Below the pieces are notes generated by a model. It was not told the origin of the DNA and made no database searches. It worked only from the letters and a program-made list of their open reading frames with translations. DNA of 64,000 bases, taken from contig JBMOMO010000146.1 in NCBI GenBank assembly GCA_049324135.1, positions 28,322-92,321 of the forward strand, given 5' to 3'. How positions within the stretch are numbered: the first letter of the stretch is position 1; every line of letters starts with the position of its first letter. This document shows, piece after piece, positions 1 to 64,000 of this stretch. Origin of the DNA: Chloroflexota bacterium (GTDB lineage Bacteria; Chloroflexota; Anaerolineae; Anaerolineales; Villigracilaceae). The position numbers and the translations under genes are program-made.

Positions 1-304
1 TGTCTGGGCGGGTATTCAGGACGACGCTGAAAAGCGTCTCCATGCCGGCGATATCCGCTTCCATTACGCTGGAATATTTTGCCAATCCTTCGACCGCTTT
101 GAGCGCATTGCTGATGGTCAACTCAGTCTCCTGGGCAATGGCGCGCGCCAGGGCCAGGTCATTGGCGGTTACATCCGTGCGGATGCGTTCGCCGATCAAC
201 TGGTCGAACCCCCACAAGGCGAACAGGAAGGGAATGACCAGCAGCAGGTAAAGGGCCAGGAGTTGCCAGCCAAGATCGCGATGCAGTCTGAACCAGCGTT
301 TCAT
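1..304 (-). CDS. 5' part of a gene for a membrane-anchored sensor-type protein (continues past the left edge)
   Basis: Not in the ORF track because there is no stop inside the window. Reverse-complement from ATG 304..302 reads MKRWFRLHRDLGWQLLALYLLLVIPFLFALWGFDQLIGERIRTDVTANDLALARAIAQETELTISNALKAVEGLAKYSS... and stays open to position 1. It has one N-terminal TM helix followed by a soluble domain. The function is inferred from architecture only. Confidence 0.4.
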   Translation of the reverse strand, partial: MKRWFRLHRDLGWQLLALYLLLVIPFLFALWGFDQLIGERIRTDVTANDLALARAIAQETELTISNALKAVEGLAKYSSVMEADIAGMETLFSVVLNTRPD

Positions 305-314
305 GGTCTTTGTG

Positions 315-902
315 TCAGTCGATCAGCCAGTTGAGCGAGTAATACCCTGCAAAGGCAAACATTCCCATTTTGATCAGTTGGCCGCCCCAGCAGGCCAGCA
401 GGAAACTTCCCACAGGCATTTTCGTGATGCCGGCTACGATCCCGGCAGTGTCGAAAAAGGGATTGGGGATGGCAGCCAATACCATGATTGCCCAGGGACC
501 GTATTTTTTTACCCAGGGCTGGATGCGTTCGAAGATTTCGGCCTTTTCTACAATTGCCTGGCCGCTAAAACCTGCCAGGTAAGCCGAAAGTTCTCCCAGG
601 GCTCCGCCAGTGCCGGCCGCAAGGGTCACGCCCAGGGGGTTGAAGATCCCGCCCATGGCGTACACCACGGCTACGCCAGGGGCAGGCAGCAGGACAGTCG
701 CATTTGCCATCAGTGTGATCAGGAAGATGCCTGGATAACCAAAAGCGGCAAATTCTTCTACACGCTCGCGAATACTATAAATATAAACAGTGATGCCAAC
801 TACCGCAAGGAATGCAACAATGCGCAGGATGGTATTTCTTGTTTTCGTTGATCCATCTGTTGGCCTGCTGGTTGAGTCGCTGTTTTCAGGCGCTTTCTTC
901 AA
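315..902 (-). CDS. VTT-domain (DedA/YqaA-type) membrane protein
   Basis: 195-aa ORF with 4-5 hydrophobic segments. VTT-like core: ...[15 protein letters not shown]...[30 protein letters not shown]... It overlaps the upstream ppiB stop by 17 nt, which fits an operon. Confidence 0.7.
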
Positions 903-1398
903 TGGTCACTTTCTGGATTTTTACGCCAGGGTATTCCGGGCGCATGGGGTCGCGCGGCGCAATAGACATCAACACGTCCATGCCTTCGATGACCTGCCCG
1001 AAGACGCTATGTTTTCCATCCAGCCAGGGCGTGGGGACGTGCGTGATAAAGAATTGTGAACCATTGGTGTTAGGGCCGGCATTGGCCATAGAGAGGATGC
1101 CGGGTTTGTCGTGTTTCAGGCTGGGGTGGAATTCGTCTTCGAACTTATAGCCGGGTCCTCCCGCGCCCCTGCCGGTGGGGTCGCCGCCCTGCACCATGAA
1201 ATTTTCGATGACGCGATGGAAGATAACGCCCTCATAAAATCCCTGTCGTGAAAGGAAGGCAAAATTATTTACCGTCTTGGGCGTTTTGTCGGCAAATAGT
1301 TCGATGACCATAGTGCCTTTATCGGTTTCCATGCGGGCAGTATATTTCTTCTTCGGGTCTATTTCCATCTTGGGCGGGGTATTCCATTGTTGAGCCAT
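886..1398 (-). CDS. ppiB: Cyclophilin-type peptidyl-prolyl cis-trans isomerase
   Basis: 170 aa. Cyclophilin signatures [31 protein letters not shown] and [20 protein letters not shown]. No signal peptide. Confidence 0.9.
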
Positions 1399-1406
1399 TT
1401 TTACTC

Positions 1407-2051
1407 CTAAGTGAGTTTGGTTGAAATTGCATTGAGCAGGGATTCGATCCGCGCTACGACCATGTCCAACGCGGCCAGGTTGAACCCGCCTTCGGGGATG
1501 ATGACGTCGGCGTAGCGTTTGGACGGTTCTACGAACTCCAGGTGCATCGGACGCACCGTAGCCTGGTACTGTTTTATGACATTTTCCGCCGTTCGGCTGC
1601 GTTCCGTTATATCCCTTTGCAGGCGGCGGATCAAGCGGATGTCAGGGTCGGTATCCACAAAGATTTTTACATCGAACAGGCTCCGCAGGGCAGGTTCAAC
1701 AAAGATGAGAATACCCTCCACAATGATGACCCCACGCGGATTGACCGTAAAGGACTTTTCCGTCCGGCTATGTGTAGAAAAATCATAGATCGGCACCTGG
1801 ATCGGTATTCCTTGCCTGAGTTGTTCGATGTGGGTGATCAGCAGTTCGGTTTCGAGCGAATTGGGATGGTCGAAATTGACCTCAGCGCGCTGGGCCGGCG
1901 GCAGGCCGCTCAAATCTTTGTAATACGAGTCGTGCTGGAGAAAGGCAATACGGTCTGGCCCAACGCGCTGCAAAATCTCCTGCGCAACGGTGGTCTTCCC
2001 TGAACCGGAACCGCCTGCAATGCCAATGACTAACGGGAGTTCGTGCGACAT
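1407..2051 (-). CDS. udk: Uridine kinase
   Basis: P-loop [13 protein letters not shown] directly after the internal ATG at 2051 ([26 protein letters not shown]...). The C-terminal part is typical Udk ([15 protein letters not shown]). The first 32 codons of the tracked ORF were dropped as a likely over-extension. Confidence 0.9.
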
Positions 2052-2248
2052 GCCCGAATTATACCCGCTGCGAAAAGAAAAGACACCCGCCAGGATGTCT
2101 TTTTGAGATTTTTGATGTAGCCGGTAATGGCTTTCCAGAGCCGGCAACGGTCATAGAGCCCGGTGGACATGATCAGCAATCCAAGCGCAAACAGCCACCA
2201 GGTCCCGTCATTGACCGCGTAGACAGTTGCGGCAGCGCCGATGCCCAA
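2030..2248 (-). CDS. Small membrane protein, DUF2892 (YgaP-like TM domain)-like
   Basis: Fills the 226-nt gap between degV and udk. The in-frame sequence ...FDRILRLGIGAAATVYAVNDGTWWLFALGLLIMSTGLYDRCRLWKAITG resembles the DUF2892 pattern (R..R...G, two TM helices, G....C). Only a TTG start is available and the 3' end overlaps udk by 22 nt, so the boundaries are uncertain. Confidence 0.4.
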   Translation of the reverse strand: MGIGAAATVYAVNDGTWWLFALGLLIMSTGLYDRCRLWKAITGYIKNLKKTSWRVSFLFAAGIIRACRTNSR

Positions 2249-2277
2249 TCGCAGGATGCGGTCGAACGGCGAATTTG

Positions 2278-3132
2278 TTACATTCCTGCCATATAGGCCA
2301 GGCCAACGGTGCCTGGGCCGGCATGGTTGGCGATGACAGGACTGACTTCCGCCAGGATCGACTCGGTGGCGTTTAGCATGGCAGACGCTTTGTCCAGCAA
2401 CTGGCGCGCTTCTTCCGGCGCGTTGGCGTGTAATGTTGCCAGGTGTACCGGGGACTGCCCCTTGGTCTTTTCGGCTACCAGTTCGACCACGCGCTCCAGG
2501 GCTTTGCCCTTCGTACGGATGCGTTCGATGGCTTCCACGCGCCCATCGATCACAGCCAGGATGGGTTTCATGTTCAAGGCCGTGCCCAGGAAGCGTTGCG
2601 CCCCACCAATGCGTCCACCGCGGTGTAAGAATTCCAGCGTGTCTACGGCAAAATACACCCCGGTGCGCTCTCGCGCTTTTTCAACGAGGGCAACGATGTC
2701 CTCCAGGTTTGCGCCGCTTTCGGCGGCGCGCGCGGCGGTCAGGACTTGAAAGCCCATTGCCATCGCGGTCGAATTGGAGTCTATGACCGTCACTTTCTCG
2801 CTGGCTTTTCCCATCATTTCTTTTGCCTGTATCGCAGATTGCATGGTGCCGGAAAGTTTTGCCGAAATAAAAATTCCTAATACGTCGAACCCTTTTGCGA
2901 TCAGTTCCTCGAAAGTGGTCTTCATAGTCGTTGGTGGGACTTGTGAAGTGGTTGCCATGGTTTTTGCGGTCTTCAGGCGGGTGAAGAATTCTTCTGATAG
3001 AATATCGACACCGTCTTGGTATGTTTCTTCTCCCCAGATCAAGATTTGAGGCGTAACCGTCAGATTGTGTTTCCTTAATAGTTCCTGCGGAATGTAAGCC
3101 GTGCTGTCTGTGACAAGCGCAATTTTTGCCAT
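2278..3132 (-). CDS. DegV-family fatty-acid-binding protein
   Basis: 284 aa. Typical DegV N-terminus MAKIALVTDSTAYIP, with ...TSQVPP... and ...LEFLHRGGRIG... motifs. Confidence 0.9.
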   Translation of the reverse strand: MAKIALVTDSTAYIPQELLRKHNLTVTPQILIWGEETYQDGVDILSEEFFTRLKTAKTMATTSQVPPTTMKTTFEELIAKGFDVLGIFISAKLSGTMQSAIQAKEMMGKASEKVTVIDSNSTAMAMGFQVLTAARAAESGANLEDIVALVEKARERTGVYFAVDTLEFLHRGGRIGGAQRFLGTALNMKPILAVIDGRVEAIERIRTKGKALERVVELVAEKTKGQSPVHLATLHANAPEEARQLLDKASAMLNATESILAEVSPVIANHAGPGTVGLAYMAGM

Positions 3133-3224
3133 GTTTCCTCCCGGGAAGGTAGGTAGGATGTTTTTTACTGAATATAATAACCCCGATTTTTTGAAATCGT
3201 TTCAGAGTGTTCAAAAATTGCTCA

Positions 3225-3233
3225 TGGTATAAT
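3225..3233 (+). promoter_or_regulatory. Extended -10 box (TGgTATAAT) upstream of mreB
   Basis: TGGTATAAT lies 36 nt upstream of the mreB TTG start. A GAGGAG RBS sits at 3257..3262. No good -35 is present, which is tolerated with a TGn extension. Confidence 0.4.
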
Positions 3234-3268
3234 ATTTCTGAGTAAGGAAAATTGTTGAGGAGCCCACA

Positions 3269-4339
3269 TTGGCGTTTAACCCGATCAACTGGCTATTAGG
3301 CCTGTTTTCACTGGATATTGCCATTGACCTGGGCACAGCCAACACCCTTGTCAGTGTGCGCGGCAAGGGTATTGTCATTAATGAGCCCTCCTGGGTAACG
3401 ATTGACAAAAGGCTGCGCCAACCGCTTGCGATTGGACTGGAAGCGAAAGAAATGATGGGGCGCACGCCTGGGAACGTGGTTGTGATCCGGCCTTTGCGGG
3501 ATGGCGTCATTTCTGAGTTCGATGTAACCCAGGTCATGTTGGAGTATTTTATTGGCAAGGTTCATGAACAGAGCGTTGTCCCGTTACCGCGACCGCGTGT
3601 GGTCATTGGGATTCCTACCGGTGTGACGGAAGTGGAAAAGCGGGCTGTCTACGATGCGGTGATGGCAGCAGGGGCGCGACAGGCGTTCCTTATCGAAGAA
3701 CCGATAGCGGCTGCCCTGGGCGCGGGTTTGCCGATCGCTGAAATCCGGGGCAGTATGGTGGTAGATATCGGCGGCGGCACAACGGAAGTGGCTGTTATGT
3801 CCATGAATGGCGTTGTGGTTTCCCGCTCTTTGCGCGTCGCGGGCGATGAGATGGATGAAGATATTGTTCAGTACCTCCGGAATAAATACAACTTATTGAT
3901 CGGTGAGGGTGTGGCAGAGCAAGTCAAATGGAATATCGGTTCGGCTTACCCTCTGCCAACAGAAAAAACAATGGAGGTGCGCGGCAGGAATCTTGTCACT
4001 GGCTTGCCGGAAACGATCGAGATTTCTTCGGTGGAAATTCGCGAAGGCTTGTCAGCGTCCGTGCAGGTGATTGTTGATACGATCCGTGATGCGCTCGATG
4101 AAATTCCGCCCGAGATTGTGGCTGACTTGATGGACATTGGCATCTGTCTTGCCGGTGGAGGCGCGCTGTTGCAAGGTTTGGCAGACCGGCTTTCCGATGA
4201 GTTGAAGTTGCGTGTGTGGGTTGCGGATGATCCGCTTACTTGTGTGGCGCGTGGCGCAGGTATGGTATTCGAAGATTTTGAAGCGCTTGGTCGCCTGCTG
4301 GTTGGGCTGGAGCGTGGGAGTACTCGCCATAACGCGTAG
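3269..4339 (+). CDS. mreB: Rod-shape-determining actin homologue MreB
   Basis: 356 aa. Motifs DLGTANTLV, VVDIGGGTTEVAV and LAGGGALL. TTG start 6 nt after GAGGAG. Followed by mreC and mreD. Confidence 0.95.
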   Translation: MAFNPINWLLGLFSLDIAIDLGTANTLVSVRGKGIVINEPSWVTIDKRLRQPLAIGLEAKEMMGRTPGNVVVIRPLRDGVISEFDVTQVMLEYFIGKVHEQSVVPLPRPRVVIGIPTGVTEVEKRAVYDAVMAAGARQAFLIEEPIAAALGAGLPIAEIRGSMVVDIGGGTTEVAVMSMNGVVVSRSLRVAGDEMDEDIVQYLRNKYNLLIGEGVAEQVKWNIGSAYPLPTEKTMEVRGRNLVTGLPETIEISSVEIREGLSASVQVIVDTIRDALDEIPPEIVADLMDIGICLAGGGALLQGLADRLSDELKLRVWVADDPLTCVARGAGMVFEDFEALGRLLVGLERGSTRHNA

Positions 4340-4378
4340 GCGCGACCCATCCCTACGTTTTTACGGCCTGGCCTGGAT

Positions 4379-5224
4379 ATGAAAGATTTTTTTAACCGTT
4401 CCTTACAAACCACCATTATTTTCTTAGTTGTGGGGGGGATTCTCGTTTTGGCGCTTGGCGGGTACTTGAGTAGCGCCTCTCGTGGATTTACCGGTTCGCT
4501 TGTGGCAGTTCAAACCTGGTTTTCAACTCGTTATAACGCTATCCAGGATTTCCTTAGCGCGCCTCGTGATATTGTGACCCTGCGCCAGAGAAATGCTGAA
4601 TTAGAGGCGGAGGTCTCGCGCTTGCAGGGGCAGGTGATCGAGTTGCAACAACAGGTTAGCGAGACGGAAATCCTGGCGGCTTTGGTTGACTTTTCGCGCG
4701 CGAACCCGGAAAGTACATATAAAGGAGCCGCAGTCATTGGCCGGGATCCCAGTCCGTTTCTACATTACGTAATTATCAATCGCGGCTCGAATGACGGTAT
4801 ATTGCGAGGTATGCCGGTCGTTACAAACCAGGGGTTGGTTGGGCGGGTAGAGGCGGTTATTGCCGACGCGGCGCGTGTGCAATTGATTACCGATCCCGTT
4901 TCGGCTGTTAATGTCCGTTTGCAGAATGCGGCAACCGATGCTGTGCTGGTTGGCTCGGTGACTGGCGATCTGGCTTTGGATATGATTTCCCAGGATGTTG
5001 CAGTGGAGCCTGGGGATGTGGTGCTGACATCTGGATTGGGAGGCGGTTACCCTGCTGACTTGATTGCTGGCCAGATTCTAAATGTAAGGAAACGAGACTT
5101 TGAATTATTCCAACTTGCAACTATTCAGCCGGCTGTGGATTTCGCCCGTCTCGAGATCGTTTTAGTGATTACAAATTTCCGCCCCGTGGATATCCAGCCG
5201 TTGATTCCTACGCTCACGCCCTGA
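4379..5224 (+). CDS. mreC: Rod-shape-determining protein MreC
   Basis: 281 aa. N-terminal TM helix, coiled coil (LRQRNAELEAEVSRLQGQVIELQQQV), and a beta-rich C-terminus (GLVGRV...VQLITD). Sits between mreB and mreD. Confidence 0.9.
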   Translation: MKDFFNRSLQTTIIFLVVGGILVLALGGYLSSASRGFTGSLVAVQTWFSTRYNAIQDFLSAPRDIVTLRQRNAELEAEVSRLQGQVIELQQQVSETEILAALVDFSRANPESTYKGAAVIGRDPSPFLHYVIINRGSNDGILRGMPVVTNQGLVGRVEAVIADAARVQLITDPVSAVNVRLQNAATDAVLVGSVTGDLALDMISQDVAVEPGDVVLTSGLGGGYPADLIAGQILNVRKRDFELFQLATIQPAVDFARLEIVLVITNFRPVDIQPLIPTLTP

Positions 5225-5226
5225 AC

Positions 5227-5730
5227 ATGCTGCGCAATTTGATTTCTTTCCCATTACTTGCCCTGGTCGTTATTCTCCAATCGGCGGTTATCAGCCGGAT
5301 AACGTTGCTTGCCGGTTATGCGGATCTTATGCTGATTGTATTGGCGGCCTGGGCGTTACAAGCGGGAGTGAGTACAGCGTGGCAATGGGCGGTTTTGGGC
5401 GCAATGATGGTTTCTTTTGTGTCTGGCATGCCTTGGTTTGTTCCTCTTGTTGGCTACCTGGGTGTTGCGCTGTTGGCCCGCTTGTTGCAGCAACGGGTCT
5501 GGCAGGCGCCTATGCTGGCTATGTTTAGTGTTACGTTTCTAGGATCCTTGTTCATGAATTTCTTTGCTTTGATTGTTCTGCAATTGTCCGGGCGCCCGCT
5601 TCCATTTGGTGATTCGTTTGGCCTGATTGTTCTACCGAGCCTGTTGCTAAATCTCCTGTTTGCAATCCCGGTCTATGTGGTCATGCGTGATCTGGCGCGT
5701 TGGATTTACCCTGTACCGGAGGCGGAGTGA
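5227..5730 (+). CDS. mreD: Rod-shape-determining protein MreD
   Basis: 167-aa polytopic membrane protein that starts 3 nt after the mreC stop. Called from position and topology. Confidence 0.8.
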   Translation: MLRNLISFPLLALVVILQSAVISRITLLAGYADLMLIVLAAWALQAGVSTAWQWAVLGAMMVSFVSGMPWFVPLVGYLGVALLARLLQQRVWQAPMLAMFSVTFLGSLFMNFFALIVLQLSGRPLPFGDSFGLIVLPSLLLNLLFAIPVYVVMRDLARWIYPVPEAE

Positions 5731-7979
5731 GTTCTATTTCTTCTGTTGGAAAGCAGGCTTTTGCATGGCGTTTGTGGACACTATATGCTGTCATGGCGCT
5801 TGTAATGGGAATATTGCTTTATCGCTTGTTGGGCTTACAGGTTTTCCAAGGAACCGAATGGTTGGGGCAGGCAGTTGAAAACTACACGACTGAAGTGTCG
5901 ATCCCACCTGCTCGCGGCATCATTTATGACCGTAACGGACATATCCTGGCAGGAAATATTGCCTCGTACAATGTAGTGATTACTCCTGCGGATTTGCCTG
6001 ATTCTGAGGCGGATGTTCAAAATATTTATCGAGACCTTGCTGGGTTGATAGATGTCCCGGCAACCCAGGGAACTGTGGAAGATGCGAAGTTGGTGGCCGA
6101 GTGTGTTCCAGGCCCTGGTATCTCACAATTGGTTGAATTGGGGGATTCCTTGGCTCCATATCGGTCTGTAAAAATTAAGTGCAATGTAGATGAAGCGACC
6201 GCCCAGATCGTACGCGAACGGGCGGTTGACTGGCCTGGCGTGTCTGTCGAGGTCGATCCTATTCGCGATTATCCTACAGGCTCGTTGACGGCGAATGTGA
6301 TCGGCTTCCTTGGGCCGATACCGGCTACTTTGGAAGAAGTGTATCGCACGAGAGGTTTCATTCCTAACCGGGATAAAATTGGGTATGCAGGCGTAGAGGC
6401 TGCCCTGGATCCCGTCTTGATAGGAGTTCCGGGGAAACGGGTTGTTCAAGTGGATGTGGCTGGCAAGGAACTTCGTAACTTGGAGCCGCCCATTTCGCCT
6501 GTTTCTGGCAATAACCTTATGCTTACGATTGATACGCGCTTGCAAGCCGCTGCGGAGGCTGTCTTATTGACCGAGATTCAGGGTTGGAATGATTATTTTG
6601 GTCAAATCCGGATTTCAAGCGGCGTGGTGATCGCGATGAATCCCAAGACGGGAGAAATCCTTGCCATGGTGACGTATCCGACGTATGAAAACAATCGTAT
6701 GGCGCGTTTCATTCCAGCCTATTATTATGACCAATTAAGTGAGGATCCTCGCCGTCCTCTCTTGAACAATGCCATCCAGGCAGAGTATCCGCCAGGGTCT
6801 GTGTTTAAGTTGTCCACCGCTACGGGCGCGTTTAACGAGGGCGTGGTGACATTGTCCAAAACAATACAGACGCCGGGAAAACTCGAATTGTGCGAAAAAT
6901 TTTCTCCCAACGAACCGTGTACGGATGCAAACACGCGCCCCTTTGTTGACTGGGTTTATAACATACGCGGCGTCATCAATGAGGCTGGTTTTGGGCAATT
7001 GGATTTCTTGCGTTGTATTGCGTATTCCAGCAATGTATGTTTTTATAAATTGGGCGGCGGTTTCGAAGATGAGATCGAGGAGGGTTTGGGCATCTTTCGG
7101 TTGGGAGAATATGCCCGCGCGTTGGGGTACGGCGCGCCATCGGGCATACAGTTGATTGGTGAACAAGACGGACTGATCCCGTCCCCGCAATGGAAGCGCA
7201 TCAATCAAGGGGAGAACTGGTCAACCGGCGATACGTATATCGCATCTGTTGGACAGGGATATGTCATTGCAACGCCTTTGCAAGTCCTGATGTCGGGAGC
7301 GACGATCGCGAACGATGGGAAATTAATGCAGCCAACTATCGCTCGCGAAGTAACCGATAGCGAAGGGAAAGTCAAGGAGGTATGGTTCACCCCTGATGAC
7401 TTTTCGCTTTGGTCGTCTGTTCAAAGTACGCCTGATGATCGCGATGAGGGCCGCGCCTGGATTAATCTGGATGACGCTGCGATTGTCACGGACCTGCCTG
7501 TTGGCAGTTACCAGATTTCGCCCTTTGTGCCAAACCTGAAATGGGACTTGACCGTCACCCCGAAGATCAAGGGGTATAGTTGTGAAGGCGGCTATTGCTC
7601 TGAAACGGGGGAAATGAAAATTGTCGAGCCTTCTACGATTGAGGCCGTCCAAACTGGAATGCGTATGGCAGTTACGGACCCGCAAGGCACGCTCAACGAT
7701 GTGTTTGCGGGTTTTCCCATTGCTGTGGCCGGAAAAACCGGCACTGCTGAATATTGTGACGACGTTGCATTGAAAGCCAATCGTTGCCAGTTTGGTGAAT
7801 GGCCTACGCACTCTTGGACCCTGGCGTATGCGCCATTCGAAGATCCGGAAATTATCATCATGGCCTTCATGTACAACGGCGGTGAAGGCGCCAGTGTTGC
7901 AGGACCGGTGGTGGCGCGCGTCATGGGCGCCTACTTCGAACTTAAAGCCATTGATATTGCGCAAGGCGAGGGCGGGTAG
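5727..7979 (+). CDS. mrdA: Penicillin-binding protein 2 (elongasome transpeptidase)
   Basis: GTG at 5727 overlaps the mreD stop (GTGA) and has GGAGG 4 nt upstream. The tracked TTG at 5700 has no RBS. TM anchor present. Transpeptidase motifs SxxK (GSVFKL), SxN (YSSNV) and KTG (AGKTGTAE). Confidence 0.9.
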   Translation: MSSISSVGKQAFAWRLWTLYAVMALVMGILLYRLLGLQVFQGTEWLGQAVENYTTEVSIPPARGIIYDRNGHILAGNIASYNVVITPADLPDSEADVQNIYRDLAGLIDVPATQGTVEDAKLVAECVPGPGISQLVELGDSLAPYRSVKIKCNVDEATAQIVRERAVDWPGVSVEVDPIRDYPTGSLTANVIGFLGPIPATLEEVYRTRGFIPNRDKIGYAGVEAALDPVLIGVPGKRVVQVDVAGKELRNLEPPISPVSGNNLMLTIDTRLQAAAEAVLLTEIQGWNDYFGQIRISSGVVIAMNPKTGEILAMVTYPTYENNRMARFIPAYYYDQLSEDPRRPLLNNAIQAEYPPGSVFKLSTATGAFNEGVVTLSKTIQTPGKLELCEKFSPNEPCTDANTRPFVDWVYNIRGVINEAGFGQLDFLRCIAYSSNVCFYKLGGGFEDEIEEGLGIFRLGEYARALGYGAPSGIQLIGEQDGLIPSPQWKRINQGENWSTGDTYIASVGQGYVIATPLQVLMSGATIANDGKLMQPTIAREVTDSEGKVKEVWFTPDDFSLWSSVQSTPDDRDEGRAWINLDDAAIVTDLPVGSYQISPFVPNLKWDLTVTPKIKGYSCEGGYCSETGEMKIVEPSTIEAVQTGMRMAVTDPQGTLNDVFAGFPIAVAGKTGTAEYCDDVALKANRCQFGEWPTHSWTLAYAPFEDPEIIIMAFMYNGGEGASVAGPVVARVMGAYFELKAIDIAQGEGG

Positions 7980-7987
7980 TTTCTTCG

Positions 7988-7996
7988 TGCTATAAT
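7988..7996 (+). promoter_or_regulatory. Extended -10 box (TGcTATAAT) upstream of minC
   Basis: TGCTATAAT lies 40 nt upstream of the minC ATG, in the 56-nt gap after mrdA. Confidence 0.35.
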
Positions 7997-8035
7997 TCAG
8001 CCACCTTTTTCCTTGTATACTGGTTTCGTGTAGTT

Positions 8036-8719
8036 ATGGATGTGCAAACATACCCCATCCAAATAAAGGGCCTGCGCGATGGCTTGTTGATTGCGCTGGG
8101 CCCAGGTGAATGGAAAGAACTCGAACTTGCGCTGCTACAGCATATCGAAGCGCAACAATCTTTTTTCCAGGGTGCGCGTATTGCATTGGATGTCGGCGCC
8201 CAGGCTTTACGAGTGAATGAGTTGTCGGCTTTGCGCGATCGCTTGTCTGAACAGGGCGTTACCGTTTGGGCGGTCATAAGCGAATCCCCTGCAACCGAAA
8301 AGACTGCTCAATTGCTTGGTATGGCTACTCGAATTTCGAAGCCTCGTCCACAAGAAGAGCGAACCTATCTAACGGATGATGCGAGCGAAAACGCTGCGCT
8401 TTTTATTGGCAAAACCTTGCGGTCTGGAACCCGCGTCGAATTTCCAGGCCATGTCATTGTTTTTGGCGACGTCAATCCCGGCGCAGAAATTATCGCCGAA
8501 GGGAATGTATTTGTATGGGGCCGGGTGCGTGGCATGATCCATGCTGGCTCGAAAGGTGATACGCAGGCGGTTATTGGCGCTTTGGACCTCTCCCCCACGC
8601 AGTTGCGTATTGCCGATCAGGTTTCAGCCTTGCTCAACCCGCAAGAAAATCCCCGCCCTGAACTTGCCAGTCTTTCCGAAGACGGAAAATTGCACGCCAT
8701 ACCTTGGCAGCCCACTTAA
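8036..8719 (+). CDS. minC: Septum site-determining protein MinC
   Basis: 227 aa. C-terminal beta-helix region VIVFGDVNPGAEIIAEGNVFVWGRVRGMIHAG. Immediately upstream of minD and minE. Confidence 0.85.
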   Translation: MDVQTYPIQIKGLRDGLLIALGPGEWKELELALLQHIEAQQSFFQGARIALDVGAQALRVNELSALRDRLSEQGVTVWAVISESPATEKTAQLLGMATRISKPRPQEERTYLTDDASENAALFIGKTLRSGTRVEFPGHVIVFGDVNPGAEIIAEGNVFVWGRVRGMIHAGSKGDTQAVIGALDLSPTQLRIADQVSALLNPQENPRPELASLSEDGKLHAIPWQPT

Positions 8720-8736
8720 TATAACAGGATGATTCC

Positions 8737-9534
8737 ATGAGCGCAAAAATTGTAACCATAACCAGTGGCAAAGGCGGGGTGGGGAAAACAACTGCTGTTG
8801 CCAATCTTGCTGTGGCCCTGGCGTCGGCCGGCAATAAAGTCTGCTGCATTGATGGCGATATTGGCTTGCGTAACCTGGATGTAGTGATGGGGCTGGAAAA
8901 TCGCATTGTGTACGATCTCGTGGATGTCATCGAAGGACGGTGTCGCCTTCGCCAGGCGATGATCCGCGACAAGCGCTTGCCCGAACTCTACCTCATCCCG
9001 GCGGCGCAGACACGGGATAAGAGCGCTGTGTCTCCATCCGATATGCTCCGCTTGTGTGATGAATTGCGCTTGGAAGTAGATTGGGTGTTGATCGATTCTC
9101 CTGCGGGCATCGAGCGTGGCTTTCGTAACGCGATTGCCCCCGCTGATAAAGTGCTGATTATCACCAACCCAGAAGTTTCCGCAGTCCGGGATGCGGACCG
9201 CGTCATAGGCATTTTAGAGGCGGATGGGAAGGGTTCGCCCGCGTTAATTATCAACCGGCTCAACCCGAATATGGTCAAAAACCATGACATGCTATCGGCT
9301 GAGGACGTCCTGGACTTGCTTGCGATAGAGTTGATCGGTATTGTCCCGGAAGATGAAAATGTAATCGTTGGCGCCAACCGCGGTACGCCCATTGCGTTAG
9401 AGACCAAGAGTAAGGCCGGGCAGGCATTTCGTAATATTGCCCTGCGCATGCAAGGGCAACAGGTGCCATTCCTTGACCTGGATAGCCAGGGCAGCCTGTG
9501 GGATCGCTTGCAACGACTGACTGGGAGGAAGTAG
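8737..9534 (+). CDS. minD: Septum site-determining ATPase MinD
   Basis: 265 aa. Deviant Walker A SGKGGVGKTT. MinD-like throughout. Confidence 0.95.
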   Translation: MSAKIVTITSGKGGVGKTTAVANLAVALASAGNKVCCIDGDIGLRNLDVVMGLENRIVYDLVDVIEGRCRLRQAMIRDKRLPELYLIPAAQTRDKSAVSPSDMLRLCDELRLEVDWVLIDSPAGIERGFRNAIAPADKVLIITNPEVSAVRDADRVIGILEADGKGSPALIINRLNPNMVKNHDMLSAEDVLDLLAIELIGIVPEDENVIVGANRGTPIALETKSKAGQAFRNIALRMQGQQVPFLDLDSQGSLWDRLQRLTGRK

Positions 9535-9801
9535 ATGAGCGGCTTTTTGGAGAGATTATCTGGTCGCACTCACAGCGCGCAAAGCGCCAAGGAACGTTTG
9601 CAATTGGTGTTGATACACGACCGCACGGATCTAACGCCTGCGGAATTGGAAGCCTTGAAAGACGATATCCTGGCCGTGATTTCCAATCATGTAGACATCG
9701 ATCCGGATGCTGTGCAAATTGGCGTGGAGCGACAGGGACGCGAACAGCGCCTGGTAGCCGACATTCCTCTCAGGAGCGTTTCGCGCCGTCATACAGGATA
9801 G
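9535..9801 (+). CDS. minE: Cell-division topological specificity factor MinE
   Basis: 88 aa. The ATG directly abuts the minD TAG. Contains the AKERLQLVLIHDR motif. Confidence 0.9.
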   Translation: MSGFLERLSGRTHSAQSAKERLQLVLIHDRTDLTPAELEALKDDILAVISNHVDIDPDAVQIGVERQGREQRLVADIPLRSVSRRHTG

Positions 9802-9803
9802 GC

Positions 9804-10931
9804 ATGCTGCGCGACATCTCGTGGAGACATTTTGATTTCTGGTTGCTCGGCGCGATCGTGCTGGCGTCGGCCTTTGGCGTTGCCATGATTCGCTCCGCAA
9901 TTGCCGGGAACGAAGTCTTGCTTCCCCTTGTTGCTCGTCAGTTGTACTTTGCTTTATTAGGACTGGCTGTGATTTTTGTAGTTGGGGTGATCGATTATCG
10001 TTATTGGACCTCCCTGTATATTCCAATGTACATCGTGATGAGCGTGCTATTGTTTGCGCTTTTCTTGAGCGCCCAGGCGGTGTTTGGCGCGGCCAGGTGG
10101 TTTTCGATTGGCGTGTTGTTTTTGCAGCCTACTGAGTTTGCCAAGATCGTCATCATTTTGATCCTGGCGCGCTATTTCGAAAAAAGCAAGGATCGCCCTC
10201 GCGACCTGCGGTGGATTGCTTTCAGCCTGCTGTGGGTGTGGGGCCTTACGATTTGGATTTTGCTCCAACCAAATTTGAGCAATGTCGTTGTGATTACCGT
10301 GATTTGGTTTACCCTGGTATGGCTGAATGGATTGCAAGTGAAGCACCTGGTGGTTTTTGGCTCCATTGGCGTTGTCGCGCTTTCTATCGTCACGGGCATG
10401 ATCGTTGCTGGCCTGCGACTTCCTTTTTTGCAACAATACCAGCAAGATCGTATTGCGAATTTTCTTTTCCCCGATGAAACGGCTACGTTTGGCGCCACCT
10501 ATAATGTGCAACAGGCCCTTATTGCGATTGGTTCGGGCGGTTTATTCGGGAAAGGATATGGGCACGGATCGCAGACACAACTGCGTTTTTTGAAAGTGCG
10601 CCATACCGACTTCATCTTCTCTGCTGTTTCGGAAGAGTTTGGGATGATCGGTGGGTTTATCGTTGTCGCAGTGCTGGCTTTCATCATCTGGCGCTGCATC
10701 AGGGCTGCGCAGCGCGCCAGGGACGTTTCCGGTTCGGTCATTGCTTATGGCGTCGCTGTGTTGATATTTTTCCAGGGCGCGGTCAACATCGGCGTGAACA
10801 TGAATATCGTGCCGGTTTCCGGTCTGCCCCTGCCTTTTATCAGTTATGGGGGGAGCGGTCTTACCGCCCTGATGTTGGGCATTGGGCTGGTCGAAAGTGT
10901 CGCCTTGCGCCATAAATCGTTGGATTTTTAA
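9804..10931 (+). CDS. rodA: SEDS-family peptidoglycan polymerase (RodA/FtsW family; context favours RodA)
   Basis: ATG at 9804 (MLRDISWRHFDFWLLGAIVL...), 375 aa, about 10 TM helices. Motifs ...QPTEFAKI..., ...HTDFIFS... and PLPFISYGGS. The upstream 102 codons of the tracked ORF overlap minE and were dropped. Confidence 0.9.
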   Translation: MLRDISWRHFDFWLLGAIVLASAFGVAMIRSAIAGNEVLLPLVARQLYFALLGLAVIFVVGVIDYRYWTSLYIPMYIVMSVLLFALFLSAQAVFGAARWFSIGVLFLQPTEFAKIVIILILARYFEKSKDRPRDLRWIAFSLLWVWGLTIWILLQPNLSNVVVITVIWFTLVWLNGLQVKHLVVFGSIGVVALSIVTGMIVAGLRLPFLQQYQQDRIANFLFPDETATFGATYNVQQALIAIGSGGLFGKGYGHGSQTQLRFLKVRHTDFIFSAVSEEFGMIGGFIVVAVLAFIIWRCIRAAQRARDVSGSVIAYGVAVLIFFQGAVNIGVNMNIVPVSGLPLPFISYGGSGLTALMLGIGLVESVALRHKSLDF

Positions 10932-10943
10932 TTTTGGAGATTC

Positions 10944-12431
10944 ATGACAGAAACACTGAAACCCGCTCGCGTCCGCATGGCGCCGTCGCCGACCGGTCGC
11001 TTTCACCTCGGCTCGGCGCGCACTGCGCTGTACAACTACCTGCTGGCTCGCAAGACGGGCGGGCAATTCATCTTGCGCATCGAAGATACCGACCAGAAGC
11101 GCTTTGTCGAAGGCGCAGAACAGGAAATCTTCGACAGCCTGGACTGGCTGGGAATCACCCCCGACGAAGGTCCGCACGTGGGCGGCCCTTATGCCCCTTA
11201 CCGCCAGACCGAGCGACGCGAAATCTACCAGCAGCATGCCAATGAACTGGTGCAAAAAGGATTCGCCTTTCCCTGCTTTTGTACTGCCGAGCGCCTGGCC
11301 CAGGTGCGTCAGGAACAGCAGGCGCGCAAGGAAAAGACCCGCTACGATGGTACCTGCCGCAACCTTGCCCCTTCTGAAGCCGCCCGTCGCATTGCCGCAG
11401 GGGAGCCGTACGTCATTCGCTTCAAGATGCCCTATGATGGCTCCACTACGGCCCGCGATCACCTGCGCGGCGACATCGTGACCGAGAATCGTTACCTCGA
11501 CGACACCGTCCTGCTCAAGGCCGACGGCCTGCCCACCTACCACCTTGCCGCTATGCTGGACGATCACCTGATGGGCGTCACCCACGTCTTCCGCGGCTCA
11601 GAATGGCTCTCTACCTTCCCCCTGCACGTCCAGGTAGTGCGCGCCTTCGGTTGGGACGAGCCGGTCTGGGTGCATCTCTCCGTGTTTCTCAAGCCGAGCG
11701 GCAAAGGCAAAATGAGCAAGCGCGAAGCCGCCGACGCCCTCAAAGACGGGCGCTCCATCTTCATCAAGGACCTGCCCTCGTTGGGCTATACCCCTGAAGG
11801 CGTGCTGAACTGGATCGCCCTGATGGGCTGGGGCGTGGCCGAAGACGATGTGATGACCCTCGAAGAAATGGTCGAACGCTTCGACGTGGACAAGTTGACG
11901 CCCTCGCCTGCCGCCGTCAACTTCGATAAACTGGACCACTTCAATGGGACTCACATCCGCCTCCTGCCGACCGAGGACCTGGCAGCGCGAATCAAGCCTT
12001 TCTTCACCCGGGCCGGATTCCGTGTGGACGACCCCACGCTCCTGGCTATCACTCCCCTCATCCGGGAGCGGCTTGTCACCCTCGACGATTGCATTGCCTT
12101 CGGCGGCTTCTTCTTTCAGGAGGCCGTCGACCCCAATCCCGCCGAACTGGTCGCCAAGGGACTGGACGCCCATCAATCGGCTGACGTTGCCCGCAAAGCC
12201 TACGGCATCCTGGCGGGTCTGCCCGAACTCACCCACGCCGCCGCCGAGCCGCCCTTGAGGGAACTGGTGGACAGGCTGTCCCTCAAGCCGGGGCAGGTCT
12301 TTGGCATTTTGCGTGTAGCCATAACGGGGCAAACGGTCAGCCCGCCCTTATTCGAAAGCATGGAAGTGATTGGCAGGGAGAAAGTGCTGGCGCGCATCCA
12401 ACGCGCAATTGATCTGCTAGATGCCATGTAA
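10944..12431 (+). CDS. gltX: Glutamyl-tRNA synthetase
   Basis: 495 aa. Class-I motifs PSPTGRFHLGSART (HIGH-type) and GKGKMSKRE (KMSKS). GGAGA RBS 3 nt upstream of the ATG. Confidence 0.95.
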   Translation: MTETLKPARVRMAPSPTGRFHLGSARTALYNYLLARKTGGQFILRIEDTDQKRFVEGAEQEIFDSLDWLGITPDEGPHVGGPYAPYRQTERREIYQQHANELVQKGFAFPCFCTAERLAQVRQEQQARKEKTRYDGTCRNLAPSEAARRIAAGEPYVIRFKMPYDGSTTARDHLRGDIVTENRYLDDTVLLKADGLPTYHLAAMLDDHLMGVTHVFRGSEWLSTFPLHVQVVRAFGWDEPVWVHLSVFLKPSGKGKMSKREAADALKDGRSIFIKDLPSLGYTPEGVLNWIALMGWGVAEDDVMTLEEMVERFDVDKLTPSPAAVNFDKLDHFNGTHIRLLPTEDLAARIKPFFTRAGFRVDDPTLLAITPLIRERLVTLDDCIAFGGFFFQEAVDPNPAELVAKGLDAHQSADVARKAYGILAGLPELTHAAAEPPLRELVDRLSLKPGQVFGILRVAITGQTVSPPLFESMEVIGREKVLARIQRAIDLLDAM

Positions 12432-12436
12432 AAAAT

Positions 12437-12461
12437 GCCACGCACTTCGAAAGTGCGTGGC
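12437..12461. terminator. Bidirectional stem-loop between the convergent genes gltX and rtcB
   Basis: GCCACGCACTT-cga-AAGTGCGTGGC forms an 11-bp perfect stem. It is flanked by AAAAAA on the plus strand, which gives a U-run when read from the rtcB strand. Confidence 0.6.
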
Positions 12462-12507
12462 AAATGATTTGAAGGGTAAATTCGCGGATTCGAGAAAACG
12501 ACCGCAA

Positions 12508-13929
12508 TTACACATCCCCCGGCTCATCTGCCATGCGCACGATGCGCGGCATGAAGCGCCCCAGCACTTCCACCAGGTCGGCTTGCGCGGCGATGACCTC
12601 CTCGATGGGCTTGTAGGCCTGCGGCGACTCGTCCAGGCCGCCGCCCAGTAGCGTGACGCCGCGTTCGGCGAGATAAGCGTCCCGCGCCGACTTGCTGATC
12701 GAATTGATGGCTGCTTTGCGGCTCATCAACCGTCCCGCGCCGTGTGAAGCGGATTGGAGCGAGTCGGGATTGCCTTTGCCGCGCACCAGGTAACCCGCGT
12801 CGCCCATCGAGCCGGGGATGATACCCAGTGCGCCAACACCCGCCGGGGTCGCGCCTTTGCGGTGGACGATCACGTTTTGCCCATCCGGCAGGCTTTCTTC
12901 CCACGCAAAATTATGGTGGTTTTCCACTGCCGTCGCCTCCTTTAGCCCGACTGCCGCTGCCACCCGTTTGTGGATGACGTAGTGGTTGGCGGCCGCAAAA
13001 CGACCGGCCAACTGCATCGAGAGCCAATATTCCTGCCCGGCTTCGGAGGCGAGTGAAAGCCAGGCCAGGTGGCGCACGGCTTTATCCAGGTCAGGGTGCA
13101 ACTCCATTGCCAGTTTGCTGTAACGCTCGGCGATTTTGAAGCCCACACTGCGCGACCCGCTGTGCGAGAGCAGCGCTAGGTACTCGCCCGCTTTCAAATC
13201 CCCGAACGGTTCGTAGAGCCGGAACGCGCCCCACTCGACAAAGTGATTGCCCGTGCCGCTTGTACCGAGTTGTTTGAAAGCGTTGTCTTGCAGCGATTTG
13301 AGCAGGCGGGTGGATTCCCAGGCCGGGTCGTCCAGCACCTCGTGGTCGGCGCGGCGGCTGCCTTTCCATTCTGAACCCATGCCAAACGCGGTTTGCTCCC
13401 AGAGCGCATTCTCGAACAAGCCCTTTTTCTGCCCAAGCAGGTGCGGCGAGACCTCGAACAGCGTGAGCCGCATCCGGCAGGCAATGTCCACCCCCACCGC
13501 ATACGGGATGACCGTTTCCTCGGTCGCCAGCACGCCGCCGATGGGCAGGCCGTAGCCCAGGTGCGCGTCGGGCATGAGCGCGCCCGCCACGCTGACCGGC
13601 AACCGCATGGCGTTGTCCATTTGCGCCATCGACGCATCCTCCACGTTCTCGCGTCCCCACACGCGGAAGGGCAGCGGGCTTTTGCGCAGTTCTTCTGTTC
13701 CCGGCTCGTCTTTTTGCGCAATGCGGATACACTCCCGCGCCAGTTCCGCCAGCGCGGGATCGGCCAGGAACGCGCCCGGGTTCTGGCGGACAGCCTCCAG
13801 CCGCATCAAAACGGACTCGCGGTCTGATTCCGTTTCCGCGAGCTCTGCGGCAGCCAGTTTGGCCAGCCCGATGATCTTGCCGTCCGGCCAGCCCCGCAAT
13901 TTGAGAATTTTGCCGGTGATGATGTCCAT
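12508..13929 (-). CDS. rtcB: RNA-splicing ligase RtcB
   Basis: 473 aa. Motifs LMPDAHLGYG, GVDIACRM, LLSHSGSRSVG, ENHHNFAW and VHRKGATPAG. It has about 65 extra N-terminal residues compared with my memory of E. coli RtcB. Confidence 0.9.
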   Translation of the reverse strand: MDIITGKILKLRGWPDGKIIGLAKLAAAELAETESDRESVLMRLEAVRQNPGAFLADPALAELARECIRIAQKDEPGTEELRKSPLPFRVWGRENVEDASMAQMDNAMRLPVSVAGALMPDAHLGYGLPIGGVLATEETVIPYAVGVDIACRMRLTLFEVSPHLLGQKKGLFENALWEQTAFGMGSEWKGSRRADHEVLDDPAWESTRLLKSLQDNAFKQLGTSGTGNHFVEWGAFRLYEPFGDLKAGEYLALLSHSGSRSVGFKIAERYSKLAMELHPDLDKAVRHLAWLSLASEAGQEYWLSMQLAGRFAAANHYVIHKRVAAAVGLKEATAVENHHNFAWEESLPDGQNVIVHRKGATPAGVGALGIIPGSMGDAGYLVRGKGNPDSLQSASHGAGRLMSRKAAINSISKSARDAYLAERGVTLLGGGLDESPQAYKPIEEVIAAQADLVEVLGRFMPRIVRMADEPGDV

Positions 13930-13951
13930 GCTGGGTTACGAATTTTTTCGG

Positions 13952-14164
13952 CTACATTGCCGATGTGCTGGCTGGGATGCGTTGATAAATAAATTCTTCC
14001 ATGTTCCCAATCTGCTTGGCGTGTTCGATTGTCATACTGACAATCTTGCCCTCGCTGTCCAGGTCAAGGTAGATATTCTCGTTCAATGCGCGCGTTTCCA
14101 CAGGCTGATTGGCTGAAAACTCCATAAGCGTTGTGTCTGTATCTTCGAAATATTTGATTCTCAT
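13952..14164 (-). CDS. DUF2283-family small protein (putative antitoxin)
   Basis: 70 aa from the ATG at 14164: MRIKYFEDTDTTLMEFSANQPVETRALNENIYLDLDSEGKIVSMTIEHAKQ, the typical DUF2283 pattern. It lies 4 nt downstream of the DUF4258-like ORF. Confidence 0.7.
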   Translation of the reverse strand: MRIKYFEDTDTTLMEFSANQPVETRALNENIYLDLDSEGKIVSMTIEHAKQIGNMEEFIYQRIPASTSAM

Positions 14165-14168
14165 CGGC

Positions 14169-14417
14169 TCACTCCTTAAAATCACGGTCAAAGAAAGCGT
14201 TATGAACCGTTTCGCCGTCTTCCAGCAAGATCACTCGTAAAGCACGATTTCCCATTTCAGGGATTCGCGCCCATTTTCGTATTCGGCCATCCGATTGCGT
14301 TTCTTCTTGGAGGGGTTCTCGAACCACGTGCTCAATCCACTCATCCAAGATCATGCCCCGATCTGGCCGCTGCCGGGTGTATTGGAAATATTGTGTTGTT
14401 TTCAAGGATGTACCCAA
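14169..14417 (-). CDS. DUF4258-like small protein (putative toxin partner of DUF2283)
   Basis: C-terminal 61 aa: MILDEWIEHVVREPLQEETQSDGRIRKWARIPEMGNRALRVILLEDGETVHNAFFDRDFKE. The start is uncertain (TTG 14417 or 14405, or ATG 14354). The upstream part of the tracked ORF overlaps glnS and was dropped. Confidence 0.5.
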   Translation of the reverse strand: MGTSLKTTQYFQYTRQRPDRGMILDEWIEHVVREPLQEETQSDGRIRKWARIPEMGNRALRVILLEDGETVHNAFFDRDFKE

Positions 14418-14425
14418 ACTTGGTA

Positions 14426-16096
14426 CTATCCTTTTTTCTCGATCTTCGCCCAACTGTCCCTGAGATTGACCGTCAGGTTGAAGACCGGCTTTTCGGGCGT
14501 CGTGTCGGGGTCGGCGCAGAAATATCCCTGGCGTTCGAACTGGAAACGGTCGCCAGCCTCCGGCTTGGAAAGATGCGGTTCCACAAATCCACTTAGAATG
14601 GTGAGCGAGTCCGGGTTCAGGCATCCCAGGAATCCTTCTTCGCCTTCTTCCGGGTCTTCTTTGGTGAACAGGCGGTCGTACATGCGGAACTCGGCCAGGA
14701 CTGCGTGCGCCGCCGATACCCAGTGGATGGTGGACTTGACCTTGCGGCCATCCGGGGCGTCGCCGCCGCGCGTGGACGGGTCATAGGTAGCGTGGATTTC
14801 GAGGATCTGGCCGTGCGCGTCTTTGATTACGCCGGTGCATTTGATGAAATAGGCGTAGCGCAGGCGCACCTCGTTGCCGGGGTAGAGCCGATAGTATTTG
14901 GGCGGCGGCGTCTCGCGGAAGTCGTCCTGCTCGATGTATAGCACTTTCGAGAACGGGATTTTGCGCGATCCGGCGGCGGGGTCTTCGGGGTTGTTGACCG
15001 CCTCCATCTCCTCGACCAGGTCGTCGGGGTAGTTGTCGATGACCACTTTGAGCGGTTTGAGCACGGCCATGCGGCGCGGGGAGGTTTTGTTCAGGTCGTC
15101 GCGCACGCAGGCCTCCAGCAGCGACACGTCGCTGACGCTGTAGTTTTTGGCGACGCCCACGCGGCGGATGAAATCGTGGATGGCTGCGGCGGTGTAGCCG
15201 CGCCGGCGCATGGCGCGCAGGGTGGGCATGCGTGGATCGTCCCAGCCGCTGACGAGGCCTTCTTCCACCAGGCGGCGCAGTTTGCGCTTGCTCATCACGG
15301 TGTACGACAGGTTCAGGCGCGCAAACTCGATCTGGCGCGGTTCCCAGACGCCCAGTTTTTCGGGAAACCACTCGTACAGCGGGCGGTGGTTCTCGTATTC
15401 GAGCGAACACAGCGAGTGGGTAATGCCCTCCATCGAGTCGTTCTGTCCGTGCGCCCAGTCGTACATCGGGTAAATCTTCCACTTCGAGCCGGTGCGGTGG
15501 TGCGGCGGCTCGTGGATGATGCGGTACATGACCGGGTCGCGCATGTTGATGTTGGAATGCGCCATGTCGATCTTGGCGCGTAGCACGCGCGAACCGTCGG
15601 GGAACTCGCCATCCTTCATGCGCTCCAACAGGTCGAGATTTTCCTCCACGCTGCGGTCGCGGTAGGGCGAGTTCACGCCTGGCTCGGTCAGGGTGCCGCG
15701 CCGGGCGCTCACTTCCTCCGGCGACTGGTCGTCCACATAGGCCAGCCCCATCTTCACCAGTTTCACCGCCCAATCGTACAATTCGTCGAAATAGTCCGAC
15801 GCATACGTTACTTTGACCCACTCGATCCCCAGCCAGCGCGCGTCGTCCATGATGGCATCCACGAACTCGGTCTCTTCTTTGGTGGGGTTGGTGTCGTCGA
15901 AGCGCAGGATCAACTCGCCGTTGTTCTCCTTGGCGATCAGGTAATCGATCATAAACGCCTTGACATGCCCGATGTGCAGGTAGCCGTTCGGTTCGGGCGG
16001 CAGGCGCGTGCGGACGTAGTTGAAGCGCCCGCTGGCAAGGTCTTCCGCAACTGCCTCGCGGATAAAGTCGGTAGGTCTGGTTTCTTCTGGACTCAT
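14426..16096 (-). CDS. glnS: Glutaminyl-tRNA synthetase
   Basis: ATG at 16096 ([16 protein letters not shown]...), 556 aa. HIGH motif ([11 protein letters not shown]) and KMSKS variant (TVMSKRKL). The 100 upstream codons of the tracked ORF were dropped. Confidence 0.95.
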
Positions 16097-16257
16097 AAAG
16101 GATTCGCCTTCGTTTGGATTTGAGCGGATGACTCTCCGCTTCGTTTTCTGGACCGACAGCCTGCTCCCGTTCCAGGAACTTTTTCGCGCCTGTGAGAGTC
16201 TGAAGGCTGCCTGGGCTATTATAACTGCTTTATAATTTCCCCGTTGGTGACAAACCT

Positions 16258-16339
16258 GTAGCGCGGAATTCATTCCGCAACCAAATGGTGAGCATCGTGC
16301 AAAATCTTCGCAGTTGGCATCGTTTTCACAGCGCAATAC
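16258..16339 (+). repeat. 82-nt repeated upstream module, copy 1 (GTAG head, hairpins and a promoter-like box)
   Basis: 75 of 82 positions are identical, by manual alignment, to the reverse complement of 32914..32995. It begins GTAGC-GCGGAATTCATTCCGC, a perfect 16-nt palindrome. Confidence 0.85.
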
Positions 16340-16342
16340 GAT
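16314..16342 (+). promoter_or_regulatory. Sigma-70-like promoter inside the 82-nt module (TTGGCA-17-TACGAT)
   Basis: TTGGCA at 16314..16319, a 17-nt spacer, then TACGAT at 16337..16342. GGAGG and the ATG at 16365 follow. Confidence 0.4.
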
Positions 16343-16364
16343 GCTTCCCATTCTGGAGGAAAAA

Positions 16365-16694
16365 ATGACCGCATCGAAAACCGGCTTTGCAGGCACGTAC
16401 TTCGACCGCGACGCTATCCTGCGCCTGGCGCGCCTGGCCAGCCTGTTCGCCTGGATCGCCCTGGGCTACTACCTGCTCCAGGCCTTGCTCTCGCTGTTGA
16501 TCTTTGGGTTGCAGGTCGCCCGTGGGCTGCTCGTCCTGCCCGGCTACACAGACTACGCCCAGCATTTGCTGTGGCTCTTCCAGCCCTCCCTGCCGGGATT
16601 GTGGAATTTCATTGGCTTGCAGGCAGTTGGCAAAGTCCTGCTCATCTTCATGGATATGGAAGACAACACCCGCCGCATGGCGAGAGGAAAATGA
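16365..16694 (+). CDS. Hypothetical small membrane protein
   Basis: 109 aa from the ATG at 16365, with GGAGGA 5 nt upstream. Three hydrophobic helices. No family recognised. Confidence 0.55.
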
Positions 16695-16707
16695 GCGTCA
16701 TCGCGAT

Positions 16708-16736
16708 TTGACTTCGCTGGAATGGCATGGTAGAAT
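16708..16736 (+). promoter_or_regulatory. Sigma-70 promoter for tRNA-Gln (TTGACT-17-TAGAAT)
   Basis: TTGACT at 16708..16713, a 17-nt spacer, then TAGAAT at 16731..16736. The tRNA 5' end is 16 nt downstream. Confidence 0.6.
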
Positions 16737-16751
16737 ACTGCCCGCAAAAGG

Positions 16752-16822
16752 TGGGGGCTCGTCTAACGGCAGGACGGCTGACTCTGGATCAGTTAGTAGA
16801 GGTTCGAATCCTTTGCCCCCAG
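16752..16822 (+). tRNA. tRNA-Gln (anticodon CUG)
   Basis: Hand-folded cloverleaf. Acceptor stem TGGGGGC/GCCCCCA (U1:A72) with discriminator G. D-stem GTCT/GGAC. Anticodon stem GCTGA/TCAGT with loop CTCTGGA. T-arm AGAGG-TTCGAAT-CCTTT. CCA is not encoded. Confidence 0.9.
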
Positions 16823-16829
16823 CCTGCTT

Positions 16830-16865
16830 TTCAGGCCGCATCAGTGACAAACGATGCGGCCTGAA
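16830..16865 (+). terminator. Stem-loop after tRNA-Gln
   Basis: TTCAGGCCGCATC-agtgacaaac-GATGCGGCCTGAA forms a 13-bp perfect stem, followed by ATTTC. The U-tract is weak. Confidence 0.5.
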
Positions 16866-16965
16866 ATTTCAATCCTCACTCTATTTGCCACCCGGTTGTA
16901 CAGGCTTGGCTTGACAAAGGTGCCAATCTTGCACTGGTGCGACGGAAATTGGGCATCCTGTCCTG

Positions 16966-17518
16966 TCAGGGCTGGTATATTAGGGTTTCAGGTCGAAAGG
17001 CTGCCCAGGAAAACCAAAAATGATTGATGGAAACGAGCGAGGCTAATTGTTTTCCTGCCAGTTCACCATCTATCGCCTGCCCAAAAACATTCCAGACACT
17101 TCCGGTCTGTGTGTCAGTGTAGGTTTTACCATCGTAAGCAAAGTCAAGCACAACTCCATCCAGCAAACGAGAAAATGCAATAGCAGCGCCGACATCCCGC
17201 CCGCCAGCAACAGTCCTTGCGTCCAGCCCAGAGGCGGTGCCATCCATCCAGAGGATGACGACAGGTTGGCTTCCAACAGTATCATTGATGACATGCTTCT
17301 CACTTAAAATTTCATAAGGGTAGGCAACTGCTATACTGTCCAGGTCTAATGTGAGTACGCGCGCCATTGGGGGTAATTGTCCAGGCGTTGGGTTACCCTG
17401 GTAAAGAAAAGGCGATCGGTTGATATCATCATAACCTGCATAGGGGTTTCTACCATAATCACGGACAAAGCCAGTTTCTTGGGATAAGACTAGGCCGCCA
17501 GGGTGTTGTTTTTTGAAA
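16966..17518 (-). pseudogene. DUF3179 lipoprotein gene, C-terminal fragment (split by the IS30 insertion)
   Basis: ...KKQHPGGLVLSQETGFVRDYGRNPYAGYD...INHFWFSWAAFRPET is the DUF3179 C-terminal half. It joins in frame to 18579..19249 once the IS and one AAA copy are removed. Confidence 0.8.
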
Positions 17519-18578
17519 CTTGGATTCAAGTAGTAAGTGCAATCGGTGGATGACCAAAGAATACCTCAAAAGGGGTCAAGAAATCAAGGCATTTTCTTGG
17601 GCGGAGGTTGAGTTTATCCATAATCTTCAGTTCTTCTTCCGGCGAGACAATCTTCAAGTTGCGGTTTTTGGGAAGATACTGGCGTATCAGTCCGTTGGTG
17701 TTCTCGTTGGTACCTCGCTCCCAGGAAGAATAGGGATGTGCAAAGAAACAGTCTATATCTAAAGCATTTGCCACCGTCTCATGGCCTGCAAACTCTTTTC
17801 CGTTGTCAAAGGTGAGGGACTGGAGGCGGGCATCCCATTGGAGAAGGTCGATGATCGCTTCGGTGATCGGTTGGGTGTGTTTGCTTTGTAAGGTGCGCAA
17901 CAAGGTGAAACGGGACTTGCGCTCCGTGAGAGTCAGAGCTACGCCTTGGCGTTCTTGACCAACAATGAGATCAGCTTCCCAGTCACCAATCCGGGAACGC
18001 GCTTCTACAATCTGTGGACGTTCTTCAATACTCCTGCGATTGGGGATTTTGCCTCTGCGATCCCGTCCACCAGCGCGTTTCCGGTACTTTTTCGGGTGTC
18101 GTAGATGTTGCCAAAGCGTACCGCCCGCTTGTTTGTCGGCGTAGACATACTGGTAAATGCTTTCATGGCTGATCGAGATACCTTGTAGTTTCAAGCGTCC
18201 TGAGATTTGTTCTGGACTCCAGTCTTCTTGCAGTTGTTTTTCTACAAGTGACCACGTGGCTGGGGCAATTCGCTGTTGCGCTTTCCCTTGACGACGCAAC
18301 AAGGCTTTCTCATGCGCTTGTTTGGGACGATAGCCTCGCTCGCCTGTGTTGCGCTTCAACTCGCGTGAAATTGTCGAAGGACTCACTCCGGTAATCTCGG
18401 CTATTCTCTCTTGCTTCGCTTCCGTATCCAAAAGTGCTTTTATCTGGTATCTTTGCTCTCGGGTAAGCTGTGTGTATTTCATGAGTGCTCCTTTGACTTG
18501 GTCGTCTGAGAGCGCTTATCTTACACCAGCTTACCTCTTTTCCGACCTGCAAAGTTGCACTTACTACTTGAATCCAAG
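17519..18578 (-). mobile_element. IS30-family insertion sequence (1060 bp)
   Basis: Perfect 24-bp terminal inverted repeats: CTTGGATTCAAGTAGTAAGTGCAA at 17519..17542 and its reverse complement at 18555..18578. A 3-bp direct duplication AAA lies at 17516..17518 and 18579..18581. One transposase ORF, whose stop lies inside the inverted repeat. Confidence 0.9.
17526..18482 (-). CDS. IS30-family DDE transposase
   Basis: 318 aa. N-terminal HTH (ITGVSPSTISRELKRN) and DDE region GDWEADL...TFDNGKEF...WERGTNENTNGLIRQYLPK. Confidence 0.95.
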   Translation of the reverse strand: MKYTQLTREQRYQIKALLDTEAKQERIAEITGVSPSTISRELKRNTGERGYRPKQAHEKALLRRQGKAQQRIAPATWSLVEKQLQEDWSPEQISGRLKLQGISISHESIYQYVYADKQAGGTLWQHLRHPKKYRKRAGGRDRRGKIPNRRSIEERPQIVEARSRIGDWEADLIVGQERQGVALTLTERKSRFTLLRTLQSKHTQPITEAIIDLLQWDARLQSLTFDNGKEFAGHETVANALDIDCFFAHPYSSWERGTNENTNGLIRQYLPKNRNLKIVSPEEELKIMDKLNLRPRKCLDFLTPFEVFFGHPPIALTT

Positions 18579-19249
18579 AAATCAGCCCAGGAGATGATAG
18601 CAGCCGGGTAATAAGCGAGTTGCGTCCCTGTAAATTCACCTGCTATCGCATCACCGCTGGCTTGCTGCCACCAGGTTTCTGTTTGGCGGTCGTACATGAT
18701 TAAGTTACTAAAACGCAACCTCCCGGTTGTTCCGAAGTCGAGCGTTTGTCCGCGAACTGTGCGTTCGAAAGCAATGGCTGTATTACACAGGGGGCAAAAA
18801 GAAATGGCCAATGGCTTGCCATTCACGTTGTCATTGACTATTTCATGCCACATCAAGATCTGGATTGGGTAAGCGCGCGCTTCTCCTGCCACTTCAAGAA
18901 AAACAACCGGCTCTCGGTCTTCGAGCCATTCATCAGCATCATGAATGGATTGAAATTTGGGGTTATCAATTGCAGGAATTCCATCTTTGGGTGGTCCTCC
19001 TGATAGGATTTCAGCATATGGTACGCTGTGTTTACTGAAATCAGTGGAAAACTCGTTTTCAGCGCCCCCGGGAGGCGATTCGACTGGAAGTAACGTAGGC
19101 GGCTCGGTCGTTGCTGCTTCTGGTGTGAGGGTCAAACTGCCATTCTTTGTTTTTGTAACAGGATCTTTCCCGGATGGGGCTGCGCAGGCTGCAAGAAGCG
19201 GCACAAATACCAGTAATGAGAGTATCCAACTGCGATATCTGAAAAACAT
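18579..19249 (-). pseudogene. DUF3179 lipoprotein gene, N-terminal fragment (split by the IS30 insertion)
   Basis: ATG at 19249 with an AAGGAG RBS. Lipobox LLAAC. Contains ...GGPPKDGIPAIDNPKF...AISFCPLCNT...IMYDRQTETWWQQ...ISWADF, then reads through into the IS. Confidence 0.8.
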
Positions 19250-19400
19250 GTCTACTCCTTTTTCTTTATCTTGGCATGCACTAAATGATTTTGTTGTTTG
19301 ATGGCAATCCAATAGCAGGTCTTACCAGGTCATAATTCAATATATTAGGTAAGATTTATCCAGGTTTCAGTTTCTAACTGTCACAAAGGAGATCGTTGCC

Positions 19401-19907
19401 ATGTTTGATTTACTTGATTTTCGGAATGAAAAAGACAGATTTTTTGCCAGTCATGTCCAAAGCCCGCTGACAATGAAGCAGAAGAGAAATTTCAAGGGGT
19501 TGGTTTATTTTCCAGAATCCCCAGATCTTCGCCTTGAAGCGTTGGTGGAGCGGGGCAGTGAACAAGTTGAAGTTCGTATTCCCACCTCTACGGGAGCCGT
19601 GCAAGTATACAAGCGTTATGGAAAATTTTGTTTTCAGGTGGATGGACAGGAGGCAGAACTGACGATCTTTGCCTCGTTACAAGGCTATTTTTTGCCATTT
19701 GTTGACAGCCTGGCAAGCAGGGAAACCTATCCTGCCGGTCGTTACCTGGAACCTCAGCCACTTGGCAAAGATCGTTTTTTGATCGATTTCAACCTGGCTT
19801 ACAATCCATATTGCGCTTATAACGATCAATGGTCCTGTCCACTTACCCCTCCAGAAAATCGGATCAATGTGCCAGTTCGGGCAGGCGAAAAGATATTTTC
19901 GCATTGA
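19401..19907 (+). CDS. DUF1684 domain protein
   Basis: 168 aa with ...YFPESPDLRL...YPAGRYLE...DFNLAYNPYCAYNDQWSCPLTPPENRI... RBS AAAGGAGA upstream. Confidence 0.75.
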   Translation: MFDLLDFRNEKDRFFASHVQSPLTMKQKRNFKGLVYFPESPDLRLEALVERGSEQVEVRIPTSTGAVQVYKRYGKFCFQVDGQEAELTIFASLQGYFLPFVDSLASRETYPAGRYLEPQPLGKDRFLIDFNLAYNPYCAYNDQWSCPLTPPENRINVPVRAGEKIFSH

Positions 19908-19972
19908 ACCAATTTGGATGTATAGGATAGTGTGCATCTGTCAGTATCTCAATAATTTATTTCGGTTTGATG

Positions 19973-20722
19973 TCATACCAACCCATCACTCAATTCGCTG
20001 GCTGCGTCTGAATCTGCCATCCAGACCGATTTCCCCTTTCGTGGACTTATCGCATGGGATGGGAAGCGGTTCACGTCAGCAGGAAATTCTAAGGCCGCTT
20101 TCAAAGCGCTTGCTTTGGAGTTGCCGCTTACAATGAAGATGGCTTCACGGGTGTAATTCAATGCCAGGGGTGTCATCGTGATACGGGTGGATGGCGTACC
20201 CTGGTAATTTGCCTGTACTGGAATGACCGGCTCCTTCCACAGCGCGGATTGGCCGGGAAAAAGCGATGCGATATGTCCATCGTTGCCCAGGCCAAACAAG
20301 ACAAGATCAAATAATGCGTACTTTTGACCTGCCAGCGCATATTTGAGTAGCAAAACATTGTAAGCAATGGCAGATTCTTCTGGCGGGCAATTTGTGGGAA
20401 TTGGGTTTAAATTTTCATGAAGAACATCCAGGCGATCAATAAATGTCCGCTTTGCCTGTCCAAAATTGCTCTGTGGATCGTTGTACGATACATAGCGCTC
20501 ATCGCCCCAAAAGAAGTGTACATGATCCCAGGGGATAGACTGCCTAAGCGGTTCCTGTGCAAGTATGCGGTAGGATTCCAAAGGCGTGTTGCCTCCGCTC
20601 AATACGACCAGGAACCGCCCTCTTTTCTGGATGGCTAGAATAGCCTGACGCGCTAAATGTTCTGCCATGACTTGGGACAACTGAGTGCTATTTTGACAAA
20701 CCAGTAATTGGGATCTTTTCAT
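19973..20722 (-). CDS. pgl: 6-phosphogluconolactonase
   Basis: 249 aa from the ATG at 20722. Motifs VVLSGGNTP, FFWGDERYV and LGLGNDGHIASLFP. An alternative start exists at 20785. Confidence 0.85.
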   Translation of the reverse strand: MKRSQLLVCQNSTQLSQVMAEHLARQAILAIQKRGRFLVVLSGGNTPLESYRILAQEPLRQSIPWDHVHFFWGDERYVSYNDPQSNFGQAKRTFIDRLDVLHENLNPIPTNCPPEESAIAYNVLLLKYALAGQKYALFDLVLFGLGNDGHIASLFPGQSALWKEPVIPVQANYQGTPSTRITMTPLALNYTREAIFIVSGNSKASALKAALEFPADVNRFPSHAISPRKGKSVWMADSDAASELSDGLV

Positions 20723-20917
20723 TTGCCGTATTAGGGTTTGCCCGACCAGATTTCTAGGCAAGGTTTCAAACTTAGATCGCTTCATATTTGCCTCCGAGGT
20801 TGGGATGATACGTCCAATGATATGACAGGCATCGTAGCGGGCATCTTACCGGATCTGCGGCAATTTTGTAAGAACTTTGCATGGGTCGCTATCCTATTTG
20901 CTAATGGAGATTTTTTT

Positions 20918-21637
20918 ATGATGACTGATAAAATAACCTCTGTTCCATCTGCAAAAAAGGGGGGTGTGTATAATCACGGGCAAAAATTGGCGGCATTGTT
21001 CTTTTGGGTAGTGATTGTTGGTGTTTATCAGTGGTATGCCAGCGCCAACAACCTTTCACCGCTTGAAGTTGTCCAGCGCCTGCTGGATTTTATGACGACC
21101 GGATTTTGGGGGCCGCTGGTTTATATTGGTCTCTACATCGTCCGCCCCCTGATTTTGTTTCCGTCTACGGTTCTGACCCTGGCTGGAGGGTTCGTCTTCG
21201 GCCCGCTGCTGGGCGTTTTGTACACCATTTTGGCGAGCAACGCCTCCTCGACGGTGGCTTACTTCGTCGGGCGTTATTTTGGCGAGGGGCTGTTTAAAGA
21301 TGACGGCTCAGACGGCCTGATTCAGCGTTATGCCCGCCGGATGCGTGAGAACAGTTTCGAGACGGTCATGGTCATGCGTTTCATCTTTTTGCCCTACGAT
21401 GCGGTTTCGTATCTGGCTGGCTTCCTGAAAATCCGCTACTGGCCGTTTATCCTGGCGACGGCGCTGGGCTCGATTCCCGGCACAATTGCCTTTGTCGGTT
21501 TTGGCGCTTCGATTGAGACCTTTGACGGGGCCATTCCGCAGTTGAACCCGGTTACGCTTGGTTTTTCGATTGCGATTTTCATTGTCAGCCTTGTGCTTTC
21601 GAGAATTTTCAAGAAACGTGAAGTAGCGCAACATTAA
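20918..21637 (+). CDS. TVP38/TMEM64-family (VTT domain) membrane protein
   Basis: 239 aa from the ATG at 20918, with GGAGA upstream. Motifs ...RPLILFPSTVLTLAGGFVFGP...MRFIFLPYDAVSYLAGF... Confidence 0.8.
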   Translation: MMTDKITSVPSAKKGGVYNHGQKLAALFFWVVIVGVYQWYASANNLSPLEVVQRLLDFMTTGFWGPLVYIGLYIVRPLILFPSTVLTLAGGFVFGPLLGVLYTILASNASSTVAYFVGRYFGEGLFKDDGSDGLIQRYARRMRENSFETVMVMRFIFLPYDAVSYLAGFLKIRYWPFILATALGSIPGTIAFVGFGASIETFDGAIPQLNPVTLGFSIAIFIVSLVLSRIFKKREVAQH

Positions 21638-21645
21638 TGTCGCGC
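21623..21645 (+). repeat. REP-like hairpin (GTAG head plus 20-nt palindrome with one mismatch)
   Basis: GTAG-CGCAACATT|AATGTCGCGC overlaps the TAA stop of the TVP38 gene, 15 nt before the next ATG. Confidence 0.6.
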
Positions 21646-21659
21646 CACAGGAAACCAAT

Positions 21660-23084
21660 ATGACTCAAACCCACTTTCACACCATTATTATCGGCGCTGG
21701 CTCGGGCGGCATGACGGTTGCCGTCGGGCTGGCCGGGCTGGGCAGGCAGGTTGCCTTTATCGAGGGTAACCACGTCGGCGGGGACTGCACCAATGTCGGC
21801 TGTGTGCCGTCCAAAACGCTGATTCACCTGGCGCGCGAGTTCAGGCCCGGCGATAACCCCGACGAAGTCTTGCGCGAGGTCATTCGCAAACGCGACGCCC
21901 TGCGCGAAAAAGAAACTCACGAAGTGCGCGAGATGAAAAACGTAACCTTCATTGAAGGCTGGGCAAAGTTCACTGCGCCCAAAGGAATTGAAGTGGCGCT
22001 TAAAGATGGCGGTTCGCGCAAACTGACTGCTGAAAATATCGTTATCGCCACCGGCGCGCGCCCGCGCTTGCTGGAGATTCCAGGCCTGCCCGCCGAACGG
22101 ATGCTGACCAACGAGAGCCTGTTCGACCTGCGCGACGCGCCGAAGCACCTGGTGATTGCCGGGGCAGGGATTATCGCCCTTGAGATGGCTTTCGCGTTTC
22201 GCAAGCTGGGCATCAAGGTGACGCTTTTTGCGCTGGATGACCGTCCGCTGGCGACTCACATCCCCGAAGCCTCCGAAGCCCTGCGACCGGAAATCGAGCG
22301 GGCGGGCATAGCCGCCTATTACGGCGCGACCGCCACAGCCTTCGACGAAGCCTCCAGAACCTTGAGTCTGAACCAGGGCGGGACGGAAGTCCGGGTGGGG
22401 GAGGTGGACAAGGTGCTCATCGCCATCGGCCGGGTGCGGAATCTCGAACGCCTGGAACTGGAGAAGGCCGGTATCGCGGTGGACAAGCGTCGGGGCGTTT
22501 TGGTCAACGCGGTTGGCGAGACCAATGTTCGGGGCGTGTACGCGATCGGGGATGTGACTCCCACCTCCGCTTTTACCCATTCCGCCAATGCCCAGGGACG
22601 GCGCGTGGTGCAGCGGATTGCCTTCCCGCTGCTGCCGGTTGCCAAAAACGAGCCGCTTTTCCCGAACGCGACTTTTTCGGACCCGGAAGTGGCCGCCGTT
22701 GGCCTGACGGCGCAGCAACTGAAAGAGCATTGCCACCCCGGCGTGATGAAGCGCATCCGGGTCGATTTCAAGACCCACACCGACCGCGGCTATACCGATG
22801 GAATCGAAAATGGTTTCATCATTGTGGACGCGGTGCGCCTGACCGGCCAGATTTTGAGCGTGACCATCGTCGGCCCGCGCGCTTCGGAGATGATTTCGTT
22901 CTTTACGCTGGCTATGAGCCAGAAAATTTCACTCTACAAGATTTACCGGCTGGTATTTCCGTATCCGACTTATTCGAGTGGGATTTTGAAAGTAGCCGAC
23001 TTTTTTATGCGCGAAACGCTGACCAACCTGAAGGGCGAGTTGGCGGCGTATCTGAAGTATCGTTTTGCGAAACCCACCCCGTAG
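21660..23084 (+). CDS. FAD-dependent pyridine nucleotide-disulfide oxidoreductase (dihydrolipoamide dehydrogenase/mercuric-reductase-like)
   Basis: 474 aa. FAD fold IIIGAGSGG, redox-active disulfide GGDCTNVGCVPSK, second Rossmann fold VIAGAGIIALE, and a C-terminal dimerisation domain. Confidence 0.85.
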   Translation: MTQTHFHTIIIGAGSGGMTVAVGLAGLGRQVAFIEGNHVGGDCTNVGCVPSKTLIHLAREFRPGDNPDEVLREVIRKRDALREKETHEVREMKNVTFIEGWAKFTAPKGIEVALKDGGSRKLTAENIVIATGARPRLLEIPGLPAERMLTNESLFDLRDAPKHLVIAGAGIIALEMAFAFRKLGIKVTLFALDDRPLATHIPEASEALRPEIERAGIAAYYGATATAFDEASRTLSLNQGGTEVRVGEVDKVLIAIGRVRNLERLELEKAGIAVDKRRGVLVNAVGETNVRGVYAIGDVTPTSAFTHSANAQGRRVVQRIAFPLLPVAKNEPLFPNATFSDPEVAAVGLTAQQLKEHCHPGVMKRIRVDFKTHTDRGYTDGIENGFIIVDAVRLTGQILSVTIVGPRASEMISFFTLAMSQKISLYKIYRLVFPYPTYSSGILKVADFFMRETLTNLKGELAAYLKYRFAKPTP

Positions 23085-23085
23085 C

Positions 23086-23166
23086 GCGACATTTATGTCG
23101 CAGTACACAAGTGCGAGATAAATCTTGCAGTACACAAGTGCGACATGAATGTCGCGGTACAAAATT
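23086..23166 (+). repeat. Three tandem 27-nt REP-like units (16-nt hairpin plus AGTACACAAGT linker)
   Basis: GCGACATTTATGTCGC at 23086, GCGAGATAAATCTTGC at 23113 and GCGACATGAATGTCGC at 23140. The GTAG head at 23081..23084 supplies the TAG stop of the upstream gene. Confidence 0.85.
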
Positions 23167-23178
23167 TCAGGAGATTCT

Positions 23179-24432
23179 ATGAAACCAATCACTTTCCTTC
23201 TCATCATTTTTGCGCTTGTGCTTTCGGCCTGCGCGCCCGCTGCCTCCCAGCCCGCAACATCTGGCGAATTCGACCTCAACGACTGGGACAGCGTTCTCGC
23301 CGCCGCGCGCGGGCAGACGGTCAATTGGTATATGTGGGGCGGCTCGGACAGCATCAACGCCTATGTCGACAAGTTCTACGGCGAGACGCTCAAGGAACGT
23401 TACGGCATCACCCTCAATCGTGTGCCGGTGGCCGACGCCGCCGACTACGTCAACCAGGTGTTGAGCGAGAAAGAAGCCGGGGTGACGGAGGGCGCGGTGG
23501 ATGTGATGTGGATTAACGGTGAGAACTTCTTCACGCTCAAACAGGCTGATATGTTGTACAAGGATTGGGCGCAGAAACTGCCCAACGCCGCGCTGGTCAA
23601 CTGGGACAACCCGGCCATCAACCTCGACTTTGGCACGCCGGTGGACAAGATGGAAAGCCCCTGGTCTTCGGCCCAGTTCCAGTTTGTCTATGACTCGGCC
23701 CGCCTGAATGCCGACGACCTGCCGCGCTCGTATGCCGAACTCAAGGATTGGGCTTGCGCCAACCCCGGACGTTTCACCTATGTTGCGCCGGGGCCGGGTG
23801 GCTTTATCGGCACACGCTTTGTCAAGGGCGCGCTTTATGAATTGAGCGGCGGCGAAGCGCAGTGGAAAACCTTCGACCAGGCCGCCTGGGACCAGTATTC
23901 CCCCGCACTATGGGCCTATCTCAATGAACTGGAACCCTGCCTGTGGCGCGCTGGCGAAGCCTATCCCGCCAATGAACCCGAAATGGTGACGCTCTTTGCC
24001 AATGGCGAAATCGATTTCAGTTTCACGCAGGACATCAGCGGCGCGGGGCGCTGGATTCAGGATGGCCTGATGCCCGCCACGGCCCGCACCTTTGTCTTTG
24101 ACCAGTACATGATTGGCGACTTCAACTATGTTGCCATCGCCGCCAACTCGCCGCACAAGGCCGCCGCGTTGGTGATGGCGAACCTGCTGCTTGAACCGGA
24201 GTTCCAGGCCGCCCAGATTTTGCCCGAAAACGGATTCGGCCTGGGCTACGCCATCGATGTGACCCGCGTCACCGACCCCGAAGCCAAAGCCCAACTGGAA
24301 GCGGCCGCCGCCAAATTGGGTGAATCTGCCACCCCTGCCTCCGACCTGGCCCGCTCCCTGGCCGGCGACACCGCTCCACAGTATCAGGGTTTGGTTGAAC
24401 AGGGCTGGCTGGAGTTCGTGGTACAGAAATAA
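23179..24432 (+). CDS. ABC transporter substrate-binding lipoprotein (family-1 SBP, PotD/ThiB/YnjB-like)
   Basis: ATG at 23179 after AGGAG. Signal peptide with lipobox (LVLSAC). 417 aa. The substrate cannot be assigned by eye. Confidence 0.8.
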   Translation: MKPITFLLIIFALVLSACAPAASQPATSGEFDLNDWDSVLAAARGQTVNWYMWGGSDSINAYVDKFYGETLKERYGITLNRVPVADAADYVNQVLSEKEAGVTEGAVDVMWINGENFFTLKQADMLYKDWAQKLPNAALVNWDNPAINLDFGTPVDKMESPWSSAQFQFVYDSARLNADDLPRSYAELKDWACANPGRFTYVAPGPGGFIGTRFVKGALYELSGGEAQWKTFDQAAWDQYSPALWAYLNELEPCLWRAGEAYPANEPEMVTLFANGEIDFSFTQDISGAGRWIQDGLMPATARTFVFDQYMIGDFNYVAIAANSPHKAAALVMANLLLEPEFQAAQILPENGFGLGYAIDVTRVTDPEAKAQLEAAAAKLGESATPASDLARSLAGDTAPQYQGLVEQGWLEFVVQK

Positions 24433-24446
24433 TTTGGTGATTGGTT

Positions 24447-24489
24447 GATTTAGTGATTGGGCGATTTTCAATCACCCAATCACTAAATC
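24447..24489 (+). other. Intercistronic stem-loop between the SBP and permease genes
   Basis: GATTTAGTGATTGGGCGATT-ttc-AATCACCCAATCACTAAATC forms a 20-bp stem with one mismatch. It is embedded in 8-nt periodic GATT/AATC repeats at 24434..24501. Confidence 0.6.
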
Positions 24490-24508
24490 GCCAAATCAAA
24501 AATAACTC

Positions 24509-25375
24509 ATGCGCGACCGCCTCATCTTTTCCCCCTGGCTGGCCCTCGCCCCGGCGCTGACCATCATCGTCCTGTTGCTGGGGGCGAGTCTTGCCTATGG
24601 CATCGCCCAAAGCCTGGGGGCGATTTCCGTCATCGGGCAGGAGACTCTCAGCCTGCGCGCCTACGCCGACCTGTTCAGCAGGCAGGGCATCGCCGGGCGT
24701 GAGTTTTGGGGTTCGCTCGGCTTTTCGTTATGGGTCAGCCTGGCTTCGACGCTGATTTCGGCTTTCCTGGCGCTATTGGTCGCGTTTTGGGCCTCCAACA
24801 GCCGTCTCGACACCCTGTCCCTGAACAGCAATTTGGCTTTCCCGCACATGATTTGGGCAATTGGATTGCTGCTTCTGCTCTCCCAAAGCGGACTGCTGGC
24901 GCGTTGGGCGGCCTCGCTGGGCTGGATTTCCCTGCCCGCCGAGTTCCCGGTGCTGGTGCGCGACAAATACGGAATTGGGATTATCCTCAGTTACATCGGC
25001 AAGGAAGTCCCGTTTTTGGCTTTGTTGGTGATTTCCGTCTTGAAAACCCAACCGCAGGGCTACCAACTGGTGGCCGAAAATCTGGGCGCCAGCCGCTGGC
25101 AAAGAATCCGCTATGTGACCCTGCCGCTGGTTGCTCCGGCCCTGCTTTCGGGGTCATTGCTGGCTTTTGCCTACATCTTCAGCGCCTACGAAGTCCCGGC
25201 CCTTTTGGGAGTCAACTATCCGCGTATGCTGCCGGTGCTGGCCCTGCGCTTTTTCAACGACCCCGACCTCTCGGCCCGCGCCGACGGCATGGCGATAAGC
25301 CTGGTGATTACGGTCATCACGCTCTTGGTGGCGTGGGCTAGCATCCGAAGGGGAGAACAACATGCCGGACAATGA
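24509..25375 (+). CDS. ABC transporter permease
   Basis: 288 aa with 6 predicted TM segments. Sits in the SBP-permease-permease-ATPase operon. Confidence 0.9.
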   Translation: MRDRLIFSPWLALAPALTIIVLLLGASLAYGIAQSLGAISVIGQETLSLRAYADLFSRQGIAGREFWGSLGFSLWVSLASTLISAFLALLVAFWASNSRLDTLSLNSNLAFPHMIWAIGLLLLLSQSGLLARWAASLGWISLPAEFPVLVRDKYGIGIILSYIGKEVPFLALLVISVLKTQPQGYQLVAENLGASRWQRIRYVTLPLVAPALLSGSLLAFAYIFSAYEVPALLGVNYPRMLPVLALRFFNDPDLSARADGMAISLVITVITLLVAWASIRRGEQHAGQ

Positions 25376-26240
25376 CAAACGGTACACGGAACACGCGGAA
25401 AACACGGAAAAACACGGAAAACAAAAACGAAAAACCCGTGCAATTCCGTTGCTTTCGTGTTTTCCGTGTACGAACTACTTTTTCCGCATCATCCTCTACC
25501 CCCTCCTCGCCGCGCCCCTTGGCGTATTCATCCTGTATGCCTTCTCACAGGGCTGGTTCTTCCCCGCGCCCTTCCCCGAAACCTGGACAAGCGCCGCTTT
25601 CCAGCGCGTCCTGTCTAACCCGCGCACCCTCTCCAGCCTGCGCGACAGCCTGTTGATTGCCGCCGCCGTCAGCCTGCTTTCGCTGCTCATCGGCTTCCCG
25701 GCGGCGCGCGCCCTCGGCCTGCGTCAGTTTCGCGGGCGGCAGGTGGCCTGGCTCTTGCTCTACCTGCCGACCGTCGTCCCGCCGCTGGCAATTGGCATGG
25801 GGCTGAACATCCTCTTCCTGCAAATCGGCCTGGCCGGAACCATCCCCGGCATTGTGCTGGCGCACCTCGTCCCGACCCTGCCTTACGTCACCTTTACCCT
25901 GGCGGGGGCCTTTGCTCGTTACGACGAAGCCTACGAATTCCAGGCCTGGGTACTCGGCGCGGGTGCCTGGCGCACCCTCTTCACCATCACCCTGCCGATG
26001 ATTGCCCCCAGCCTGGCAGTCGCCGCCCTGTTTGCCTTCCTCATCTCGTGGAGCCAATACCTGCTGACGCTGCTGATTGGTTCCGGGCGGGTCATCACCC
26101 TGCCGGTGCTGCTCTTTTCGGCGGCATCGGGCGGCAACCCCGTCACCATTGCCGCGCTGGCGCTGGTTTTCCTGGCTCCGCCCGCGCTGGTCATCCTTGC
26201 CACCGCTCGCACGCCGCGAGATCTATCCCACAACTTGTAG
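25362..26240 (+). CDS. ABC transporter permease (start uncertain: ATG 25362 or TTG 25449)
   Basis: Six TM segments, from FFRIILYPLLAAPLGVFILYAF onward. The first ~35 codons (DKRYTEHAENTEKHGKQKRKTRA...) are encoded by the CACGGAA repeat element. Confidence 0.8.
   Translation: MPDNDKRYTEHAENTEKHGKQKRKTRAIPLLSCFPCTNYFFRIILYPLLAAPLGVFILYAFSQGWFFPAPFPETWTSAAFQRVLSNPRTLSSLRDSLLIAAAVSLLSLLIGFPAARALGLRQFRGRQVAWLLLYLPTVVPPLAIGMGLNILFLQIGLAGTIPGIVLAHLVPTLPYVTFTLAGAFARYDEAYEFQAWVLGAGAWRTLFTITLPMIAPSLAVAALFAFLISWSQYLLTLLIGSGRVITLPVLLFSAASGGNPVTIAALALVFLAPPALVILATARTPRDLSHNL
25382..25471 (+). repeat. CACGGAA-repeat element, copy A (long imperfect hairpin)
   Basis: Ends GTACACGGAA...TTCCGTGTAC (10-bp inverted repeat). 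The left arm has 4 CACGGAA-type units, including a perfect 10-nt tandem AACACGGAAA x2 at 25401..25420. The right arm has the complementary TTCCGTG-type units. Confidence 0.7.
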
Positions 26241-26293
26241 TACTGCGAAATTTATTTCGCAACCCCCAAAGGCGACATAAATGTCGCAGTACA
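26237..26293 (+). repeat. Two REP-like hairpins 27 nt apart
   Basis: GTAG head (its TAG is the permease stop). GCGAAATTTATTTCGC at 26245 and GCGACATAAATGTCGC at 26272, followed by AGTACA. Confidence 0.75.
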
Positions 26294-26299
26294 ACCGCC

Positions 26300-27360
<1,061 letters not shown>

Positions 27361-27364
<4 letters not shown>

Positions 27365-27898
27365 GAGATTTTTTGCAGGATTTTGAGTAAATCATCCACC
27401 GGGGGCCTGTCGACCGGGTCGTGGCTGGGATAGGCCAGGCGCAGCAGGCCGTTTTTATCCACGATGAAGTCGCCGCCGAGTTGGGAGGTATCATCGCCGT
27501 GCGAGGAGTGCATTTGCTGGCCGCGCAGGTGGCGGGTGGCGTAGAGCCAGAGTGTGCGCGGGCTGAAGGCGCGCAGGCGCGAGCGTTCCAGGCCGTAGGC
27601 GTTGTAAACTGTCCGCTCACGGTCGAGTAAAACGGTGAAGGTGGTACAGGTTTCGCTCATCCATTGCTGAACGGCGGGCAGGGTGCCGAAGGAGATGACA
27701 AAGACGCGCGTGTTCAGCGCGGCGATTTCGTCTTGACGGGCGCACAACTGTGCGACATGCTCGCGGCAGGTTTCAGCCCAGGTGGCGGAGAAAGACCAGC
27801 AGGGCGTGGTTGCCGTTTTGCAGCACTTCGCTGAGCGTGATTTGTTCGCCGGAGGCGGAAGTCAGGGTGAAGGTGGGGGCGGGAGAGTTGGGTTTCAT
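27361..27898 (-). pseudogene. Peroxiredoxin-like (AhpC/TSA-type redoxin) gene interrupted at its active site
   Basis: Frame A reads MKPNSPAPTFTLTSASGEQITLSEVLQNGNHALLVFLRHLG, then TGA at 27775..27773. Homology continues in the +1 frame as ...CREHVAQLCARQDEIAALNTRVFVISFG...GGDFIVDKNG... Seven nt separate the TGA from the Cys codon. Confidence 0.6.
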
Positions 27899-28002
27899 GT
27901 TGAAGGTTGAATGGTGGTCGAGTAGCGGCTGGTTTTGCCGCGTATCGAGACCAAGATGGCAGGATGGGTTGGTTTCGATACGGTTCGCTACCGACCAACG
28001 GA

Positions 28003-28602
28003 TTACAGGTTTTGTTTGGCCCAGATAAGCCGTTGGAGGACGGTGGCAAAGACCAGGGCGGAGAAAATGCCAAAGAGCGGGGCAAGGTAAGCGGGGAAGA
28101 GCAAGAAGATGCAGAAAGCAGTAATCGATTCGGTGCCGCCAATCAGCCCGGCGGGCATGATGATGCTGGTTTGGGTGGAGGCGTCGCGGGCGGAACGTTT
28201 TTCCAGAAGCGCGGAGAGATACATCCACGAGGCGGCGTTGACGTAGAAGGAGGCCAGCATGGCGGCCAGGGCGATGAAGTTGTTGGTTGTCGGCTGCGAA
28301 AGCGTTAAACCAATCGGCACAGCGGCGTAGACAGCAAAATCGCAGAGGATGTCGAGGTAACCGCCAAAGTCGCTTTGTTTGTTGAAGCGGCGGGCCACCA
28401 GCCCATCGAGACCGTCGATGACCCGGCTGAGGAACCAAACCAACAGCGAGGGCGCCACGCTCCCGATGGCGGCGAGCCAGGCGGCGGTGAGTCCGGTCAG
28501 CAGGCCGAGGAGGGTGAGCAAGGTCGGTGAAACGGAACCGAGCGGGGCAGCGAGCGGTTCGATTAATCGGTCTTTTAAGCGGCGCATGAAGGTATCGAAC
28601 AT
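28003..28602 (-). CDS. CDP-alcohol phosphatidyltransferase family protein
   Basis: 199 aa from the ATG at 28602. Signature DG(x)2AR(x)8G(x)3D(x)3D present as DGLDGLVARRFNKQSDFGGYLDILCD. Polytopic membrane protein. Confidence 0.85.
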   Translation of the reverse strand: MFDTFMRRLKDRLIEPLAAPLGSVSPTLLTLLGLLTGLTAAWLAAIGSVAPSLLVWFLSRVIDGLDGLVARRFNKQSDFGGYLDILCDFAVYAAVPIGLTLSQPTTNNFIALAAMLASFYVNAASWMYLSALLEKRSARDASTQTSIIMPAGLIGGTESITAFCIFLLFPAYLAPLFGIFSALVFATVLQRLIWAKQNL

Positions 28603-28635
28603 GGAGACCCTTTCGTACACGGACTGCCCTTCGGG

Positions 28636-28715
28636 CGCACGGAAGGCACGGATGAACGCAGAGTTTATTAAGAGCATTTTCCGCGTGCTTCCGTCAATTC
28701 CGTGTGTTCCGTGTC
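28636..28715 (-). repeat. CACGGAA-repeat element, copy B
   Basis: Plus strand: CACGGAAGGCACGGA...(loop)...TTCCGCGTGCTTCCGTCAATTCCGTGTGTTCCGTG. It lies between the halogenase-like gene (covering its stop codon) and the CDP-alcohol transferase start. Confidence 0.6.
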
Positions 28716-30424
28716 CTGTTTTGAAGTTGCCAGGCCAGACGAGCCTGGGTTTTACGCTGGCGTTTGATGCCGCCGACCGAGTATTTCCACTCGTCTTGGG
28801 CGGCCAGCAGGAGCAGGTGCAGCATGGATTCGTCGCCAAAGAAATGCTCACGATACGCGCCGCTACCCATGAAACCCACGCGTCGGTCGAGCAGGTTCAG
28901 GCGCAGTTTGTTATCGGGCAGGTGGTTTTTGCCGTGCAGCAGGGCGCGGATGGTGGTGGGCATCCAGGGGAAACCGTCGAACAGGCGGCGGATTTCGGCG
29001 ACAGTGCGGTCGACATCGGCTTCGTTGTCAGGGTCCACGGTGTCCATCAGAGCGTCGATTTGCTCCTGGATTTCGAAGAACTTGTCGAAGCCGCCGCCCG
29101 CCAGTTTGTGGGGCATCATCAGTTCGAGATACCTGGCGCGGTCGCCGGCGGCGCGAAAGCGGTTCATCACCAGACGCAGGTATTCGAGATACGCGCCTTG
29201 CAGCCAGACCACCGAGTAGACCTGCCAGAGTTTGTAGTTGTGCCAGGATTTGAACGAACTGGCCACCAGTCGGTCGTGCATGTTGATGTAGTTGAGCGTC
29301 ATGGTTTCGAGCGGGGCAAAGGCGGCTGCGGAGTAATCGCCGGTTCGCTTGGCTTTGAGCAGCAGGTCGGCCACCAGGAAGATGCTGGCGTGGGTGACAT
29401 AAAGGCCTTTCGAGTAGAGCGGGTCGATGAACCCGGCGGCATGCGCCAGCAGGGCGTAGCGGTCGGCAACGATGTGGTGGGCGGAGTATTGCAGGCGGTC
29501 AATGCGCATGAAATCGCGCACGGGTTTGGCATGTTCGAGTTGGGCGGCCAGGTCGGGGAAGCGCTGGATGAAGTCGCGGAATTCCTGTTCGGGGCTCAGG
29601 TCATCGCGCTGGGGATACAGGCGCGGGTCGAGTTGCAGTCCGACGCTGCACAGCGGATTGGTCGAAGCCGGATGATTATTGAAGGGGATCACCCACAGCC
29701 AGCCGCCCTTGAAAATGTGATGGAGCGTGCCTTCGGAGAGCCGGTAGGGGTGGTGGAATTGCTCGCGGCTGGGGCCGACTTCGTTGAAACACGGCACGTC
29801 GATCATGTGGGTGAAGATGGTGCGCGAGTGCGTGATGCAATCGCGGTGCCGCCAGTTTTGCTTCTGGGCCAGGATGGACTTCATCCCGCCCGCATCAATG
29901 ACGTATTCGGCGTGATAGATGGCATCTTTGGCGGTGATGATTTCCACCCCATCGGCGCTGACGTTGATATCCTTGATAAAGGTGTTTTGCAAAACAGTTG
30001 CGCCGTAGGAAGTTGCCACCGATGTCAGGAAATAATCCGAATCCTGGCGATTGATGTGGATTTCGTGTCCGTAGGGCAGGCGCGGGATGACGGCTTGCAG
30101 GCTTTTTTCGGGTTCGACGTGTGTTTCGGCTTCATGGTAGACAAACCCGAAGTGGCGTTTGACCCCGTGCTGGCTGCCGATGACCGGATAGTAGTTTTTG
30201 GAGGAGTAATAGGCCAGTTCGGGCACATCGTAAAACTCGGCCAGGGCGCGCATGGCTTCGGAGGTTTCGAGAATCATCGATTCGCCGATGGTGAAGCGCG
30301 GGTGTTGTCCGCCTTCAAAGACGATGACTGAGAGTCCCTGGCGGGCCAGGATGCTGGCCAGGGTCGAGCCGCCGATGCCGGAACCGATGATGGCGACGTC
30401 GAAAGTTTCTTTATGGTCCAACAC
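28694..30424 (-). CDS. FAD-dependent oxidoreductase with flavin-dependent halogenase signatures
   Basis: 576 aa. N-terminal GxGxxG (IIGSGIGGS), WxWxIP motif (GGWLWVIPF) and Fx.Px.Sx.G motif (FIDPLYSKG). Confidence 0.75.
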
Positions 30425-30458
30425 TAAATCTCCTCTTCAAGAATGGTTACGAATCGTT

Positions 30459-31910
30459 CTAATCAACGCAGCCGAATCTCCACGTATGTCCAGCGCGCGT
30501 CAGAAGTTCGTTTGCTTCAAGGGGGCCCCAACTTCCTTGAGAATAGGAAGCCAGTGGCGGGTAATTATTCTCTGTCCAACCTTCGATTATTGGATCAATG
30601 ATTTCCCACGAGGCCTCGATCCCGTCAGAGCGCGTAAAGAGTGATGCGTCTCCATCCAACGCCTCAAGCAAGAGACGTTCATAGGCTTCTGGAAGAACTG
30701 TACCGTTGAAAGACGAGCGATAATGGAAATCCATATCTACCGAGCGCATATCCTGGTCTGAATCGGGGACTTTGGCTTCAAAGCGCAGGTGAATACCTTC
30801 ATCAGGTTGGATGCAGAGCGAGAGAATGTTAGGTGTGAAGTCGCTGCCTTCAGGCAAGTGGAACATCATGTGCGGCGGGCGTTGGAATTCAATGATGATC
30901 TCAGAAGTTTTCCGCTTGAGCGACTTGCCGGAACGCAGGTAGAACGGTACGTCCCGCCAGCGCCAGTTATCCACAAATAGTTTAAATGCAGCATATGTTG
31001 GCGTTTGTGAATTTTTTGCTACGCCTTCTGCTTCTTGGTACCCACTGTACTGCGCTCGGACAGTGTCATCAAGCGCAATCGGGCGAATGCTTTGGAAGAC
31101 CTTGACCTTTTCATTTCGAATGGCTTCCGCATTGAAGGAGGCGGGAGGTTCCATTGCCACCAGGGATAACAATTGGAAAAGATGGTTTTGGAACATGTCA
31201 CGCACTACCCCGGCGGCGTCATAATAACCCGCGCGGTTGCCCACATCTACGCTCTCGGCAACGGTAATCTGTACATTGCTTACATAGCGGCGATTCCAAA
31301 CCGGTTCAAAGATCGTGTTGGCAAAACGGAAAAACAGGATATTTTGCGAGGTTTCTTTTCCAAGGTAATGATCGATGCGATAAACTTGGCGTTCTTCAAA
31401 AGCGGTGTGGATTGCGCGATTGAGTTCCCGGGCAGTGGACAGATCGCGCCCAAAAGGTTTTTCGATAATAATGCGCCTCCACACCCCATGGTCCTCGTCA
31501 TCCCGTGAGATGCCTGCTGCGCCAATATAGCCCGCAATCGGTGCGTAATATTCGGGGGCAGTAGCGAGGTAATACAAGCGATTTGCAGGTACGCCCTCCA
31601 AAGTGAGTAGGAATTGATCCAACCTGATAAAAGCATTGGCATCATCGAACGCGCCGTTGAAATAGTGGATTTTTTCTGCAAATTGCTTCCATGCCTCAAG
31701 GGTAAATGTCTCTGGGCTGAACTGGGCAACCCCCTCTCGTAAATGAGAGCGGAATTCTGATGTTCCGAAGTCTCGGCGGGCAAAGCCAACGATGCTTGCG
31801 CACTTCGAAAGCCTTCCCTTTTTGAAATTGTTGTAGAGCGCCGGGATGAGCTTGCGCCAGGTCAGGTCGCCGGAAGCGCCAAAAATAACAATGCTGGTCG
31901 ATTCGTCCAT
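30459..31910 (-). CDS. zwf: Glucose-6-phosphate 1-dehydrogenase
   Basis: 483 aa. NADP site [13 protein letters not shown] and active-site motif RIDHYLGKE. Confidence 0.95.
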
Positions 31911-31913
31911 GCT

Positions 31914-32825
31914 TCATCCCGCCTTTTTCACGGCATGGCCGCCGAACTGGTTACGCATAGCAGCCAGTAATTTTGCCGCGTAACTTTCTTCCTGGCGGCT
32001 GGTAAAGCGCTGCTGTAGTGAAAGTGTAATCACCGGGGCAGGCACGTCCAGGTCAATCGCCTCAAAAACTGTCCAGCGGCCTTCTCCGCTATCGGAAACA
32101 TAGCCAGCGATTTCGCCCAGTTCCTGGTCCCCTTTGAGCGCATCAGCAGTCAAGTCCAACAGCCAGGAGCGTACCACGCTGCCGACACGCCAGATTTCAG
32201 CCACTTGGTGCAGGTCGAGATCAAAATCCGTTTTAGCGTGCATGATCTCGAAACCCTCAGCATAGGCTTGCATCAGCCCATATTCGATGCCATTATGGAC
32301 CATCTTGACGAAGTGCCCCGCGCCCACGCCGCCGACGCGGCCCCAGCCTCGGTCCACTGCAGGAGCGAGCGTTTCAAAAATCGGACTTAGCCTTGAAACT
32401 GCCTCCGTTTCCCCGCCGGCCATCAGGCTGTAGCCTTCTTTCAGGCCCCAAACCCCGCCGCTGGTTCCGACATCCACATAATGAACGCCTTTTTCTTTGA
32501 GCGCGGCGGCGCGACGAATATCGTCCTTGTAGAACGTGTTGCCCCCATCAACGACAATATCACCGGGAGAGAGTAACTCTCCCAATTCCGTGATCACGGT
32601 TTCAGTAGGTGAGCCGGCTGGAACCATGACCCAAACCGTGCGCGGCGCATCCAGAGATATAACCAATTCTTGTATCGTCGCGGCGGGAGTAATTCCTATT
32701 TCATCTGCCAGTTGGTTAACTGTGCTTATGGAGCGGTCCATGCCCACTACACGATGGCCGCCATTAACCAACCTGCGCGCCATATTCGCGCCCATTTTTC
32801 CTAAACCAACGATTGCTATATCCAT
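31914..32825 (-). CDS. gnd: 6-phosphogluconate dehydrogenase (decarboxylating, short ~300-aa form)
   Basis: ATG at 32825 after GGAGAAAC. IAIVGLGKMGANMARRL. 303 aa. The stop lies 3 nt before the zwf start. Confidence 0.9.
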   Translation of the reverse strand: MDIAIVGLGKMGANMARRLVNGGHRVVGMDRSISTVNQLADEIGITPAATIQELVISLDAPRTVWVMVPAGSPTETVITELGELLSPGDIVVDGGNTFYKDDIRRAAALKEKGVHYVDVGTSGGVWGLKEGYSLMAGGETEAVSRLSPIFETLAPAVDRGWGRVGGVGAGHFVKMVHNGIEYGLMQAYAEGFEIMHAKTDFDLDLHQVAEIWRVGSVVRSWLLDLTADALKGDQELGEIAGYVSDSGEGRWTVFEAIDLDVPAPVITLSLQQRFTSRQEESYAAKLLAAMRNQFGGHAVKKAG

Positions 32826-32910
32826 GGAATTGTTTCTCCTTGCAAATGTGTTCTTATTCTGCACTGACTGTTGCCCGTAGTATAAGTTTTTCAAGTCCTA
32901 AGACTCCATT

Positions 32911-32939
32911 ACAGTATTGCTCTGTGAAAACTATGCCAA
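32911..32939 (-). promoter_or_regulatory. Sigma-70-like promoter inside the 82-nt module, copy 2 (TTGGCA-17-TACTGT)
   Basis: Same position within the module as in copy 1. It lies 86 nt upstream of the gnd ATG. Confidence 0.4.
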
Positions 32940-32995
32940 CCGCGAAGATTTTGTATGATGTTCATCATTTGGTTGCGGAATGAATTCCGCGCTAC
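32914..32995 (-). repeat. 82-nt repeated upstream module, copy 2
   Basis: Its reverse complement is 75/82 identical to 16258..16339. It is oriented with the downstream gnd-zwf operon. Confidence 0.85.
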
Positions 32996-33068
32996 GTATG
33001 AGATGGTCATCATGCGCATTTAATTACCCCTTGCGAATTCCCTGAAATACCAGGGTAAAGTGCAACCT

Positions 33069-35093
33069 TTATTCTTCAGGCTGCGAATCGAGACGCGCTT
33101 GGGCTTGCATCCAGGTCTGTACCGCGGCAACGTAAACAGCGTGACTCCAGGTGAGCGGGCTGACGGATAAGGGAGCGTTGGTATAGGGATTGACCTGTTC
33201 AGCCAACACACCGCTGGGGAGGGCGCGGGCAGCCACCCATTCAAGCAGTTCTTGCGAGCGTTCCAAATCCTTTGAATTTTTGGCAATGACGGCGTACCAT
33301 TCTGCCAACCATAAGGTGGTGATGAACCAGGGATTCCCAGGTACATTTTCAACATCCTGGCTGATCTGGTGATAGTTGTCATTTTCGTAGCGGGCAACGC
33401 CGCCTACTTCCGTTTTGACCCACAACCGCTCACGGATGGCGTTCATAGTAGCGACAATTTTGGGATCATCTGGAGCGTACATACCAAACTGCCACAACCC
33501 CGTGAGGGATGCGTCAATGGCGGAATCCATTTTCCAATCTCCAGAAGGGGTGAGATTGATCATGCGGGCAAACCGCGCCTGGTCTGGCAGCCAAAGGTAT
33601 TTATCCACCCCGGCTTTAATCTCACCTGCAACCTGGCGGTACTTTACTGCCCGTTCGTTTTCTCCGAATGCATCTGCAAAATTGGCGCCCGCTTGTAAGC
33701 CGCCCCAGACGGCTGCAACCGTCCACCCCGGAATGCCATATTGCTCTTCCCAAAGGTCGTAACTGGGGAGAGGCAAGCCTGTTTCCAGGTTGCGGTAGTC
33801 CACCAGAAAATCAGCCATTGGGCAAACGAGAGAGCGGTAAAGAGGTTTGATAAAGTACACGTCGCCAAAACGCTCGAAATGTTCCCACAAAGCCCACAAG
33901 ACCAGCGCGGTCTCATCTTCCTGGATGGGCAAGGTTTTCCTGCCGTTGCGCCGCCAGGGGTGCCAGGAGGAAGCCAGGGAGCCATCCGGGTTGTACTTGT
34001 GCAGCAGGTAGCCCTGGCGGGTGAGGGCGCGCTGGCAAAACTCGAAGAAGGCGCGTGGCAGGTCAAGATAACCGGCGCGGTTGAGCGCATTGGCGACCAG
34101 CGCTCCATCGCGCGGCCACATGTAACTGTAGGTGTCTCGAACCGCGGAGGAGATGTCGGAATCGTTGGCAGCCAGGATCGCGCCGCCGTTGTCGATCTGG
34201 GTGCGAATGACCAGTAGGCTGCGCTCGTACTCACGGGCAACAGCGTCTGGCAGGCTGGTCAGGTCGGGCAGGTGACTTTTCAGCCAGAGTTTCCAGAAAG
34301 CAGCCGTACGGTTCAAATAGGCATCCGGACCGCGTTTTCGGACAGCGCGGTTGATGGCTGTAACTCCTTCAAAGTCCCCGGCTGTTGCCATCCAGTACCA
34401 GATTTTTCTGGTTTGCCCACCGGAGATATGAATGGTGAAGCCAGCCGTTGAATCAACCGAACCATGAGCCACATCACTGCCGGATAAGTGTCCATCTTCG
34501 GCGTCGCGCCAGGTGCCTTCCAGGTTGTGGATTTCTTTCAGCCCGCATGCCCATTGATGGATGCCAGCCACAAGTCCATCTTTTGTGCTCCCATCTGCCT
34601 CAAAAAGCGCCTGACCTGCTTCCACGGCTCCATTAATCAAAAACCAGTGTAATCCTTTGTAGTGAATGAGAGCGCGCCGTTCTGGTTCGTAGTAGGCAGT
34701 ATCACCGACTTCGCTCTGGCTAATGTGAAAGTCATGGTGGAAGAACAGGCGCACTTCACGTTTGTGGCCCGAAGGGATGCGAATATCAAAGCGACGCAGC
34801 AGCAGGTTTTCATGAAAATCCACTGCTTCTGTAAGGTGAAGTTCGACATCCAAATTGGGATGGAAGAGGCGCACATCCGAAACCAGGGTTTCGGGCTGGT
34901 AACGCACATCGCGTTCCCAGCGGCTATCGTCCAGCCAGCGGAACTGTCCGCTGACCCATACGCCGGTGCGGAACGGATGTCCGAGTGCATGGTTTTCCTG
35001 GCCTACGTGTGGATAGTACAAATCGCGGATCTGGTGGATCTGGTCGAAGGCGACCAACAGCTTTCCGTTTCCAAGTGGTAAATTTCTAGGCAT
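33069..35093 (-). CDS. Glycoside hydrolase family 15 (glucoamylase/trehalase-like)
   Basis: 674 aa. N-terminus MPRNLPLGNGKLLVAFD...IRDLYYPHVG, and catalytic-domain motifs ...YSYMWPRDGA... and ...DLWEEQ... Confidence 0.85.
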   Translation of the reverse strand: MPRNLPLGNGKLLVAFDQIHQIRDLYYPHVGQENHALGHPFRTGVWVSGQFRWLDDSRWERDVRYQPETLVSDVRLFHPNLDVELHLTEAVDFHENLLLRRFDIRIPSGHKREVRLFFHHDFHISQSEVGDTAYYEPERRALIHYKGLHWFLINGAVEAGQALFEADGSTKDGLVAGIHQWACGLKEIHNLEGTWRDAEDGHLSGSDVAHGSVDSTAGFTIHISGGQTRKIWYWMATAGDFEGVTAINRAVRKRGPDAYLNRTAAFWKLWLKSHLPDLTSLPDAVAREYERSLLVIRTQIDNGGAILAANDSDISSAVRDTYSYMWPRDGALVANALNRAGYLDLPRAFFEFCQRALTRQGYLLHKYNPDGSLASSWHPWRRNGRKTLPIQEDETALVLWALWEHFERFGDVYFIKPLYRSLVCPMADFLVDYRNLETGLPLPSYDLWEEQYGIPGWTVAAVWGGLQAGANFADAFGENERAVKYRQVAGEIKAGVDKYLWLPDQARFARMINLTPSGDWKMDSAIDASLTGLWQFGMYAPDDPKIVATMNAIRERLWVKTEVGGVARYENDNYHQISQDVENVPGNPWFITTLWLAEWYAVIAKNSKDLERSQELLEWVAARALPSGVLAEQVNPYTNAPLSVSPLTWSHAVYVAAVQTWMQAQARLDSQPEE

Positions 35094-35111
35094 GAATGCT
35101 CCTCATAAAAT

Positions 35112-35828
35112 TCAGGATAGTTTTACGATCGTGTCTGTGCCAAATGGGGGTGTCACCTGCAGGTCCAACGATGGCGCCGCATACAATTCAGGCGGAACAC
35201 TGATGTCGGCCAGGTAAAGCTCTCCCACAAAAGGTTTGGCGTGCAGGGTAAGCAAGCCGGTTTTGGGCAAGGCCAGTGTCAAGGTGGCGGCAGCCCGAAT
35301 GCCGGAGGGCGCGGGTGTTCCGGTGGTGGTATCCAGCCCGGAGGGCGCATCCAGCGCCAGAATGGGTTTGCCGCTGGCATTGGCGTTTGAGATCCAATCT
35401 GCAACCGGTGGCCGAGGGACGCCAGTCAGGCCATAGCCGATCAGCGCGTCGAGGATCAAGTCGGCGGTCTCAAGGTCCGGATTGGAGGCAGGCAGTTCCA
35501 TTTTTCGCAAGATGCGCCACTGTTGGGTGGGAATCTCCTTGAGACGATCTTCCGCACCAACCAGGACCACTTCAACCTGCGCGCCCCAATTGTGCAGATG
35601 CCGGGCGGCGACCATGCCTCCGCCCCCGTTGTTCCCTGTTCCACATAGCACGACCACGCGCTTGCCTTCCGCCGTTCCGCCCAAACGCCGCTTTGCCAGT
35701 TCAGCCAGGTTGCGGCCAGCATTTTCCATCATTTGGATCAGGCTGATGCCCCATTCTGCCACCATCAAGCGATCCACTTCGATCATCTGGGAGGTTGTCA
35801 GGGCAGGCAAATCTGGTAAAGAGTTCAT
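35112..35828 (-). CDS. nnrE: NAD(P)H-hydrate epimerase (YjeF N-terminal domain)
   Basis: 238 aa with ...VVVLCGTGNNGGGGMVAARHL...DALIGYGL... Confidence 0.8.
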   Translation of the reverse strand: MNSLPDLPALTTSQMIEVDRLMVAEWGISLIQMMENAGRNLAELAKRRLGGTAEGKRVVVLCGTGNNGGGGMVAARHLHNWGAQVEVVLVGAEDRLKEIPTQQWRILRKMELPASNPDLETADLILDALIGYGLTGVPRPPVADWISNANASGKPILALDAPSGLDTTTGTPAPSGIRAAATLTLALPKTGLLTLHAKPFVGELYLADISVPPELYAAPSLDLQVTPPFGTDTIVKLS

Positions 35829-35880
35829 AAGGTTTCCTTGTGCTTTTTGTAGCAGTATGAGGGTATTCTGTAATTGTTTC

Positions 35881-36651
35881 TTACCAACATCCAGTGGTCT
35901 TTGGTGACTTTTGTTTTCTGAATTCAGGCGAAATACTTTCGCTCCGCAAATGTCTGCTTTCCCGGTGTTTCACAACACGGTATAGCCCTATGCTGAATAC
36001 GAACATCACGGCTGCGCCAATCAGCATCAGAGGATCAAGGCCAACAATCTCATGGGTGAAATCACCCTCCAGGGATGCACCGAGCAGCCCAAAGGAAATG
36101 GTGCCCGGAACGCTGCCCAGGATGGTTGCCAGGAGAAACTGACGCCAGTCGATGCGCAAGAAACCTGAAAAATAACTCACCAGGTCATATGGCAAAAAGA
36201 GAAAACGTAGGACCAGCGTAGTTTCAAATCCATTTGCATAAAGCCTCTCTGAATATTTGCCCACCATCGAAAACTTTGTCATGGAAGACAGGAAACTGCT
36301 CCCAAAGAAACGCCCGATCAGGTATGCCATGAGCGATGACAGGTTGCTGGCAATCAGAGCATAGACGATGCCCCAGAAAGGCCCATACAAAAAGCCGGCG
36401 GCCATTGTGACCAGGGTGGCCGGAAAGAAAACAACCGGACGCAGCATATAGATCGCTATATAAATTGGGAGCGCAAGGGAGCTGATGGACAGATAGGAGA
36501 TCAGGTCGCGTGTCGTCTCAATAGGGGAAAGAGCGTTTGCCTTGCTATACCACCAGTATCCGGCAATTATGATGACCCAACCTGCTAAAGCGATCACTTT
36601 GGAACGATTGGAGATTGACAGGTTTTGGGAAGTTAAACCGGATTTGCGCAT
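35881..36651 (-). CDS. TVP38/TMEM64-family (VTT domain) membrane protein
   Basis: 256 aa from the ATG at 36651 (alternative start at 36687). A paralog of 20918..21637: ...RPVVFFPATLVTMAAGFLYGP...LRFLFLPYDLVSYFSGF... Confidence 0.8.
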   Translation of the reverse strand: MRKSGLTSQNLSISNRSKVIALAGWVIIIAGYWWYSKANALSPIETTRDLISYLSISSLALPIYIAIYMLRPVVFFPATLVTMAAGFLYGPFWGIVYALIASNLSSLMAYLIGRFFGSSFLSSMTKFSMVGKYSERLYANGFETTLVLRFLFLPYDLVSYFSGFLRIDWRQFLLATILGSVPGTISFGLLGASLEGDFTHEIVGLDPLMLIGAAVMFVFSIGLYRVVKHRESRHLRSESISPEFRKQKSPKTTGCW

Positions 36652-36715
36652 GATGACCTTGCAAGAAAGAAGGACACCCTCGTTCACTTCTTACCACTTT
36701 GTGTTTCATATCGGC

Positions 36716-36721
36716 TATAAT
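36716..36721 (+). promoter_or_regulatory. TATAAT box 6 nt upstream of the sigma-factor ATG (possible leaderless transcript)
   Basis: TATAAT-ttgctc-ATG. No Shine-Dalgarno sequence is visible and the -35 is weak. Confidence 0.3.
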
Positions 36722-36727
36722 TTGCTC

Positions 36728-37363
36728 ATGCAGCGTGATAATCAATCCTGGCTGATGGATTTGCATTCGGGAGGCGAACAACGTAACAACGCCCTGAACG
36801 ATCTGCGTGACATCTTGTTGCGCGTTCTCCCCAACGCTCTTTCCCAAAATTCTTCACTAAAAGACGGGCATCTTGACGCTTTCCTGGATGATGTGGTGCA
36901 GGAGACACTCTTGCGCGTGATTGACAGGTTGGATACCTTTGAAGGCCGTAGTCAGTTCACAACCTGGGTTTACAAAATTGCAATCCGGATTGCTTTGGGC
37001 GAATTGCGCTTGCGAAAATGGAAGGAAGTCTCCTTGGATGGGTTGGAAGAAGGAAGCGAACCAGACCAGATGCCATCCGAGAGATTCGCATCTTCTGACC
37101 CGGATCCAGAAGCAGTCTTTGAGCAAAAGGATGCGATGGAAATGGTCAGGAAAATACTTATGGAAGAGTTGACACAGCGACAACGGGCGATCATGTTGGC
37201 TATCAACGTGCAAGGTGTACCGTTGGACGTCGTTGCACAGCGAATGGGTACCAACCGTAACGCGCTTTACAAGATGATGCACGATGCGCGTTTGAAACTG
37301 AAACGTCGTCTCGAACGGGAGGGGTTGTCTCCCGAAGAATTGCTCAAGATGTTTGGTAATTAA
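36728..37363 (+). CDS. ECF-type sigma-70 family RNA polymerase sigma factor
   Basis: 211 aa from the ATG at 36728. Region 2: FTTWVYKIAIRIALGELR. Region 4 HTH: LTQRQRAIMLAINVQGVPLDVVAQRMGTNRNALYKMMHDARLKLK. The upstream part of the tracked ORF overlaps the divergent TVP38 gene. Confidence 0.85.
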   Translation: MQRDNQSWLMDLHSGGEQRNNALNDLRDILLRVLPNALSQNSSLKDGHLDAFLDDVVQETLLRVIDRLDTFEGRSQFTTWVYKIAIRIALGELRLRKWKEVSLDGLEEGSEPDQMPSERFASSDPDPEAVFEQKDAMEMVRKILMEELTQRQRAIMLAINVQGVPLDVVAQRMGTNRNALYKMMHDARLKLKRRLEREGLSPEELLKMFGN

Positions 37364-37369
37364 GTCGCC

Positions 37370-37678
37370 ATGATGAAAGTCACTTTTATGATGAAAAGAA
37401 TCTTTGATTGGTTTGGTAAGAGGGGATCTCCAACGATGAATTCGGGTCTAATGATGGAGAACTTGCTTCATAGGCTTGCCATTACTGAGGAGCAAGAAAT
37501 TTCCTGTGACGATGTACACGATCTGTTGGATCAATTTTCTGAATTGAAACTGCAAGGAGAAGATGTGGCCCAATTAATGCCACTCGTACATAAGCATCTG
37601 GAATTGTGTCCTGATTGCAAGGAGGAGCATCAAGCCCTGTTGCGGGCGTTGGAATTTGAGAAGCATATGGATGATTAA
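37370..37678 (+). CDS. Putative zinc-finger (HxxxCxxC) anti-sigma factor, soluble
   Basis: 102 aa, 6 nt after the sigma gene. Has an HKHLELCPDC motif and no TM segment. Confidence 0.55.
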   Translation: MMKVTFMMKRIFDWFGKRGSPTMNSGLMMENLLHRLAITEEQEISCDDVHDLLDQFSELKLQGEDVAQLMPLVHKHLELCPDCKEEHQALLRALEFEKHMDD

Positions 37679-37680
37679 TA

Positions 37681-37716
37681 ACAGGCTGGCGATTTATCGC
37701 CAGCCTGTTGCTTTCA
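37681..37716 (+). terminator. Intrinsic terminator after the sigma/anti-sigma pair
   Basis: AACAGGCTGGCGA-ttta-TCGCCAGCCTGTT forms a 13-bp perfect stem, followed by GCTTTC. Confidence 0.6.
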
Positions 37717-37808
37717 GGGTGAACTTGGTAAGAAGGCTTGCAGGGTTGCCATCCCATCCAGTGAAAGGCATAAGACTTAATTCTTTTCACAAGAAAGTGA
37801 GGTAAGTA

Positions 37809-38255
37809 ATGAATGTTCTCGGCGCAATCGCTGCAGGTTTGGTCGGTACAATCGCCATCAGTATGGTGATGGCGATGGCTCCCAAGATGGGTATGCCCAA
37901 AATGGATATTGTAGACATGCTCAGTACCATGTTCGGCAAGCCCAATCGCTCAATAGGTTGGATGATGCATTTCTTGATGGGGGTCATCTTTGCCCTGATC
38001 TACTCCTTTGTTTGGTCTGCTGGCGTTGGCTCCTCCACCTGGATAAACGGCCTGATCTTCGGCGCAGTCCACTGGTTGGTAGTTGGCATAGGCATGGGCA
38101 TGATTCCTATGATGCACGCTGGCATAAAAAGCGGCGCGGTCAAGGCTCCCGGCTTGTGGATGGCTAATAATGGCGGGCTGATGGCCTTCATCGGAGGCCT
38201 GGTCGGTCATATGGTGTTTGGGCTGGTTGTGGTGCTGGTCTACAACTTGTTTTAG
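37809..38255 (+). CDS. Hypothetical Met/Gly-rich integral membrane protein
   Basis: 148 aa with 4 TM helices. RBS GTGAGG upstream. No family recognised with confidence. Confidence 0.65.
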   Translation: MNVLGAIAAGLVGTIAISMVMAMAPKMGMPKMDIVDMLSTMFGKPNRSIGWMMHFLMGVIFALIYSFVWSAGVGSSTWINGLIFGAVHWLVVGIGMGMIPMMHAGIKSGAVKAPGLWMANNGGLMAFIGGLVGHMVFGLVVVLVYNLF

Positions 38256-38278
38256 GCTTCTTCATTTTCACCTCCTCA

Positions 38279-38320
38279 GCAAGCAGGCATTCCTTGGGTA
38301 TTCCAGGAATGCCTGCTTGC
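38279..38320 (+). terminator. Stem-loop downstream of the membrane-protein gene
   Basis: GCAAGCAGGCATTCC...GGAATGCCTGCTTGC forms a 15-bp stem. There is no U-tract. Confidence 0.4.
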
Positions 38321-38373
38321 GAGTAAATAAGGTAGAATAAATCCAGATATTTCTTCTGGCTAAAGGATGACCA

Positions 38374-39210
38374 ATGGAAAATGCTTTGCTCAAATCTTTG
38401 CTTATCTTGGCGGATATCGTCGAAGCGCGCGATCCATATACCGGCGGTCATATCTGGAGAGTATCCCAGTTCGCTAAATTGCTGGCAGTAAAAGCGGGTC
38501 TTAACGAAGCCGAAGCGATTCAAATCAGCCTGGGTGGCTATTTGCATGACTTGGGTAAAATCGGTATCCCTGATGCCATCTTGCTGAAACCGGGGAAACT
38601 GACTGGGCAAGAATTTGAAATCATCAAGACGCATCCCCTGATCGGTAAGAAGATCATAGCAGAGCATCCACTTTCCGGCCTTGTCTGCAAACCTATTGTG
38701 GAGCATCACGAACGATTGGATGGGACGGGCTACCCTAATGAGTTGGTGGAAGATCAGATTGCTCTCGAATCCCGAATTGTAGGGATCTCCGACGCCCTGG
38801 ACGCAATGACCAGCACGCGCCCCTATCGCAAGGGCTTGCCGCAAGAAACTGCGCTTATATTTCTTGAGCAGGGTATAGGGAAGCAATTCGATCCTATGTT
38901 GGTTGGGCACATTTGTGATTTAGGACGGGCAGGCGATTTGCGCCACATCATCGGACATAGCGCTGAAGGCATCCCTTTGGTGACTTGCCCCACCTGCGGA
39001 CCAATTGTTGCGGTTCCGCGTACAGCCCGTGATGGAGATGTTGTTTTTTGCCGGGCTTGCACCGGCATGCTCGCCCTACACAAAGATGGCGCCTCTTTCG
39101 AAGCCGAACTGACAGGCATGGCCGGGAGCGCATTTGATTTGCAGGCGCATCCCAATTTTGCCGCAATCGAAGATATGCTGAATCAAATTCCGGGAACGGT
39201 AAAAGTTTAA
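38374..39210 (+). CDS. HD-GYP domain phosphodiesterase with a C-terminal Cys4 zinc-ribbon-like tail
   Basis: 278 aa. HD (YLHDLGKIGIP), HHERLDGTGYP, and the tail CPTCGPIVAVPRTARDGDVVFCRAC. Confidence 0.85.
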   Translation: MENALLKSLLILADIVEARDPYTGGHIWRVSQFAKLLAVKAGLNEAEAIQISLGGYLHDLGKIGIPDAILLKPGKLTGQEFEIIKTHPLIGKKIIAEHPLSGLVCKPIVEHHERLDGTGYPNELVEDQIALESRIVGISDALDAMTSTRPYRKGLPQETALIFLEQGIGKQFDPMLVGHICDLGRAGDLRHIIGHSAEGIPLVTCPTCGPIVAVPRTARDGDVVFCRACTGMLALHKDGASFEAELTGMAGSAFDLQAHPNFAAIEDMLNQIPGTVKV

Positions 39211-39237
39211 GTTTCTACGAGCGGAAGAGGATCCTCA

Positions 39238-39951
39238 ATGGAGTTAATAACCACAGCCCTGGTTCTTGTGGATATCAGCGGGTACACGAAATTTATCCGG
39301 CAACAAAAACTGAGTCTGTTGCACGCAGAAGACATCATTACGAAATTGTTAGAAACAGTATTGGATACCGCGCAATTTCCGCTGATCTTGAACAAATTGG
39401 AAGGAGATGCCGCTTTTTTGTACGCCCTGATTGTGGATGATCCAGTTCCTGTTTTGCAGGATGTTACCCGGCAGGCTGTGTCCTTTTTTTCTTCCTTTCA
39501 CAACAAAGCAACCGAATTATCTTTGGATACTTCTTACTGTGGTTGTGACGCCTGTACGCAAATTGACCGCCTGAGGCTTAAAATAATTTTGCATTATGGG
39601 CAAGTGGTAATAAAAAAGGTTCGTCACTATGAAGAACTGGCTGGCGATAATGTCATCATCATCCATCAATTGTTGAAAAATTCTGTACCTGCGGCTGAAT
39701 ATCTCCTGATGACACAACCCTTTTTCCAAGCAGCGGGAAGCATTTCTGGCTTTCAGCAGGAAACACGCACGGAACGCTATGAAAACTTCGGGCAGGTTGC
39801 TGTCGAAGTTTTTTATCCTGAGGCAAGTTTTACTCCTCGGCCGATCAGGCGATCCTTTTTGCGGAGGCTAAATCTTGTTGTGACCCGCATGTTGCTATAT
39901 TTGCGCCACTTTTCAGGCTCTTCGAGGTCAAAAGAGTATGATAAGTGGTAG
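39238..39951 (+). CDS. DUF2652-family protein (nucleotidyl-cyclase-like motifs)
   Basis: 237 aa. LVLVDISGYTKF and KLEGDAAFLY resemble the two metal-Asp motifs of class III cyclase homology domains. Lies 27 nt after the HD-GYP gene. Confidence 0.7.
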   Translation: MELITTALVLVDISGYTKFIRQQKLSLLHAEDIITKLLETVLDTAQFPLILNKLEGDAAFLYALIVDDPVPVLQDVTRQAVSFFSSFHNKATELSLDTSYCGCDACTQIDRLRLKIILHYGQVVIKKVRHYEELAGDNVIIIHQLLKNSVPAAEYLLMTQPFFQAAGSISGFQQETRTERYENFGQVAVEVFYPEASFTPRPIRRSFLRRLNLVVTRMLLYLRHFSGSSRSKEYDKW

Positions 39952-39979
39952 CGAATTCGGTAGCGATTTTGTTTTGGGG

Positions 39980-41065
39980 TTACGGTTCCCACTGCGGCTG
40001 CCAATCGGGTTCGGGATCGTCGGTCAGTTGGCGCTCGTCGTTTCCATCGGCGCGGACGAGGTAAATGTCGGCCTGGCCGTTGTTGCGAAGGGAGTTGTAG
40101 GCCACCCATTGCCCGTCTGGTGACCAGGCGGGCGAATTGTTGTTGCCGCCGTTCGTCAGCCGCAGGATGGTGTTGGCTGCCAGGTTCAACAGGAAAATAT
40201 CCTTGTCCCCGGGTGGCCCGGCCGAGATGAGCAGGGATTTGCCGTCTGGCGACCAGTCCAGGCTGCCGGTGATGCCGAGTAGTCCCGTGTTCAACTGGCG
40301 CGCTGGTTGGTTATCGTCCGCGTTGACCAGGAAAATGTCGTATTCGAACAATTGCGTGGTGCTCATTGCAAAGGCGATGGTCTGCCCGCCTGGCGACCAG
40401 GCTGCGCCGACGATGGAGGTCGGGCCGGCGTAATTCGGGCCTTCGTAGAGCAGGCGCAGGTTTTCACCGGTGCGGTCTACGATCCACAGGGAGGTTTGTC
40501 CCTGCTCGACGCGGTTGGCAAACACGACTCGTTCCCCGTCTGGCGAGAAGTCTGGCGAGAAGGCGTTGCCAATCTCATTTGTCAATTGGATGGTCGAAGA
40601 GGTGCTCAACACCATGAAATACAGGTCGAACGTGCCCAGGCTGCGATTGGAGGCAAAGGCGATCGCGCCTCCCAGGGGAGAAAAGGCGGGATAATAATCG
40701 TTGGCAAATTCGTCTGTCAGGCGCAGCAAGCCGCTGCCATCCTGGTTGACCATGCACAGGTGGTTGTAGTCGCCGCGGGTACAGGTGAAAATGATGCGCC
40801 CGCCATGCAAACCGGTGGGCAGCGGGGCGGGCGTATAGGTGGGTGGAGGCGGGGGCGTTGCAGGGATGGTGCGCGTGGGGAGGGGCGTGAAAGTGGCTGG
40901 GACGGTAATTTCCTCCGGCCTGTAGATGGGGACGAGAAAAAAAAGCAGGGCAAGCAGGCCAACCGCCACCAGGCTGACCGGCAAGCGCCTGCCCTTCTTT
41001 TTGCTGAAGATCTTCTTTGGGCGATTGCGGTGGAACATAACAAGTTTCGTAGGACAAATTGTCAA
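39980..41065 (-). CDS. Membrane-anchored TolB-like (PD40/WD40-like) beta-propeller protein
   Basis: 361 aa. N-terminal TM helix, a Pro/Thr-rich linker, and repeated FSPDG/WSPDG/YPAFSP blades. An alternative start exists at 41038. Confidence 0.8.
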   Translation of the reverse strand: MTICPTKLVMFHRNRPKKIFSKKKGRRLPVSLVAVGLLALLFFLVPIYRPEEITVPATFTPLPTRTIPATPPPPPTYTPAPLPTGLHGGRIIFTCTRGDYNHLCMVNQDGSGLLRLTDEFANDYYPAFSPLGGAIAFASNRSLGTFDLYFMVLSTSSTIQLTNEIGNAFSPDFSPDGERVVFANRVEQGQTSLWIVDRTGENLRLLYEGPNYAGPTSIVGAAWSPGGQTIAFAMSTTQLFEYDIFLVNADDNQPARQLNTGLLGITGSLDWSPDGKSLLISAGPPGDKDIFLLNLAANTILRLTNGGNNNSPAWSPDGQWVAYNSLRNNGQADIYLVRADGNDERQLTDDPEPDWQPQWEP

Positions 41066-41079
41066 TTTGTCCTACAACC

Positions 41080-41283
41080 TTACAAAGCCCAGGCCAGCAT
41101 CAGGCCAAAGATAGCGACCACCAGTCCCAGGTGCAGGAACAGGTTGGACTGCGCCACCCAATGCGGGTAGACCATCCATTGCAAGATGTAGTTGAAGACG
41201 ATCAGGCCAATGCCGATCAGGGGAAGCAAGCCTTTGCGGTGCGCGAGGTATTCTGAAAACCAATCGAGTAATTTCGAGATCAT
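41080..41283 (-). CDS. Small two-TM membrane protein
   Basis: 67 aa. Its ATG overlaps the hflX stop (ATGA), suggesting translational coupling. Confidence 0.55.
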   Translation of the reverse strand: MISKLLDWFSEYLAHRKGLLPLIGIGLIVFNYILQWMVYPHWVAQSNLFLHLGLVVAIFGLMLAWAL

Positions 41284-42656
41284 AGGTCTTCCTCTCCGGG
41301 AGCGGGTTCCGCCTCGGCGGTGGGAATGGCTGTCTTAACGGTAGCAAGCCAGGGCGTGAACTGAGCGAGCAGGCGTCCAGGGATGCGCCCGTGGATGTCG
41401 ACCCCGCCGCGTCCATGTTCGATGCGTTCCACCTGTCCCATTTCGTGGAACAGGGAAATCAGCGCGCCTTGCTGGTAGGGCAGGTGGACTTTGATGGGGG
41501 TATACGTTTCGTACAGTTCCTGCTGGATCACGCGCAACAGATCAGGGACGCCGCTTCCGTTCAAGCCTGAAATTGCCACCGCTTTCGGATAGTGCGCCAG
41601 CGTCTCCAGGGCCTGTTCCGGGCGCTTCAGCAGGTCGAGTTTGTTCAGGACCGTGATGGTGGGGATGTGCGCTGCGCCGATCTCATCCAGGGTCTGCTGG
41701 ACGGCCTCGAACTGGTTGAGCGCGTTGGGATGGGAGATGTCTACCAGGTGCAGCAGCAGGTCGGCTTCGGCGATCTCCTCCAGCGTGGCGCGGAAGGCGG
41801 CTACGAGCGTGGTAGGTAGTTTCTGGATGAAGCCGACAGTGTCGGTGAAGAGCGCCTGGTAGCCGCCGGGGAGTTCCACGCGCCGGGTGGTGGGGTCGAG
41901 CGTGGCAAACAGTTGGTCGGCCACATACACGTCTGCGCGCGCCAGGCGGTTGAGCAGGGTGGATTTCCCGGCATTCGTGTAACCAACAAGGGCAACGGTC
42001 GGCAGGCGGGAGCGTTTTCTCTGGGAACGGTAGCGTTCGCGGTGGGCGCGCACTTTTTCCAGTTGGCGCTTGAGGTGGGCGATGCGCTCACGGATCTGGC
42101 GGCGGTCCACTTCCAGTTGGGTTTCGCCCGGGCCGCGCAGGCCTACGCCGCCGGTGGAGCCGGCGCGTCCGCCTCCGCCGCCTGCCTGGCGCGCCAGGTG
42201 CGTCCATTGGCGGGTCAGGCGGGGCAGGTAGTATTCATATTGCGCCAGTTCGACCTGTAACATGCCTTCGCTGGTGTGGGCGTGTTGGGCGAAGATGTCG
42301 AGGATGAGCGCGGTGCGGTCGAGGACGCGCACTTTGTCGCCCAGCGCCTTCTCCAGTTCGCGCTGGTGGCGCGGCGAAAGTTCATCGTCGAAGACGACCA
42401 CCTGGGCAAGCGTCTCTTCGGCCAGCGCCTTGAGTTCCTCTACCTTGCCGGGGCCGATGTAGGTTTCCACGTGCGGATGGTCGAGTTTCTGGGTCAGTTC
42501 GCCAACCACCTCCAGCCCGGCGGTCTCGGAAAGCAAGGCCAATTCGGCCAGTGAATCTTCCATGCCCAGGATTCCAGGTTTTTGATAGATTTCCACGCCG
42601 ACCAGGAAAGCGTGTTCCCTTGGGGGCAGGGTTGGTTCAGGGGTTTTCTTTGCCAT
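41280..42656 (-). CDS. hflX: GTPase HflX
   Basis: 458 aa from the ATG at 42656. G1 GYTNAGKST, G3 DTVGF, G4 NKLD, and an HflX N-domain (IGPGKVEEL). The upstream 121 codons of the tracked ORF overlap the kinase gene. Confidence 0.95.
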   Translation of the reverse strand: MAKKTPEPTLPPREHAFLVGVEIYQKPGILGMEDSLAELALLSETAGLEVVGELTQKLDHPHVETYIGPGKVEELKALAEETLAQVVVFDDELSPRHQRELEKALGDKVRVLDRTALILDIFAQHAHTSEGMLQVELAQYEYYLPRLTRQWTHLARQAGGGGGRAGSTGGVGLRGPGETQLEVDRRQIRERIAHLKRQLEKVRAHRERYRSQRKRSRLPTVALVGYTNAGKSTLLNRLARADVYVADQLFATLDPTTRRVELPGGYQALFTDTVGFIQKLPTTLVAAFRATLEEIAEADLLLHLVDISHPNALNQFEAVQQTLDEIGAAHIPTITVLNKLDLLKRPEQALETLAHYPKAVAISGLNGSGVPDLLRVIQQELYETYTPIKVHLPYQQGALISLFHEMGQVERIEHGRGGVDIHGRIPGRLLAQFTPWLATVKTAIPTAEAEPAPGEEDL

Positions 42657-42681
42657 AACTGATGTCTGGTATCCTGGGTGA

Positions 42682-43920
42682 TTAAGTCCCCGGCGCAGGG
42701 TTCGAGCGGGGCCTTTGCGCCGGGAAAAGTTTTTCCAATTTGGGGTCGGCCGCATCGGTTCGGATGGGCAACAGGATATGGAAGGTGGAGCCTGGGCATT
42801 TCTTTTCGTCGCAGCCGGGCGACTCGACCCAGATCGTGCCGCCATGCGCTTCGATGATGCCGCGCGTGATGGGCAAGCCCAGTCCTGGCCCGCCGCCCTT
42901 GAACTTGGTCTTGCCGCTGGAATGCAGGTTGGGATGCCCCAATTGCCCGAATTTCTCGAAGATCGCCGTTTGGTGTTCGGGCGAGATGCCGATGCCGGTG
43001 TCTTTGACCGTAATTTCAATGAAGCCGGGCAGCGTGCGTCCGTCTACGGTGATTTTGCCTTTGTCGGGCGTATATTTGATGGCGTTGGTCAGCACATTGC
43101 GGAGCGCCTGGTACAAGCGTTCACTGTCGGCGTAGATCCAGGTCTGGCAGCCGGGGAATCTGCGGATTTCCAGTTTTTGCATCCTTTCCAGGATGGAAGA
43201 GACCAGGTCGTTCTTGAGCAGGTTCAGGATATGAAGGATCGTGGTCTGTTGGAATTGGAGCGAGAGCAAGTGATTGTCTATCAGCGAGACATCGATCATG
43301 TCGTCGATGATTTCGTGCAAGCGGATCACACCCTTGCTCATCCCAAACAGCAAGTCATCGAATTGGGTTTGTCCGGACTCTTCGATCATGTCGCGCATCA
43401 TGGAGGCGTAGCCCTCGATCAAGGTGAGGGGTGTTTTCAGTTCATGCGCCGCTACCGAGATGAAATTCGATTTGCTCTGGTCGAGGTGTTCCAACTGTCG
43501 TTGTACATTGAGGAGTTCCTTCGACATATAGGCCAGGCGGGCTTCCATTTCCAGCCGGGCGGCCTTGTCCAATACATGTGTGTAAATCGGCAGAAGCGCC
43601 GTCAGCAGGTTGAGGGCTTCTTTTTCATCCAGGGTTTCGTGCGCGAGTTCATTCGTCGCGGCGATCATCTGGCCCAGGAGGTGGGACACATTGTTCTTGC
43701 CTTCTTCCAGGTCGGTTTGGGTTGGCGACGCGGTCCATTCGACCAGGATGGAATCCATCCAGGCCGGGTCGCCCGTTGCGACCGCTTGCTGCATGTGCGT
43801 GAAGAACTGGTCGAGTTGGGTTTGGAAATCCACCCGCACATCTGCGCCGCGCGCGATGCTGTGCGCCATACGATAGGTCCAGGCGGGACGGATGCTGGCA
43901 AGCAGGTCTTGGGCGTTCAT
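42682..43920 (-). CDS. Cytoplasmic sensor histidine kinase
   Basis: 412 aa. H-box SVAAHELKTPL, and HATPase N/G boxes (NVLTNAIKYT, DTGIGI, GGPGLGL). Confidence 0.9.
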   Translation of the reverse strand: MNAQDLLASIRPAWTYRMAHSIARGADVRVDFQTQLDQFFTHMQQAVATGDPAWMDSILVEWTASPTQTDLEEGKNNVSHLLGQMIAATNELAHETLDEKEALNLLTALLPIYTHVLDKAARLEMEARLAYMSKELLNVQRQLEHLDQSKSNFISVAAHELKTPLTLIEGYASMMRDMIEESGQTQFDDLLFGMSKGVIRLHEIIDDMIDVSLIDNHLLSLQFQQTTILHILNLLKNDLVSSILERMQKLEIRRFPGCQTWIYADSERLYQALRNVLTNAIKYTPDKGKITVDGRTLPGFIEITVKDTGIGISPEHQTAIFEKFGQLGHPNLHSSGKTKFKGGGPGLGLPITRGIIEAHGGTIWVESPGCDEKKCPGSTFHILLPIRTDAADPKLEKLFPAQRPRSNPAPGT

Positions 43921-43968
43921 CTAGTATAGTTTACGCGCTCTCCCGCTTTTTGGCAAATAGGGATTGGT

Positions 43969-44107
43969 CAGCAATTCTCAATATGGATTAATTCATCCGC
44001 AGATTTCGCTGATTACGCAGAAAAAGCATTAAAAATCTGCTAAATCTGCGCCACAGCGTCCCCTTTGGGGATCTGCGGATAAGGTTTTTTCATAATGAGA
44101 ATTGCTG
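43969..44107. mobile_element. MITE-like element (139 bp)
   Basis: 17-bp terminal inverted repeats: CAGCAATTCTCAATATG and CATAATGAGAATTGCTG (16/17). They are directly flanked by the 9-bp direct repeat GGGATTGGT at 43960..43968 and 44108..44116. An internal 10-bp inverted repeat is ATCCGCAGAT/ATCTGCGGAT. The element has no ORF. Confidence 0.6.
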
Positions 44108-44133
44108 GGGATTGGTAAGTGCGGGCGCGCCCG

Positions 44134-45042
44134 CTATTCTGGCAAATTGCGGCGCAGCAACCATTCTTGCAGCGTTTCGCCAACGGCTGCCAGGCTTTCG
44201 GCTGAAACTTTATCGGGCGTATCGGCGGCCGTGTGATAGTACGGGTAATCGAAGTCGATGATATCTACGGCAGGGATGCCGGCCTGTAGAAAGGGCGTAT
44301 GGTCATCCAGGATGCTGTATTTCGGCTGCGCAATGAACCGGTCTGCGTAGCCCAGGTCTGCCGCCGCTGTCCAGATTTCATTTACCAGGACGGGGTCGGA
44401 ATTCCGTTCGATGTAGATGTCCTGCTCGGCGTCGCCGATCATGTCTACGATGACCACCGCCTCGGGGCGCGCCTCCAGTTGCTCCACGAAGGCGCGCGAG
44501 CCGAGGATCCAATCCCAGCCGTGGATGTCCCCGTTGTCTTCCGCGTCGAAGAAGACCAGCCACAGCGGCGGTGCGTCTTCGGGCAGGGTGCGCGCCAGTT
44601 CGAGCAGCACGGCCACGCCCGAGGCGCCGTCGTTTGCGCCCGGCACAGGCTGGAGTTGCTTGAAGGGATCGGGATCGTGGTCGGCGAAGAGGCGCGTGTC
44701 GTAGTGCGCGCCGAGGATGACCTGCGGCGGCTCGTCCCCGCGCCAGGCGATCAGGTTTTGGATGGGATGCCCCAGCATTTCGGCGGACTGGATGCGCGAG
44801 TCCCAGCCTGCAGCGGACAACTCCGCGCGCATCCATTCCAGGACGCGGGCCTGCCCGGCCGACCCGGGCGTGCGCGCCCCGAAAGCGACCTGCGTTTCGA
44901 CGTCGGCCAGGGCGCGCTGTCCGTCGAATGCAACGGGAGCAGCCTCCGGCTGGGTCCAGAACGCGAAGATGTACCAGCCTGTCACGATGGCGAGCAGGAG
45001 TCCGATCAGGGAAAGGTAGATTGCGATCCGTTTTTTTGTCAT
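44134..45042 (-). CDS. M28-family metallopeptidase (aminopeptidase / glutaminyl-cyclase-like)
   Basis: 302 aa. N-terminal TM helix or signal. Metal-ligand motifs [18 protein letters not shown] and FFDAEDNG. Confidence 0.85.
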
Positions 45043-46391
45043 AGGCTTATATACGTTTCCAGCGCGGCCAGGGCGCGGTCGGCGTAGGCTTTCCCGCGCT
45101 CGCGTTTGCCGGGCGGTTTTTTGCCCGTGTGTTCCAGGGGCGGCAGGATGCCGAAGTTGGCCTTCATGGGTTGGAAGTCTTGCATGTCGGCGTGGGTGAC
45201 GTAGCGGCAGAGCGCGCCCAGCATGGTTTCGGGCGGCAGTTCGAGCAGGGACTCGCCTTTGAGCAGGCGCGCGGCGTTGAGTCCCGCCAGCAGGCCGGTG
45301 GCGATGTTGCCCATGTAGCCTTCCACGCCGGTGATCTGGCCGGCGAAGAACAGGTCGTCGCGCGTTTTGTGTTGTAATGTGGGGCGCAGCAGTTTGGGGC
45401 TGGCCAGGAAGGTGTTGCGGTGCATCTGGCCGTAGCGCGCGAACTCGGCGTTTTGGAGGCCGGGGATCAGGCGCAGGACGCGGCGCTGTTCCGGGAATTT
45501 CAGGTTGGTCTGGAAGCCGACCAGGTTGTAGAGATCGCCCGCCAGGTTGTCTTGCCGCAGTTGGACGACGGCGTAGGGGCGGCGCCCCGTGCGGGGATCG
45601 GTCAGCCCGACCGGGCGCATGGGGCCGAAGGCCAGAGAGTCGCGCCCGCGCTCGGCGATGATCTCGACCGGCAGGCAGCCTTCGAAGAAATGATGCGCGC
45701 CCGCCCTGACGCCCGTCTTGATGGCGTCTTCGAAAGAGCGCAGTTCGATGCGCTCGGCCGCCAGCAGGGCGTGGACGAAGGTTTCATATTCTTCTTTCGT
45801 GAAGGGACAGTTGATGTAATCACCCTCCTCCTGCTCGCCCTTGCCGTAGCGCGAAGCGTGAAAGGCGATCTCCATGTCGATGCTGCCCGCTTCCACGATG
45901 GGGGCAATGGCGTCGAAGAAGTACAGGTTCCCTTCGCCGTTCAGTTCGGCCAGGGCTTTCGAGAGCGCCGGGGAGGTGAGCGGGCCAGAGGCGATGACGG
46001 CGGGCGTCCCTGGGATGCCGGTGGCTTCCTGGCGAATGACTTCGATGTCCGGGTGGTTTTGGATGCGTTCGGTGACGGCGCGCGCAAAGCCTTCCCGGTC
46101 TACGGCCAGGGCGCCGCCTGCTGGCAGGGCGGTCGCTTCGGCGCAAGAAAGCAGCATGGAATTCAGCCTGCGCAGTTCGTCCTTGAGCAGGCCGGAAGCG
46201 CGGTCGGGCAGGTTCGAGCCGAGCGAGTTGGAGCAGACCAACTCGGCCAGGTCTGCGGACTGGTGCGCGCCGGTGGATGTTTCCGGGCGCATCTCGTAAA
46301 GCCGCACTTTGAGTCCGTATTGGGCGGCTTGCCAGGCGGCCTCGCTGCCCGCCAGTCCGCCGCCAATGACGGTGAGGGAGGGGGTATTCAT
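45039..46391 (-). CDS. trmFO: Methylenetetrahydrofolate--tRNA-(uracil-5-)-methyltransferase TrmFO
   Basis: 450 aa from the ATG at 46391 ([21 protein letters not shown]...). Its stop overlaps the M28 gene start by 4 nt. Confidence 0.95.
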
Positions 46392-46451
46392 GTGAGAACC
46401 GATTGTACCATTTCCAGTTGTTTCGACTCGTGTTGTATAATCAGGTTGTTT

Positions 46452-49082
46452 ATGAAAGAATCCAGCAGAGTGCTTCATCTTATCAAAGAAGCGGCCCATA
46501 TCACTGGCGCGGATTGGGGGGCGCATTTGGAGCGCCAGGGCGGAAAGTGGCATTTTTTGCATGTGTATCGTATCAATAAGAAGCGAGTTGTTGCGCTGGG
46601 CGAGTACCTTTCCCGGGCGTCTGTGGATTCTTGGTTGTGCGGGGCGTTAGGTAGCCGTTCCAGCCGTTCGCGCAGTATTTTGGATGAATCGGTTTTGGGT
46701 TGTCCGCGTTTGTATGCGTATCCGGTGGGTAAGAGCACGGATGTATTGTTGGTCGGTGGAGGGGAGCAAGACAAAACCTCGCGGGCTGTTTGGAAATTGG
46801 CGGCAGATGCATTGTCTGATGGCGCCGCGCAGGAGCCGGAGGTTTTGCCGGTGGTTAGCGACACGCTCGTCCCGTCTATCCAGGAGGGAGTGCCTTATGA
46901 CCTTCCGGCGGCCTTGGATAGGATTCTGGCCCTGATCGCGCAACAAATTCCTTGCCAGGGGGCATGGTTGGGCGTGCGGCGCGGCGATATCTTTGACCTG
47001 CGTTCTCACTGGCGAGCGCCGCAATGCAAGAATATCTCCCTGGCAATGGAGGCTTACGATGCGCTGCGAGAGATCGGCCTGACCCATGCTGGCTTGCGCT
47101 TCGAGCGCGACCAGCCAGGCTGGGAGTTCATTCCGCAAATGGGCTTGAAACCGACGACTGGCGCGTGGGGTTGCGTTCCGTTGGTGGTTGGCCGGCGGTT
47201 GATCGGGGCTGTTGCTTTGTGGCGGTTGCGTACCTTTAACGATCAAGAGTGGAAGCAGTTTTTGGAACTGGTTGCGCGCGCTGCGCCGTCCGTTGAGATC
47301 ATCCTTACTTTTACAGAATTGAGCGGCCATTTGCGTCGTTTGGCCTTGTTGAATGATTTCGTGCTGACAGTTTCTTCCGGCCAGAATTTGGACCAGATTG
47401 CGCGAAGAGCATTTGCGCTGGTTGCGCGCGCGTTCCAAACTGAGTCGATCAGTATGTACTTATTATCTACTGACGGGCGTATGCTGCGGGAATACCAGAA
47501 TGACAGTGGCCGGCTGTCCATTCACACCAGTAGTGTCGCCGGACATCCCTTTGCTTCTGTCTTGAAGATCGGGCACATTCAATCGTTCGACAAGGATTCT
47601 GCGCCTGTTGATTTGCAATTTGCTTTGGACGAGTCGCACACATTGATGTTGGTGCCGCTGAAGTATCGCGGGCGTAATAACGGTTTACTCGTTCTTGGGC
47701 AGGAACGGTCAGATGAGTTTTCCGTTTATGATATTCACTCTTTGACGGTTTTGTCGGGCTATCTGGCCGGTTTGGTTGAATATAGTCGCCTGCGTGAAGA
47801 AGCAGAAGCGCGCGCAAGAAATCTTGGCCTGATTCACGAGGTTGTCCAGGAAGTAATCGGCCTGGTCAATAAACAGGAAGTCGTGCAGATCACGGCTGAA
47901 TTGTTGGTGCAGTATTTCGGATACGAATTTGCGGTGATCGTTTTGGTTGATCGTGATGGGAATGCGACGATATGCGGCGTCGGCGGTTCCCAGGCCCCCT
48001 CAGCGCAAGCGATCTTGTCTGAAATTTTATTGTCAGCCAGGGAAGGTGATGGCGGCATAACCGGTTATGTGTTGCGAACCGGTGAGAGTATACTCGTGAA
48101 CGATGTAAGCCGGTCGCCGTTGTATTATCCGCTTCGCGGGTGGGAAGCAGGATCGGAATTGTGTATTGCCCTCAAAGAGGGGAATCGCGTAATTGGTTTG
48201 ATGGACATCGAAAGCAGCGTCCAGAATGCGTTTGGGCAAAATGATTTCATGGCGCTAGAATCTTTAGCGGGCATTTTGAGCAGCGTACTATCCAGCGCTG
48301 ATCAGTATCAGCGTTTGCAAGAGAACATTCTGCAGTTGCAGCAAATTCAACTCGAATTACAGACCCGGATTGAAGCGCAGATGGAAGCCGAGCGTAGGTT
48401 GATCCAGGCTGAAAAATTAGCGGCAGTCGGTGAGATGGCAGCCGGTATTGCGCACGAATTGAACAATCCGCTGACAACAGTGACCGGGTTTACCGAACTT
48501 GCTCTAGAGGAAATGCCGTTAGAAGCGGCCAACCGGTCTGACCTGGAGATGGTCTTGAAAGAGGCGCGACGCGCACGGGATGTTGTGCGTCGTTTATTGG
48601 ATTTTTCTCGCCGCAGCGAAAGTGAACGCACGCGCGTGGATATTAACCAATTGGTGAATGACGCCCTTTCTTTGACAAAGCATTTGATTCACACAAGCGG
48701 CGTCCAATTGGACCTGCGTTTAGGAACGAATTTACCCTGGGTTTCCGTAGACCGGAACCAAATCAAACAGGTTTTCCTGAATTTGTTTCACAACGCGCTG
48801 CAAGCAATGCCGTCGGGTGGTAGCCTGAAGGTAGAGTCTTGTTTTCGCGAGCGTGATGAACGGAAATGGGTGGTTGCTAGTGTGGCGGATACGGGCGGCG
48901 GGATTGCCGTAGCGGATAAGGAGCGCATTTTCGAACCATTTTTTACTACTCGTTCTGGGCAAGGCGGCACCGGCTTGGGACTTTCGGTGACATATGGGAT
49001 CGTTTCTGATCACGGCGGCATGATTGAGGTAGAAAGTGAGTTAGGACAAGGGGCTTGTTTTACCGTATGGTTACCATTTTAG
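46452..49082 (+). CDS. Cytoplasmic multi-GAF sensor histidine kinase
   Basis: 876 aa from the ATG at 46452. About 4 GAF-like modules, H-box [12 protein letters not shown], and an HATPase domain (DTGGGI, GGTGLGL). The first 344 codons of the tracked 1220-aa ORF are antisense to trmFO and were dropped. Confidence 0.9.
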
Positions 49083-49094
49083 GATTTTGAAGAG

Positions 49095-50678
49095 ATGGAA
49101 GAGCGGATTCTTGTATTAGACGACGAACCAGGGATTACTTTGTTATGTAACCGCTTGTTGAAGCGCGAGGGGTATCAAGTTGCACCGTTTACTTCCGCAG
49201 CGCCCGCTATCGAGTATTTACGCGCCAATCAAGTGGACTTGCTCCTTGTTGATATTCGAATGCCCGATATAGATGGATTCGAAGTGATTGAATATGCCAG
49301 GAAATTACAACCCGATATCGCCGTCCTGGTCATGACCGGGTTTGGAACGGTGGAGACGGCTATCCAGGCTCTTCGAAGGGGCGTCGACGGGTTATTGCTT
49401 AAACCGTTTGAAAAAAGCAGCGAATTAGTGGACGCGGTAAAACAATCCCTGGTTGACAGTGAGAAAAAACGTGACGCTGCGCGTATCCAGGCGCTACGGC
49501 CCTTGTTTGCGGTAACAGAATCCTTTTTCTCTGAGACCCATCCTGAACAATTGTTGGGGTTGATCATTAAGGCGATTCGCAGCCACCTGCGTTGTTCCTG
49601 TGCTGGTTATTATCAATATGCGGGAGAAGGTTTGCAATTGCTTTTTGGTGAAGGGAACGTGGTTGACCCGTTACGAAGCAAGGCCGAGAGAGACTTGATT
49701 CTGGATATCGAGGCATTTGGAGGACCGGTGTTGGTTAATTGCTCTGGCCCAGGAAATCCCACTTTGCAGTCGCGTTTACGGAAACTTGGGTTTGGCGCGG
49801 TGTTATTTGTGCCAGTAACGCGATTGAAGGTGCGTAGTATATTGTTCGCAGGGAGAGAAGCCCAAGACGCTCCTTTCCGCGAATCCGATATGGAAATGTT
49901 CCTTATTCTTGCCAGTCAGGCTGCTGTCGCTATAGAGAATGCGCGTTTGTATGCTGAGTTACGAGATTATGTAAAGCAAGTCGAAGAATCGCAACAAGCA
50001 TTGCTCCAGGCTGAAAAGATGGCGGCCGCCGGGCGTCTGACCGCCTCTATTGCCCATGAAGTGAATAACCCTTTGCAGGCTGTACAGAACTGCCTGCATC
50101 TGGCCGGGCGCGCAGACTTGCCTGAAGAGCAGCGTACAGAATATTTCGAACTTGCAAAAACAGAATTGAATCGGTTGATGTCCACGGTGCAAAGGATGTT
50201 GGATTTCTATCGTCCTGGCGCCGTTGTCCCAAGTGAAGTGAACGTTCCTGAAGTTTTACGGCATGTAATGAATCTCATGTCCCAGCAATTGGAAAAGCGT
50301 GGTATCGTTGTAGAGGCAGATATTGCAGATTCCCTGCCTCCTGTTTTCGCGGTAAGCGGCCAAATTCAACAGGTATTCATCAATTTGATTTTAAACGCTT
50401 TCGACGCCATGCCTGATGGAGGCGTTCTGCAAATCCATACGCATGTAGTGCGACGTGGAGTCGAAATCTTGTTTCAAGATACTGGGTTGGGCATTCCCCG
50501 AGACCGGCTGGCGCACATTTTTGAGCCATTTTATAGTACGAAAAGCGGGGGGACAGGATTGGGGTTGACCGTCAGTTATAATATTATTACTGCGCATGGC
50601 GGATCTTTGGAACTTGTCGCAAACAATAAACCGGGAGCGTGTTTCCGCGTTTACTTGCCGTTTGGAGGAAAAAGATGA
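49095..50678 (+). CDS. Receiver-GAF-histidine kinase hybrid
   Basis: 527 aa. REC (ILVLDDEP...LLLVDIRMPDIDG), GAF, H-box ASIAHEVNNPL, and an HATPase domain (DTGLGI, GGTGLGL). Confidence 0.9.
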   Translation: MEERILVLDDEPGITLLCNRLLKREGYQVAPFTSAAPAIEYLRANQVDLLLVDIRMPDIDGFEVIEYARKLQPDIAVLVMTGFGTVETAIQALRRGVDGLLLKPFEKSSELVDAVKQSLVDSEKKRDAARIQALRPLFAVTESFFSETHPEQLLGLIIKAIRSHLRCSCAGYYQYAGEGLQLLFGEGNVVDPLRSKAERDLILDIEAFGGPVLVNCSGPGNPTLQSRLRKLGFGAVLFVPVTRLKVRSILFAGREAQDAPFRESDMEMFLILASQAAVAIENARLYAELRDYVKQVEESQQALLQAEKMAAAGRLTASIAHEVNNPLQAVQNCLHLAGRADLPEEQRTEYFELAKTELNRLMSTVQRMLDFYRPGAVVPSEVNVPEVLRHVMNLMSQQLEKRGIVVEADIADSLPPVFAVSGQIQQVFINLILNAFDAMPDGGVLQIHTHVVRRGVEILFQDTGLGIPRDRLAHIFEPFYSTKSGGTGLGLTVSYNIITAHGGSLELVANNKPGACFRVYLPFGGKR

Positions 50679-51415
50679 AATTTAACATCCTGGTTGTTGA
50701 CGATGAACCTGTTTCACGCAAATCGCTCACTGATATTTTGCGATTGGAGGGTTATAGTGTTGCTTCTGTCCCGAATGGGCAGGCCGCAATCGAACATATC
50801 CGCACGCATCATATCGACTTGATGATCGTTGACCTTCGCATGCCGGGCATGGATGGCTTGGAAGTTGTTCAAGTTGTGAACCAGATTGCTTCCGACACGG
50901 AAGTGATTGTGCTGACCGCTTACGGCTCTACGGAAACAGCCATCCAGGCGTTACGCCTGAGGATACACGACTATCTGTTGAAACCCGCCCCTCCTGCGCA
51001 GATTTTGACCAGCGTCAAAAGAGGGTTGGAGCGTCGCGCGTTGCGCGTGCGCGCAAAAAGCGCGGATTCGGATTCGTCTGATCTGGAAGACATTTTGGAT
51101 TCCGTTTCGCTTCCCGATGGAACAATAGTGGATTTGTCGCGCCGGCAAATCAGGCGTGGAGAAATTTTGGTAAGCCTGACGCCGGCTGAGGGTCGCTTGT
51201 TGCGCGTGTTATTAATCAACGAAGGTAAGGTTTTTGCTCATCGCGACCTGGTGCTGCTTGTCCAGGGGTACGATACGTCACAACGGGAGGCGCCAGAGAT
51301 CCTGCGACCTTTGGTGAGCCGGCTTCGGCATAAATTGGAAGCATTCCCGGCGCTGTCTGAGCAAATTGTCAGTATCAGGGGGACAGGATATGTTTTTGAG
51401 AAGAAACCAGAATGA
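50675..51415 (+). CDS. OmpR/PhoB-type response regulator
   Basis: 246 aa. The ATG overlaps the preceding stop (ATGA), with GGAGG upstream. REC (ILVVDDEP...LMIVDLRMPGMDG) plus a winged-helix domain (...LVSRLRHKL...IRGTGYVF). Confidence 0.9.
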   Translation: MKFNILVVDDEPVSRKSLTDILRLEGYSVASVPNGQAAIEHIRTHHIDLMIVDLRMPGMDGLEVVQVVNQIASDTEVIVLTAYGSTETAIQALRLRIHDYLLKPAPPAQILTSVKRGLERRALRVRAKSADSDSSDLEDILDSVSLPDGTIVDLSRRQIRRGEILVSLTPAEGRLLRVLLINEGKVFAHRDLVLLVQGYDTSQREAPEILRPLVSRLRHKLEAFPALSEQIVSIRGTGYVFEKKPE

Positions 51416-51435
51416 GCCAAATCGCTGGTCGTGTT

Positions 51436-52368
51436 TCAGGGTAGGTCGGGGGGAAAATTTGTTGGGGGGCGCAGCCAGCCCAGCCAACCACTTTTTGCGG
51501 GTTTGCGTACAGTGGCAGGTTTGTCGAAATACATTAGAAGTATGCTCAGGCTAAGGATGCCTGCGCCAATCCATTGCGCTTGCGCGAGTTTCTCGTGCAG
51601 CCATGTAATGCTCAAGCCGATGGCAACCAGCAATTCCAATAGTCCCAGGAGCGCTGTTTGCATCCCTCCCAGGTATTTTACGCCTTGAAATAGCGCGAGC
51701 CTTGAAAGAAACGTAACCAGCGTCAATCCGATAATAGGATACCAACTTGCGTTGGAAGGTATTGGGTGGCCTAAAAGGAGGAACACTGGCACAACGACCA
51801 GACTCATGGCTATTAAGGTATATAGCGTGACCGTTGGAGCAGGAACATCATAAAGTACTCGTTGATTGATCGGCAGGTGAAGCGCATACAGGATCGATGC
51901 AAGTAGCATTTGTCCAACTCCAACCATATCAATGGTAACTGATTCTGAATAGGTCAACAGGAAGACGGCAATCATTGCAAGTGCAATGCGAAAAAGGGTT
52001 AACTTGTTAGGAGGTTGTGAGTCTAATACCAGCCAAATAGCCACAAAAAGGGGATATAGGGAGTAGAGCAATTGTCCAAGGCTGGCATTGATGCGGCCTA
52101 AAGCCGAATAATATAATATAGAACCAATTCCGTTGAATAATCCTGCCAATCCGCACCCAATCAACCCCGCCGGGTAGATGTAAAGATATTTTCGCCGAAA
52201 TACAACTACGATAATCAGTAACAGGAGCGTGGCCATCAATGTTCGGATGCCAACCACTGCAAGAGGTGAAAACCCCAGGTTGATTGCTTGTTTGCCAAAA
52301 ACAGGCGTGAAACCAAGAAAGGTTGCAGATAACAAGACAGCCCGAATCCCCGCTTTCCGTTTTTGCAT
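51436..52368 (-). CDS. EamA/DMT-family transporter
   Basis: 310 aa from the ATG at 52368. Ten TM segments in two repeats. Lies 10 nt downstream of the ThrC-REC gene. Confidence 0.85.
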   Translation of the reverse strand: MQKRKAGIRAVLLSATFLGFTPVFGKQAINLGFSPLAVVGIRTLMATLLLLIIVVVFRRKYLYIYPAGLIGCGLAGLFNGIGSILYYSALGRINASLGQLLYSLYPLFVAIWLVLDSQPPNKLTLFRIALAMIAVFLLTYSESVTIDMVGVGQMLLASILYALHLPINQRVLYDVPAPTVTLYTLIAMSLVVVPVFLLLGHPIPSNASWYPIIGLTLVTFLSRLALFQGVKYLGGMQTALLGLLELLVAIGLSITWLHEKLAQAQWIGAGILSLSILLMYFDKPATVRKPAKSGWLGWLRPPTNFPPDLP

Positions 52369-52378
52369 GGGGTTGACC

Positions 52379-54049
52379 TTAATCCAGTAACGAACGGACT
52401 TCATCAAGAAATTCATCGTTGAGAAAGTCTCCTTTTTGCATCAACGATTGAATTTGTCCTTCCAATCGATTTTTTTCATCGGGTGTCAGTTCTTTGGCAG
52501 AAGCAACGATTACTGGAATGTTTGCCGTTTCGGGGTTGCGTTTCAGGATGTCAATGACTGTAAAGCCATCCATTTCCGGCATGATGAGATCAAGGATAAT
52601 CAGGTCTGGTTTTTCTTTCTCAATGAGAGCCAGAGCCGTTTTGCCGTTTTCGGCTTCGAAGATTGTGAAATCACCTTGCGATTGTAATATCCTCCTGATC
52701 AGGCGGCGCGCATCGGCGCTGTCATCTGCGATTGCGATGCGCGGGAATCTTTCTGGGGCCACGCGGTTTAACGCAGCAAGTAGGCCATCTTGTTGAGGAA
52801 TCTCGCCGCGACTCGGCATTTCTACATCCAGCGACCAATCTTCTCCGAGCAACCATTGTTCGGCTGGCATGGTATGGCCGGTGCAGTTGATAACCACAGT
52901 ATCTGAGGGTTTGATGACGCCATTGCGCACCAATTTGAACAATCCTGCAAAAGCGACCCCTGCGGCCGGTTCTACAGAGAGACCCTCCATCTTTGCGACC
53001 ACATGCATTGCCCGGAACGCTTCCCCGTCACTGACGCTTTCGAATATTCCCTGTGTTTCATCGACTTCTCGCTTCAGCAATTTGTAGGTTCGGCCTGGGT
53101 CGCCAGTCGCAAGCGTCTCAATATGAGTTTGGGGTGTAGTAATCACAATTGGGGTTTCCAGGCCTCGTTGCCAACTTGTGACCATTGGCGCGCATCCTTC
53201 CGCCTGGATGGCGGCAATGGCAGGTAAACCATTGACGTAGCCCATTTTTGTGAGTTCACGAAATCCTTTAGAGACTCCTAATGGCCCCATACCGCCGCTG
53301 ACAGATTGAATATACCAATCGGGTGTACGCCATTTGGGTGACTGTTTACTTCTCTTCGATGGGCGTCCAAGTTTTTGGGTAAGTTGTTCCGCCACTTCGT
53401 AGGCAATCGTTTTCATTGCTTCTACAGAGGTGATTGTCCTTGCTCCCATATCATGGTACAAACCGCGCTGGCGAGCAAACTCGGAAGCCATTTGTTTGGT
53501 TTGATCATAGGAGCCGGTTACTTTTACAACCTGGCTTCCATATAAGGCAATTTCGCGCATTTTTACAGCAGGCACCAGGCTGGTTACAAAAGCCCAGAGC
53601 TTTATCCCTGCGCGCGCGGCGTATGCAGAGTACGAGATTGCCACATTCCCGGTGGACGCAGCAACCAATTCCGTGATACCCGCCTCTTTGAGCGCTGCAA
53701 TGGTGACAGCCGCTTGGCGGTCTTTGAATGACGCTGTAGGGCCTTGTCGTTCGTCCTTGATAAATAAATTCGGGCATCCGAGCATCATGCCCAAGTTCAC
53801 TGCCTGGATAAGGGGTGTGCCGCCCTCCCCCAGGCTTATATTGGCATTGGGGTTGCGGACTGGCAGTAACTCGTGGTACCTCCAAAGATCGAATGTGCGT
53901 TCATGCAATTGTGCATTCCAGGTCTTCGATACTGAATCCAAATCGTATTCCGCAACTCTCCATTGACTGTTGCATTTGGGGCAACTTGCGGTTGTTGGAT
54001 GGAATGGCGCTGCATGATTGCAGTCCAAACAGCGTATTTGAAATGTCAC
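52379..54049 (-). CDS. Threonine-synthase-like PLP enzyme fused to a C-terminal response-regulator receiver domain
   Basis: GTG at 54049 with AGGAGG 7 nt upstream, 556 aa. Cys4 ribbon CLDC...CPKC, PLP-lysine motif TASFKDRQAA, and SVSGGMGP. REC follows: RIAIADDSADARRL...PDLIILDLIMPEMDGFTV...IPVIVASAK. Confidence 0.85.
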   Translation of the reverse strand: MTFQIRCLDCNHAAPFHPTTASCPKCNSQWRVAEYDLDSVSKTWNAQLHERTFDLWRYHELLPVRNPNANISLGEGGTPLIQAVNLGMMLGCPNLFIKDERQGPTASFKDRQAAVTIAALKEAGITELVAASTGNVAISYSAYAARAGIKLWAFVTSLVPAVKMREIALYGSQVVKVTGSYDQTKQMASEFARQRGLYHDMGARTITSVEAMKTIAYEVAEQLTQKLGRPSKRSKQSPKWRTPDWYIQSVSGGMGPLGVSKGFRELTKMGYVNGLPAIAAIQAEGCAPMVTSWQRGLETPIVITTPQTHIETLATGDPGRTYKLLKREVDETQGIFESVSDGEAFRAMHVVAKMEGLSVEPAAGVAFAGLFKLVRNGVIKPSDTVVINCTGHTMPAEQWLLGEDWSLDVEMPSRGEIPQQDGLLAALNRVAPERFPRIAIADDSADARRLIRRILQSQGDFTIFEAENGKTALALIEKEKPDLIILDLIMPEMDGFTVIDILKRNPETANIPVIVASAKELTPDEKNRLEGQIQSLMQKGDFLNDEFLDEVRSLLD

Positions 54050-54089
54050 GTTGCGGCCTCCTGGCAACAAACATGTTCCTGATAATTTT

Positions 54090-57000
54090 TTAGTTGTCTA
54101 TGCGTTTGAGCGCATTTTCAATTGTTGCAATGAGTTCCTGCTCTTGCAAAGAACTTTTTTGTAACAACTTCTGCCCGAACATGTGAAGTTGGTCGCGCTG
54201 CTCGCCTGTCAAGTCGCTGCTACTTACCACAACAACAGGGATATTCCTCAGTTCGTTGCTTTCATGCAATTTCTCAAGAAGTGAGAATCCATCTACATCT
54301 GGCATGAACAGATCCATGACAATGGCATGTGGCGTCTTTATTTGAATTGCAGTCCACCCTGCCTGCCCGCCTTCTGCCAGGATAGGTTTGTATCTTCCTT
54401 GGTTCGAGATCATCGTTCCAAGCAGGCGCAGATCATTCGGGTCATCGTCTATGATCAATACTTCTCGAATACTTCCATCGTTATTTAGACGATCAAGCGA
54501 AGATAGTAAATCATCTTCTACAACCGGCTTGACAAGGTAATCTGCTGCGCCCAGGCTGAATCCCTTTTCTTCTTCTTCCAGAATGCTGCAAATGATTATC
54601 GGGATACCGCGCGTTTCGGGGTTGGATTTCAGGTCCTCAAGAACGCGCCAGCCGTCATACCCTGGCATCATGATATCCAGGATGACCGCAAAAGGTTTTA
54701 ATAGCCTTACTCGTTCTTTTGCTCGCGCGGGGTCATTTAGACTGATTACTTGGAAACCTTTTGGCCGCAGATATCGTTCATACAGACTGAGGATTTGCGG
54801 ATCGTCGTCGATAGTCAGGATTGTCTTGAGGCCGCTTGTTGAAATCTTTTGTTCTTTCATAAATATAGGGACAGTAAAATAGAATGAACTTCCCTTTCCT
54901 GGCATACTATGAACACCAATGCGGCCATGATGCATTTGGACCAGGTGATGGCAAATTGATAATCCAAGGCCAGAACCGCCGACTTTACGAGTTAGGGATG
55001 CATCAACTTGTGAGAAGGGCTGGAACAGTTTGGCTTGGTCTTCAGGAGAAATGCCCGGTCCGGTGTCGGTAACAGTGACGATCACAGAAGATTGCCCGGT
55101 TGTAGCCAGGTCGTCCACCTCAGCCCTTACAGTGATTTCTCCCTTTTCTGTAAATTTGGCCGCGTTAGAAAGCAGGTTGATCACTACCTGCCTGATGCGC
55201 ATTGGATCGGCGCGGACTGTTGGGAGGTCGGCTGCAACCTCTTGTTTCAAGGTGATTTGTTTGTCCTTGATCAGGCCTGCGGCAGTGGACATCACGCTTG
55301 TAATCAGGTCATTGATGTTTACTTCGCTGAACGAAAGTTCCATCTTGCCCGCTTCGATACGGGAGAGATCAAGGATGTCATTGATCAGGCCAAGCAAATG
55401 TTGCCCGGCATTGAAAATAGCCGTCAGGTCTTGTTGTTGTAATTCTGTAACAGGGCCGTCAATTCCTTTAAGGATGACTCGTGCAAACCCGATGATCGAA
55501 TTGAGAGGGGTGCGAAGTTCGTGACTCATATTTGCCAGGAATTGACTCTTCAGTCGATCAACCTCCCGCATTTCCTGAACAGCCTGTTGGGCGATATTGT
55601 AAGAACGCGCGTTGTCAATTCCAATGGCGATTTGATCGGCTAACAGTTGTAGAATGGCTACATCATCTTGCGAAAAAGCGTTCACTTCCGTCGATTGAAT
55701 GTCCAGGACGCCGATAATCCGGTTTCCAATGTGCAAGGGGATGGCGGCCTCGGCTCTTGTATCGGGGAGTAAAGGGTTGGGTTTGTGGATGGGATCGAGC
55801 GCTGTGTTGTTGATGACAATTGGATTTCCGGTCTCTGTTGCTTGCCCTACGGTTGATTTAGAGCCGACTGCCAATGAATGTTCTCGCTGTTTCATTTGCT
55901 CGCCAGCCTCGCCGGTGGCTTCCTGCAACACTGCGTTGAAACCGGTCTCTTCGACGATGAAGATGGCAGCGTGGTAGTAACCAAAGCGTTCCTGCACCAG
56001 GTTTACTGCGCGCGAAAAGATGGCTTTCAGGTCCAGGGAAGATGTGACCAGGCGTCCAATCTCGGCCGAGGCGGCCAGGTATTCGTTTCGGCGTCGCAGC
56101 GCTTCTTCGTTTTGCTTGCGCTCCGTGATGTCTGTCTGGACAGCAAGGAAGCCTAAGACCATATCATTATTTCCAATGATTGGACTGTACGTTCCGGTGA
56201 CTGGAACCAAACGGCCATCTTTTGCGCGGTTGATTATTTCCAAAGAATACGTCTTCTTTGCAACCAGCGATTCCCAAAGTTCTTTGTATCGATCTTGCGG
56301 ATATAAGCCGGATTTTAGGACACGGGGCGTTTGACCAATGACTTCGTCTAGCGTATATCCATAGATATTTTCAAATCCCTGGTTGATATATTGAATTTTG
56401 CCTGTTGCGTCTGTTAGAAAAACGGCATTGTTCGTGTTTTCGATGCCCAGTTTGAATTTAGCCAGGTCTTCTTCCGCCCTTTTGCGCTCGGTGATGTCTC
56501 GCGCAACCCAGAAGACGTGATCCTCGGTTAGTTTTGAAACGTTGGCATCGAACCAGTATTCTTTGCCGTTTATTTCCAACGGGTATTCGATTTCTTGGGA
56601 TTGTCCGGTGTCCAGCGTGGTCCGAATGGTTGACAAGAAGGGCGCGTGAAGGTTTTCTGGCAATACTTCTTGCAATGTCCGGCCAAGCAGTTCTTCACTG
56701 GGGCGGAACAGGTAATTTGGGTTTGTTTCTGCAATGCGCTCATACCTGCCTTCGCGGTCATAGATAATAATGACATCTTCCATGGCAGAGAAAAGCGCTT
56801 TTAGTTCGGACTCGGACTGTTGGGTTCGCTGGAAAAGGCGGGCATTTTCAATGGCAAAACCGATTTGCCGTCCAATGGATTGTGTCAGGCCAACCATATT
56901 TTCCGACATTGGCTCAGGGTTCTCGTTGAAAACACATAATGTGCCAACGATTTGCCCTTTTGCTTCCAGGGGGACGCCCAAATATGCAAACAATCCGTTG

Positions 57001-58265
57001 CTCATTAGCCCTGTGAAATCAATCGGCGTTGCTTCCCGCGTGTCAGAAACAGCCAGTGTAGATTGCAATTTGAATACATAGTCGCACGGAGTTCCTGCCA
57101 GTCCTGCGGTTTGCAGTTTTTGTAGAACAGGTAAGGGCAGGTTCTGGTGCGTAAATAATTCCAGTTGCCCTGAGGCTTCATTCTTGAGTGAGATGAGACC
57201 GCAACTGAAACCAAGCATATCCAAGATTTGTGAAAGGAGTGATTCCAAGAGTTGCGTTAATTCCAGCGTTTGACTGGAAGAGAAGATGATTTGGTTGAGG
57301 GCGCTTAATTCCTCAGCCCGGGCTTGTGTCTCTTGGAATAGCCTGGCGTTGTCCAGGGCAACTGCCGCCTGGTTGGATAGAATCATCGCCAGGTTCAATT
57401 CTTGTTGGGAGAACTGTCTTTCCTGGTAAAGTTCCTCGAGGTGGATCATGCCTGTTGCGCGGCCCTGCATGATGAGCGGCAAACGCACTTGCGACTTGAC
57501 GCTAAATTTCCTCATGTAAGCCTGTTCGATGTCATCCAGGCTTTGGTCACTGCTTAACAGGATGACAGGTTGCAAGGTTGCCAGCATTTGTTGCGTGGCC
57601 GGGTAGTCTGCTGGGTCTGTTTCCAGGTTTGTCCATAGTTCGTCTTCGGGGCGTTTTTTGTTTTCTGGTATGTAATCAACAACGGTGCGCATTTTCCCTT
57701 GAGGGGTGAGCAGGAGAATCGAACATTCTGTTACCTGGAAAATTTGTATGAAGTATTTTGCAATCAGGTTCGCAATTTCTTCTAGTTGTAATGGCACCTC
57801 TGCAAGGTTCTGGCTTACGTTGAGTAGTGTTGTCAATTCTTGAACACGCTGTTGTGTTTCCTGGAACAGGCGCGCATTTTCCATTGCGAGGGATAATTGG
57901 TCGGCTACTTGTTTGACCAGTAATTGTTCTTCAGAGCCCCAATCGCTTTTCCCTGTTTCGTCAACAACCTTGAGTGTTGACCAATTCTTTTCGTCCAGGC
58001 GGAAAGCGGTAGAAAGCGTCGTCGTAGGGGCGTCCCGCGAAATAACGGAAGCAAGCCTTTCGTCGGCTTGAAGCGTCATCCCCGTCCCAAATAGAACTTC
58101 GGATATTTCATCCGAAAGACTCATAGGAGTGGACGGGAGGCTGGGCGTCTGTTTGTTCTTTCGACTGCCGCTTCTGTCCGGACGTTCGGCTTGCGTTTCT
58201 GCTTCGTTGTTTTTTATCTCGTCGAAAAGTTTATCGAGCCTGTTGTTTATCTTTTTCTTCGACAT
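54090..58265 (-). CDS. Hybrid sensor histidine kinase (GAF x3-4, PAS x2, GAF, HisKA, HATPase, REC x2)
   Basis: 1391 aa from the ATG at 58265. Repeated ...ENARLFQETQ... GAF ends, PAS pairs ending DITERK, H-box MSHELRTPLNSI, GSGLGLSI, and two REC domains (ILTIDDDP...ILDIMMPGYDG and VLIIDDDP...VMDLFMPDVDG). Confidence 0.9.
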   Translation of the reverse strand: MSKKKINNRLDKLFDEIKNNEAETQAERPDRSGSRKNKQTPSLPSTPMSLSDEISEVLFGTGMTLQADERLASVISRDAPTTTLSTAFRLDEKNWSTLKVVDETGKSDWGSEEQLLVKQVADQLSLAMENARLFQETQQRVQELTTLLNVSQNLAEVPLQLEEIANLIAKYFIQIFQVTECSILLLTPQGKMRTVVDYIPENKKRPEDELWTNLETDPADYPATQQMLATLQPVILLSSDQSLDDIEQAYMRKFSVKSQVRLPLIMQGRATGMIHLEELYQERQFSQQELNLAMILSNQAAVALDNARLFQETQARAEELSALNQIIFSSSQTLELTQLLESLLSQILDMLGFSCGLISLKNEASGQLELFTHQNLPLPVLQKLQTAGLAGTPCDYVFKLQSTLAVSDTREATPIDFTGLMSNGLFAYLGVPLEAKGQIVGTLCVFNENPEPMSENMVGLTQSIGRQIGFAIENARLFQRTQQSESELKALFSAMEDVIIIYDREGRYERIAETNPNYLFRPSEELLGRTLQEVLPENLHAPFLSTIRTTLDTGQSQEIEYPLEINGKEYWFDANVSKLTEDHVFWVARDITERKRAEEDLAKFKLGIENTNNAVFLTDATGKIQYINQGFENIYGYTLDEVIGQTPRVLKSGLYPQDRYKELWESLVAKKTYSLEIINRAKDGRLVPVTGTYSPIIGNNDMVLGFLAVQTDITERKQNEEALRRRNEYLAASAEIGRLVTSSLDLKAIFSRAVNLVQERFGYYHAAIFIVEETGFNAVLQEATGEAGEQMKQREHSLAVGSKSTVGQATETGNPIVINNTALDPIHKPNPLLPDTRAEAAIPLHIGNRIIGVLDIQSTEVNAFSQDDVAILQLLADQIAIGIDNARSYNIAQQAVQEMREVDRLKSQFLANMSHELRTPLNSIIGFARVILKGIDGPVTELQQQDLTAIFNAGQHLLGLINDILDLSRIEAGKMELSFSEVNINDLITSVMSTAAGLIKDKQITLKQEVAADLPTVRADPMRIRQVVINLLSNAAKFTEKGEITVRAEVDDLATTGQSSVIVTVTDTGPGISPEDQAKLFQPFSQVDASLTRKVGGSGLGLSICHHLVQMHHGRIGVHSMPGKGSSFYFTVPIFMKEQKISTSGLKTILTIDDDPQILSLYERYLRPKGFQVISLNDPARAKERVRLLKPFAVILDIMMPGYDGWRVLEDLKSNPETRGIPIIICSILEEEEKGFSLGAADYLVKPVVEDDLLSSLDRLNNDGSIREVLIIDDDPNDLRLLGTMISNQGRYKPILAEGGQAGWTAIQIKTPHAIVMDLFMPDVDGFSLLEKLHESNELRNIPVVVVSSSDLTGEQRDQLHMFGQKLLQKSSLQEQELIATIENALKRIDN

Positions 58266-59019
58266 ATTCCAGTAACTCCTGGGCAAGGACACGATATTGT
58301 TGTGAGCCGCGACTGTTGGGTTTGTAGTGTGTAATTGGTTGGCCGGCAATCGGGCTTTCCCGAAGTTTTGTGTCAATCTCGATGACTGTTTCGAACAGGC
58401 CTTTGCCAAATGTGTTTTGTAGTTGTTCTTGGATGTTGCGGTGCGTGCGGTTCCTGCGATCCAGCATGGTGATGAGGATGCGGTAGGCGAGGTCGGGGTT
58501 GCTTTCCTGTCGTATCCGGCGGATCATTCCCATCATATTGCGCAAGGCGTAGGCAGAGAAGAATTCGGCCTGTGTTGGGATAACCAGTAAATTTGCTGCG
58601 CTTAAGGCATTTTGCGTAATGGCTCCCAGGAAGGGTGGACAGTCGAGCAGGATGAACTGGTATGATAGGGGGGAGGCCGCTTCCAGGGCGCGCTTTAGGA
58701 TAGCCGTGTAGTTGTTGCGGATGGGGAGGTATTGTTCTGCGCTGTCAATGTTGGAATGCGCCGGGATCAGGTCGATGTCTTCGATTTCTGTCTTTTGGAC
58801 AGCGCTCAACAGGGAGGCCCCTTCTATCAATATGTTGCTGGACGAAACCGGAGCCTGGTTGATTTCCAATCCAGCGGCCAACGTTAAATTCGCCTGGGGG
58901 TCCAAATCAATCAACAATACTCTTTGTCCGGTTTCAGCCAGGGCGGCGCCAAGAGACAAGGTGGTGGTGGTTTTTGCCACTCCGCCTTTTTCGTTCGAGA
59001 TTGCAATTATGTAAGCCAT
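58231..59019 (-). CDS. ParA/MinD-family ATPase (orphan; no ParB gene seen nearby)
   Basis: 262 aa. Deviant Walker A SNEKGGVAKTTT and LIDLDPQANLT. Its 3' end overlaps the proposed kinase start by 35 nt. Confidence 0.9.
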   Translation of the reverse strand: MAYIIAISNEKGGVAKTTTTLSLGAALAETGQRVLLIDLDPQANLTLAAGLEINQAPVSSSNILIEGASLLSAVQKTEIEDIDLIPAHSNIDSAEQYLPIRNNYTAILKRALEAASPLSYQFILLDCPPFLGAITQNALSAANLLVIPTQAEFFSAYALRNMMGMIRRIRQESNPDLAYRILITMLDRRNRTHRNIQEQLQNTFGKGLFETVIEIDTKLRESPIAGQPITHYKPNSRGSQQYRVLAQELLEYVEEKDKQQAR

Positions 59020-59044
59020 ATCTTACTCTCCATACCTGGTTATC

Positions 59045-61087
59045 TCAGTTTGGGTCGTTATTATTTTCAGTTGGCCCCTGCTTTAGCAGGGTGTGGGGTA
59101 ATAGTTGTACCTGGGTAGCGCCAAGCGCCGTTTTGAGTTCGTCGAGGGCTATTCGAATCATGTCGTCTGGATCGCTGGCGCTTCGGATTTTTGTCGTTAT
59201 ATCGGAAACAAGGCGTTCTCGTTCTGCGCGACGCGCGGTCTCTTCAAAGAGACGCGCGTTCTCTGCTGAAATCGCTACGCGATCAGCAATTGCTTTGATT
59301 AGATTCAGCTGATCTGCGCTTGGTTCTGTTGTCAAAGGCAAGTGGACATCCAGTGTACCAATGTGCTCTCCGCGGATCTCTATGGGTATGGAGACCAGGC
59401 GAGTTTGCTCATCTGTTGCGGATAGTCCTTTAACCCGCTCGATCATTTGCCAGTCGCTTGGTTTTTCGACCTGGCTAACCCCTTCGGCTGTGTATATGAT
59501 CCCCGCCAGTTTTTGTTCTTTTGGTAGTCTGTTCCAGGCTTGTCGGATGTATTGCCGGTAAACTGTCTCGGCTTCGTCCAGGGATTTCCGCGCCTGGTCA
59601 AACAGGCGCGCATTTTCGATTGCAAGGCTTACCTGATCTGCCAGGAGGGAGAGTGCGCGGACATCCTCTTCCCCAAAAGCGGTTGGCTCGGTGCTTTGTA
59701 CATCTAAGGCGCCAACGATAGATTTGCCAATCCTCAATGGCAGCGCTATTTCTGAGCGGGTTTGCGGCAGGTCGGGGTTTTCGAAAAATACTGCATCTTC
59801 ACCAACATCCAGCGCAATGCGCGGGTTGCCTGATCCGGTCGTGTAACCAACAATGCCCTGTTCACCGATCTTTAGCCTGTGTCCGCGCTCAAGCATGTGT
59901 TGACCGCCTTCACTGTTTGCCGCCCTGAGGAGGGCATATTCCTTTCTGTCGTCGCTCAGGAATATGCCAACGTGATAATAGCCGAACTCCTGACTGATCA
60001 GTTGAGTAATTTTTGGCAACAGTTCGTCCAAGGAGCGGATGGATGAGATTGCGCTGCTCACTAAAGTGATGGCCTCGAACTGTTTTGCACGCCGGTTGCT
60101 TTCTTTGTTTGCTGACGCCAAATCGCGGGTGCGTTCCTGTACTCTCTGTTCCAGGCTAGTTAGCGTTTCTTGTAATTGCCTGGACATGTTGTTGAGTGTA
60201 GCGGCAAGGGAAGATATCTCGTCGTTGCCGCCAATCGAAATAATAGCGCGCTTGTCCAGGTAGCCATCTTCCATGGCTTGCGCGGCGCTTTGCACAACTT
60301 GTAACCTTTTGCTGATAGAGCGAGCAATGGAATAAGAGAGGAATAATCCAAATATAATTGCCAGCAAGAGCGCCAGTATCATTCGTACAATGACATCTTG
60401 GTAGGCAACCTCGATCATTTCATTTAGCACACTGGAAAAATCGTTGTTAATTTCAATTAATTGCTCAATCGAAGTCCGCGCTGACGCAAGCGCTGAGAGT
60501 GCATCTTGATTTGCTTCTATGTCCAGTTCGCCTGTTTCTAACGTAGCAACCATCGCGTTAAATGACGATGAATAGGTCGCGTATTCACTTGTAAACCGGT
60601 TAAAGCTCGCCAATTCCGAAGCCTGTAAGGCGTTGACTTTTTGTTCTATCTCAAGTTGTTTTGTCTGGCGCAAGCCAGCCGTAAATTCTAAGGGCACAGG
60701 GGATAGCCAGACGGCCGCATACGTGTCAATGATTGGTTTTATTTGTTCTTCCGCAGCGCGAATTGTTTGAATGTGATGGGTGCGTTCGGCTGGAAGGAGG
60801 TTTTCATTTTGTAGCGCAATCAGGGCGGTTTGGATATCGGCTATTGCAGCATTTACTTGACTGGTCTTGATGAGGGGCAGTAATACCACTTCGTAGTTTT
60901 TGTTTTGTTGGGTTCCTACTGAAGTTAAACCGCGCAGCGCGGCCAGGAAGACGCCTATCGTACCTAGCACCATTACAAAGATCAATGCATTGAGTTTCCA
61001 ATTGACCTTAATGTTTGCAAAGAGGTCTTCATGGAAATCTTCGGGCGCTTGTATCGTGCGTATTTTGGGGAGGTCTTGTGCGGTCAT
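59045..61087 (-). CDS. Membrane sensor: helical ectodomain-TM-HAMP-GAF-GAF-like, with no recognisable output domain
   Basis: 680 aa. Two TM segments flank a ~190-aa helical domain. HAMP (...SKRLQVVQSAAQAMEDGYLD...ISSLAATLNNMSRQL). GAF with FGYYHVGIFL...GALDVQSTEPTAFGEEDV...ENARLF. Confidence 0.85.
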   Translation of the reverse strand: MTAQDLPKIRTIQAPEDFHEDLFANIKVNWKLNALIFVMVLGTIGVFLAALRGLTSVGTQQNKNYEVVLLPLIKTSQVNAAIADIQTALIALQNENLLPAERTHHIQTIRAAEEQIKPIIDTYAAVWLSPVPLEFTAGLRQTKQLEIEQKVNALQASELASFNRFTSEYATYSSSFNAMVATLETGELDIEANQDALSALASARTSIEQLIEINNDFSSVLNEMIEVAYQDVIVRMILALLLAIIFGLFLSYSIARSISKRLQVVQSAAQAMEDGYLDKRAIISIGGNDEISSLAATLNNMSRQLQETLTSLEQRVQERTRDLASANKESNRRAKQFEAITLVSSAISSIRSLDELLPKITQLISQEFGYYHVGIFLSDDRKEYALLRAANSEGGQHMLERGHRLKIGEQGIVGYTTGSGNPRIALDVGEDAVFFENPDLPQTRSEIALPLRIGKSIVGALDVQSTEPTAFGEEDVRALSLLADQVSLAIENARLFDQARKSLDEAETVYRQYIRQAWNRLPKEQKLAGIIYTAEGVSQVEKPSDWQMIERVKGLSATDEQTRLVSIPIEIRGEHIGTLDVHLPLTTEPSADQLNLIKAIADRVAISAENARLFEETARRAERERLVSDITTKIRSASDPDDMIRIALDELKTALGATQVQLLPHTLLKQGPTENNNDPN

Positions 61088-61090
61088 GCG

Positions 61091-63574
61091 TTACCCGTCG
61101 GTTTCTTTTGGTTTCAGGCGAATTGATACTTTGGAGCCAGGGATAGCGCGTCCCAATTCTTCAGCAGCAGTGCGCAGAATGTTTCTAACATTAATGGATT
61201 CGCCAATTTTCGAGGTTATCTCGCCTATCGTTCTTTCGCGTGTAGCGTGGCGGCGAGCTTCGTCTAACAAATAAGCGCTTTCCAGTGCTAACGCGGCGCG
61301 TTCGGCGGCGGCTTGCGTCAGGACTAACTCGTCGTCCGTCCACTTTCGCTTTGTTTGATTTGGCCGGATTTCGAGGATTCCCATGGTCTGCCCGCGCAGC
61401 ACAAGCGGGATGCTCAATTTATCATCATTGTTGTCTGTGAGTGATGGGGTAGCAGGCGCGTCAAGTGGTAGGATTTTTCCATTCTTGTATAGGTAGCCAG
61501 TTTTTCTGGTTTGGAGGGCAAATTGAGACCAGGTTTGACCAAAATATTTTTGATATGTTTCTTCTGCCTTTGCCAGCGCCCGCTGCGTTTCTGCAAATGA
61601 GCGTGAGTTTTCAATGGCAACTGCCACTTGATCGGCCAGGGTGGAGATTACCGCAATATCTTCCTGTGAGAAAGCGTTTTTTTCTGTGCTTTGAACGTCC
61701 AGTACGCCAATCAATTGCTGGCCAACTTTGAGAGGCAAGGCCATTTCTGAGCACGTTTCTGGGAGGTCTGGGTTGTTAAAGAATACTGCGTCCGCGCCGG
61801 TGTCAAGGGCTATACGAGCGGATTGGGTGCTGGCTACAAAGCCAACAATGCTGTTGGGTTCAACGGCCAATTTGTGTTGGCGCGCCAACATTTTTTGACC
61901 TCCTTCGCTATTGGCGGCTACCAGCACAGCGTTTTGCCCGCTTGATTCCAGCAGGAAAATGCCGGCATGGTAAAAACCAAATTGCTCAGAGATCTCGCGG
62001 GTGATATCGGACAGGAGCAGGTCCAGGTCGCGGATGGACGCGGCGGCGCGTGCAACTTCTGAGACCGCCTGGAGTTGATTTGCCCGTTTTTGTAGCGCAG
62101 ACGTGCGTTCCTGTACCCGTTCTTCGAGTGAGAAGATCAAGTCGCTTAATCTTGCCGACATGCTGTCCAGGGTCTCGGCCAGGGTCGTGATCTCGTCTTT
62201 CACCTTTGTGGCAATGCTGGCTTTGGCTGCCAGGTTTCCGGCCGCAATTTCGGATGCTGTTTGTGTTAACTTGGTTAGCGGGGAGGTGAGGAGATTGCTG
62301 GCGCCCCAAGAGACAAGTGTTGCAATCCCTATAACGATGCCCAGTACAATGAAGACAAAAATAATCGTGGTGGTGGTTTCGCGTTCCAGCGTTTGGACAG
62401 CAGTAAGAAATGGCTGGCGCAGTTCACTGACCGGTACAATGATGCCCAGGCTGTAGTTGATGTTTGGGATTGGGCGGTAGGCAACATATTTTTCAATCCC
62501 ATTCACTTGGACAATTTGCAGGCCTCGTTGCCCTCCGGTCATCTTGACTACAATTTTGAACATTTCAAGCGGTACTTTATCTGGCAAGGTATATTGGACG
62601 ATTTCGCCGTCCGGGATGTCTGCGGGAATGCCAAAATCGGCATATCCTTCTTTTGGCATTGAGATCACGTGACCTTCTTTGTCAACCAGGAAGGCGTACC
62701 CTGTATCGCCTGTCCGAATGGAAGACACTGCCTGGGTTATGCTCGTCATAAGCACGTCCGCAGCGACTACCCCTCGAAATTTGTCGGATTCGTCATAAAT
62801 AGGAGCGCTGCTGGTAATTACCAGGCCGTGTAACGCCGCGTCCTGGTATGGGACGGACCATACGGTCTCCCGGTCTGGGTTCGAGGCGGGCGAGGCCGCC
62901 AAGAACCAGGGTCTTTGGGTAACGTCGAAATCAACCGGCACAATGTTGGCCAGGTCTATGTTAGGGTAATATAAAGTTTCCTTCTCTTTTCCGCCAAAAT
63001 ACAATGCGATAATATTTGGATTTTCCTTCAATATGATAGGCGCAATCGTATCCAACTGTTTGAGCGCATTGATCTCACTCGCCAGTTTTTCAGTCAATAC
63101 TACTTTGGTTGGGAGGAAGATCGAGCCGGTCTCCTGGTTGGGATTATCCAAACTCCCGCCAGGGAGATAAAACAAGGTTTCGCTTGCGTTCCATAAGACC
63201 CCGGAAACATAGATGCCATCAGCCACTTCGATTTCCTTCTCGATATAAGTCTCTGTGGCAATGCGCGCTGTTTCCAGGTTCTTTTCAGTAGTATCGAAAA
63301 AAGAATTTAATGCTGACGCTCCTTCGGCTAGCGCAGCATCCAAACGGTTTTCAGTTTCCTGTTGCACGCTTTTGTCTAATTGCTCTGTCAGCAAATTGTT
63401 TAGCGCTTGGGTGCGATTAAGCAGGTAGTACCCAACAAAGACGATTGCCGCAATCGTGACAAACAGGTTGGCAACGATCAATTTTGTACGCAGGGAGACA
63501 AAATTGGAACGAGGCGTCTTTTGTTGGGCGGTCTGATTTTCTGGAAGCGTGTCTGTCATACGAACTCGTTTCAA
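61091..63574 (-). CDS. Membrane sensor: Cache-like ectodomain-TM-HAMP-GAF-GAF-like, with no recognisable output domain
   Basis: 827 aa. ~340-aa periplasmic/extracellular domain (...PYQDAALHGLVITSSAPIYDE...GYAFLVDKEGHVISMP...). HAMP domain. GAF with FGFYHAGIFL...GVLDVQSTEKNAFSQEDI...ENSRSF. A paralog of 59045..61087. Confidence 0.85.
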   Translation of the reverse strand: MKRVRMTDTLPENQTAQQKTPRSNFVSLRTKLIVANLFVTIAAIVFVGYYLLNRTQALNNLLTEQLDKSVQQETENRLDAALAEGASALNSFFDTTEKNLETARIATETYIEKEIEVADGIYVSGVLWNASETLFYLPGGSLDNPNQETGSIFLPTKVVLTEKLASEINALKQLDTIAPIILKENPNIIALYFGGKEKETLYYPNIDLANIVPVDFDVTQRPWFLAASPASNPDRETVWSVPYQDAALHGLVITSSAPIYDESDKFRGVVAADVLMTSITQAVSSIRTGDTGYAFLVDKEGHVISMPKEGYADFGIPADIPDGEIVQYTLPDKVPLEMFKIVVKMTGGQRGLQIVQVNGIEKYVAYRPIPNINYSLGIIVPVSELRQPFLTAVQTLERETTTTIIFVFIVLGIVIGIATLVSWGASNLLTSPLTKLTQTASEIAAGNLAAKASIATKVKDEITTLAETLDSMSARLSDLIFSLEERVQERTSALQKRANQLQAVSEVARAAASIRDLDLLLSDITREISEQFGFYHAGIFLLESSGQNAVLVAANSEGGQKMLARQHKLAVEPNSIVGFVASTQSARIALDTGADAVFFNNPDLPETCSEMALPLKVGQQLIGVLDVQSTEKNAFSQEDIAVISTLADQVAVAIENSRSFAETQRALAKAEETYQKYFGQTWSQFALQTRKTGYLYKNGKILPLDAPATPSLTDNNDDKLSIPLVLRGQTMGILEIRPNQTKRKWTDDELVLTQAAAERAALALESAYLLDEARRHATRERTIGEITSKIGESINVRNILRTAAEELGRAIPGSKVSIRLKPKETDG

Positions 63575-63580
63575 TTGGAC

Positions 63581-64000
63581 TTAAAGCGCCTGGCTTTCAG
63601 GTTGATCGTGAGCGTCTTCTGAAAGGATACTCACGCTCACTTCGCAATCCGTCAATAAAGCGCCCAGGCTTTCGGCGGTAGCCTGTAGGATGGCGTCCAC
63701 TTCCGGTTCAGCCCCAATGCGGCTGGAAACATTGGCAATGGCGCGTTCCAGTTCGGCGCGGCGCTGGGTGTCCTGGTGCAATCGCGCGCTTTCCAGCGCG
63801 GCGCCAATTTGGTTGACCAACCTGTTCGCATCAGCAATCTCATCATGCGACCAGTCTTGCATTTCAGGCGGCTTCACTAAGCGCACAATGCCGATTGTCT
63901 GGTTGCGCACTTGAATTGGCGCAGCCAGCGTTTTTCGGTCCTCGCTCAAGATGGGTTCGCCTTCCTTGTTGGCTCGGATCGCCTCCGGCTGTTGCAATGT
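63581..64000 (-). CDS. 3' part of a third GAF-module sensor paralog (continues past the right edge)
   Basis: ...LAAPIQVRNQTIGIVRLVKPPEMQDWSHDEIADANRLVNQIGAALESARLHQDTQRRAELERAIANVSSRIG... aligns with the C-terminal modules of the two downstream paralogs. The tracked TTG start at 63997 is probably internal. Confidence 0.75.
   Translation of the reverse strand, partial: TLQQPEAIRANKEGEPILSEDRKTLAAPIQVRNQTIGIVRLVKPPEMQDWSHDEIADANRLVNQIGAALESARLHQDTQRRAELERAIANVSSRIGAEPEVDAILQATAESLGALLTDCEVSVSILSEDAHDQPESQAL

Follow-up and report, generated by a model that had tools for sequence, protein, structure and literature searches.

A threonine-synthase-like PLP protein fused to a receiver domain and encoded between a hybrid histidine kinase and an EamA-family transporter in Anaerolineae

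Whether a receiver domain can be wired directly to a PLP enzyme that acts on amino acids is the question raised by the locus described here. Response regulators, to our knowledge, act almost always through DNA binding, cyclic-nucleotide turnover or protein modification. The window analysed is a stretch of 64,000 nucleotides from a Chloroflexota bacterium (contig JBMOMO010000146.1). Its minus strand carries a single gene (52379..54049) for a protein of 556 aa, in which the ORF list, Pfam and 348 fused homologues delineate a zinc ribbon, a threonine-synthase (ThrC)-like PALP domain, a linker and a receiver. The gene starts at a GTG codon (54049..54047), preceded by the ribosome-binding site AGGAGG (54057..54062) with a 7-nt spacer, and ends at a TAA codon (52379..52381). 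The GTG, already chosen in the original prediction, is preferred to the TTG at 54070 because close homologues, with lengths of 553-566 aa, start with MSFxIRCLDC.

The sequence elements pointed out in the original prediction are all present and conserved in homologues. The Cys4 zinc ribbon (C7/C10/C23/C26, CLDC...CPKC; 53972..54031) retains its four cysteines in three alignments and throughout the complete sequences among the 348 proteins of the census. It is followed by a fold-type II PLP (PALP) domain (residues 71-391; 52877..53839; Pfam 1.3e-63, 215 bits), which contains the PLP lysine K109 in the motif TASFKDRQAA (codon 53723..53725) and the glycine loop SVSGGMGP. A linker of about 40 residues (392-432; 52754..52876), predicted to be disordered and ending in a conserved GLLAAL helix, leads to the C-terminal receiver (residues 438-556; 52382..52738). 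The Response_reg profile matches residues 438-539 (3.3e-20) at 72.7 bits, above its gathering score of 30.2, and the PALP match likewise exceeds the Pfam gathering score; both domains belong to one polypeptide. The phospho-acceptor D487 (codon 52589..52591) lies in the context DLIILDLIMPEMDG, and the catalytic quintet is complete, with the acidic pair D442/D443, D487, S517 and K539; every residue needed for phosphorylation, including the acidic pocket and the acceptor that had been claimed, is thus in place. Among PDB entries, CheY-like receivers were matched at 1e-19. An AlphaFold2 model built from a 70-sequence, two-clade alignment reached a pLDDT of 79 (69 in a run from 30 close homologues), with residues 391-422 of the linker at 30-40 and low confidence in the alpha4-beta5 region of the receiver. 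The linker region is conserved at G422 and A426 across clades in the alignments.

A fusion of this kind could in principle be an assembly or sequencing artefact, in which a missed stop codon or a frameshift near 52700..52800 joins two separate genes. This explanation is so improbable that it can be set aside, since the same uninterrupted reading frame with its conserved linker recurs in hundreds of independent assemblies from various projects and sequencing technologies, and 80 species-level genomes carry the fusion at an identity of at least 69%. The census covered 348 fused PALP-REC homologues from independent assemblies. They fall into three clades (A, B and C), which share about 47-50% identity with one another and all lie within the class Anaerolineae; clades B and C both occur in the orders Aggregatilineales and Phototrophicales. 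The PLP lysine is found in 348/348 proteins. No protein departs from the KDER motif or from S132-x-G134-N135 of the carboxylate loop, and T133 is kept in 347/348. On the receiver side, the acidic pair reads D or E and then D, and D487, K539 and a threonine or serine at position 517 are each kept in 347/348. Intact conserved residues in both domains, across 348 proteins and three clades, argue at the sequence level that both halves are under purifying selection as working parts.

The architecture is common in Anaerolineae, where the census called for in the original prediction finds it in hundreds of species-level genomes. That prediction had been made dependent on the architecture not being both widespread and already characterised. 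It is widespread and no rarity; the literature searched for a receiver-fused threonine synthase or PLP enzyme contains no characterised example, in agreement with the original prediction, to whose author no characterised beta-family PLP enzyme controlled by a fused receiver was known. Ca. Villigracilis (Anaerolineales), a genus treated in studies of filamentous Chloroflexota of activated sludge, is among the genomes matching the fusion. In one divergent branch the receiver is degenerate and a kinase is lacking, and a DsrE sulfur-relay gene adjoins one divergent member.

The identity of the enzymatic half was assessed against seven NCBIfam threonine-synthase models with curated cut-offs. As to the fold, AlphaFold2 predicts with confidence a ThrC-like structure (TM 0.85 to 6nmx and 2zsj). 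The nearest solved structures are the class I threonine synthases of Thermus thermophilus (1UIM/1V7C), Aquifex (2ZSJ), M. tuberculosis (2D1F) and B. subtilis (6CGQ/6NMX), which share fold-type II and about 30% identity with the PALP domain. The SFKDR motif with the PLP lysine, the S-T-G-N carboxylate loop and the C-terminal TGH motif are common to both, and the N-terminal Cys4 ribbon is also found in many archaeal and bacterial ThrC-like proteins. However, the fusion protein scores below all seven cut-offs (PRK08197, 259.5 vs 303; TIGR00260, 142.9 vs 167.1; PRK05638, 185.5 vs 421). Moreover, where the ThrC signature reads STGNT ... NSxNPxRxEGQKT ... GNAGN, the fusion protein reads STGNV ... 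GARTITSVEAMKT ... SGGMGP, with SGGMGP in place of GNAGN as the PLP-phosphate loop. NSxNPxRxEGQKT is kept in three solved threonine synthases and in three zinc-ribbon ThrC-like representatives, whereas all fused homologues (348/348) have other residues in this segment and in place of the T of STGNT. The O-phosphohomoserine phosphate ligands of the Thermus enzyme, a point that goes back to Omi et al. in 2003, are reportedly T88, N154, S155 and R160. None of the fused homologues (0/348) has T, N, S or R at these four signature positions, which we take to be the O-phosphohomoserine phosphate site. The subfamily has instead its own motifs, namely KDER (98-101), SFKDRQAA, ASTGNV, GAR (202-204) and SGGMGP, and residues R101, Q112 and R/K204 are newly invariant.

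A genuine threonine synthase, whose flux would be tuned by receiver phosphorylation and whose product would leave through an RhtA-like threonine/homoserine exporter, must be weighed against these data. By sequence and by structure, the closest matches are threonine synthases, many members are publicly annotated as such (NCBI names the clade-C proteins so), and a divergent cyanobacterial ThrC-like enzyme has been reported with weak threonine-synthase activity (PMC12172450). The scores below every cut-off and the loss of the signature in all fused homologues speak against this explanation. Furthermore, no hom, thrB or thrC gene was found in the operon, in its flanks or in any locus examined, the window as a whole likewise holds no canonical thrC, and diversification into three clades, two of them shared by Aggregatilineales and Phototrophicales, is untypical of a housekeeping enzyme. 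A threonine synthase in the strict sense is therefore unlikely. The part of the original prediction that named a threonine-synthase-like PLP enzyme holds for the fold and the lysine motif and does not extend to ThrC identity. On the basis of its motifs, the protein is threonine-synthase-like in fold only and belongs to a distinct KDER/FKDRQA/SGGxGP ThrC-like subfamily; it is probably not a canonical threonine synthase.

The ThrC fold has been recruited for other reactions. MetM of Streptomyces albulus, a MetO-thiocarboxylate-dependent homocysteine synthase, and the divergent cyanobacterial 'ThrC' of Microcystis are (PMC12172450; bioRxiv 10.1101/2024.10.14.618325) likewise non-canonical ThrC paralogues annotated as threonine synthase, MetM being "often misannotated as threonine synthase" (bioRxiv 10.1101/2024.10.14.618325; PMC12172450, citing Hasebe 2024). 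MetM illustrates gamma-replacement chemistry beyond threonine synthesis (PMC12172450, citing Hasebe et al. 2024). A MetM-type enzyme, i.e., a ThrC-like synthase of homocysteine or another thio-amino acid that would join an activated form of homoserine or serine to a sulfur donor such as a protein thiocarboxylate under two-component control, may therefore be considered. PRK08197, the NCBIfam model that the fusion protein matches best, gives its highest scores to non-canonical zinc-ribbon ThrC paralogues and not to canonical ThrC, and the DsrE gene beside one divergent member would fit a sulfur relay. In S. albulus, a MetO sulfur-carrier gene lies next to metM and a SAM riboswitch upstream (PMC12172450). 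The fusion system differs in both respects: no MetO-like or small ThiS/MoaD-like carrier ORF was found in the window operon or beside the nearest unfused relative, and an Rfam scan of the window returned one tRNA and no SAM riboswitch. No MetM-named family occurs among the best NCBIfam matches listed, and no receiver is reported in MetM. Should O-phosphohomoserine be the substrate of MetM, a phosphate site would be expected there too, and the fusion protein lacks the canonical one. These observations make the sulfur-donor explanation quite unlikely.

The remaining evidence comes from the neighbouring genes, beginning with the kinase. As the original prediction stated, a hybrid histidine kinase of 1391 aa lies upstream on the same strand (54090..58265, from ATG 58265). 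Pfam assigns to it three GAF, two PAS, HisKA, HATPase_c and two REC domains, and 40 nt separate its stop codon from the GTG of the fusion gene. In 73/74 clade-A loci the C-terminal end of a kinase immediately precedes the fusion gene (median gap 37 nt), and a GAF kinase occupies this position in every clade-B and clade-C locus examined. The hybrid kinase is the presumed phosphodonor of the fusion protein. The clade-B kinase is non-hybrid and has no receiver of its own, so that direct His-to-Asp transfer to PALP-REC would be the simplest path there. In clade A the route of phosphotransfer is not obvious, because the kinase of the window is itself a hybrid that carries two receivers, and neither this kinase nor the fusion protein contains an Hpt domain according to Pfam. 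The gene string continues upstream with a ParA/MinD-like P-loop ATPase (58231..59019, minus strand; Pfam AAA_31 and CbiA), whose 3' end overlaps the kinase start. Its NCBIfam matches are BcsQ/ParA-like and all below cut-off, and it is a conserved operon member, being upstream on the same strand in 56/58 clade-A loci. Two further minus-strand genes encode membrane sensors with no output domain according to Pfam, one 4HB-HAMP-GAF (59045..61087) and one dCache-HAMP-GAF (61091..63574). Both stand in the same order in three loci (L001, L002 and L005), and these proteins may be sensors feeding the kinase.

The abundance of receivers allows another view, in which the PLP domain would be a ligand-sensing or scaffolding module. 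An amino acid bound there would influence the receiver, and the latter would serve as a phosphate sink or a relay in a network of several receivers. The system is indeed rich in receivers, with two on the clade-A kinase and, in clade B, a REC-REC arrangement accompanied by one or two solo receivers. In the fusion protein the receiver stands at the C-terminal end instead of the N-terminal one, an order also seen in CheV or PhyR, and the branch with a degenerate receiver and no kinase would also suit a sensor. On the other hand, the PLP lysine, the carboxylate loop (apart from the single exception at T133), the phosphate loop and TGHT are invariant in 348 sequences, which is unexpected of a pseudo-enzyme, and the conserved EamA and GNAT partners are small-molecule handlers, which fits a metabolite that is made or consumed. 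A purely sensory role of the PLP domain is thus improbable, and an active enzyme under receiver control is the preferred reading.

The gene downstream encodes an EamA/DMT transporter of 310 aa (51436..52368, minus strand), whose ATG lies 10 nt after the TAA of the fusion gene. Pfam detects two EamA repeats (2.6e-30) and the hydropathy profile shows about 10 hydrophobic segments, so that the spacing and topology given in the original prediction are confirmed. These features are common to the EamA/DMT exporters EamA/YdeD, RhtA and YddG of E. coli; however, the NCBIfam match is generic, being limited to TIGR00950 (59 bits vs a cut-off of 230), and points to no characterised exporter subfamily (RhtA, EamA/YdeD, YddG). 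The family includes the threonine/homoserine exporter RhtA, in keeping with a threonine synthase, and E. coli EamA exports cysteine and O-acetylserine, in keeping with a sulfur amino acid; import is possible as well as export in EamA-family proteins. The order kinase, PALP-REC, EamA is characteristic of clade A, to which the window belongs: EamA directly follows the fusion gene in 74/76 clade-A loci and is still downstream in a locus at 64% identity (L096). The same order, with unrelated flanks, occurs in the single clade-C locus examined (L097), where the enzyme is 48% and the transporter 40% identical to those of the window. Clade B is organised differently. Its kinase is non-hybrid, the fusion protein is PALP-REC-REC, and one or two genes for solo receivers are followed by one for a GNAT acetyltransferase, which is orthologous in 5/5 loci; the clade-B loci examined have no EamA gene. 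The coupling to EamA that had been claimed therefore stands for clade A and the clade-C locus and not for clade B, and export is not intrinsic to the fused family, because EamA is absent from clade B.

On the other side of the transporter, the plus strand carries a convergent two-component module (46401..51415), assigned by Pfam to a GAF kinase (about 46401..49082), a REC-GAF kinase (49095..50678) and an OmpR-type regulator (50639..51415). With the regulator taken as its marker, the module follows EamA in no more than 49/65 clade-A loci, and the clade-B and clade-C loci lack it. It is probably a separate system, since it is a frequent but dispensable neighbour. A mobile-element or defence context was considered for the locus and rejected, as the rest of the window is of a housekeeping nature (PBP2, RodA, GltX, GlnRS, RtcB, G6PD, HflX).

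The linkage of the fusion gene to the kinase, EamA and GNAT genes is a direct observation. Taken together with the domain composition, it makes it on balance probable that the fusion protein is an atypical response regulator with a PLP enzyme as output on an amino-acid substrate, and that a dedicated transporter or acetyltransferase handles the compound. We infer that the GAF/PAS-rich kinase upstream phosphorylates itself and hands the phosphoryl group on to D487 of the C-terminal receiver. The receiver, held on its flexible linker of about 40 residues, would then raise or lower the activity of the PLP enzyme. Judging from CheB-type occlusion and from dimerisation driven by receivers, a change in dimerisation or in the open/closed domain movement may be the means. 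The enzyme itself is, by its sequence, a zinc-ribbon, threonine-synthase-fold protein with an intact catalytic core, in which the canonical ThrC residues are exchanged for an equally invariant set (KDER, FKDRQA, G-A-R/K, SGGxGP). Because of this exchange, a different substrate is most likely, and the reaction would most likely be a beta- or gamma-elimination or replacement on an amino acid carrying an anionic group. In clades A and C the co-transcribed EamA transporter would move the compound made or consumed across the membrane, most simply by export, and the GNAT acetyltransferase of clade B would modify it.

The plan of a phosphorylatable receiver, a linker and an enzyme beside a kinase gene is shared with the CheB methylesterase, the PleD/WspR diguanylate cyclases, RpfG with its HD-GYP domain and PP2C-type regulators. 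In contrast to these proteins, the receiver is C-terminal and the output would be an amino-acid-transforming PLP enzyme rather than a signalling-nucleotide or protein-modifying one. Fold-type II cores set by a terminal regulatory domain are also known in cystathionine beta-synthase (Bateman/AdoMet), threonine deaminase (ACT-like) and plant threonine synthase (AdoMet-binding N-terminus) (PMC9081730); those domains bind metabolites, whereas the regulator of the fusion protein would be a phosphorylation switch wired to a sensor kinase.

Summarizing, the fused proteins define a large ThrC-like subfamily with an invariant catalytic core and a remodelled substrate pocket, present in hundreds of species-level genomes. 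The current labels 'threonine synthase' and 'PLP-dependent enzyme' are an annotation error to be corrected, the reaction is likely new, and the conserved transporter and acetyltransferase partners offer concrete experimental handles. If the proposed mechanism is true, a receiver wired to a PLP enzyme would be a new output class of response regulators, in which a kinase sets a metabolic reaction without transcription. More speculatively, and with a rather low probability, the three PALP-REC clades may be response regulators of a so far unrecognised class that produces signals in filamentous Anaerolineae. The kinase would then switch on an enzyme making a non-proteinogenic amino acid or a related molecule, secreted via EamA or N-acetylated by GNAT in clade B, as an intercellular or inter-filament signal or an antimetabolite. 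A secreted amino-acid-derived compound from such Anaerolineales, if it exists, would be of ecological interest.

The PALP-REC fusion gene lies within a tight string of six minus-strand ORFs, which runs from a dCache-HAMP-GAF gene (61091..63574) through a 4HB-HAMP-GAF gene (4HB_MCP; 59045..61087), a ParA/MinD-like ATPase gene (58231..59019), a 1391-aa hybrid histidine kinase gene (54090..58265) and the 556-aa fusion gene itself (52379..54049) to a 310-aa EamA transporter gene (51436..52368). The 3' end of the ATPase gene overlaps the kinase start, and a partial minus-strand ORF (63581..63997) possibly encodes a third membrane sensor. The original prediction of a Cys4-PLP enzyme joined to a receiver in a single polypeptide was borne out by Pfam, which also identified the domains of both sensor genes and which placed PALP at residues 71-391 (1.3e-63) and Response_reg at residues 438-539 (3.3e-20). 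The GTG start at 54049, with AGGAGG 7 nt before it, was confirmed from the sequence. The hybrid kinase expected directly upstream on the same strand stops 40 nt before this GTG and contains three GAF, two PAS, HisKA, HATPase_c and two REC domains (Pfam), while the expected transporter, with two EamA repeats (Pfam) and approximately 10 membrane segments by hydropathy, begins with an ATG 10 nt past the fusion TAA. No Hpt domain was found by Pfam in the window kinase or in the fusion protein.

The best 120 database relatives of the fusion protein share 73-97% identity with it, are 502-566 aa long (a few are truncated) and all carry PALP and Response_reg; their sources are metagenome-assembled genomes of Anaerolineales or Anaerolineae. 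When each GTDB species was represented by a single genome, the scan yielded at least 572 loci encoding relatives; the best 80 of them reach an identity of 69% or more and are labelled nearly all as Anaerolineales, Anaerolineae or Chloroflexota, including Ca. Villigracilis and Villigracilaceae. Recurrence of the uninterrupted ORF across so many independent assemblies rules out a missed stop or frameshift, and the probability that an assembly artefact made the fusion is negligible. The fused proteins are publicly annotated as "threonine synthase" or "pyridoxal-phosphate dependent enzyme", and no report of a receiver-fused PLP enzyme turned up in the literature searches, in agreement with the earlier statement that no characterised beta-family PLP enzyme is known to be controlled in this way. 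The fusion is genuine and, within a single bacterial class, widespread. One clade-A locus, L078 (contig JADJSY010000060.1), is labelled "Lewinellaceae bacterium" (Bacteroidota) and shows full synteny with Anaerolineales loci; mis-binning of the contig is the probable explanation, rather than horizontal transfer.

When 1.84 billion cluster representatives were searched exhaustively, only a handful of fused full-length ones emerged, with 46-64% identity. Three clades of fused proteins were distinguished: clade A, to which the window protein belongs (PALP-REC, about 556 aa, 64-97% identity to it), clade B (PALP-REC-REC and a single-REC variant, about 700-720 aa, 46-50%) and clade C (PALP-REC, about 548 aa, 48-50%). 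The host genomes of clades B and C are Anaerolineae, Aggregatilineales and Phototrophicales. Across the 348 fused proteins counted (119 from clade A, 120 from B and 109 from C), the PLP lysine and the KDER motif were present in 348/348, and the S-T-G-N carboxylate loop in essentially all of them. The receiver acceptor Asp and the Lys were each present in 347 of the 348, position 517 was Thr or Ser in the same number, and the acidic pair was D/E followed by D. Moreover, all four ribbon cysteines were kept in every complete sequence. This conservation of PLP and receiver residues indicates that both halves of the fusion are maintained as functional parts, an intact receiver and an intact PLP catalytic core being joined within one polypeptide. 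The alternative that the PLP domain serves as a sensor and the receiver as a phosphate sink is considered unlikely, since a pseudo-enzyme would not be expected to keep its catalytic elements invariant. A separate branch (P0124, whose cluster includes P0394; loci L091, 10001..11689, and L092) has a degenerate receiver, in which AHSD replaces the acidic pair and the Pfam score of 27 bits falls under the gathering score. No kinase adjoins the gene in this branch; its divergent upstream neighbour is a DsrE sulfur-relay gene, and downstream lie argF, argD and a pyruvate kinase gene.

The description of the enzyme as threonine-synthase-like held for the fold and failed for the signature. By sequence and by fold alike, the nearest solved structures are threonine synthases of class I (2ZSJ, 2D1F, 1UIM and 6CGQ/6NMX), matched at E ~1e-37, about 30% identity and a TM-score of 0.85. 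In the second AlphaFold2 model the PLP domain is confident (pLDDT mostly >85), the linker 391-422 is disordered and the receiver alpha4-beta5 region is weaker. However, the fusion protein falls under every NCBIfam threonine-synthase cut-off, the best being PRK08197 (259.5 vs 303), with TIGR00260 at 142.9 vs 167.1. Three solved ThrCs and the Zn-ribbon ThrC-like proteins P0228, P0246 and P0251 were compared with the window's subfamily, including a few unfused relatives. The canonical K-x-E-G-x-NPTGSFKDRG before and at the PLP lysine is replaced by KDER-QGPT-x-SFKDRQA, the carboxylate loop ASTGNT by ASTGNV/A, the distal substrate region NSxNPxRxEGQKT by G-A/I-R/K-x-I-x-x-x-E-x-MKT, and the PLP-phosphate loop GNAGN by SGGxGP. 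Omi et al. reportedly found in 2003 that T88, N154, S155 and R160 of the Thermus enzyme bind the O-phosphohomoserine phosphate; at the equivalent positions, the canonical T, N, S or R was seen in 0/348 fused proteins. Instead, R101, Q112 and R/K204 appear as new invariant or near-invariant basic or polar residues, which suggests a pocket rebuilt for a different anionic group. By the tests applied, the fusion protein, which lacks the canonical ThrC signature, is placed outside the threonine synthase family. A true threonine synthase paired with an RhtA-like exporter, to which the fold match and the neighbouring EamA gene would be congenial, is therefore improbable in view of the missing signature and the missed cut-offs.

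The nearest unfused relative, P0410 (L090, 5239..6507), is a rare cyanobacterial protein that shares 51% identity with the window enzyme and 58-65% with clade C. A phycobilisome-linker gene is nearby on its contig, a convergent GAF-PAS kinase gene stands beside it, and no thr genes were found on the contig. Because P0410 narrowly passes the PRK08197 "threonine synthase" cut-off (308.8 vs 303; NCBIfam) despite lacking the canonical signature, this model probably over-names ThrC paralogues. Its top scores, 337-365 bits, fall on other non-canonical Zn-ribbon paralogues, and a canonical Zn-ribbon ThrC reaches only 245 bits.

A precedent for such a non-canonical ThrC paralogue is MetM, a ThrC homologue that forms homocysteine from O-phosphohomoserine and a MetO thiocarboxylate and is described as frequently mislabelled "threonine synthase" (bioRxiv 10.1101/2024.10.14.618325). 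A divergent Microcystis "ThrC", 51.6% identical to MetM, has weak synthase and deaminase activity (PMC12172450). No MetO-like gene was found in the window or beside the nearest unfused relative, and no SAM riboswitch was found in the window; MetM membership of the fusion protein is offered as no more than a lead, and MetM-like sulfur chemistry, for which this precedent speaks, is rated slightly less probable still than a true threonine synthase.

The genomic neighbourhood of clade A was counted in 80 genome loci, with loci long enough to judge as denominators. A same-strand EamA gene lies directly downstream in 74/76 (median gap 52 nt), a kinase C-terminus directly upstream in 73/74 (median gap 37 nt) and a ParA-like ATPase further upstream in 56/58. 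The convergent OmpR-type regulator after EamA, a marker of the kinase module, is present in only 49 of 65 loci, and therefore the EamA link is tighter than background synteny. The order kinase, enzyme, EamA is also kept in L096, at 64% identity, and in L097, the sole clade-C locus examined, where the enzyme lies between a GAF kinase of 2441 aa and an EamA gene 40% identical to that of the window, and the flanks (transposase, rpsB, tsf) are unrelated to those of the window. In clade B, the proposed EamA adjacency broke down, with no EamA gene found in any of five independent loci (L086, L087, L088, L093 and L095). These share the order GAF/PAS kinase, PALP-REC(-REC), one or two stand-alone receivers and a GNAT acetyltransferase. 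The latter, about 250-290 aa long, is orthologous between these loci (45-56% identity), and no orthologue of it is present in clade-A loci or in the window. The association of a kinase followed by PALP-REC is invariant across approximately 50% sequence divergence, EamA or GNAT is linked recurrently, and the second partner handles small molecules in every case, as a transporter or an acetyltransferase.

Class-B kinases stop at HATPase_c without a receiver, whereas class-A kinases have two. When the window kinase (54090..58265) was compared with L086, L088, L093 and L095, its second receiver best matched the second receiver of class-B enzymes (39-40% identity), which hints that receivers have been shuffled between neighbouring genes. 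Further upstream, two or three membrane sensors (4HB_MCP/dCache, HAMP, GAF) carry no kinase or other output domain; such genes precede the ParA-like gene in the loci read (L001, L002 and L005), and similar output-less dCache/HAMP-GAF genes stand before the kinase of class-B locus L086 and that of class-C locus L097. Together with the ParA-like ATPase, these sensors may constitute a split system feeding the kinase.

The remaining window (54% G+C) is ordinary chromosome, with genes for PBP2, RodA, GltX, GlnRS, tRNA-Gln, RtcB, G6PD, HflX, TrmFO and an M28 peptidase. GltX-type (10944..12431, plus strand) and GlnRS-type (14426..16396, minus strand) class I synthetase genes flank the RtcB RNA ligase gene (12508..13929) and lie near a tRNA-Gln(CTG) gene (16752..16824, plus strand). 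A 1220-aa plus-strand ORF (45420..49082) extends too far in the 5' direction and overlaps the opposite-strand TrmFO gene (45039..46562, minus strand); because homologues are 868-883 aa long, the true start of this GAF kinase is probably near 46401.

Summarizing, the upstream kinase would phosphorylate D487, the acceptor Asp, and the phosphorylated receiver, on its flexible tether, would alter enzyme activity by controlling dimerisation or the open/closed movement typical of ThrC-fold enzymes. The enzyme would act on an amino acid other than O-phosphohomoserine, by beta- or gamma-elimination or replacement; EamA would export the product or import the substrate, and in clade B the GNAT would acetylate the compound. 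Judged from sequence and gene order, this picture as a whole is slightly favoured, the fusion protein is quite probably a phospho-regulated enzyme, and export of its product is a tentative proposal. The PALP-REC design resembles enzymatic response regulators such as CheB, PleD and RpfG. It is likewise similar to PLP enzymes of fold type II that carry a regulatory domain at one terminus, such as the Bateman module of CBS, the ACT-like domain of threonine deaminase and the AdoMet site of plant threonine synthase (PMC9081730). The PALP-REC family offers clear handles for experiment.

What the first reader, a model, noticed from the sequence alone, without database searches (positions are those of the whole stretch)
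51436..64000. Seven-gene minus-strand signalling operon: three output-less HAMP/GAF sensors, ParA, a giant hybrid kinase, ThrC-REC and an exporter
- Gene order on the minus strand: GAF sensor (partial) | Cache-HAMP-GAF | helical-HAMP-GAF | ParA-like ATPase | hybrid HK | ThrC-REC | EamA.
- Junctions are very tight: gaps of 6, 3, 25, 40 and 10 nt, and one 35-nt overlap.
- Such spacing implies co-transcription.
- There is no DNA-binding response regulator in the operon. The only effector-like products are an enzyme and a transporter.
- Membrane sensors, a positioning-type ATPase and a kinase recall chemosensory-array logic, but there is no MCP signalling domain and no CheA or CheW.
Basis: inference. 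Interest (0 to 1): 0.65.

Follow-up and report, generated by a model that had tools for sequence, protein, structure and literature searches.

The report
Conserved sensor–ParA–kinase–enzyme signalling operon
This is the downstream half of a long, tightly packed signalling gene cluster kept across at least 60 uncultured Anaerolineales genomes, in which several membrane sensors without an output domain, a ParA positioning ATPase and one large kinase appear to control a threonine-synthase-like enzyme and an exporter rather than a transcription factor.

Summary
All seven minus-strand genes, their domains and the junctions (gaps of 6, 3, 25, 40 and 10 nt, and a 35-nt ParA/kinase overlap) are as described. 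No output domain was found in the sensors.

Gene order is conserved: 60 of 61 related Anaerolineales loci with enough flank have ParA upstream, and the ParA/kinase overlap is 32 or 35 nt in 57 of 57.

The window cuts the cluster. In relatives it has about 13 genes:
- two single-domain receivers;
- a soluble 3×GAF protein;
- five membrane HAMP-GAF receptors;
- ParA, a hybrid kinase, ThrC-like–REC and EamA.

New points:
- Every receptor ends in the same GAF-type C-terminal module.
- One GAF subtype is shared by the receptors and the kinase-proximal GAF.
- The kinase starts with a conserved basic peptide (MSKKKxxxKRLDKLF), the usual mark of a ParA partner.
- The ThrC-like domain keeps its PLP lysine but lacks the motif shared by four solved threonine synthases.
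- One variant locus fuses a GAF protein to the kinase and lacks ParA, the sensors and the peptide.
- An OmpR-type regulator with two kinases lies convergently next door in 39 of 47 loci.

Co-transcription and all protein contacts remain inferred. I rate it a new variant of two-component signalling, not described in the literature I could search.

The parts
63581..64000 (-). 3' end of a further sensor gene, cut by the window end. It encodes only the shared C-terminal GAF-type module.
   Evidence: Pfam GAF model positions 90-133 match residues 23-68. The orthologue L001 3526-5439 is a 637-aa HAMP-GAF protein with a near-identical C-terminus.
61091..63574 (-). Membrane receptor: dCache_1, TM, HAMP, GAF, degenerate GAF and a short tail. 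No catalytic output domain.
   Evidence: Pfam dCache_1 6e-26, HAMP and GAF (2 stretches). Two hydrophobic segments at residues 26-53 and 398-429. The C-terminal module is shared with the other sensors.
59045..61087 (-). Membrane receptor: four-helix-bundle-like periplasmic domain, TM, HAMP, GAF, degenerate GAF and a short tail. No catalytic output domain.
   Evidence: Pfam HAMP, GAF (2 stretches) and a weak 4HB_MCP_1 match. Partial NCBIfam matches to the TM2-HAMP region of NarQ/NarX. Hydrophobic segments at residues 30-57 and 224-259.
58231..59019 (-). ParA/Soj-type P-loop ATPase whose clade-specific Walker A motif is KGGVAKT.
   Evidence: Pfam AAA_31 7e-48. The nearest solved structures are ParA/Soj, E 1e-43 to 1e-36. 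KGGVAKT is present in 120 of 120 homologue clusters and 65 of 65 loci. Homologues at 76-97% identity come from Anaerolineales.
58215..58265 (-). First 17 codons of the kinase (MSKKKINNRLDKLFDEI): a conserved basic N-terminal peptide, candidate ParA-interacting peptide. It lies inside the overlap with the 3' end of the ParA gene.
   Evidence: The peptide is conserved in 58 loci and is followed by a variable Pro/Lys-rich linker. Net charge of the first 13 residues is +4. ParA partners generally use a positively charged, disordered N-terminus (PMC10241942). The interaction itself was not tested.
54090..58265 (-). Soluble hybrid histidine kinase (1391 aa): basic peptide, linker, GAF fragment, 2 GAF, 2 PAS, GAF, HisKA, HATPase_c, REC, REC. 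No HPt domain.
   Evidence: Pfam. H-box HELRTP at residue 915 and no hydrophobic segment. The kinase-proximal GAF is 40-54% identical to sensor GAF1 and to GAF2 of the 3×GAF protein.
52379..54049 (-). Fusion of a Zn-ribbon, a threonine-synthase-like PLP enzyme and a C-terminal receiver domain.
   Evidence: Pfam PALP 1e-63 and Response_reg 3e-20. It scores below every NCBIfam thrC cut-off; the best is 260 bits against a cut-off of 303. The PLP lysine, four Zn-ribbon cysteines and REC residues DD, D, S and K are invariant in 9 orthologues. The NSxNPxRxEGQKT motif of solved threonine synthases is replaced by GARTITSVEAMKT.
51436..52368 (-). EamA/DMT-family membrane transporter, the last gene of the operon.
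   Evidence: Pfam EamA 3e-30 with 2 stretches. Multiple hydrophobic segments. It follows ThrC-REC in 47 of 47 loci with room.
50675..51415 (+). OmpR-type DNA-binding response regulator, convergent with EamA (20 nt between the two stop codons). It is a neighbour and not part of the operon.
   Evidence: Pfam Response_reg and Trans_reg_C. Present in this position in 39 of 47 loci.
49095..50678 (+). REC-GAF-HisKA-HATPase kinase, upstream of the OmpR gene in the convergent unit.
   Evidence: Pfam. Conserved in 39 of 47 loci.
45420..49082 (+). Large GAF histidine kinase, first gene of the convergent three-gene unit. Its start codon is uncertain.
   Evidence: Pfam GAF, HisKA and HATPase_c. Conserved in 39 of 47 loci. 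Its GAF is only 28-30% identical to the operon's shared GAF subtype.

Best explanation
The region is the 3' half of a conserved Anaerolineales signalling cluster that works as a many-receptors-to-one-kinase phosphorelay. Its end point is an enzyme and an exporter, not a transcription factor.

**Proposed pathway**
1. Five membrane receptors and one soluble 3×GAF protein carry different input domains (dCache, four-helix bundle, MASE11 or none). All share the same cytoplasmic part: HAMP, one GAF subtype, a degenerate GAF and a short tail. They have no catalytic output.
2. They most likely act by binding the single soluble hybrid kinase. The kinase carries the same GAF subtype next to its phospho-accepting helix, and a matching GAF fragment at its N-terminus.
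3. The kinase phosphorylates receiver domains: its own two, the two single-domain receivers at the head of the cluster, and the receiver fused to the ThrC-like PLP enzyme.
4. Phosphorylation switches the PLP enzyme. The enzyme probably does not use O-phosphohomoserine. Its amino-acid-like product or substrate is moved by the co-translated EamA transporter.
5. The ParA ATPase gene overlaps the kinase gene. ParA binds the kinase's basic N-terminal peptide and places or partitions the kinase-receptor complex in the cell.

**Shown**
- Gene content, domains, spacing and conservation.
- The shared module and the shared GAF subtype.
- The conserved peptide.
- The altered ThrC motif.

**Inferred**
- Co-transcription.
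- Every protein-protein contact.
- Phosphotransfer routes.
- The enzyme's reaction and the transported compound.
For: **Conservation and packing**
- The order sensors, ParA, kinase, ThrC-REC, EamA holds in 60 of 61 loci with at least 6.5 kb upstream.
- The ParA/kinase overlap is 32 nt in 52 loci and 35 nt in 5, that is 57 of 57.
- EamA follows ThrC-REC in 47 of 47 loci.
- The cluster head (REC, REC, 3×GAF, then the sensors) is conserved in about 20 metagenome loci.

**Convergence of the receptors on the kinase**
- 157 of 177 ORFs upstream of ParA end in the same module, with a median of 6 residues left to the C-terminus.
- The same module matches residues 80-188 of the kinase.
- Sensor GAF1, GAF2 of the 3×GAF protein and the kinase-proximal GAF are 40-55% identical. 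Other GAFs score 21-33%.
- In the variant locus L070 a 3×GAF-like protein is fused to the kinase core. The identities are 42% over 563 aa and 58% over 669 aa. Separate sensors, ParA and the N-terminal peptide are all absent from that locus.

**ParA partner**
- The peptide M[SP]KKKxxxKRLDKLF is conserved in 58 loci and is followed by a variable linker.
- ParA partners are usually encoded beside the ATPase and use a positively charged N-terminus (PMC10241942).
- The position aligned with Arg189 of B. subtilis Soj is an arginine here; I recall that residue as DNA-binding (alignments).

**Output**
- All 120 closest clusters carry PALP + REC at 72-97% identity.
- The receiver's active-site residues and the PLP lysine are invariant.

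**Expression**
- Low-depth metatranscriptome contigs cover all genes of the Ca. Villigracilis locus L058.
Against: - No RNA read or contig was shown to span a gene junction. Promoters of this phylum are not covered by the scan.
- No interaction was tested. No multimer prediction was available.
- The 'module' is not a distinct domain. Its profile hits 54,716 representatives, led by giant multi-GAF proteins. The model matches only GAF ends and GAF-to-GAF connectors, with no Foldseek E-value at or below 0.001.
- The hybrid kinase has no HPt domain, so routes to separate receivers are uncertain.
- Flanking housekeeping genes are syntenic too.
- The fusion evidence rests on one locus.
- The ThrC-like protein could still be the organism's threonine synthase. 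I could not check these genomes for another thrC.
Confidence: 0.4

Rival explanations
1. This is ordinary neighbourhood with no single system. A lineage rich in two-component genes keeps a syntenic block in which unrelated signalling genes, the chromosomal Soj/ParA, a housekeeping threonine synthase with an added regulatory receiver, and a transporter happen to lie together.
For: - Flanking housekeeping genes are conserved in order as well: M28 peptidase in 33 of 47 loci, plus HflX and polyprenyl synthase.
- One ParA homologue is labelled Soj by its source.
- ParA is closest to solved Soj/ParA proteins.
- The ThrC-like domain's best matches are threonine synthases.
Against: - The ParA/kinase overlap is constant in 57 of 57 loci, and gaps of 3-40 nt run through the cluster.
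- No ParB gene is adjacent.
- All receptors share the same C-terminal module and GAF subtype with the kinase.
- In L070, ParA, the sensors and the kinase's peptide are lost together.
- The ThrC-like protein scores below every equivalog cut-off and has an altered motif.
Confidence: 0.2
2. ParA is the output, not a positioning device. The receptors and the kinase regulate ParA's ATPase cycle through the kinase's N-terminal peptide. In this way environmental signals would control nucleoid segregation or septum placement in these filamentous bacteria. ThrC-REC and EamA would be a side branch.
For: - ParA sits between the receptors and the kinase and is translationally coupled to the kinase.
- The basic peptide is conserved.
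- From my own knowledge, ParA/MinD relatives such as MipZ and PomZ control division-site placement. One search gives the general ParA/MinD roles.
Against: - No division or segregation gene lies in the cluster.
- ThrC-REC is the most conserved protein of the cluster, at 68-94% identity. EamA stands at 49-93%, mostly 55-60%, and ParA at 59-93%.
- L070 keeps kinase, ThrC-REC and EamA without ParA. The kinase-to-enzyme branch is therefore the invariant core.
Confidence: 0.15
3. The GAF-only proteins are small-molecule or second-messenger binding proteins that act on their own, as buffers, scaffolds or partners of proteins encoded elsewhere. They do not signal to the adjacent kinase.
For: - From my own knowledge, GAF domains commonly bind cyclic nucleotides, haem or other ligands; solved examples appear among the fold matches.
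- Multi-GAF proteins without any other domain are abundant in this lineage.
Against: - Five of the six have TM-HAMP transmitter modules, which by established knowledge relay signals to a downstream cytoplasmic domain.
- The GAF subtype is shared specifically with the kinase-proximal GAF.
- A 3×GAF-like protein is fused to the kinase in L070.
Confidence: 0.1

Closest known systems
Chemosensory arrays positioned by ParA-like ATPases (Vibrio ParC/ParP, Rhodobacter sphaeroides PpfA/TlpT)
   Same: - Several paralogous receptors with different input domains, a HAMP domain and a common cytoplasmic module.
- One kinase.
- Single-domain receivers.
- A ParA-type ATPase gene inside the signalling cluster.
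- A partner with a basic N-terminus.

   Different: - No MCP signalling domain, CheA, CheW, CheB or CheR.
- The common module is GAF-based.
- The kinase is a HisKA-type hybrid kinase.
- The output is an enzyme plus a transporter, not a motor.
NarX/NarQ-type sensor kinases (periplasmic four-helix bundle, TM, HAMP, signalling helix, GAF-like domain, kinase core)
   Same: [quoted passage not shown] NCBIfam gives partial matches to the TM2-HAMP region of NarQ/NarX.
   Different: The DHp and catalytic domains are missing. The proteins end after a second degenerate GAF and a short tail.
Kinases regulated by separate sensor proteins (for example RetS/LadS acting on GacS in Pseudomonas; recalled, not tested here)
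   Same: This is a known precedent for the signalling proposed here, in which one signalling protein binds and modulates a separate kinase.
   Different: RetS and LadS are themselves kinase-like proteins. The partners here have no kinase core and are encoded in a battery directly upstream of the kinase.
Threonine synthase, class with short N-terminus (solved: 2zsj, 2d1f, 1uim, 6cgq) and NCBIfam PRK08197
   Same: - Fold-type II PLP domain.
- The SFKDR lysine and the ASTGN loop are kept.
- E-values of 1e-38 to 1e-34 to solved enzymes.
- The best NCBIfam model covers the Zn-ribbon and the catalytic domain.
   Different: - It scores below all equivalog cut-offs.
- The NSxNPxRxEGQKT motif of all four solved enzymes is replaced by GARTITSVEAMKT. 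The GNAGN loop is replaced by SGGMGP.
- It carries a C-terminal receiver domain.
- From memory, the replaced residues bind the substrate phosphate in the Thermus enzyme. I could not confirm this in the paper library.
Response regulators with enzymatic output domains (CheB, PleD, RpfG and the like)
   Same: An intact receiver domain (DD, D, S/T and K) is fused to an enzyme.
   Different: - The enzyme is a PLP-dependent ThrC-family protein and the receiver is C-terminal.
- My five literature searches on the fusion and the cluster found no description of such a fusion.

Membership tests
Two-component hybrid histidine kinase | HisKA dimerisation domain with the phospho-accepting histidine, an HATPase_c catalytic domain, and a fused receiver with the phospho-accepting aspartate. 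| tested here: met
   Pfam HisKA 2e-20, HATPase_c 3e-30 and Response_reg in 2 stretches. HELRTP at residue 915. Both receivers show DD, D, S and K by reading the sequence.
Two-component hybrid histidine kinase | An HPt domain or protein that carries phosphate from the fused receiver to a terminal regulator. | tested here: not met
   No Hpt match in any protein of the window region or of the upstream part in L084.
Chemosensory (Che) system | Receptors with an MCP signalling domain, a CheA kinase and a CheW adaptor. | tested here: not met
   Pfam finds none of these in the seven window proteins or in the upstream genes of L084. The precomputed Pfam lists of L001 and L003 show none either.
ParA/MinD ATPase family | Deviant Walker A motif with the signature lysine (KGGxxK[ST]). 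| tested here: met
   KGGVAKT at residues 12-18, invariant in 120 clusters and 65 loci. Pfam AAA_31/CbiA.
ParA/MinD ATPase family | A cognate partner protein whose charged N-terminal peptide binds the ATPase dimer and stimulates it. | tested here: inconclusive
   A conserved basic peptide sits at the N-terminus of the kinase, which is encoded directly downstream and overlaps ParA. Binding and stimulation could not be tested.
ParABS chromosome or plasmid partition system | An adjacent ParB gene (and a parS site). | tested here: not met
   No ParB-like domain is found in any neighbouring gene in the window, L001, L003 or L084. parS was not searched for.
Threonine synthase (EC 4.2.3.1) | A score above the curated equivalog cut-off of an NCBIfam thrC model. 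| tested here: not met
   - PRK08197: 260.1 bits against a cut-off of 303.
- TIGR00260: 142.9 against 167.1.
- All other thrC models fall further below their cut-offs.
Threonine synthase (EC 4.2.3.1) | The PLP-binding lysine in the SFKDR motif. | tested here: met
   The lysine is aligned with the same motif of four solved enzymes. It is invariant in 9 orthologues.
Threonine synthase (EC 4.2.3.1) | The motif NSxNPxRxEGQKT shared by the solved bacterial enzymes. I recall it as the substrate-phosphate site. | tested here: not met
   It is replaced by GARTITSVEAMKT in ungapped alignment with 2zsj, 2d1f, 1uim and 6cgq. The replacement is conserved in orthologues.
Threonine synthase (EC 4.2.3.1) | Catalytic conversion of O-phosphohomoserine to threonine. 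| not testable with these tools
   This needs an enzyme assay or complementation of a thrC mutant.
NarX/NarQ-like sensor kinase | A kinase core (DHp and catalytic domain) after the HAMP and GAF-like parts. | tested here: not met
   No HisKA or HATPase_c match in either full-length sensor.
EamA / drug-metabolite transporter family | Two EamA repeats in a polytopic membrane protein. | tested here: met
   PF00892 3e-30 with 2 stretches. Multiple hydrophobic segments. The score for TIGR00950 is well below its cut-off, so the substrate class is open.
Operon (single transcription unit) | One RNA spanning the gene junctions. | tested here: inconclusive
   No RNA runs exist for the window. Short low-depth metatranscriptome contigs cover all genes of L058, but none of those listed spans a junction.

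The most novel reading that the evidence does not exclude
Anaerolineales may have built a receptor array analogous to a chemosensory array from different parts. GAF modules would replace the MCP, CheW and CheA contacts. The orphan GAF start at each receptor's C-terminus might pair with the orphan GAF end at the kinase's N-terminus, or with the shared GAF subtype. A ParA ATPase would place the array through the kinase's N-terminal peptide. The array's output would be the regulated synthesis and export of an amino-acid-like compound that serves as a signal between cells of the filament or biofilm. The cluster's own dCache receptor, which has a partial amino-acid-binding motif, might sense that compound in turn.
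Probability: 0.1. Interest if true: 0.85.

Novelty: new variant of a known kind. Interest (0 to 1): 0.55.

Why it matters
Anaerolineales are abundant in activated sludge, sediments and biofilms, and most have never been cultured. Little is known about how they sense their surroundings.

**What the cluster combines**
- It is among the best conserved signalling loci of the order. Its ThrC-REC protein is 68-94% identical across 80 species-level genomes.
- It joins three things not described together before:
  - a battery of receptors that have lost, or never had, a kinase core;
  - a ParA ATPase translationally coupled to a histidine kinase;
  - a response regulator whose output is a PLP enzyme paired with an exporter.

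**What it would add if the proposed mechanism holds**
- A new cargo class, a two-component kinase complex, for ParA/MinD positioning ATPases.
- A new enzymatic output for receiver domains.
- A natural case in which receptor and kinase functions are split between polypeptides, and re-fused in one lineage.

**What is directly testable**
- The kinase's N-terminal peptide.
- The altered ThrC active site.

Tried and rejected
**Searches and predictions that gave nothing useful**
- AlphaFold2 on the cytoplasmic 350 residues of the 4HB sensor without an alignment gave pLDDT 53.5, too low for a fold search.
- The 140-residue module with a three-sequence alignment gave pLDDT 75.7. Its fold matches were only GAF ends and GAF-to-next-domain connectors at E-values of 0.013 or worse.
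- No RNA run holds the window, which comes from a biofilm metagenome.
- Metatranscriptome contigs for the Ca. Villigracilis locus are 165-555 nt long at depth 2-10. They show expression only, not operon continuity.
- Six literature searches were run. Five, on the fusion and the ParA-GAF-kinase cluster, found nothing relevant. The sixth, on the threonine synthase phosphate-site residues, found no supporting paper. The one hit that mentioned ParA-like domains, GAF and Chloroflexi concerns unrelated conflict systems.

**Ideas considered and rejected**
- I rejected the idea that the sensors' C-terminal module is a new output domain. Its profile hits 54,716 representatives, and the best are 1,000-4,000-residue proteins made of tandem GAF domains. 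It is the end of one GAF plus the connector and the start of another.
- The Walker A change of Gly to Ala could mean an inactive ParA. I recall that P1 ParA has Ser at this position, so I treat the change only as a clade signature.
- Pairwise identities among the six receiver domains are 22-42% and do not single out a cognate pair.
- The window is not a mobile element or a defence system. The rest of it holds ordinary housekeeping genes.

Full report
**1. What is in the window**

ORF listing and translation show seven co-oriented minus-strand genes from 64000 down to 51436.
- 6 nt between the partial sensor and the Cache sensor;
- 3 nt between the Cache sensor and the 4HB sensor;
- 25 nt between the 4HB sensor and ParA;
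- a 35-nt overlap between ParA and the kinase;
- 40 nt between the kinase and ThrC-REC;
- 10 nt between ThrC-REC and EamA.

Pfam and NCBIfam confirm the domain calls:
- dCache_1-HAMP-GAF;
- a weak 4HB match plus HAMP-GAF;
- a ParA/Soj-type ATPase;
- a 1391-residue soluble hybrid kinase with 3 GAF, 2 PAS, HisKA, HATPase_c and 2 REC;
- a PALP + REC fusion with an N-terminal zinc ribbon;
- an EamA transporter.

Each full-length sensor has two hydrophobic segments. The kinase, ParA and the enzyme have none. Consensus promoter-like sites are not enriched, and no terminator-like site lies in a junction. That scan says little for this phylum.

**2. Where it comes from and how far it is conserved**

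The window is near-identical to contigs of one biofilm metagenome run. ParA homologues at 76-97% identity and ThrC-REC homologues at 72-97% identity fill the top 120 clusters of two protein searches. Where named, they are from Anaerolineales, and every ThrC-REC hit carries PALP + REC.

A scan of one genome per species found 585 or more relatives. The best 80 are full-length at 68-94% identity and come from Anaerolineales or Villigracilaceae MAGs. I used tblastn of the window proteins against these loci and measured the distances:
- ParA lies upstream on the same strand in 60 of 61 loci with at least 6.5 kb of flank.
- The ParA stop and the kinase start overlap by 32 nt in 52 loci and by 35 nt in 5.
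- The kinase-to-ThrC gap has a median of 22 nt.
- The ThrC-to-EamA gap has a median of 35.5 nt.
- EamA follows in 47 of 47 loci.

One caution applies. The M28 peptidase, HflX and the upstream polyprenyl synthase are often syntenic too. Order alone is therefore weaker evidence than the constant overlap and the tight packing.

**3. The window cuts the cluster**

In relatives, the 10 kb upstream of ParA is filled with further GAF genes. I followed the first of these into metagenome contigs and annotated L084. The full order is:
1. polyprenyl synthase;
2. single-domain receiver REC-A;
3. single-domain receiver REC-B;
4. a soluble 3×GAF protein;
5. HAMP-GAF;
6. MASE11-GAF;
7. HAMP-GAF;
8. dCache-HAMP-GAF;
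9. 4HB-HAMP-GAF;
10. ParA, followed by the rest.

The gaps and overlaps are again tiny. This head is conserved in about 20 loci. The unit therefore has about 13 genes, of which the window shows the last six and a fragment of a seventh.

**4. A DNA-binding regulator is next door**

Twenty nucleotides beyond the EamA stop codon, a convergent unit ends. It encodes a large GAF kinase, a REC-GAF kinase and an OmpR-type regulator. The unit is in this position in 39 of 47 loci and missing in 8. It is a frequent companion but is separable from the operon.

**5. The sensors have no hidden output domain**

Of 177 ORFs upstream of ParA in the related loci, 157 end with the same sequence of about 110 residues. 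Its consensus is vPIkLRGqvIG.L...W..DE....AvAeRlaLAlENARLfeEtqrRAerEr.iseIT.KIrss.dp..mLqTAveELgraLggseV, and it stops a median of 6 residues before the C-terminus.

A profile of this sequence hits 54,716 representative proteins. The best hits are giant proteins made of up to 21 tandem GAF domains.

A model of the module has pLDDT 83-92 in its core. It consists of a beta hairpin, a 45-residue helix and a second helix. Its fold matches are GAF ends and the GAF-to-next-domain connectors of phytochromes and PDE6. None has an E-value at or below 0.001.

The module is therefore the end of a degenerate second GAF, the connector helix and the first helix-helix-strand of a further GAF that is not there. 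The description 'output-less' stands.

**6. Links between the sensors and the kinase**

- The same module profile matches residues 80-188 of the kinase. There a lone hairpin-helix follows a disordered linker and precedes a complete GAF.
- The HAMP-proximal GAF of the sensors, GAF2 of the 3×GAF protein and the GAF next to the kinase's HisKA domain form one subtype at 40-55% identity over about 155 residues. The kinase's other GAFs and those of the neighbouring kinases are at 21-33%.
- One locus, L070, lacks ParA and all separate sensors. Its kinase begins with a multi-pass membrane domain.
  - That domain is followed by a stretch collinear with the 3×GAF protein (42% identity over 563 residues).
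  - Next comes the usual kinase core and two receivers (58% identity over 669 residues).
  - This kinase lacks the basic N-terminal peptide.
  - The two receiver genes, ThrC-REC and EamA are in place.

The L070 pattern is a fusion-type hint that GAF proteins act on the kinase. It also suggests that ParA, the separate sensors and the peptide go together. It is a single case.

**7. ParA**

The protein is a Soj/ParA-type ATPase; its nearest solved structures have E-values of 1e-43 to 1e-36. No ParB gene is nearby. Its Walker A motif is KGGVAKT in all 120 clusters and all 65 loci.

The kinase encoded downstream starts with M[SP]KKKxxxKRLDKLFxDI in 58 loci. A variable Pro/Lys-rich linker follows.

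According to PMC10241942, ParA/MinD genes usually lie beside their cargo genes, and their partners use a positively charged, disordered N-terminus. On that basis I propose the kinase as ParA's partner and cargo.

**8. The enzyme and the transporter**

The PALP domain aligns with four solved threonine synthases at E-values of 1e-38 to 1e-34. It keeps the SFKDR lysine and the ASTGN loop. Against that:
- It scores below every NCBIfam threonine synthase cut-off; the best is 260 bits against 303.
- The motif NSxNPxRxEGQKT, present in all four solved enzymes, reads GARTITSVEAMKT here.
- The GNAGN loop reads SGGMGP.
- Both changes are conserved in orthologues.

From memory, the replaced residues bind the substrate phosphate in the Thermus enzyme. 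I could not confirm this in the paper library. I therefore regard the reaction as open and O-phosphohomoserine as an unlikely substrate.

The receiver has all its active-site residues. EamA-family proteins include amino acid and metabolite exporters (established knowledge). The match to the transporter subfamily model is far below its cut-off, so the cargo is unknown.

ThrC-REC is the most conserved protein of the cluster.

**9. Mechanism, rivals and novelty**

Mechanism:
- The best-supported reading is a many-receptors-to-one-kinase phosphorelay with an enzymatic and transport output, spatially organised by ParA. Confidence is about 0.4.
- Only anatomy and conservation are shown. All contacts and phosphotransfer routes are inferred.

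Rivals:
- mere syntenic neighbourhood (0.2);
- ParA as the regulated output (0.15);
- GAF proteins acting independently of the kinase (0.1).

Novelty:
- The system resembles a ParA-positioned chemosensory array in logic. It fails every membership feature of Che systems.
- Five literature searches found no description of the fusion or the cluster.
- I rate it a new variant of two-component signalling.

Noticed in passing
L070:5662-10657: This is a variant locus. ParA and all separate sensor genes are absent. The first receiver gene looks frameshifted (5662-5844 and 5765-6037 are in different frames). The kinase carries its own multi-pass membrane domain plus a fused stretch like the 3×GAF protein.
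   Followed up: partly
L084:7724-8552: Two single-domain receiver genes lie back to back, 2 nt apart, at the head of the cluster. The second overlaps the start of the 3×GAF gene. They lie outside the window, so the window's operon is incomplete at its 5' end.
   Followed up: partly
window:62600-62950 (dCache domain of the sensor at 61091-63574): The dCache domain reads FDVTQRPWF, then Y 20 residues after the W, then D 30 residues after that Y. This is a partial match to the amino-acid-binding motif YxxxxRxWY...Y...D of PMC8915833. Both flanking tyrosines are phenylalanine and the spacing is about 4 residues longer than reported.
   Followed up: partly
L084:2237-4795 (minus strand): A SufB gene is interrupted by an intein, with Hint and LAGLIDADG homing-endonuclease matches. 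It lies a few kb upstream of the cluster in a close relative.
   Followed up: no
L041 and L079: These contigs are labelled Blastopirellula marina and Lewinellaceae. They carry the same cluster in the same order at 72-73% ThrC-REC identity, so they are probably Anaerolineales contigs placed in the wrong bins.
   Followed up: no
window:45039-46562 (minus) versus 45420-49082 (plus): A 507-aa minus-strand ORF overlaps the 5' part of the large GAF kinase ORF. The true start of the kinase, and whether the antisense ORF is real, were not resolved.
   Followed up: no
window:52379-54049 and 54090-58265: The receiver of ThrC-REC and the second receiver of the kinase both have an unusual stretch around the conserved lysine. 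It reads LTxExxxxL...QKG/S in place of the usual K-P.
   Followed up: no
window:16752-16822 (plus strand): The only Rfam match in the window at gathering score is a tRNA gene. The rest of the window encodes ordinary housekeeping functions: an ABC sugar transporter, glucose-6-phosphate and 6-phosphogluconate dehydrogenases, a GH15 glycosidase and HflX.
   Followed up: partly
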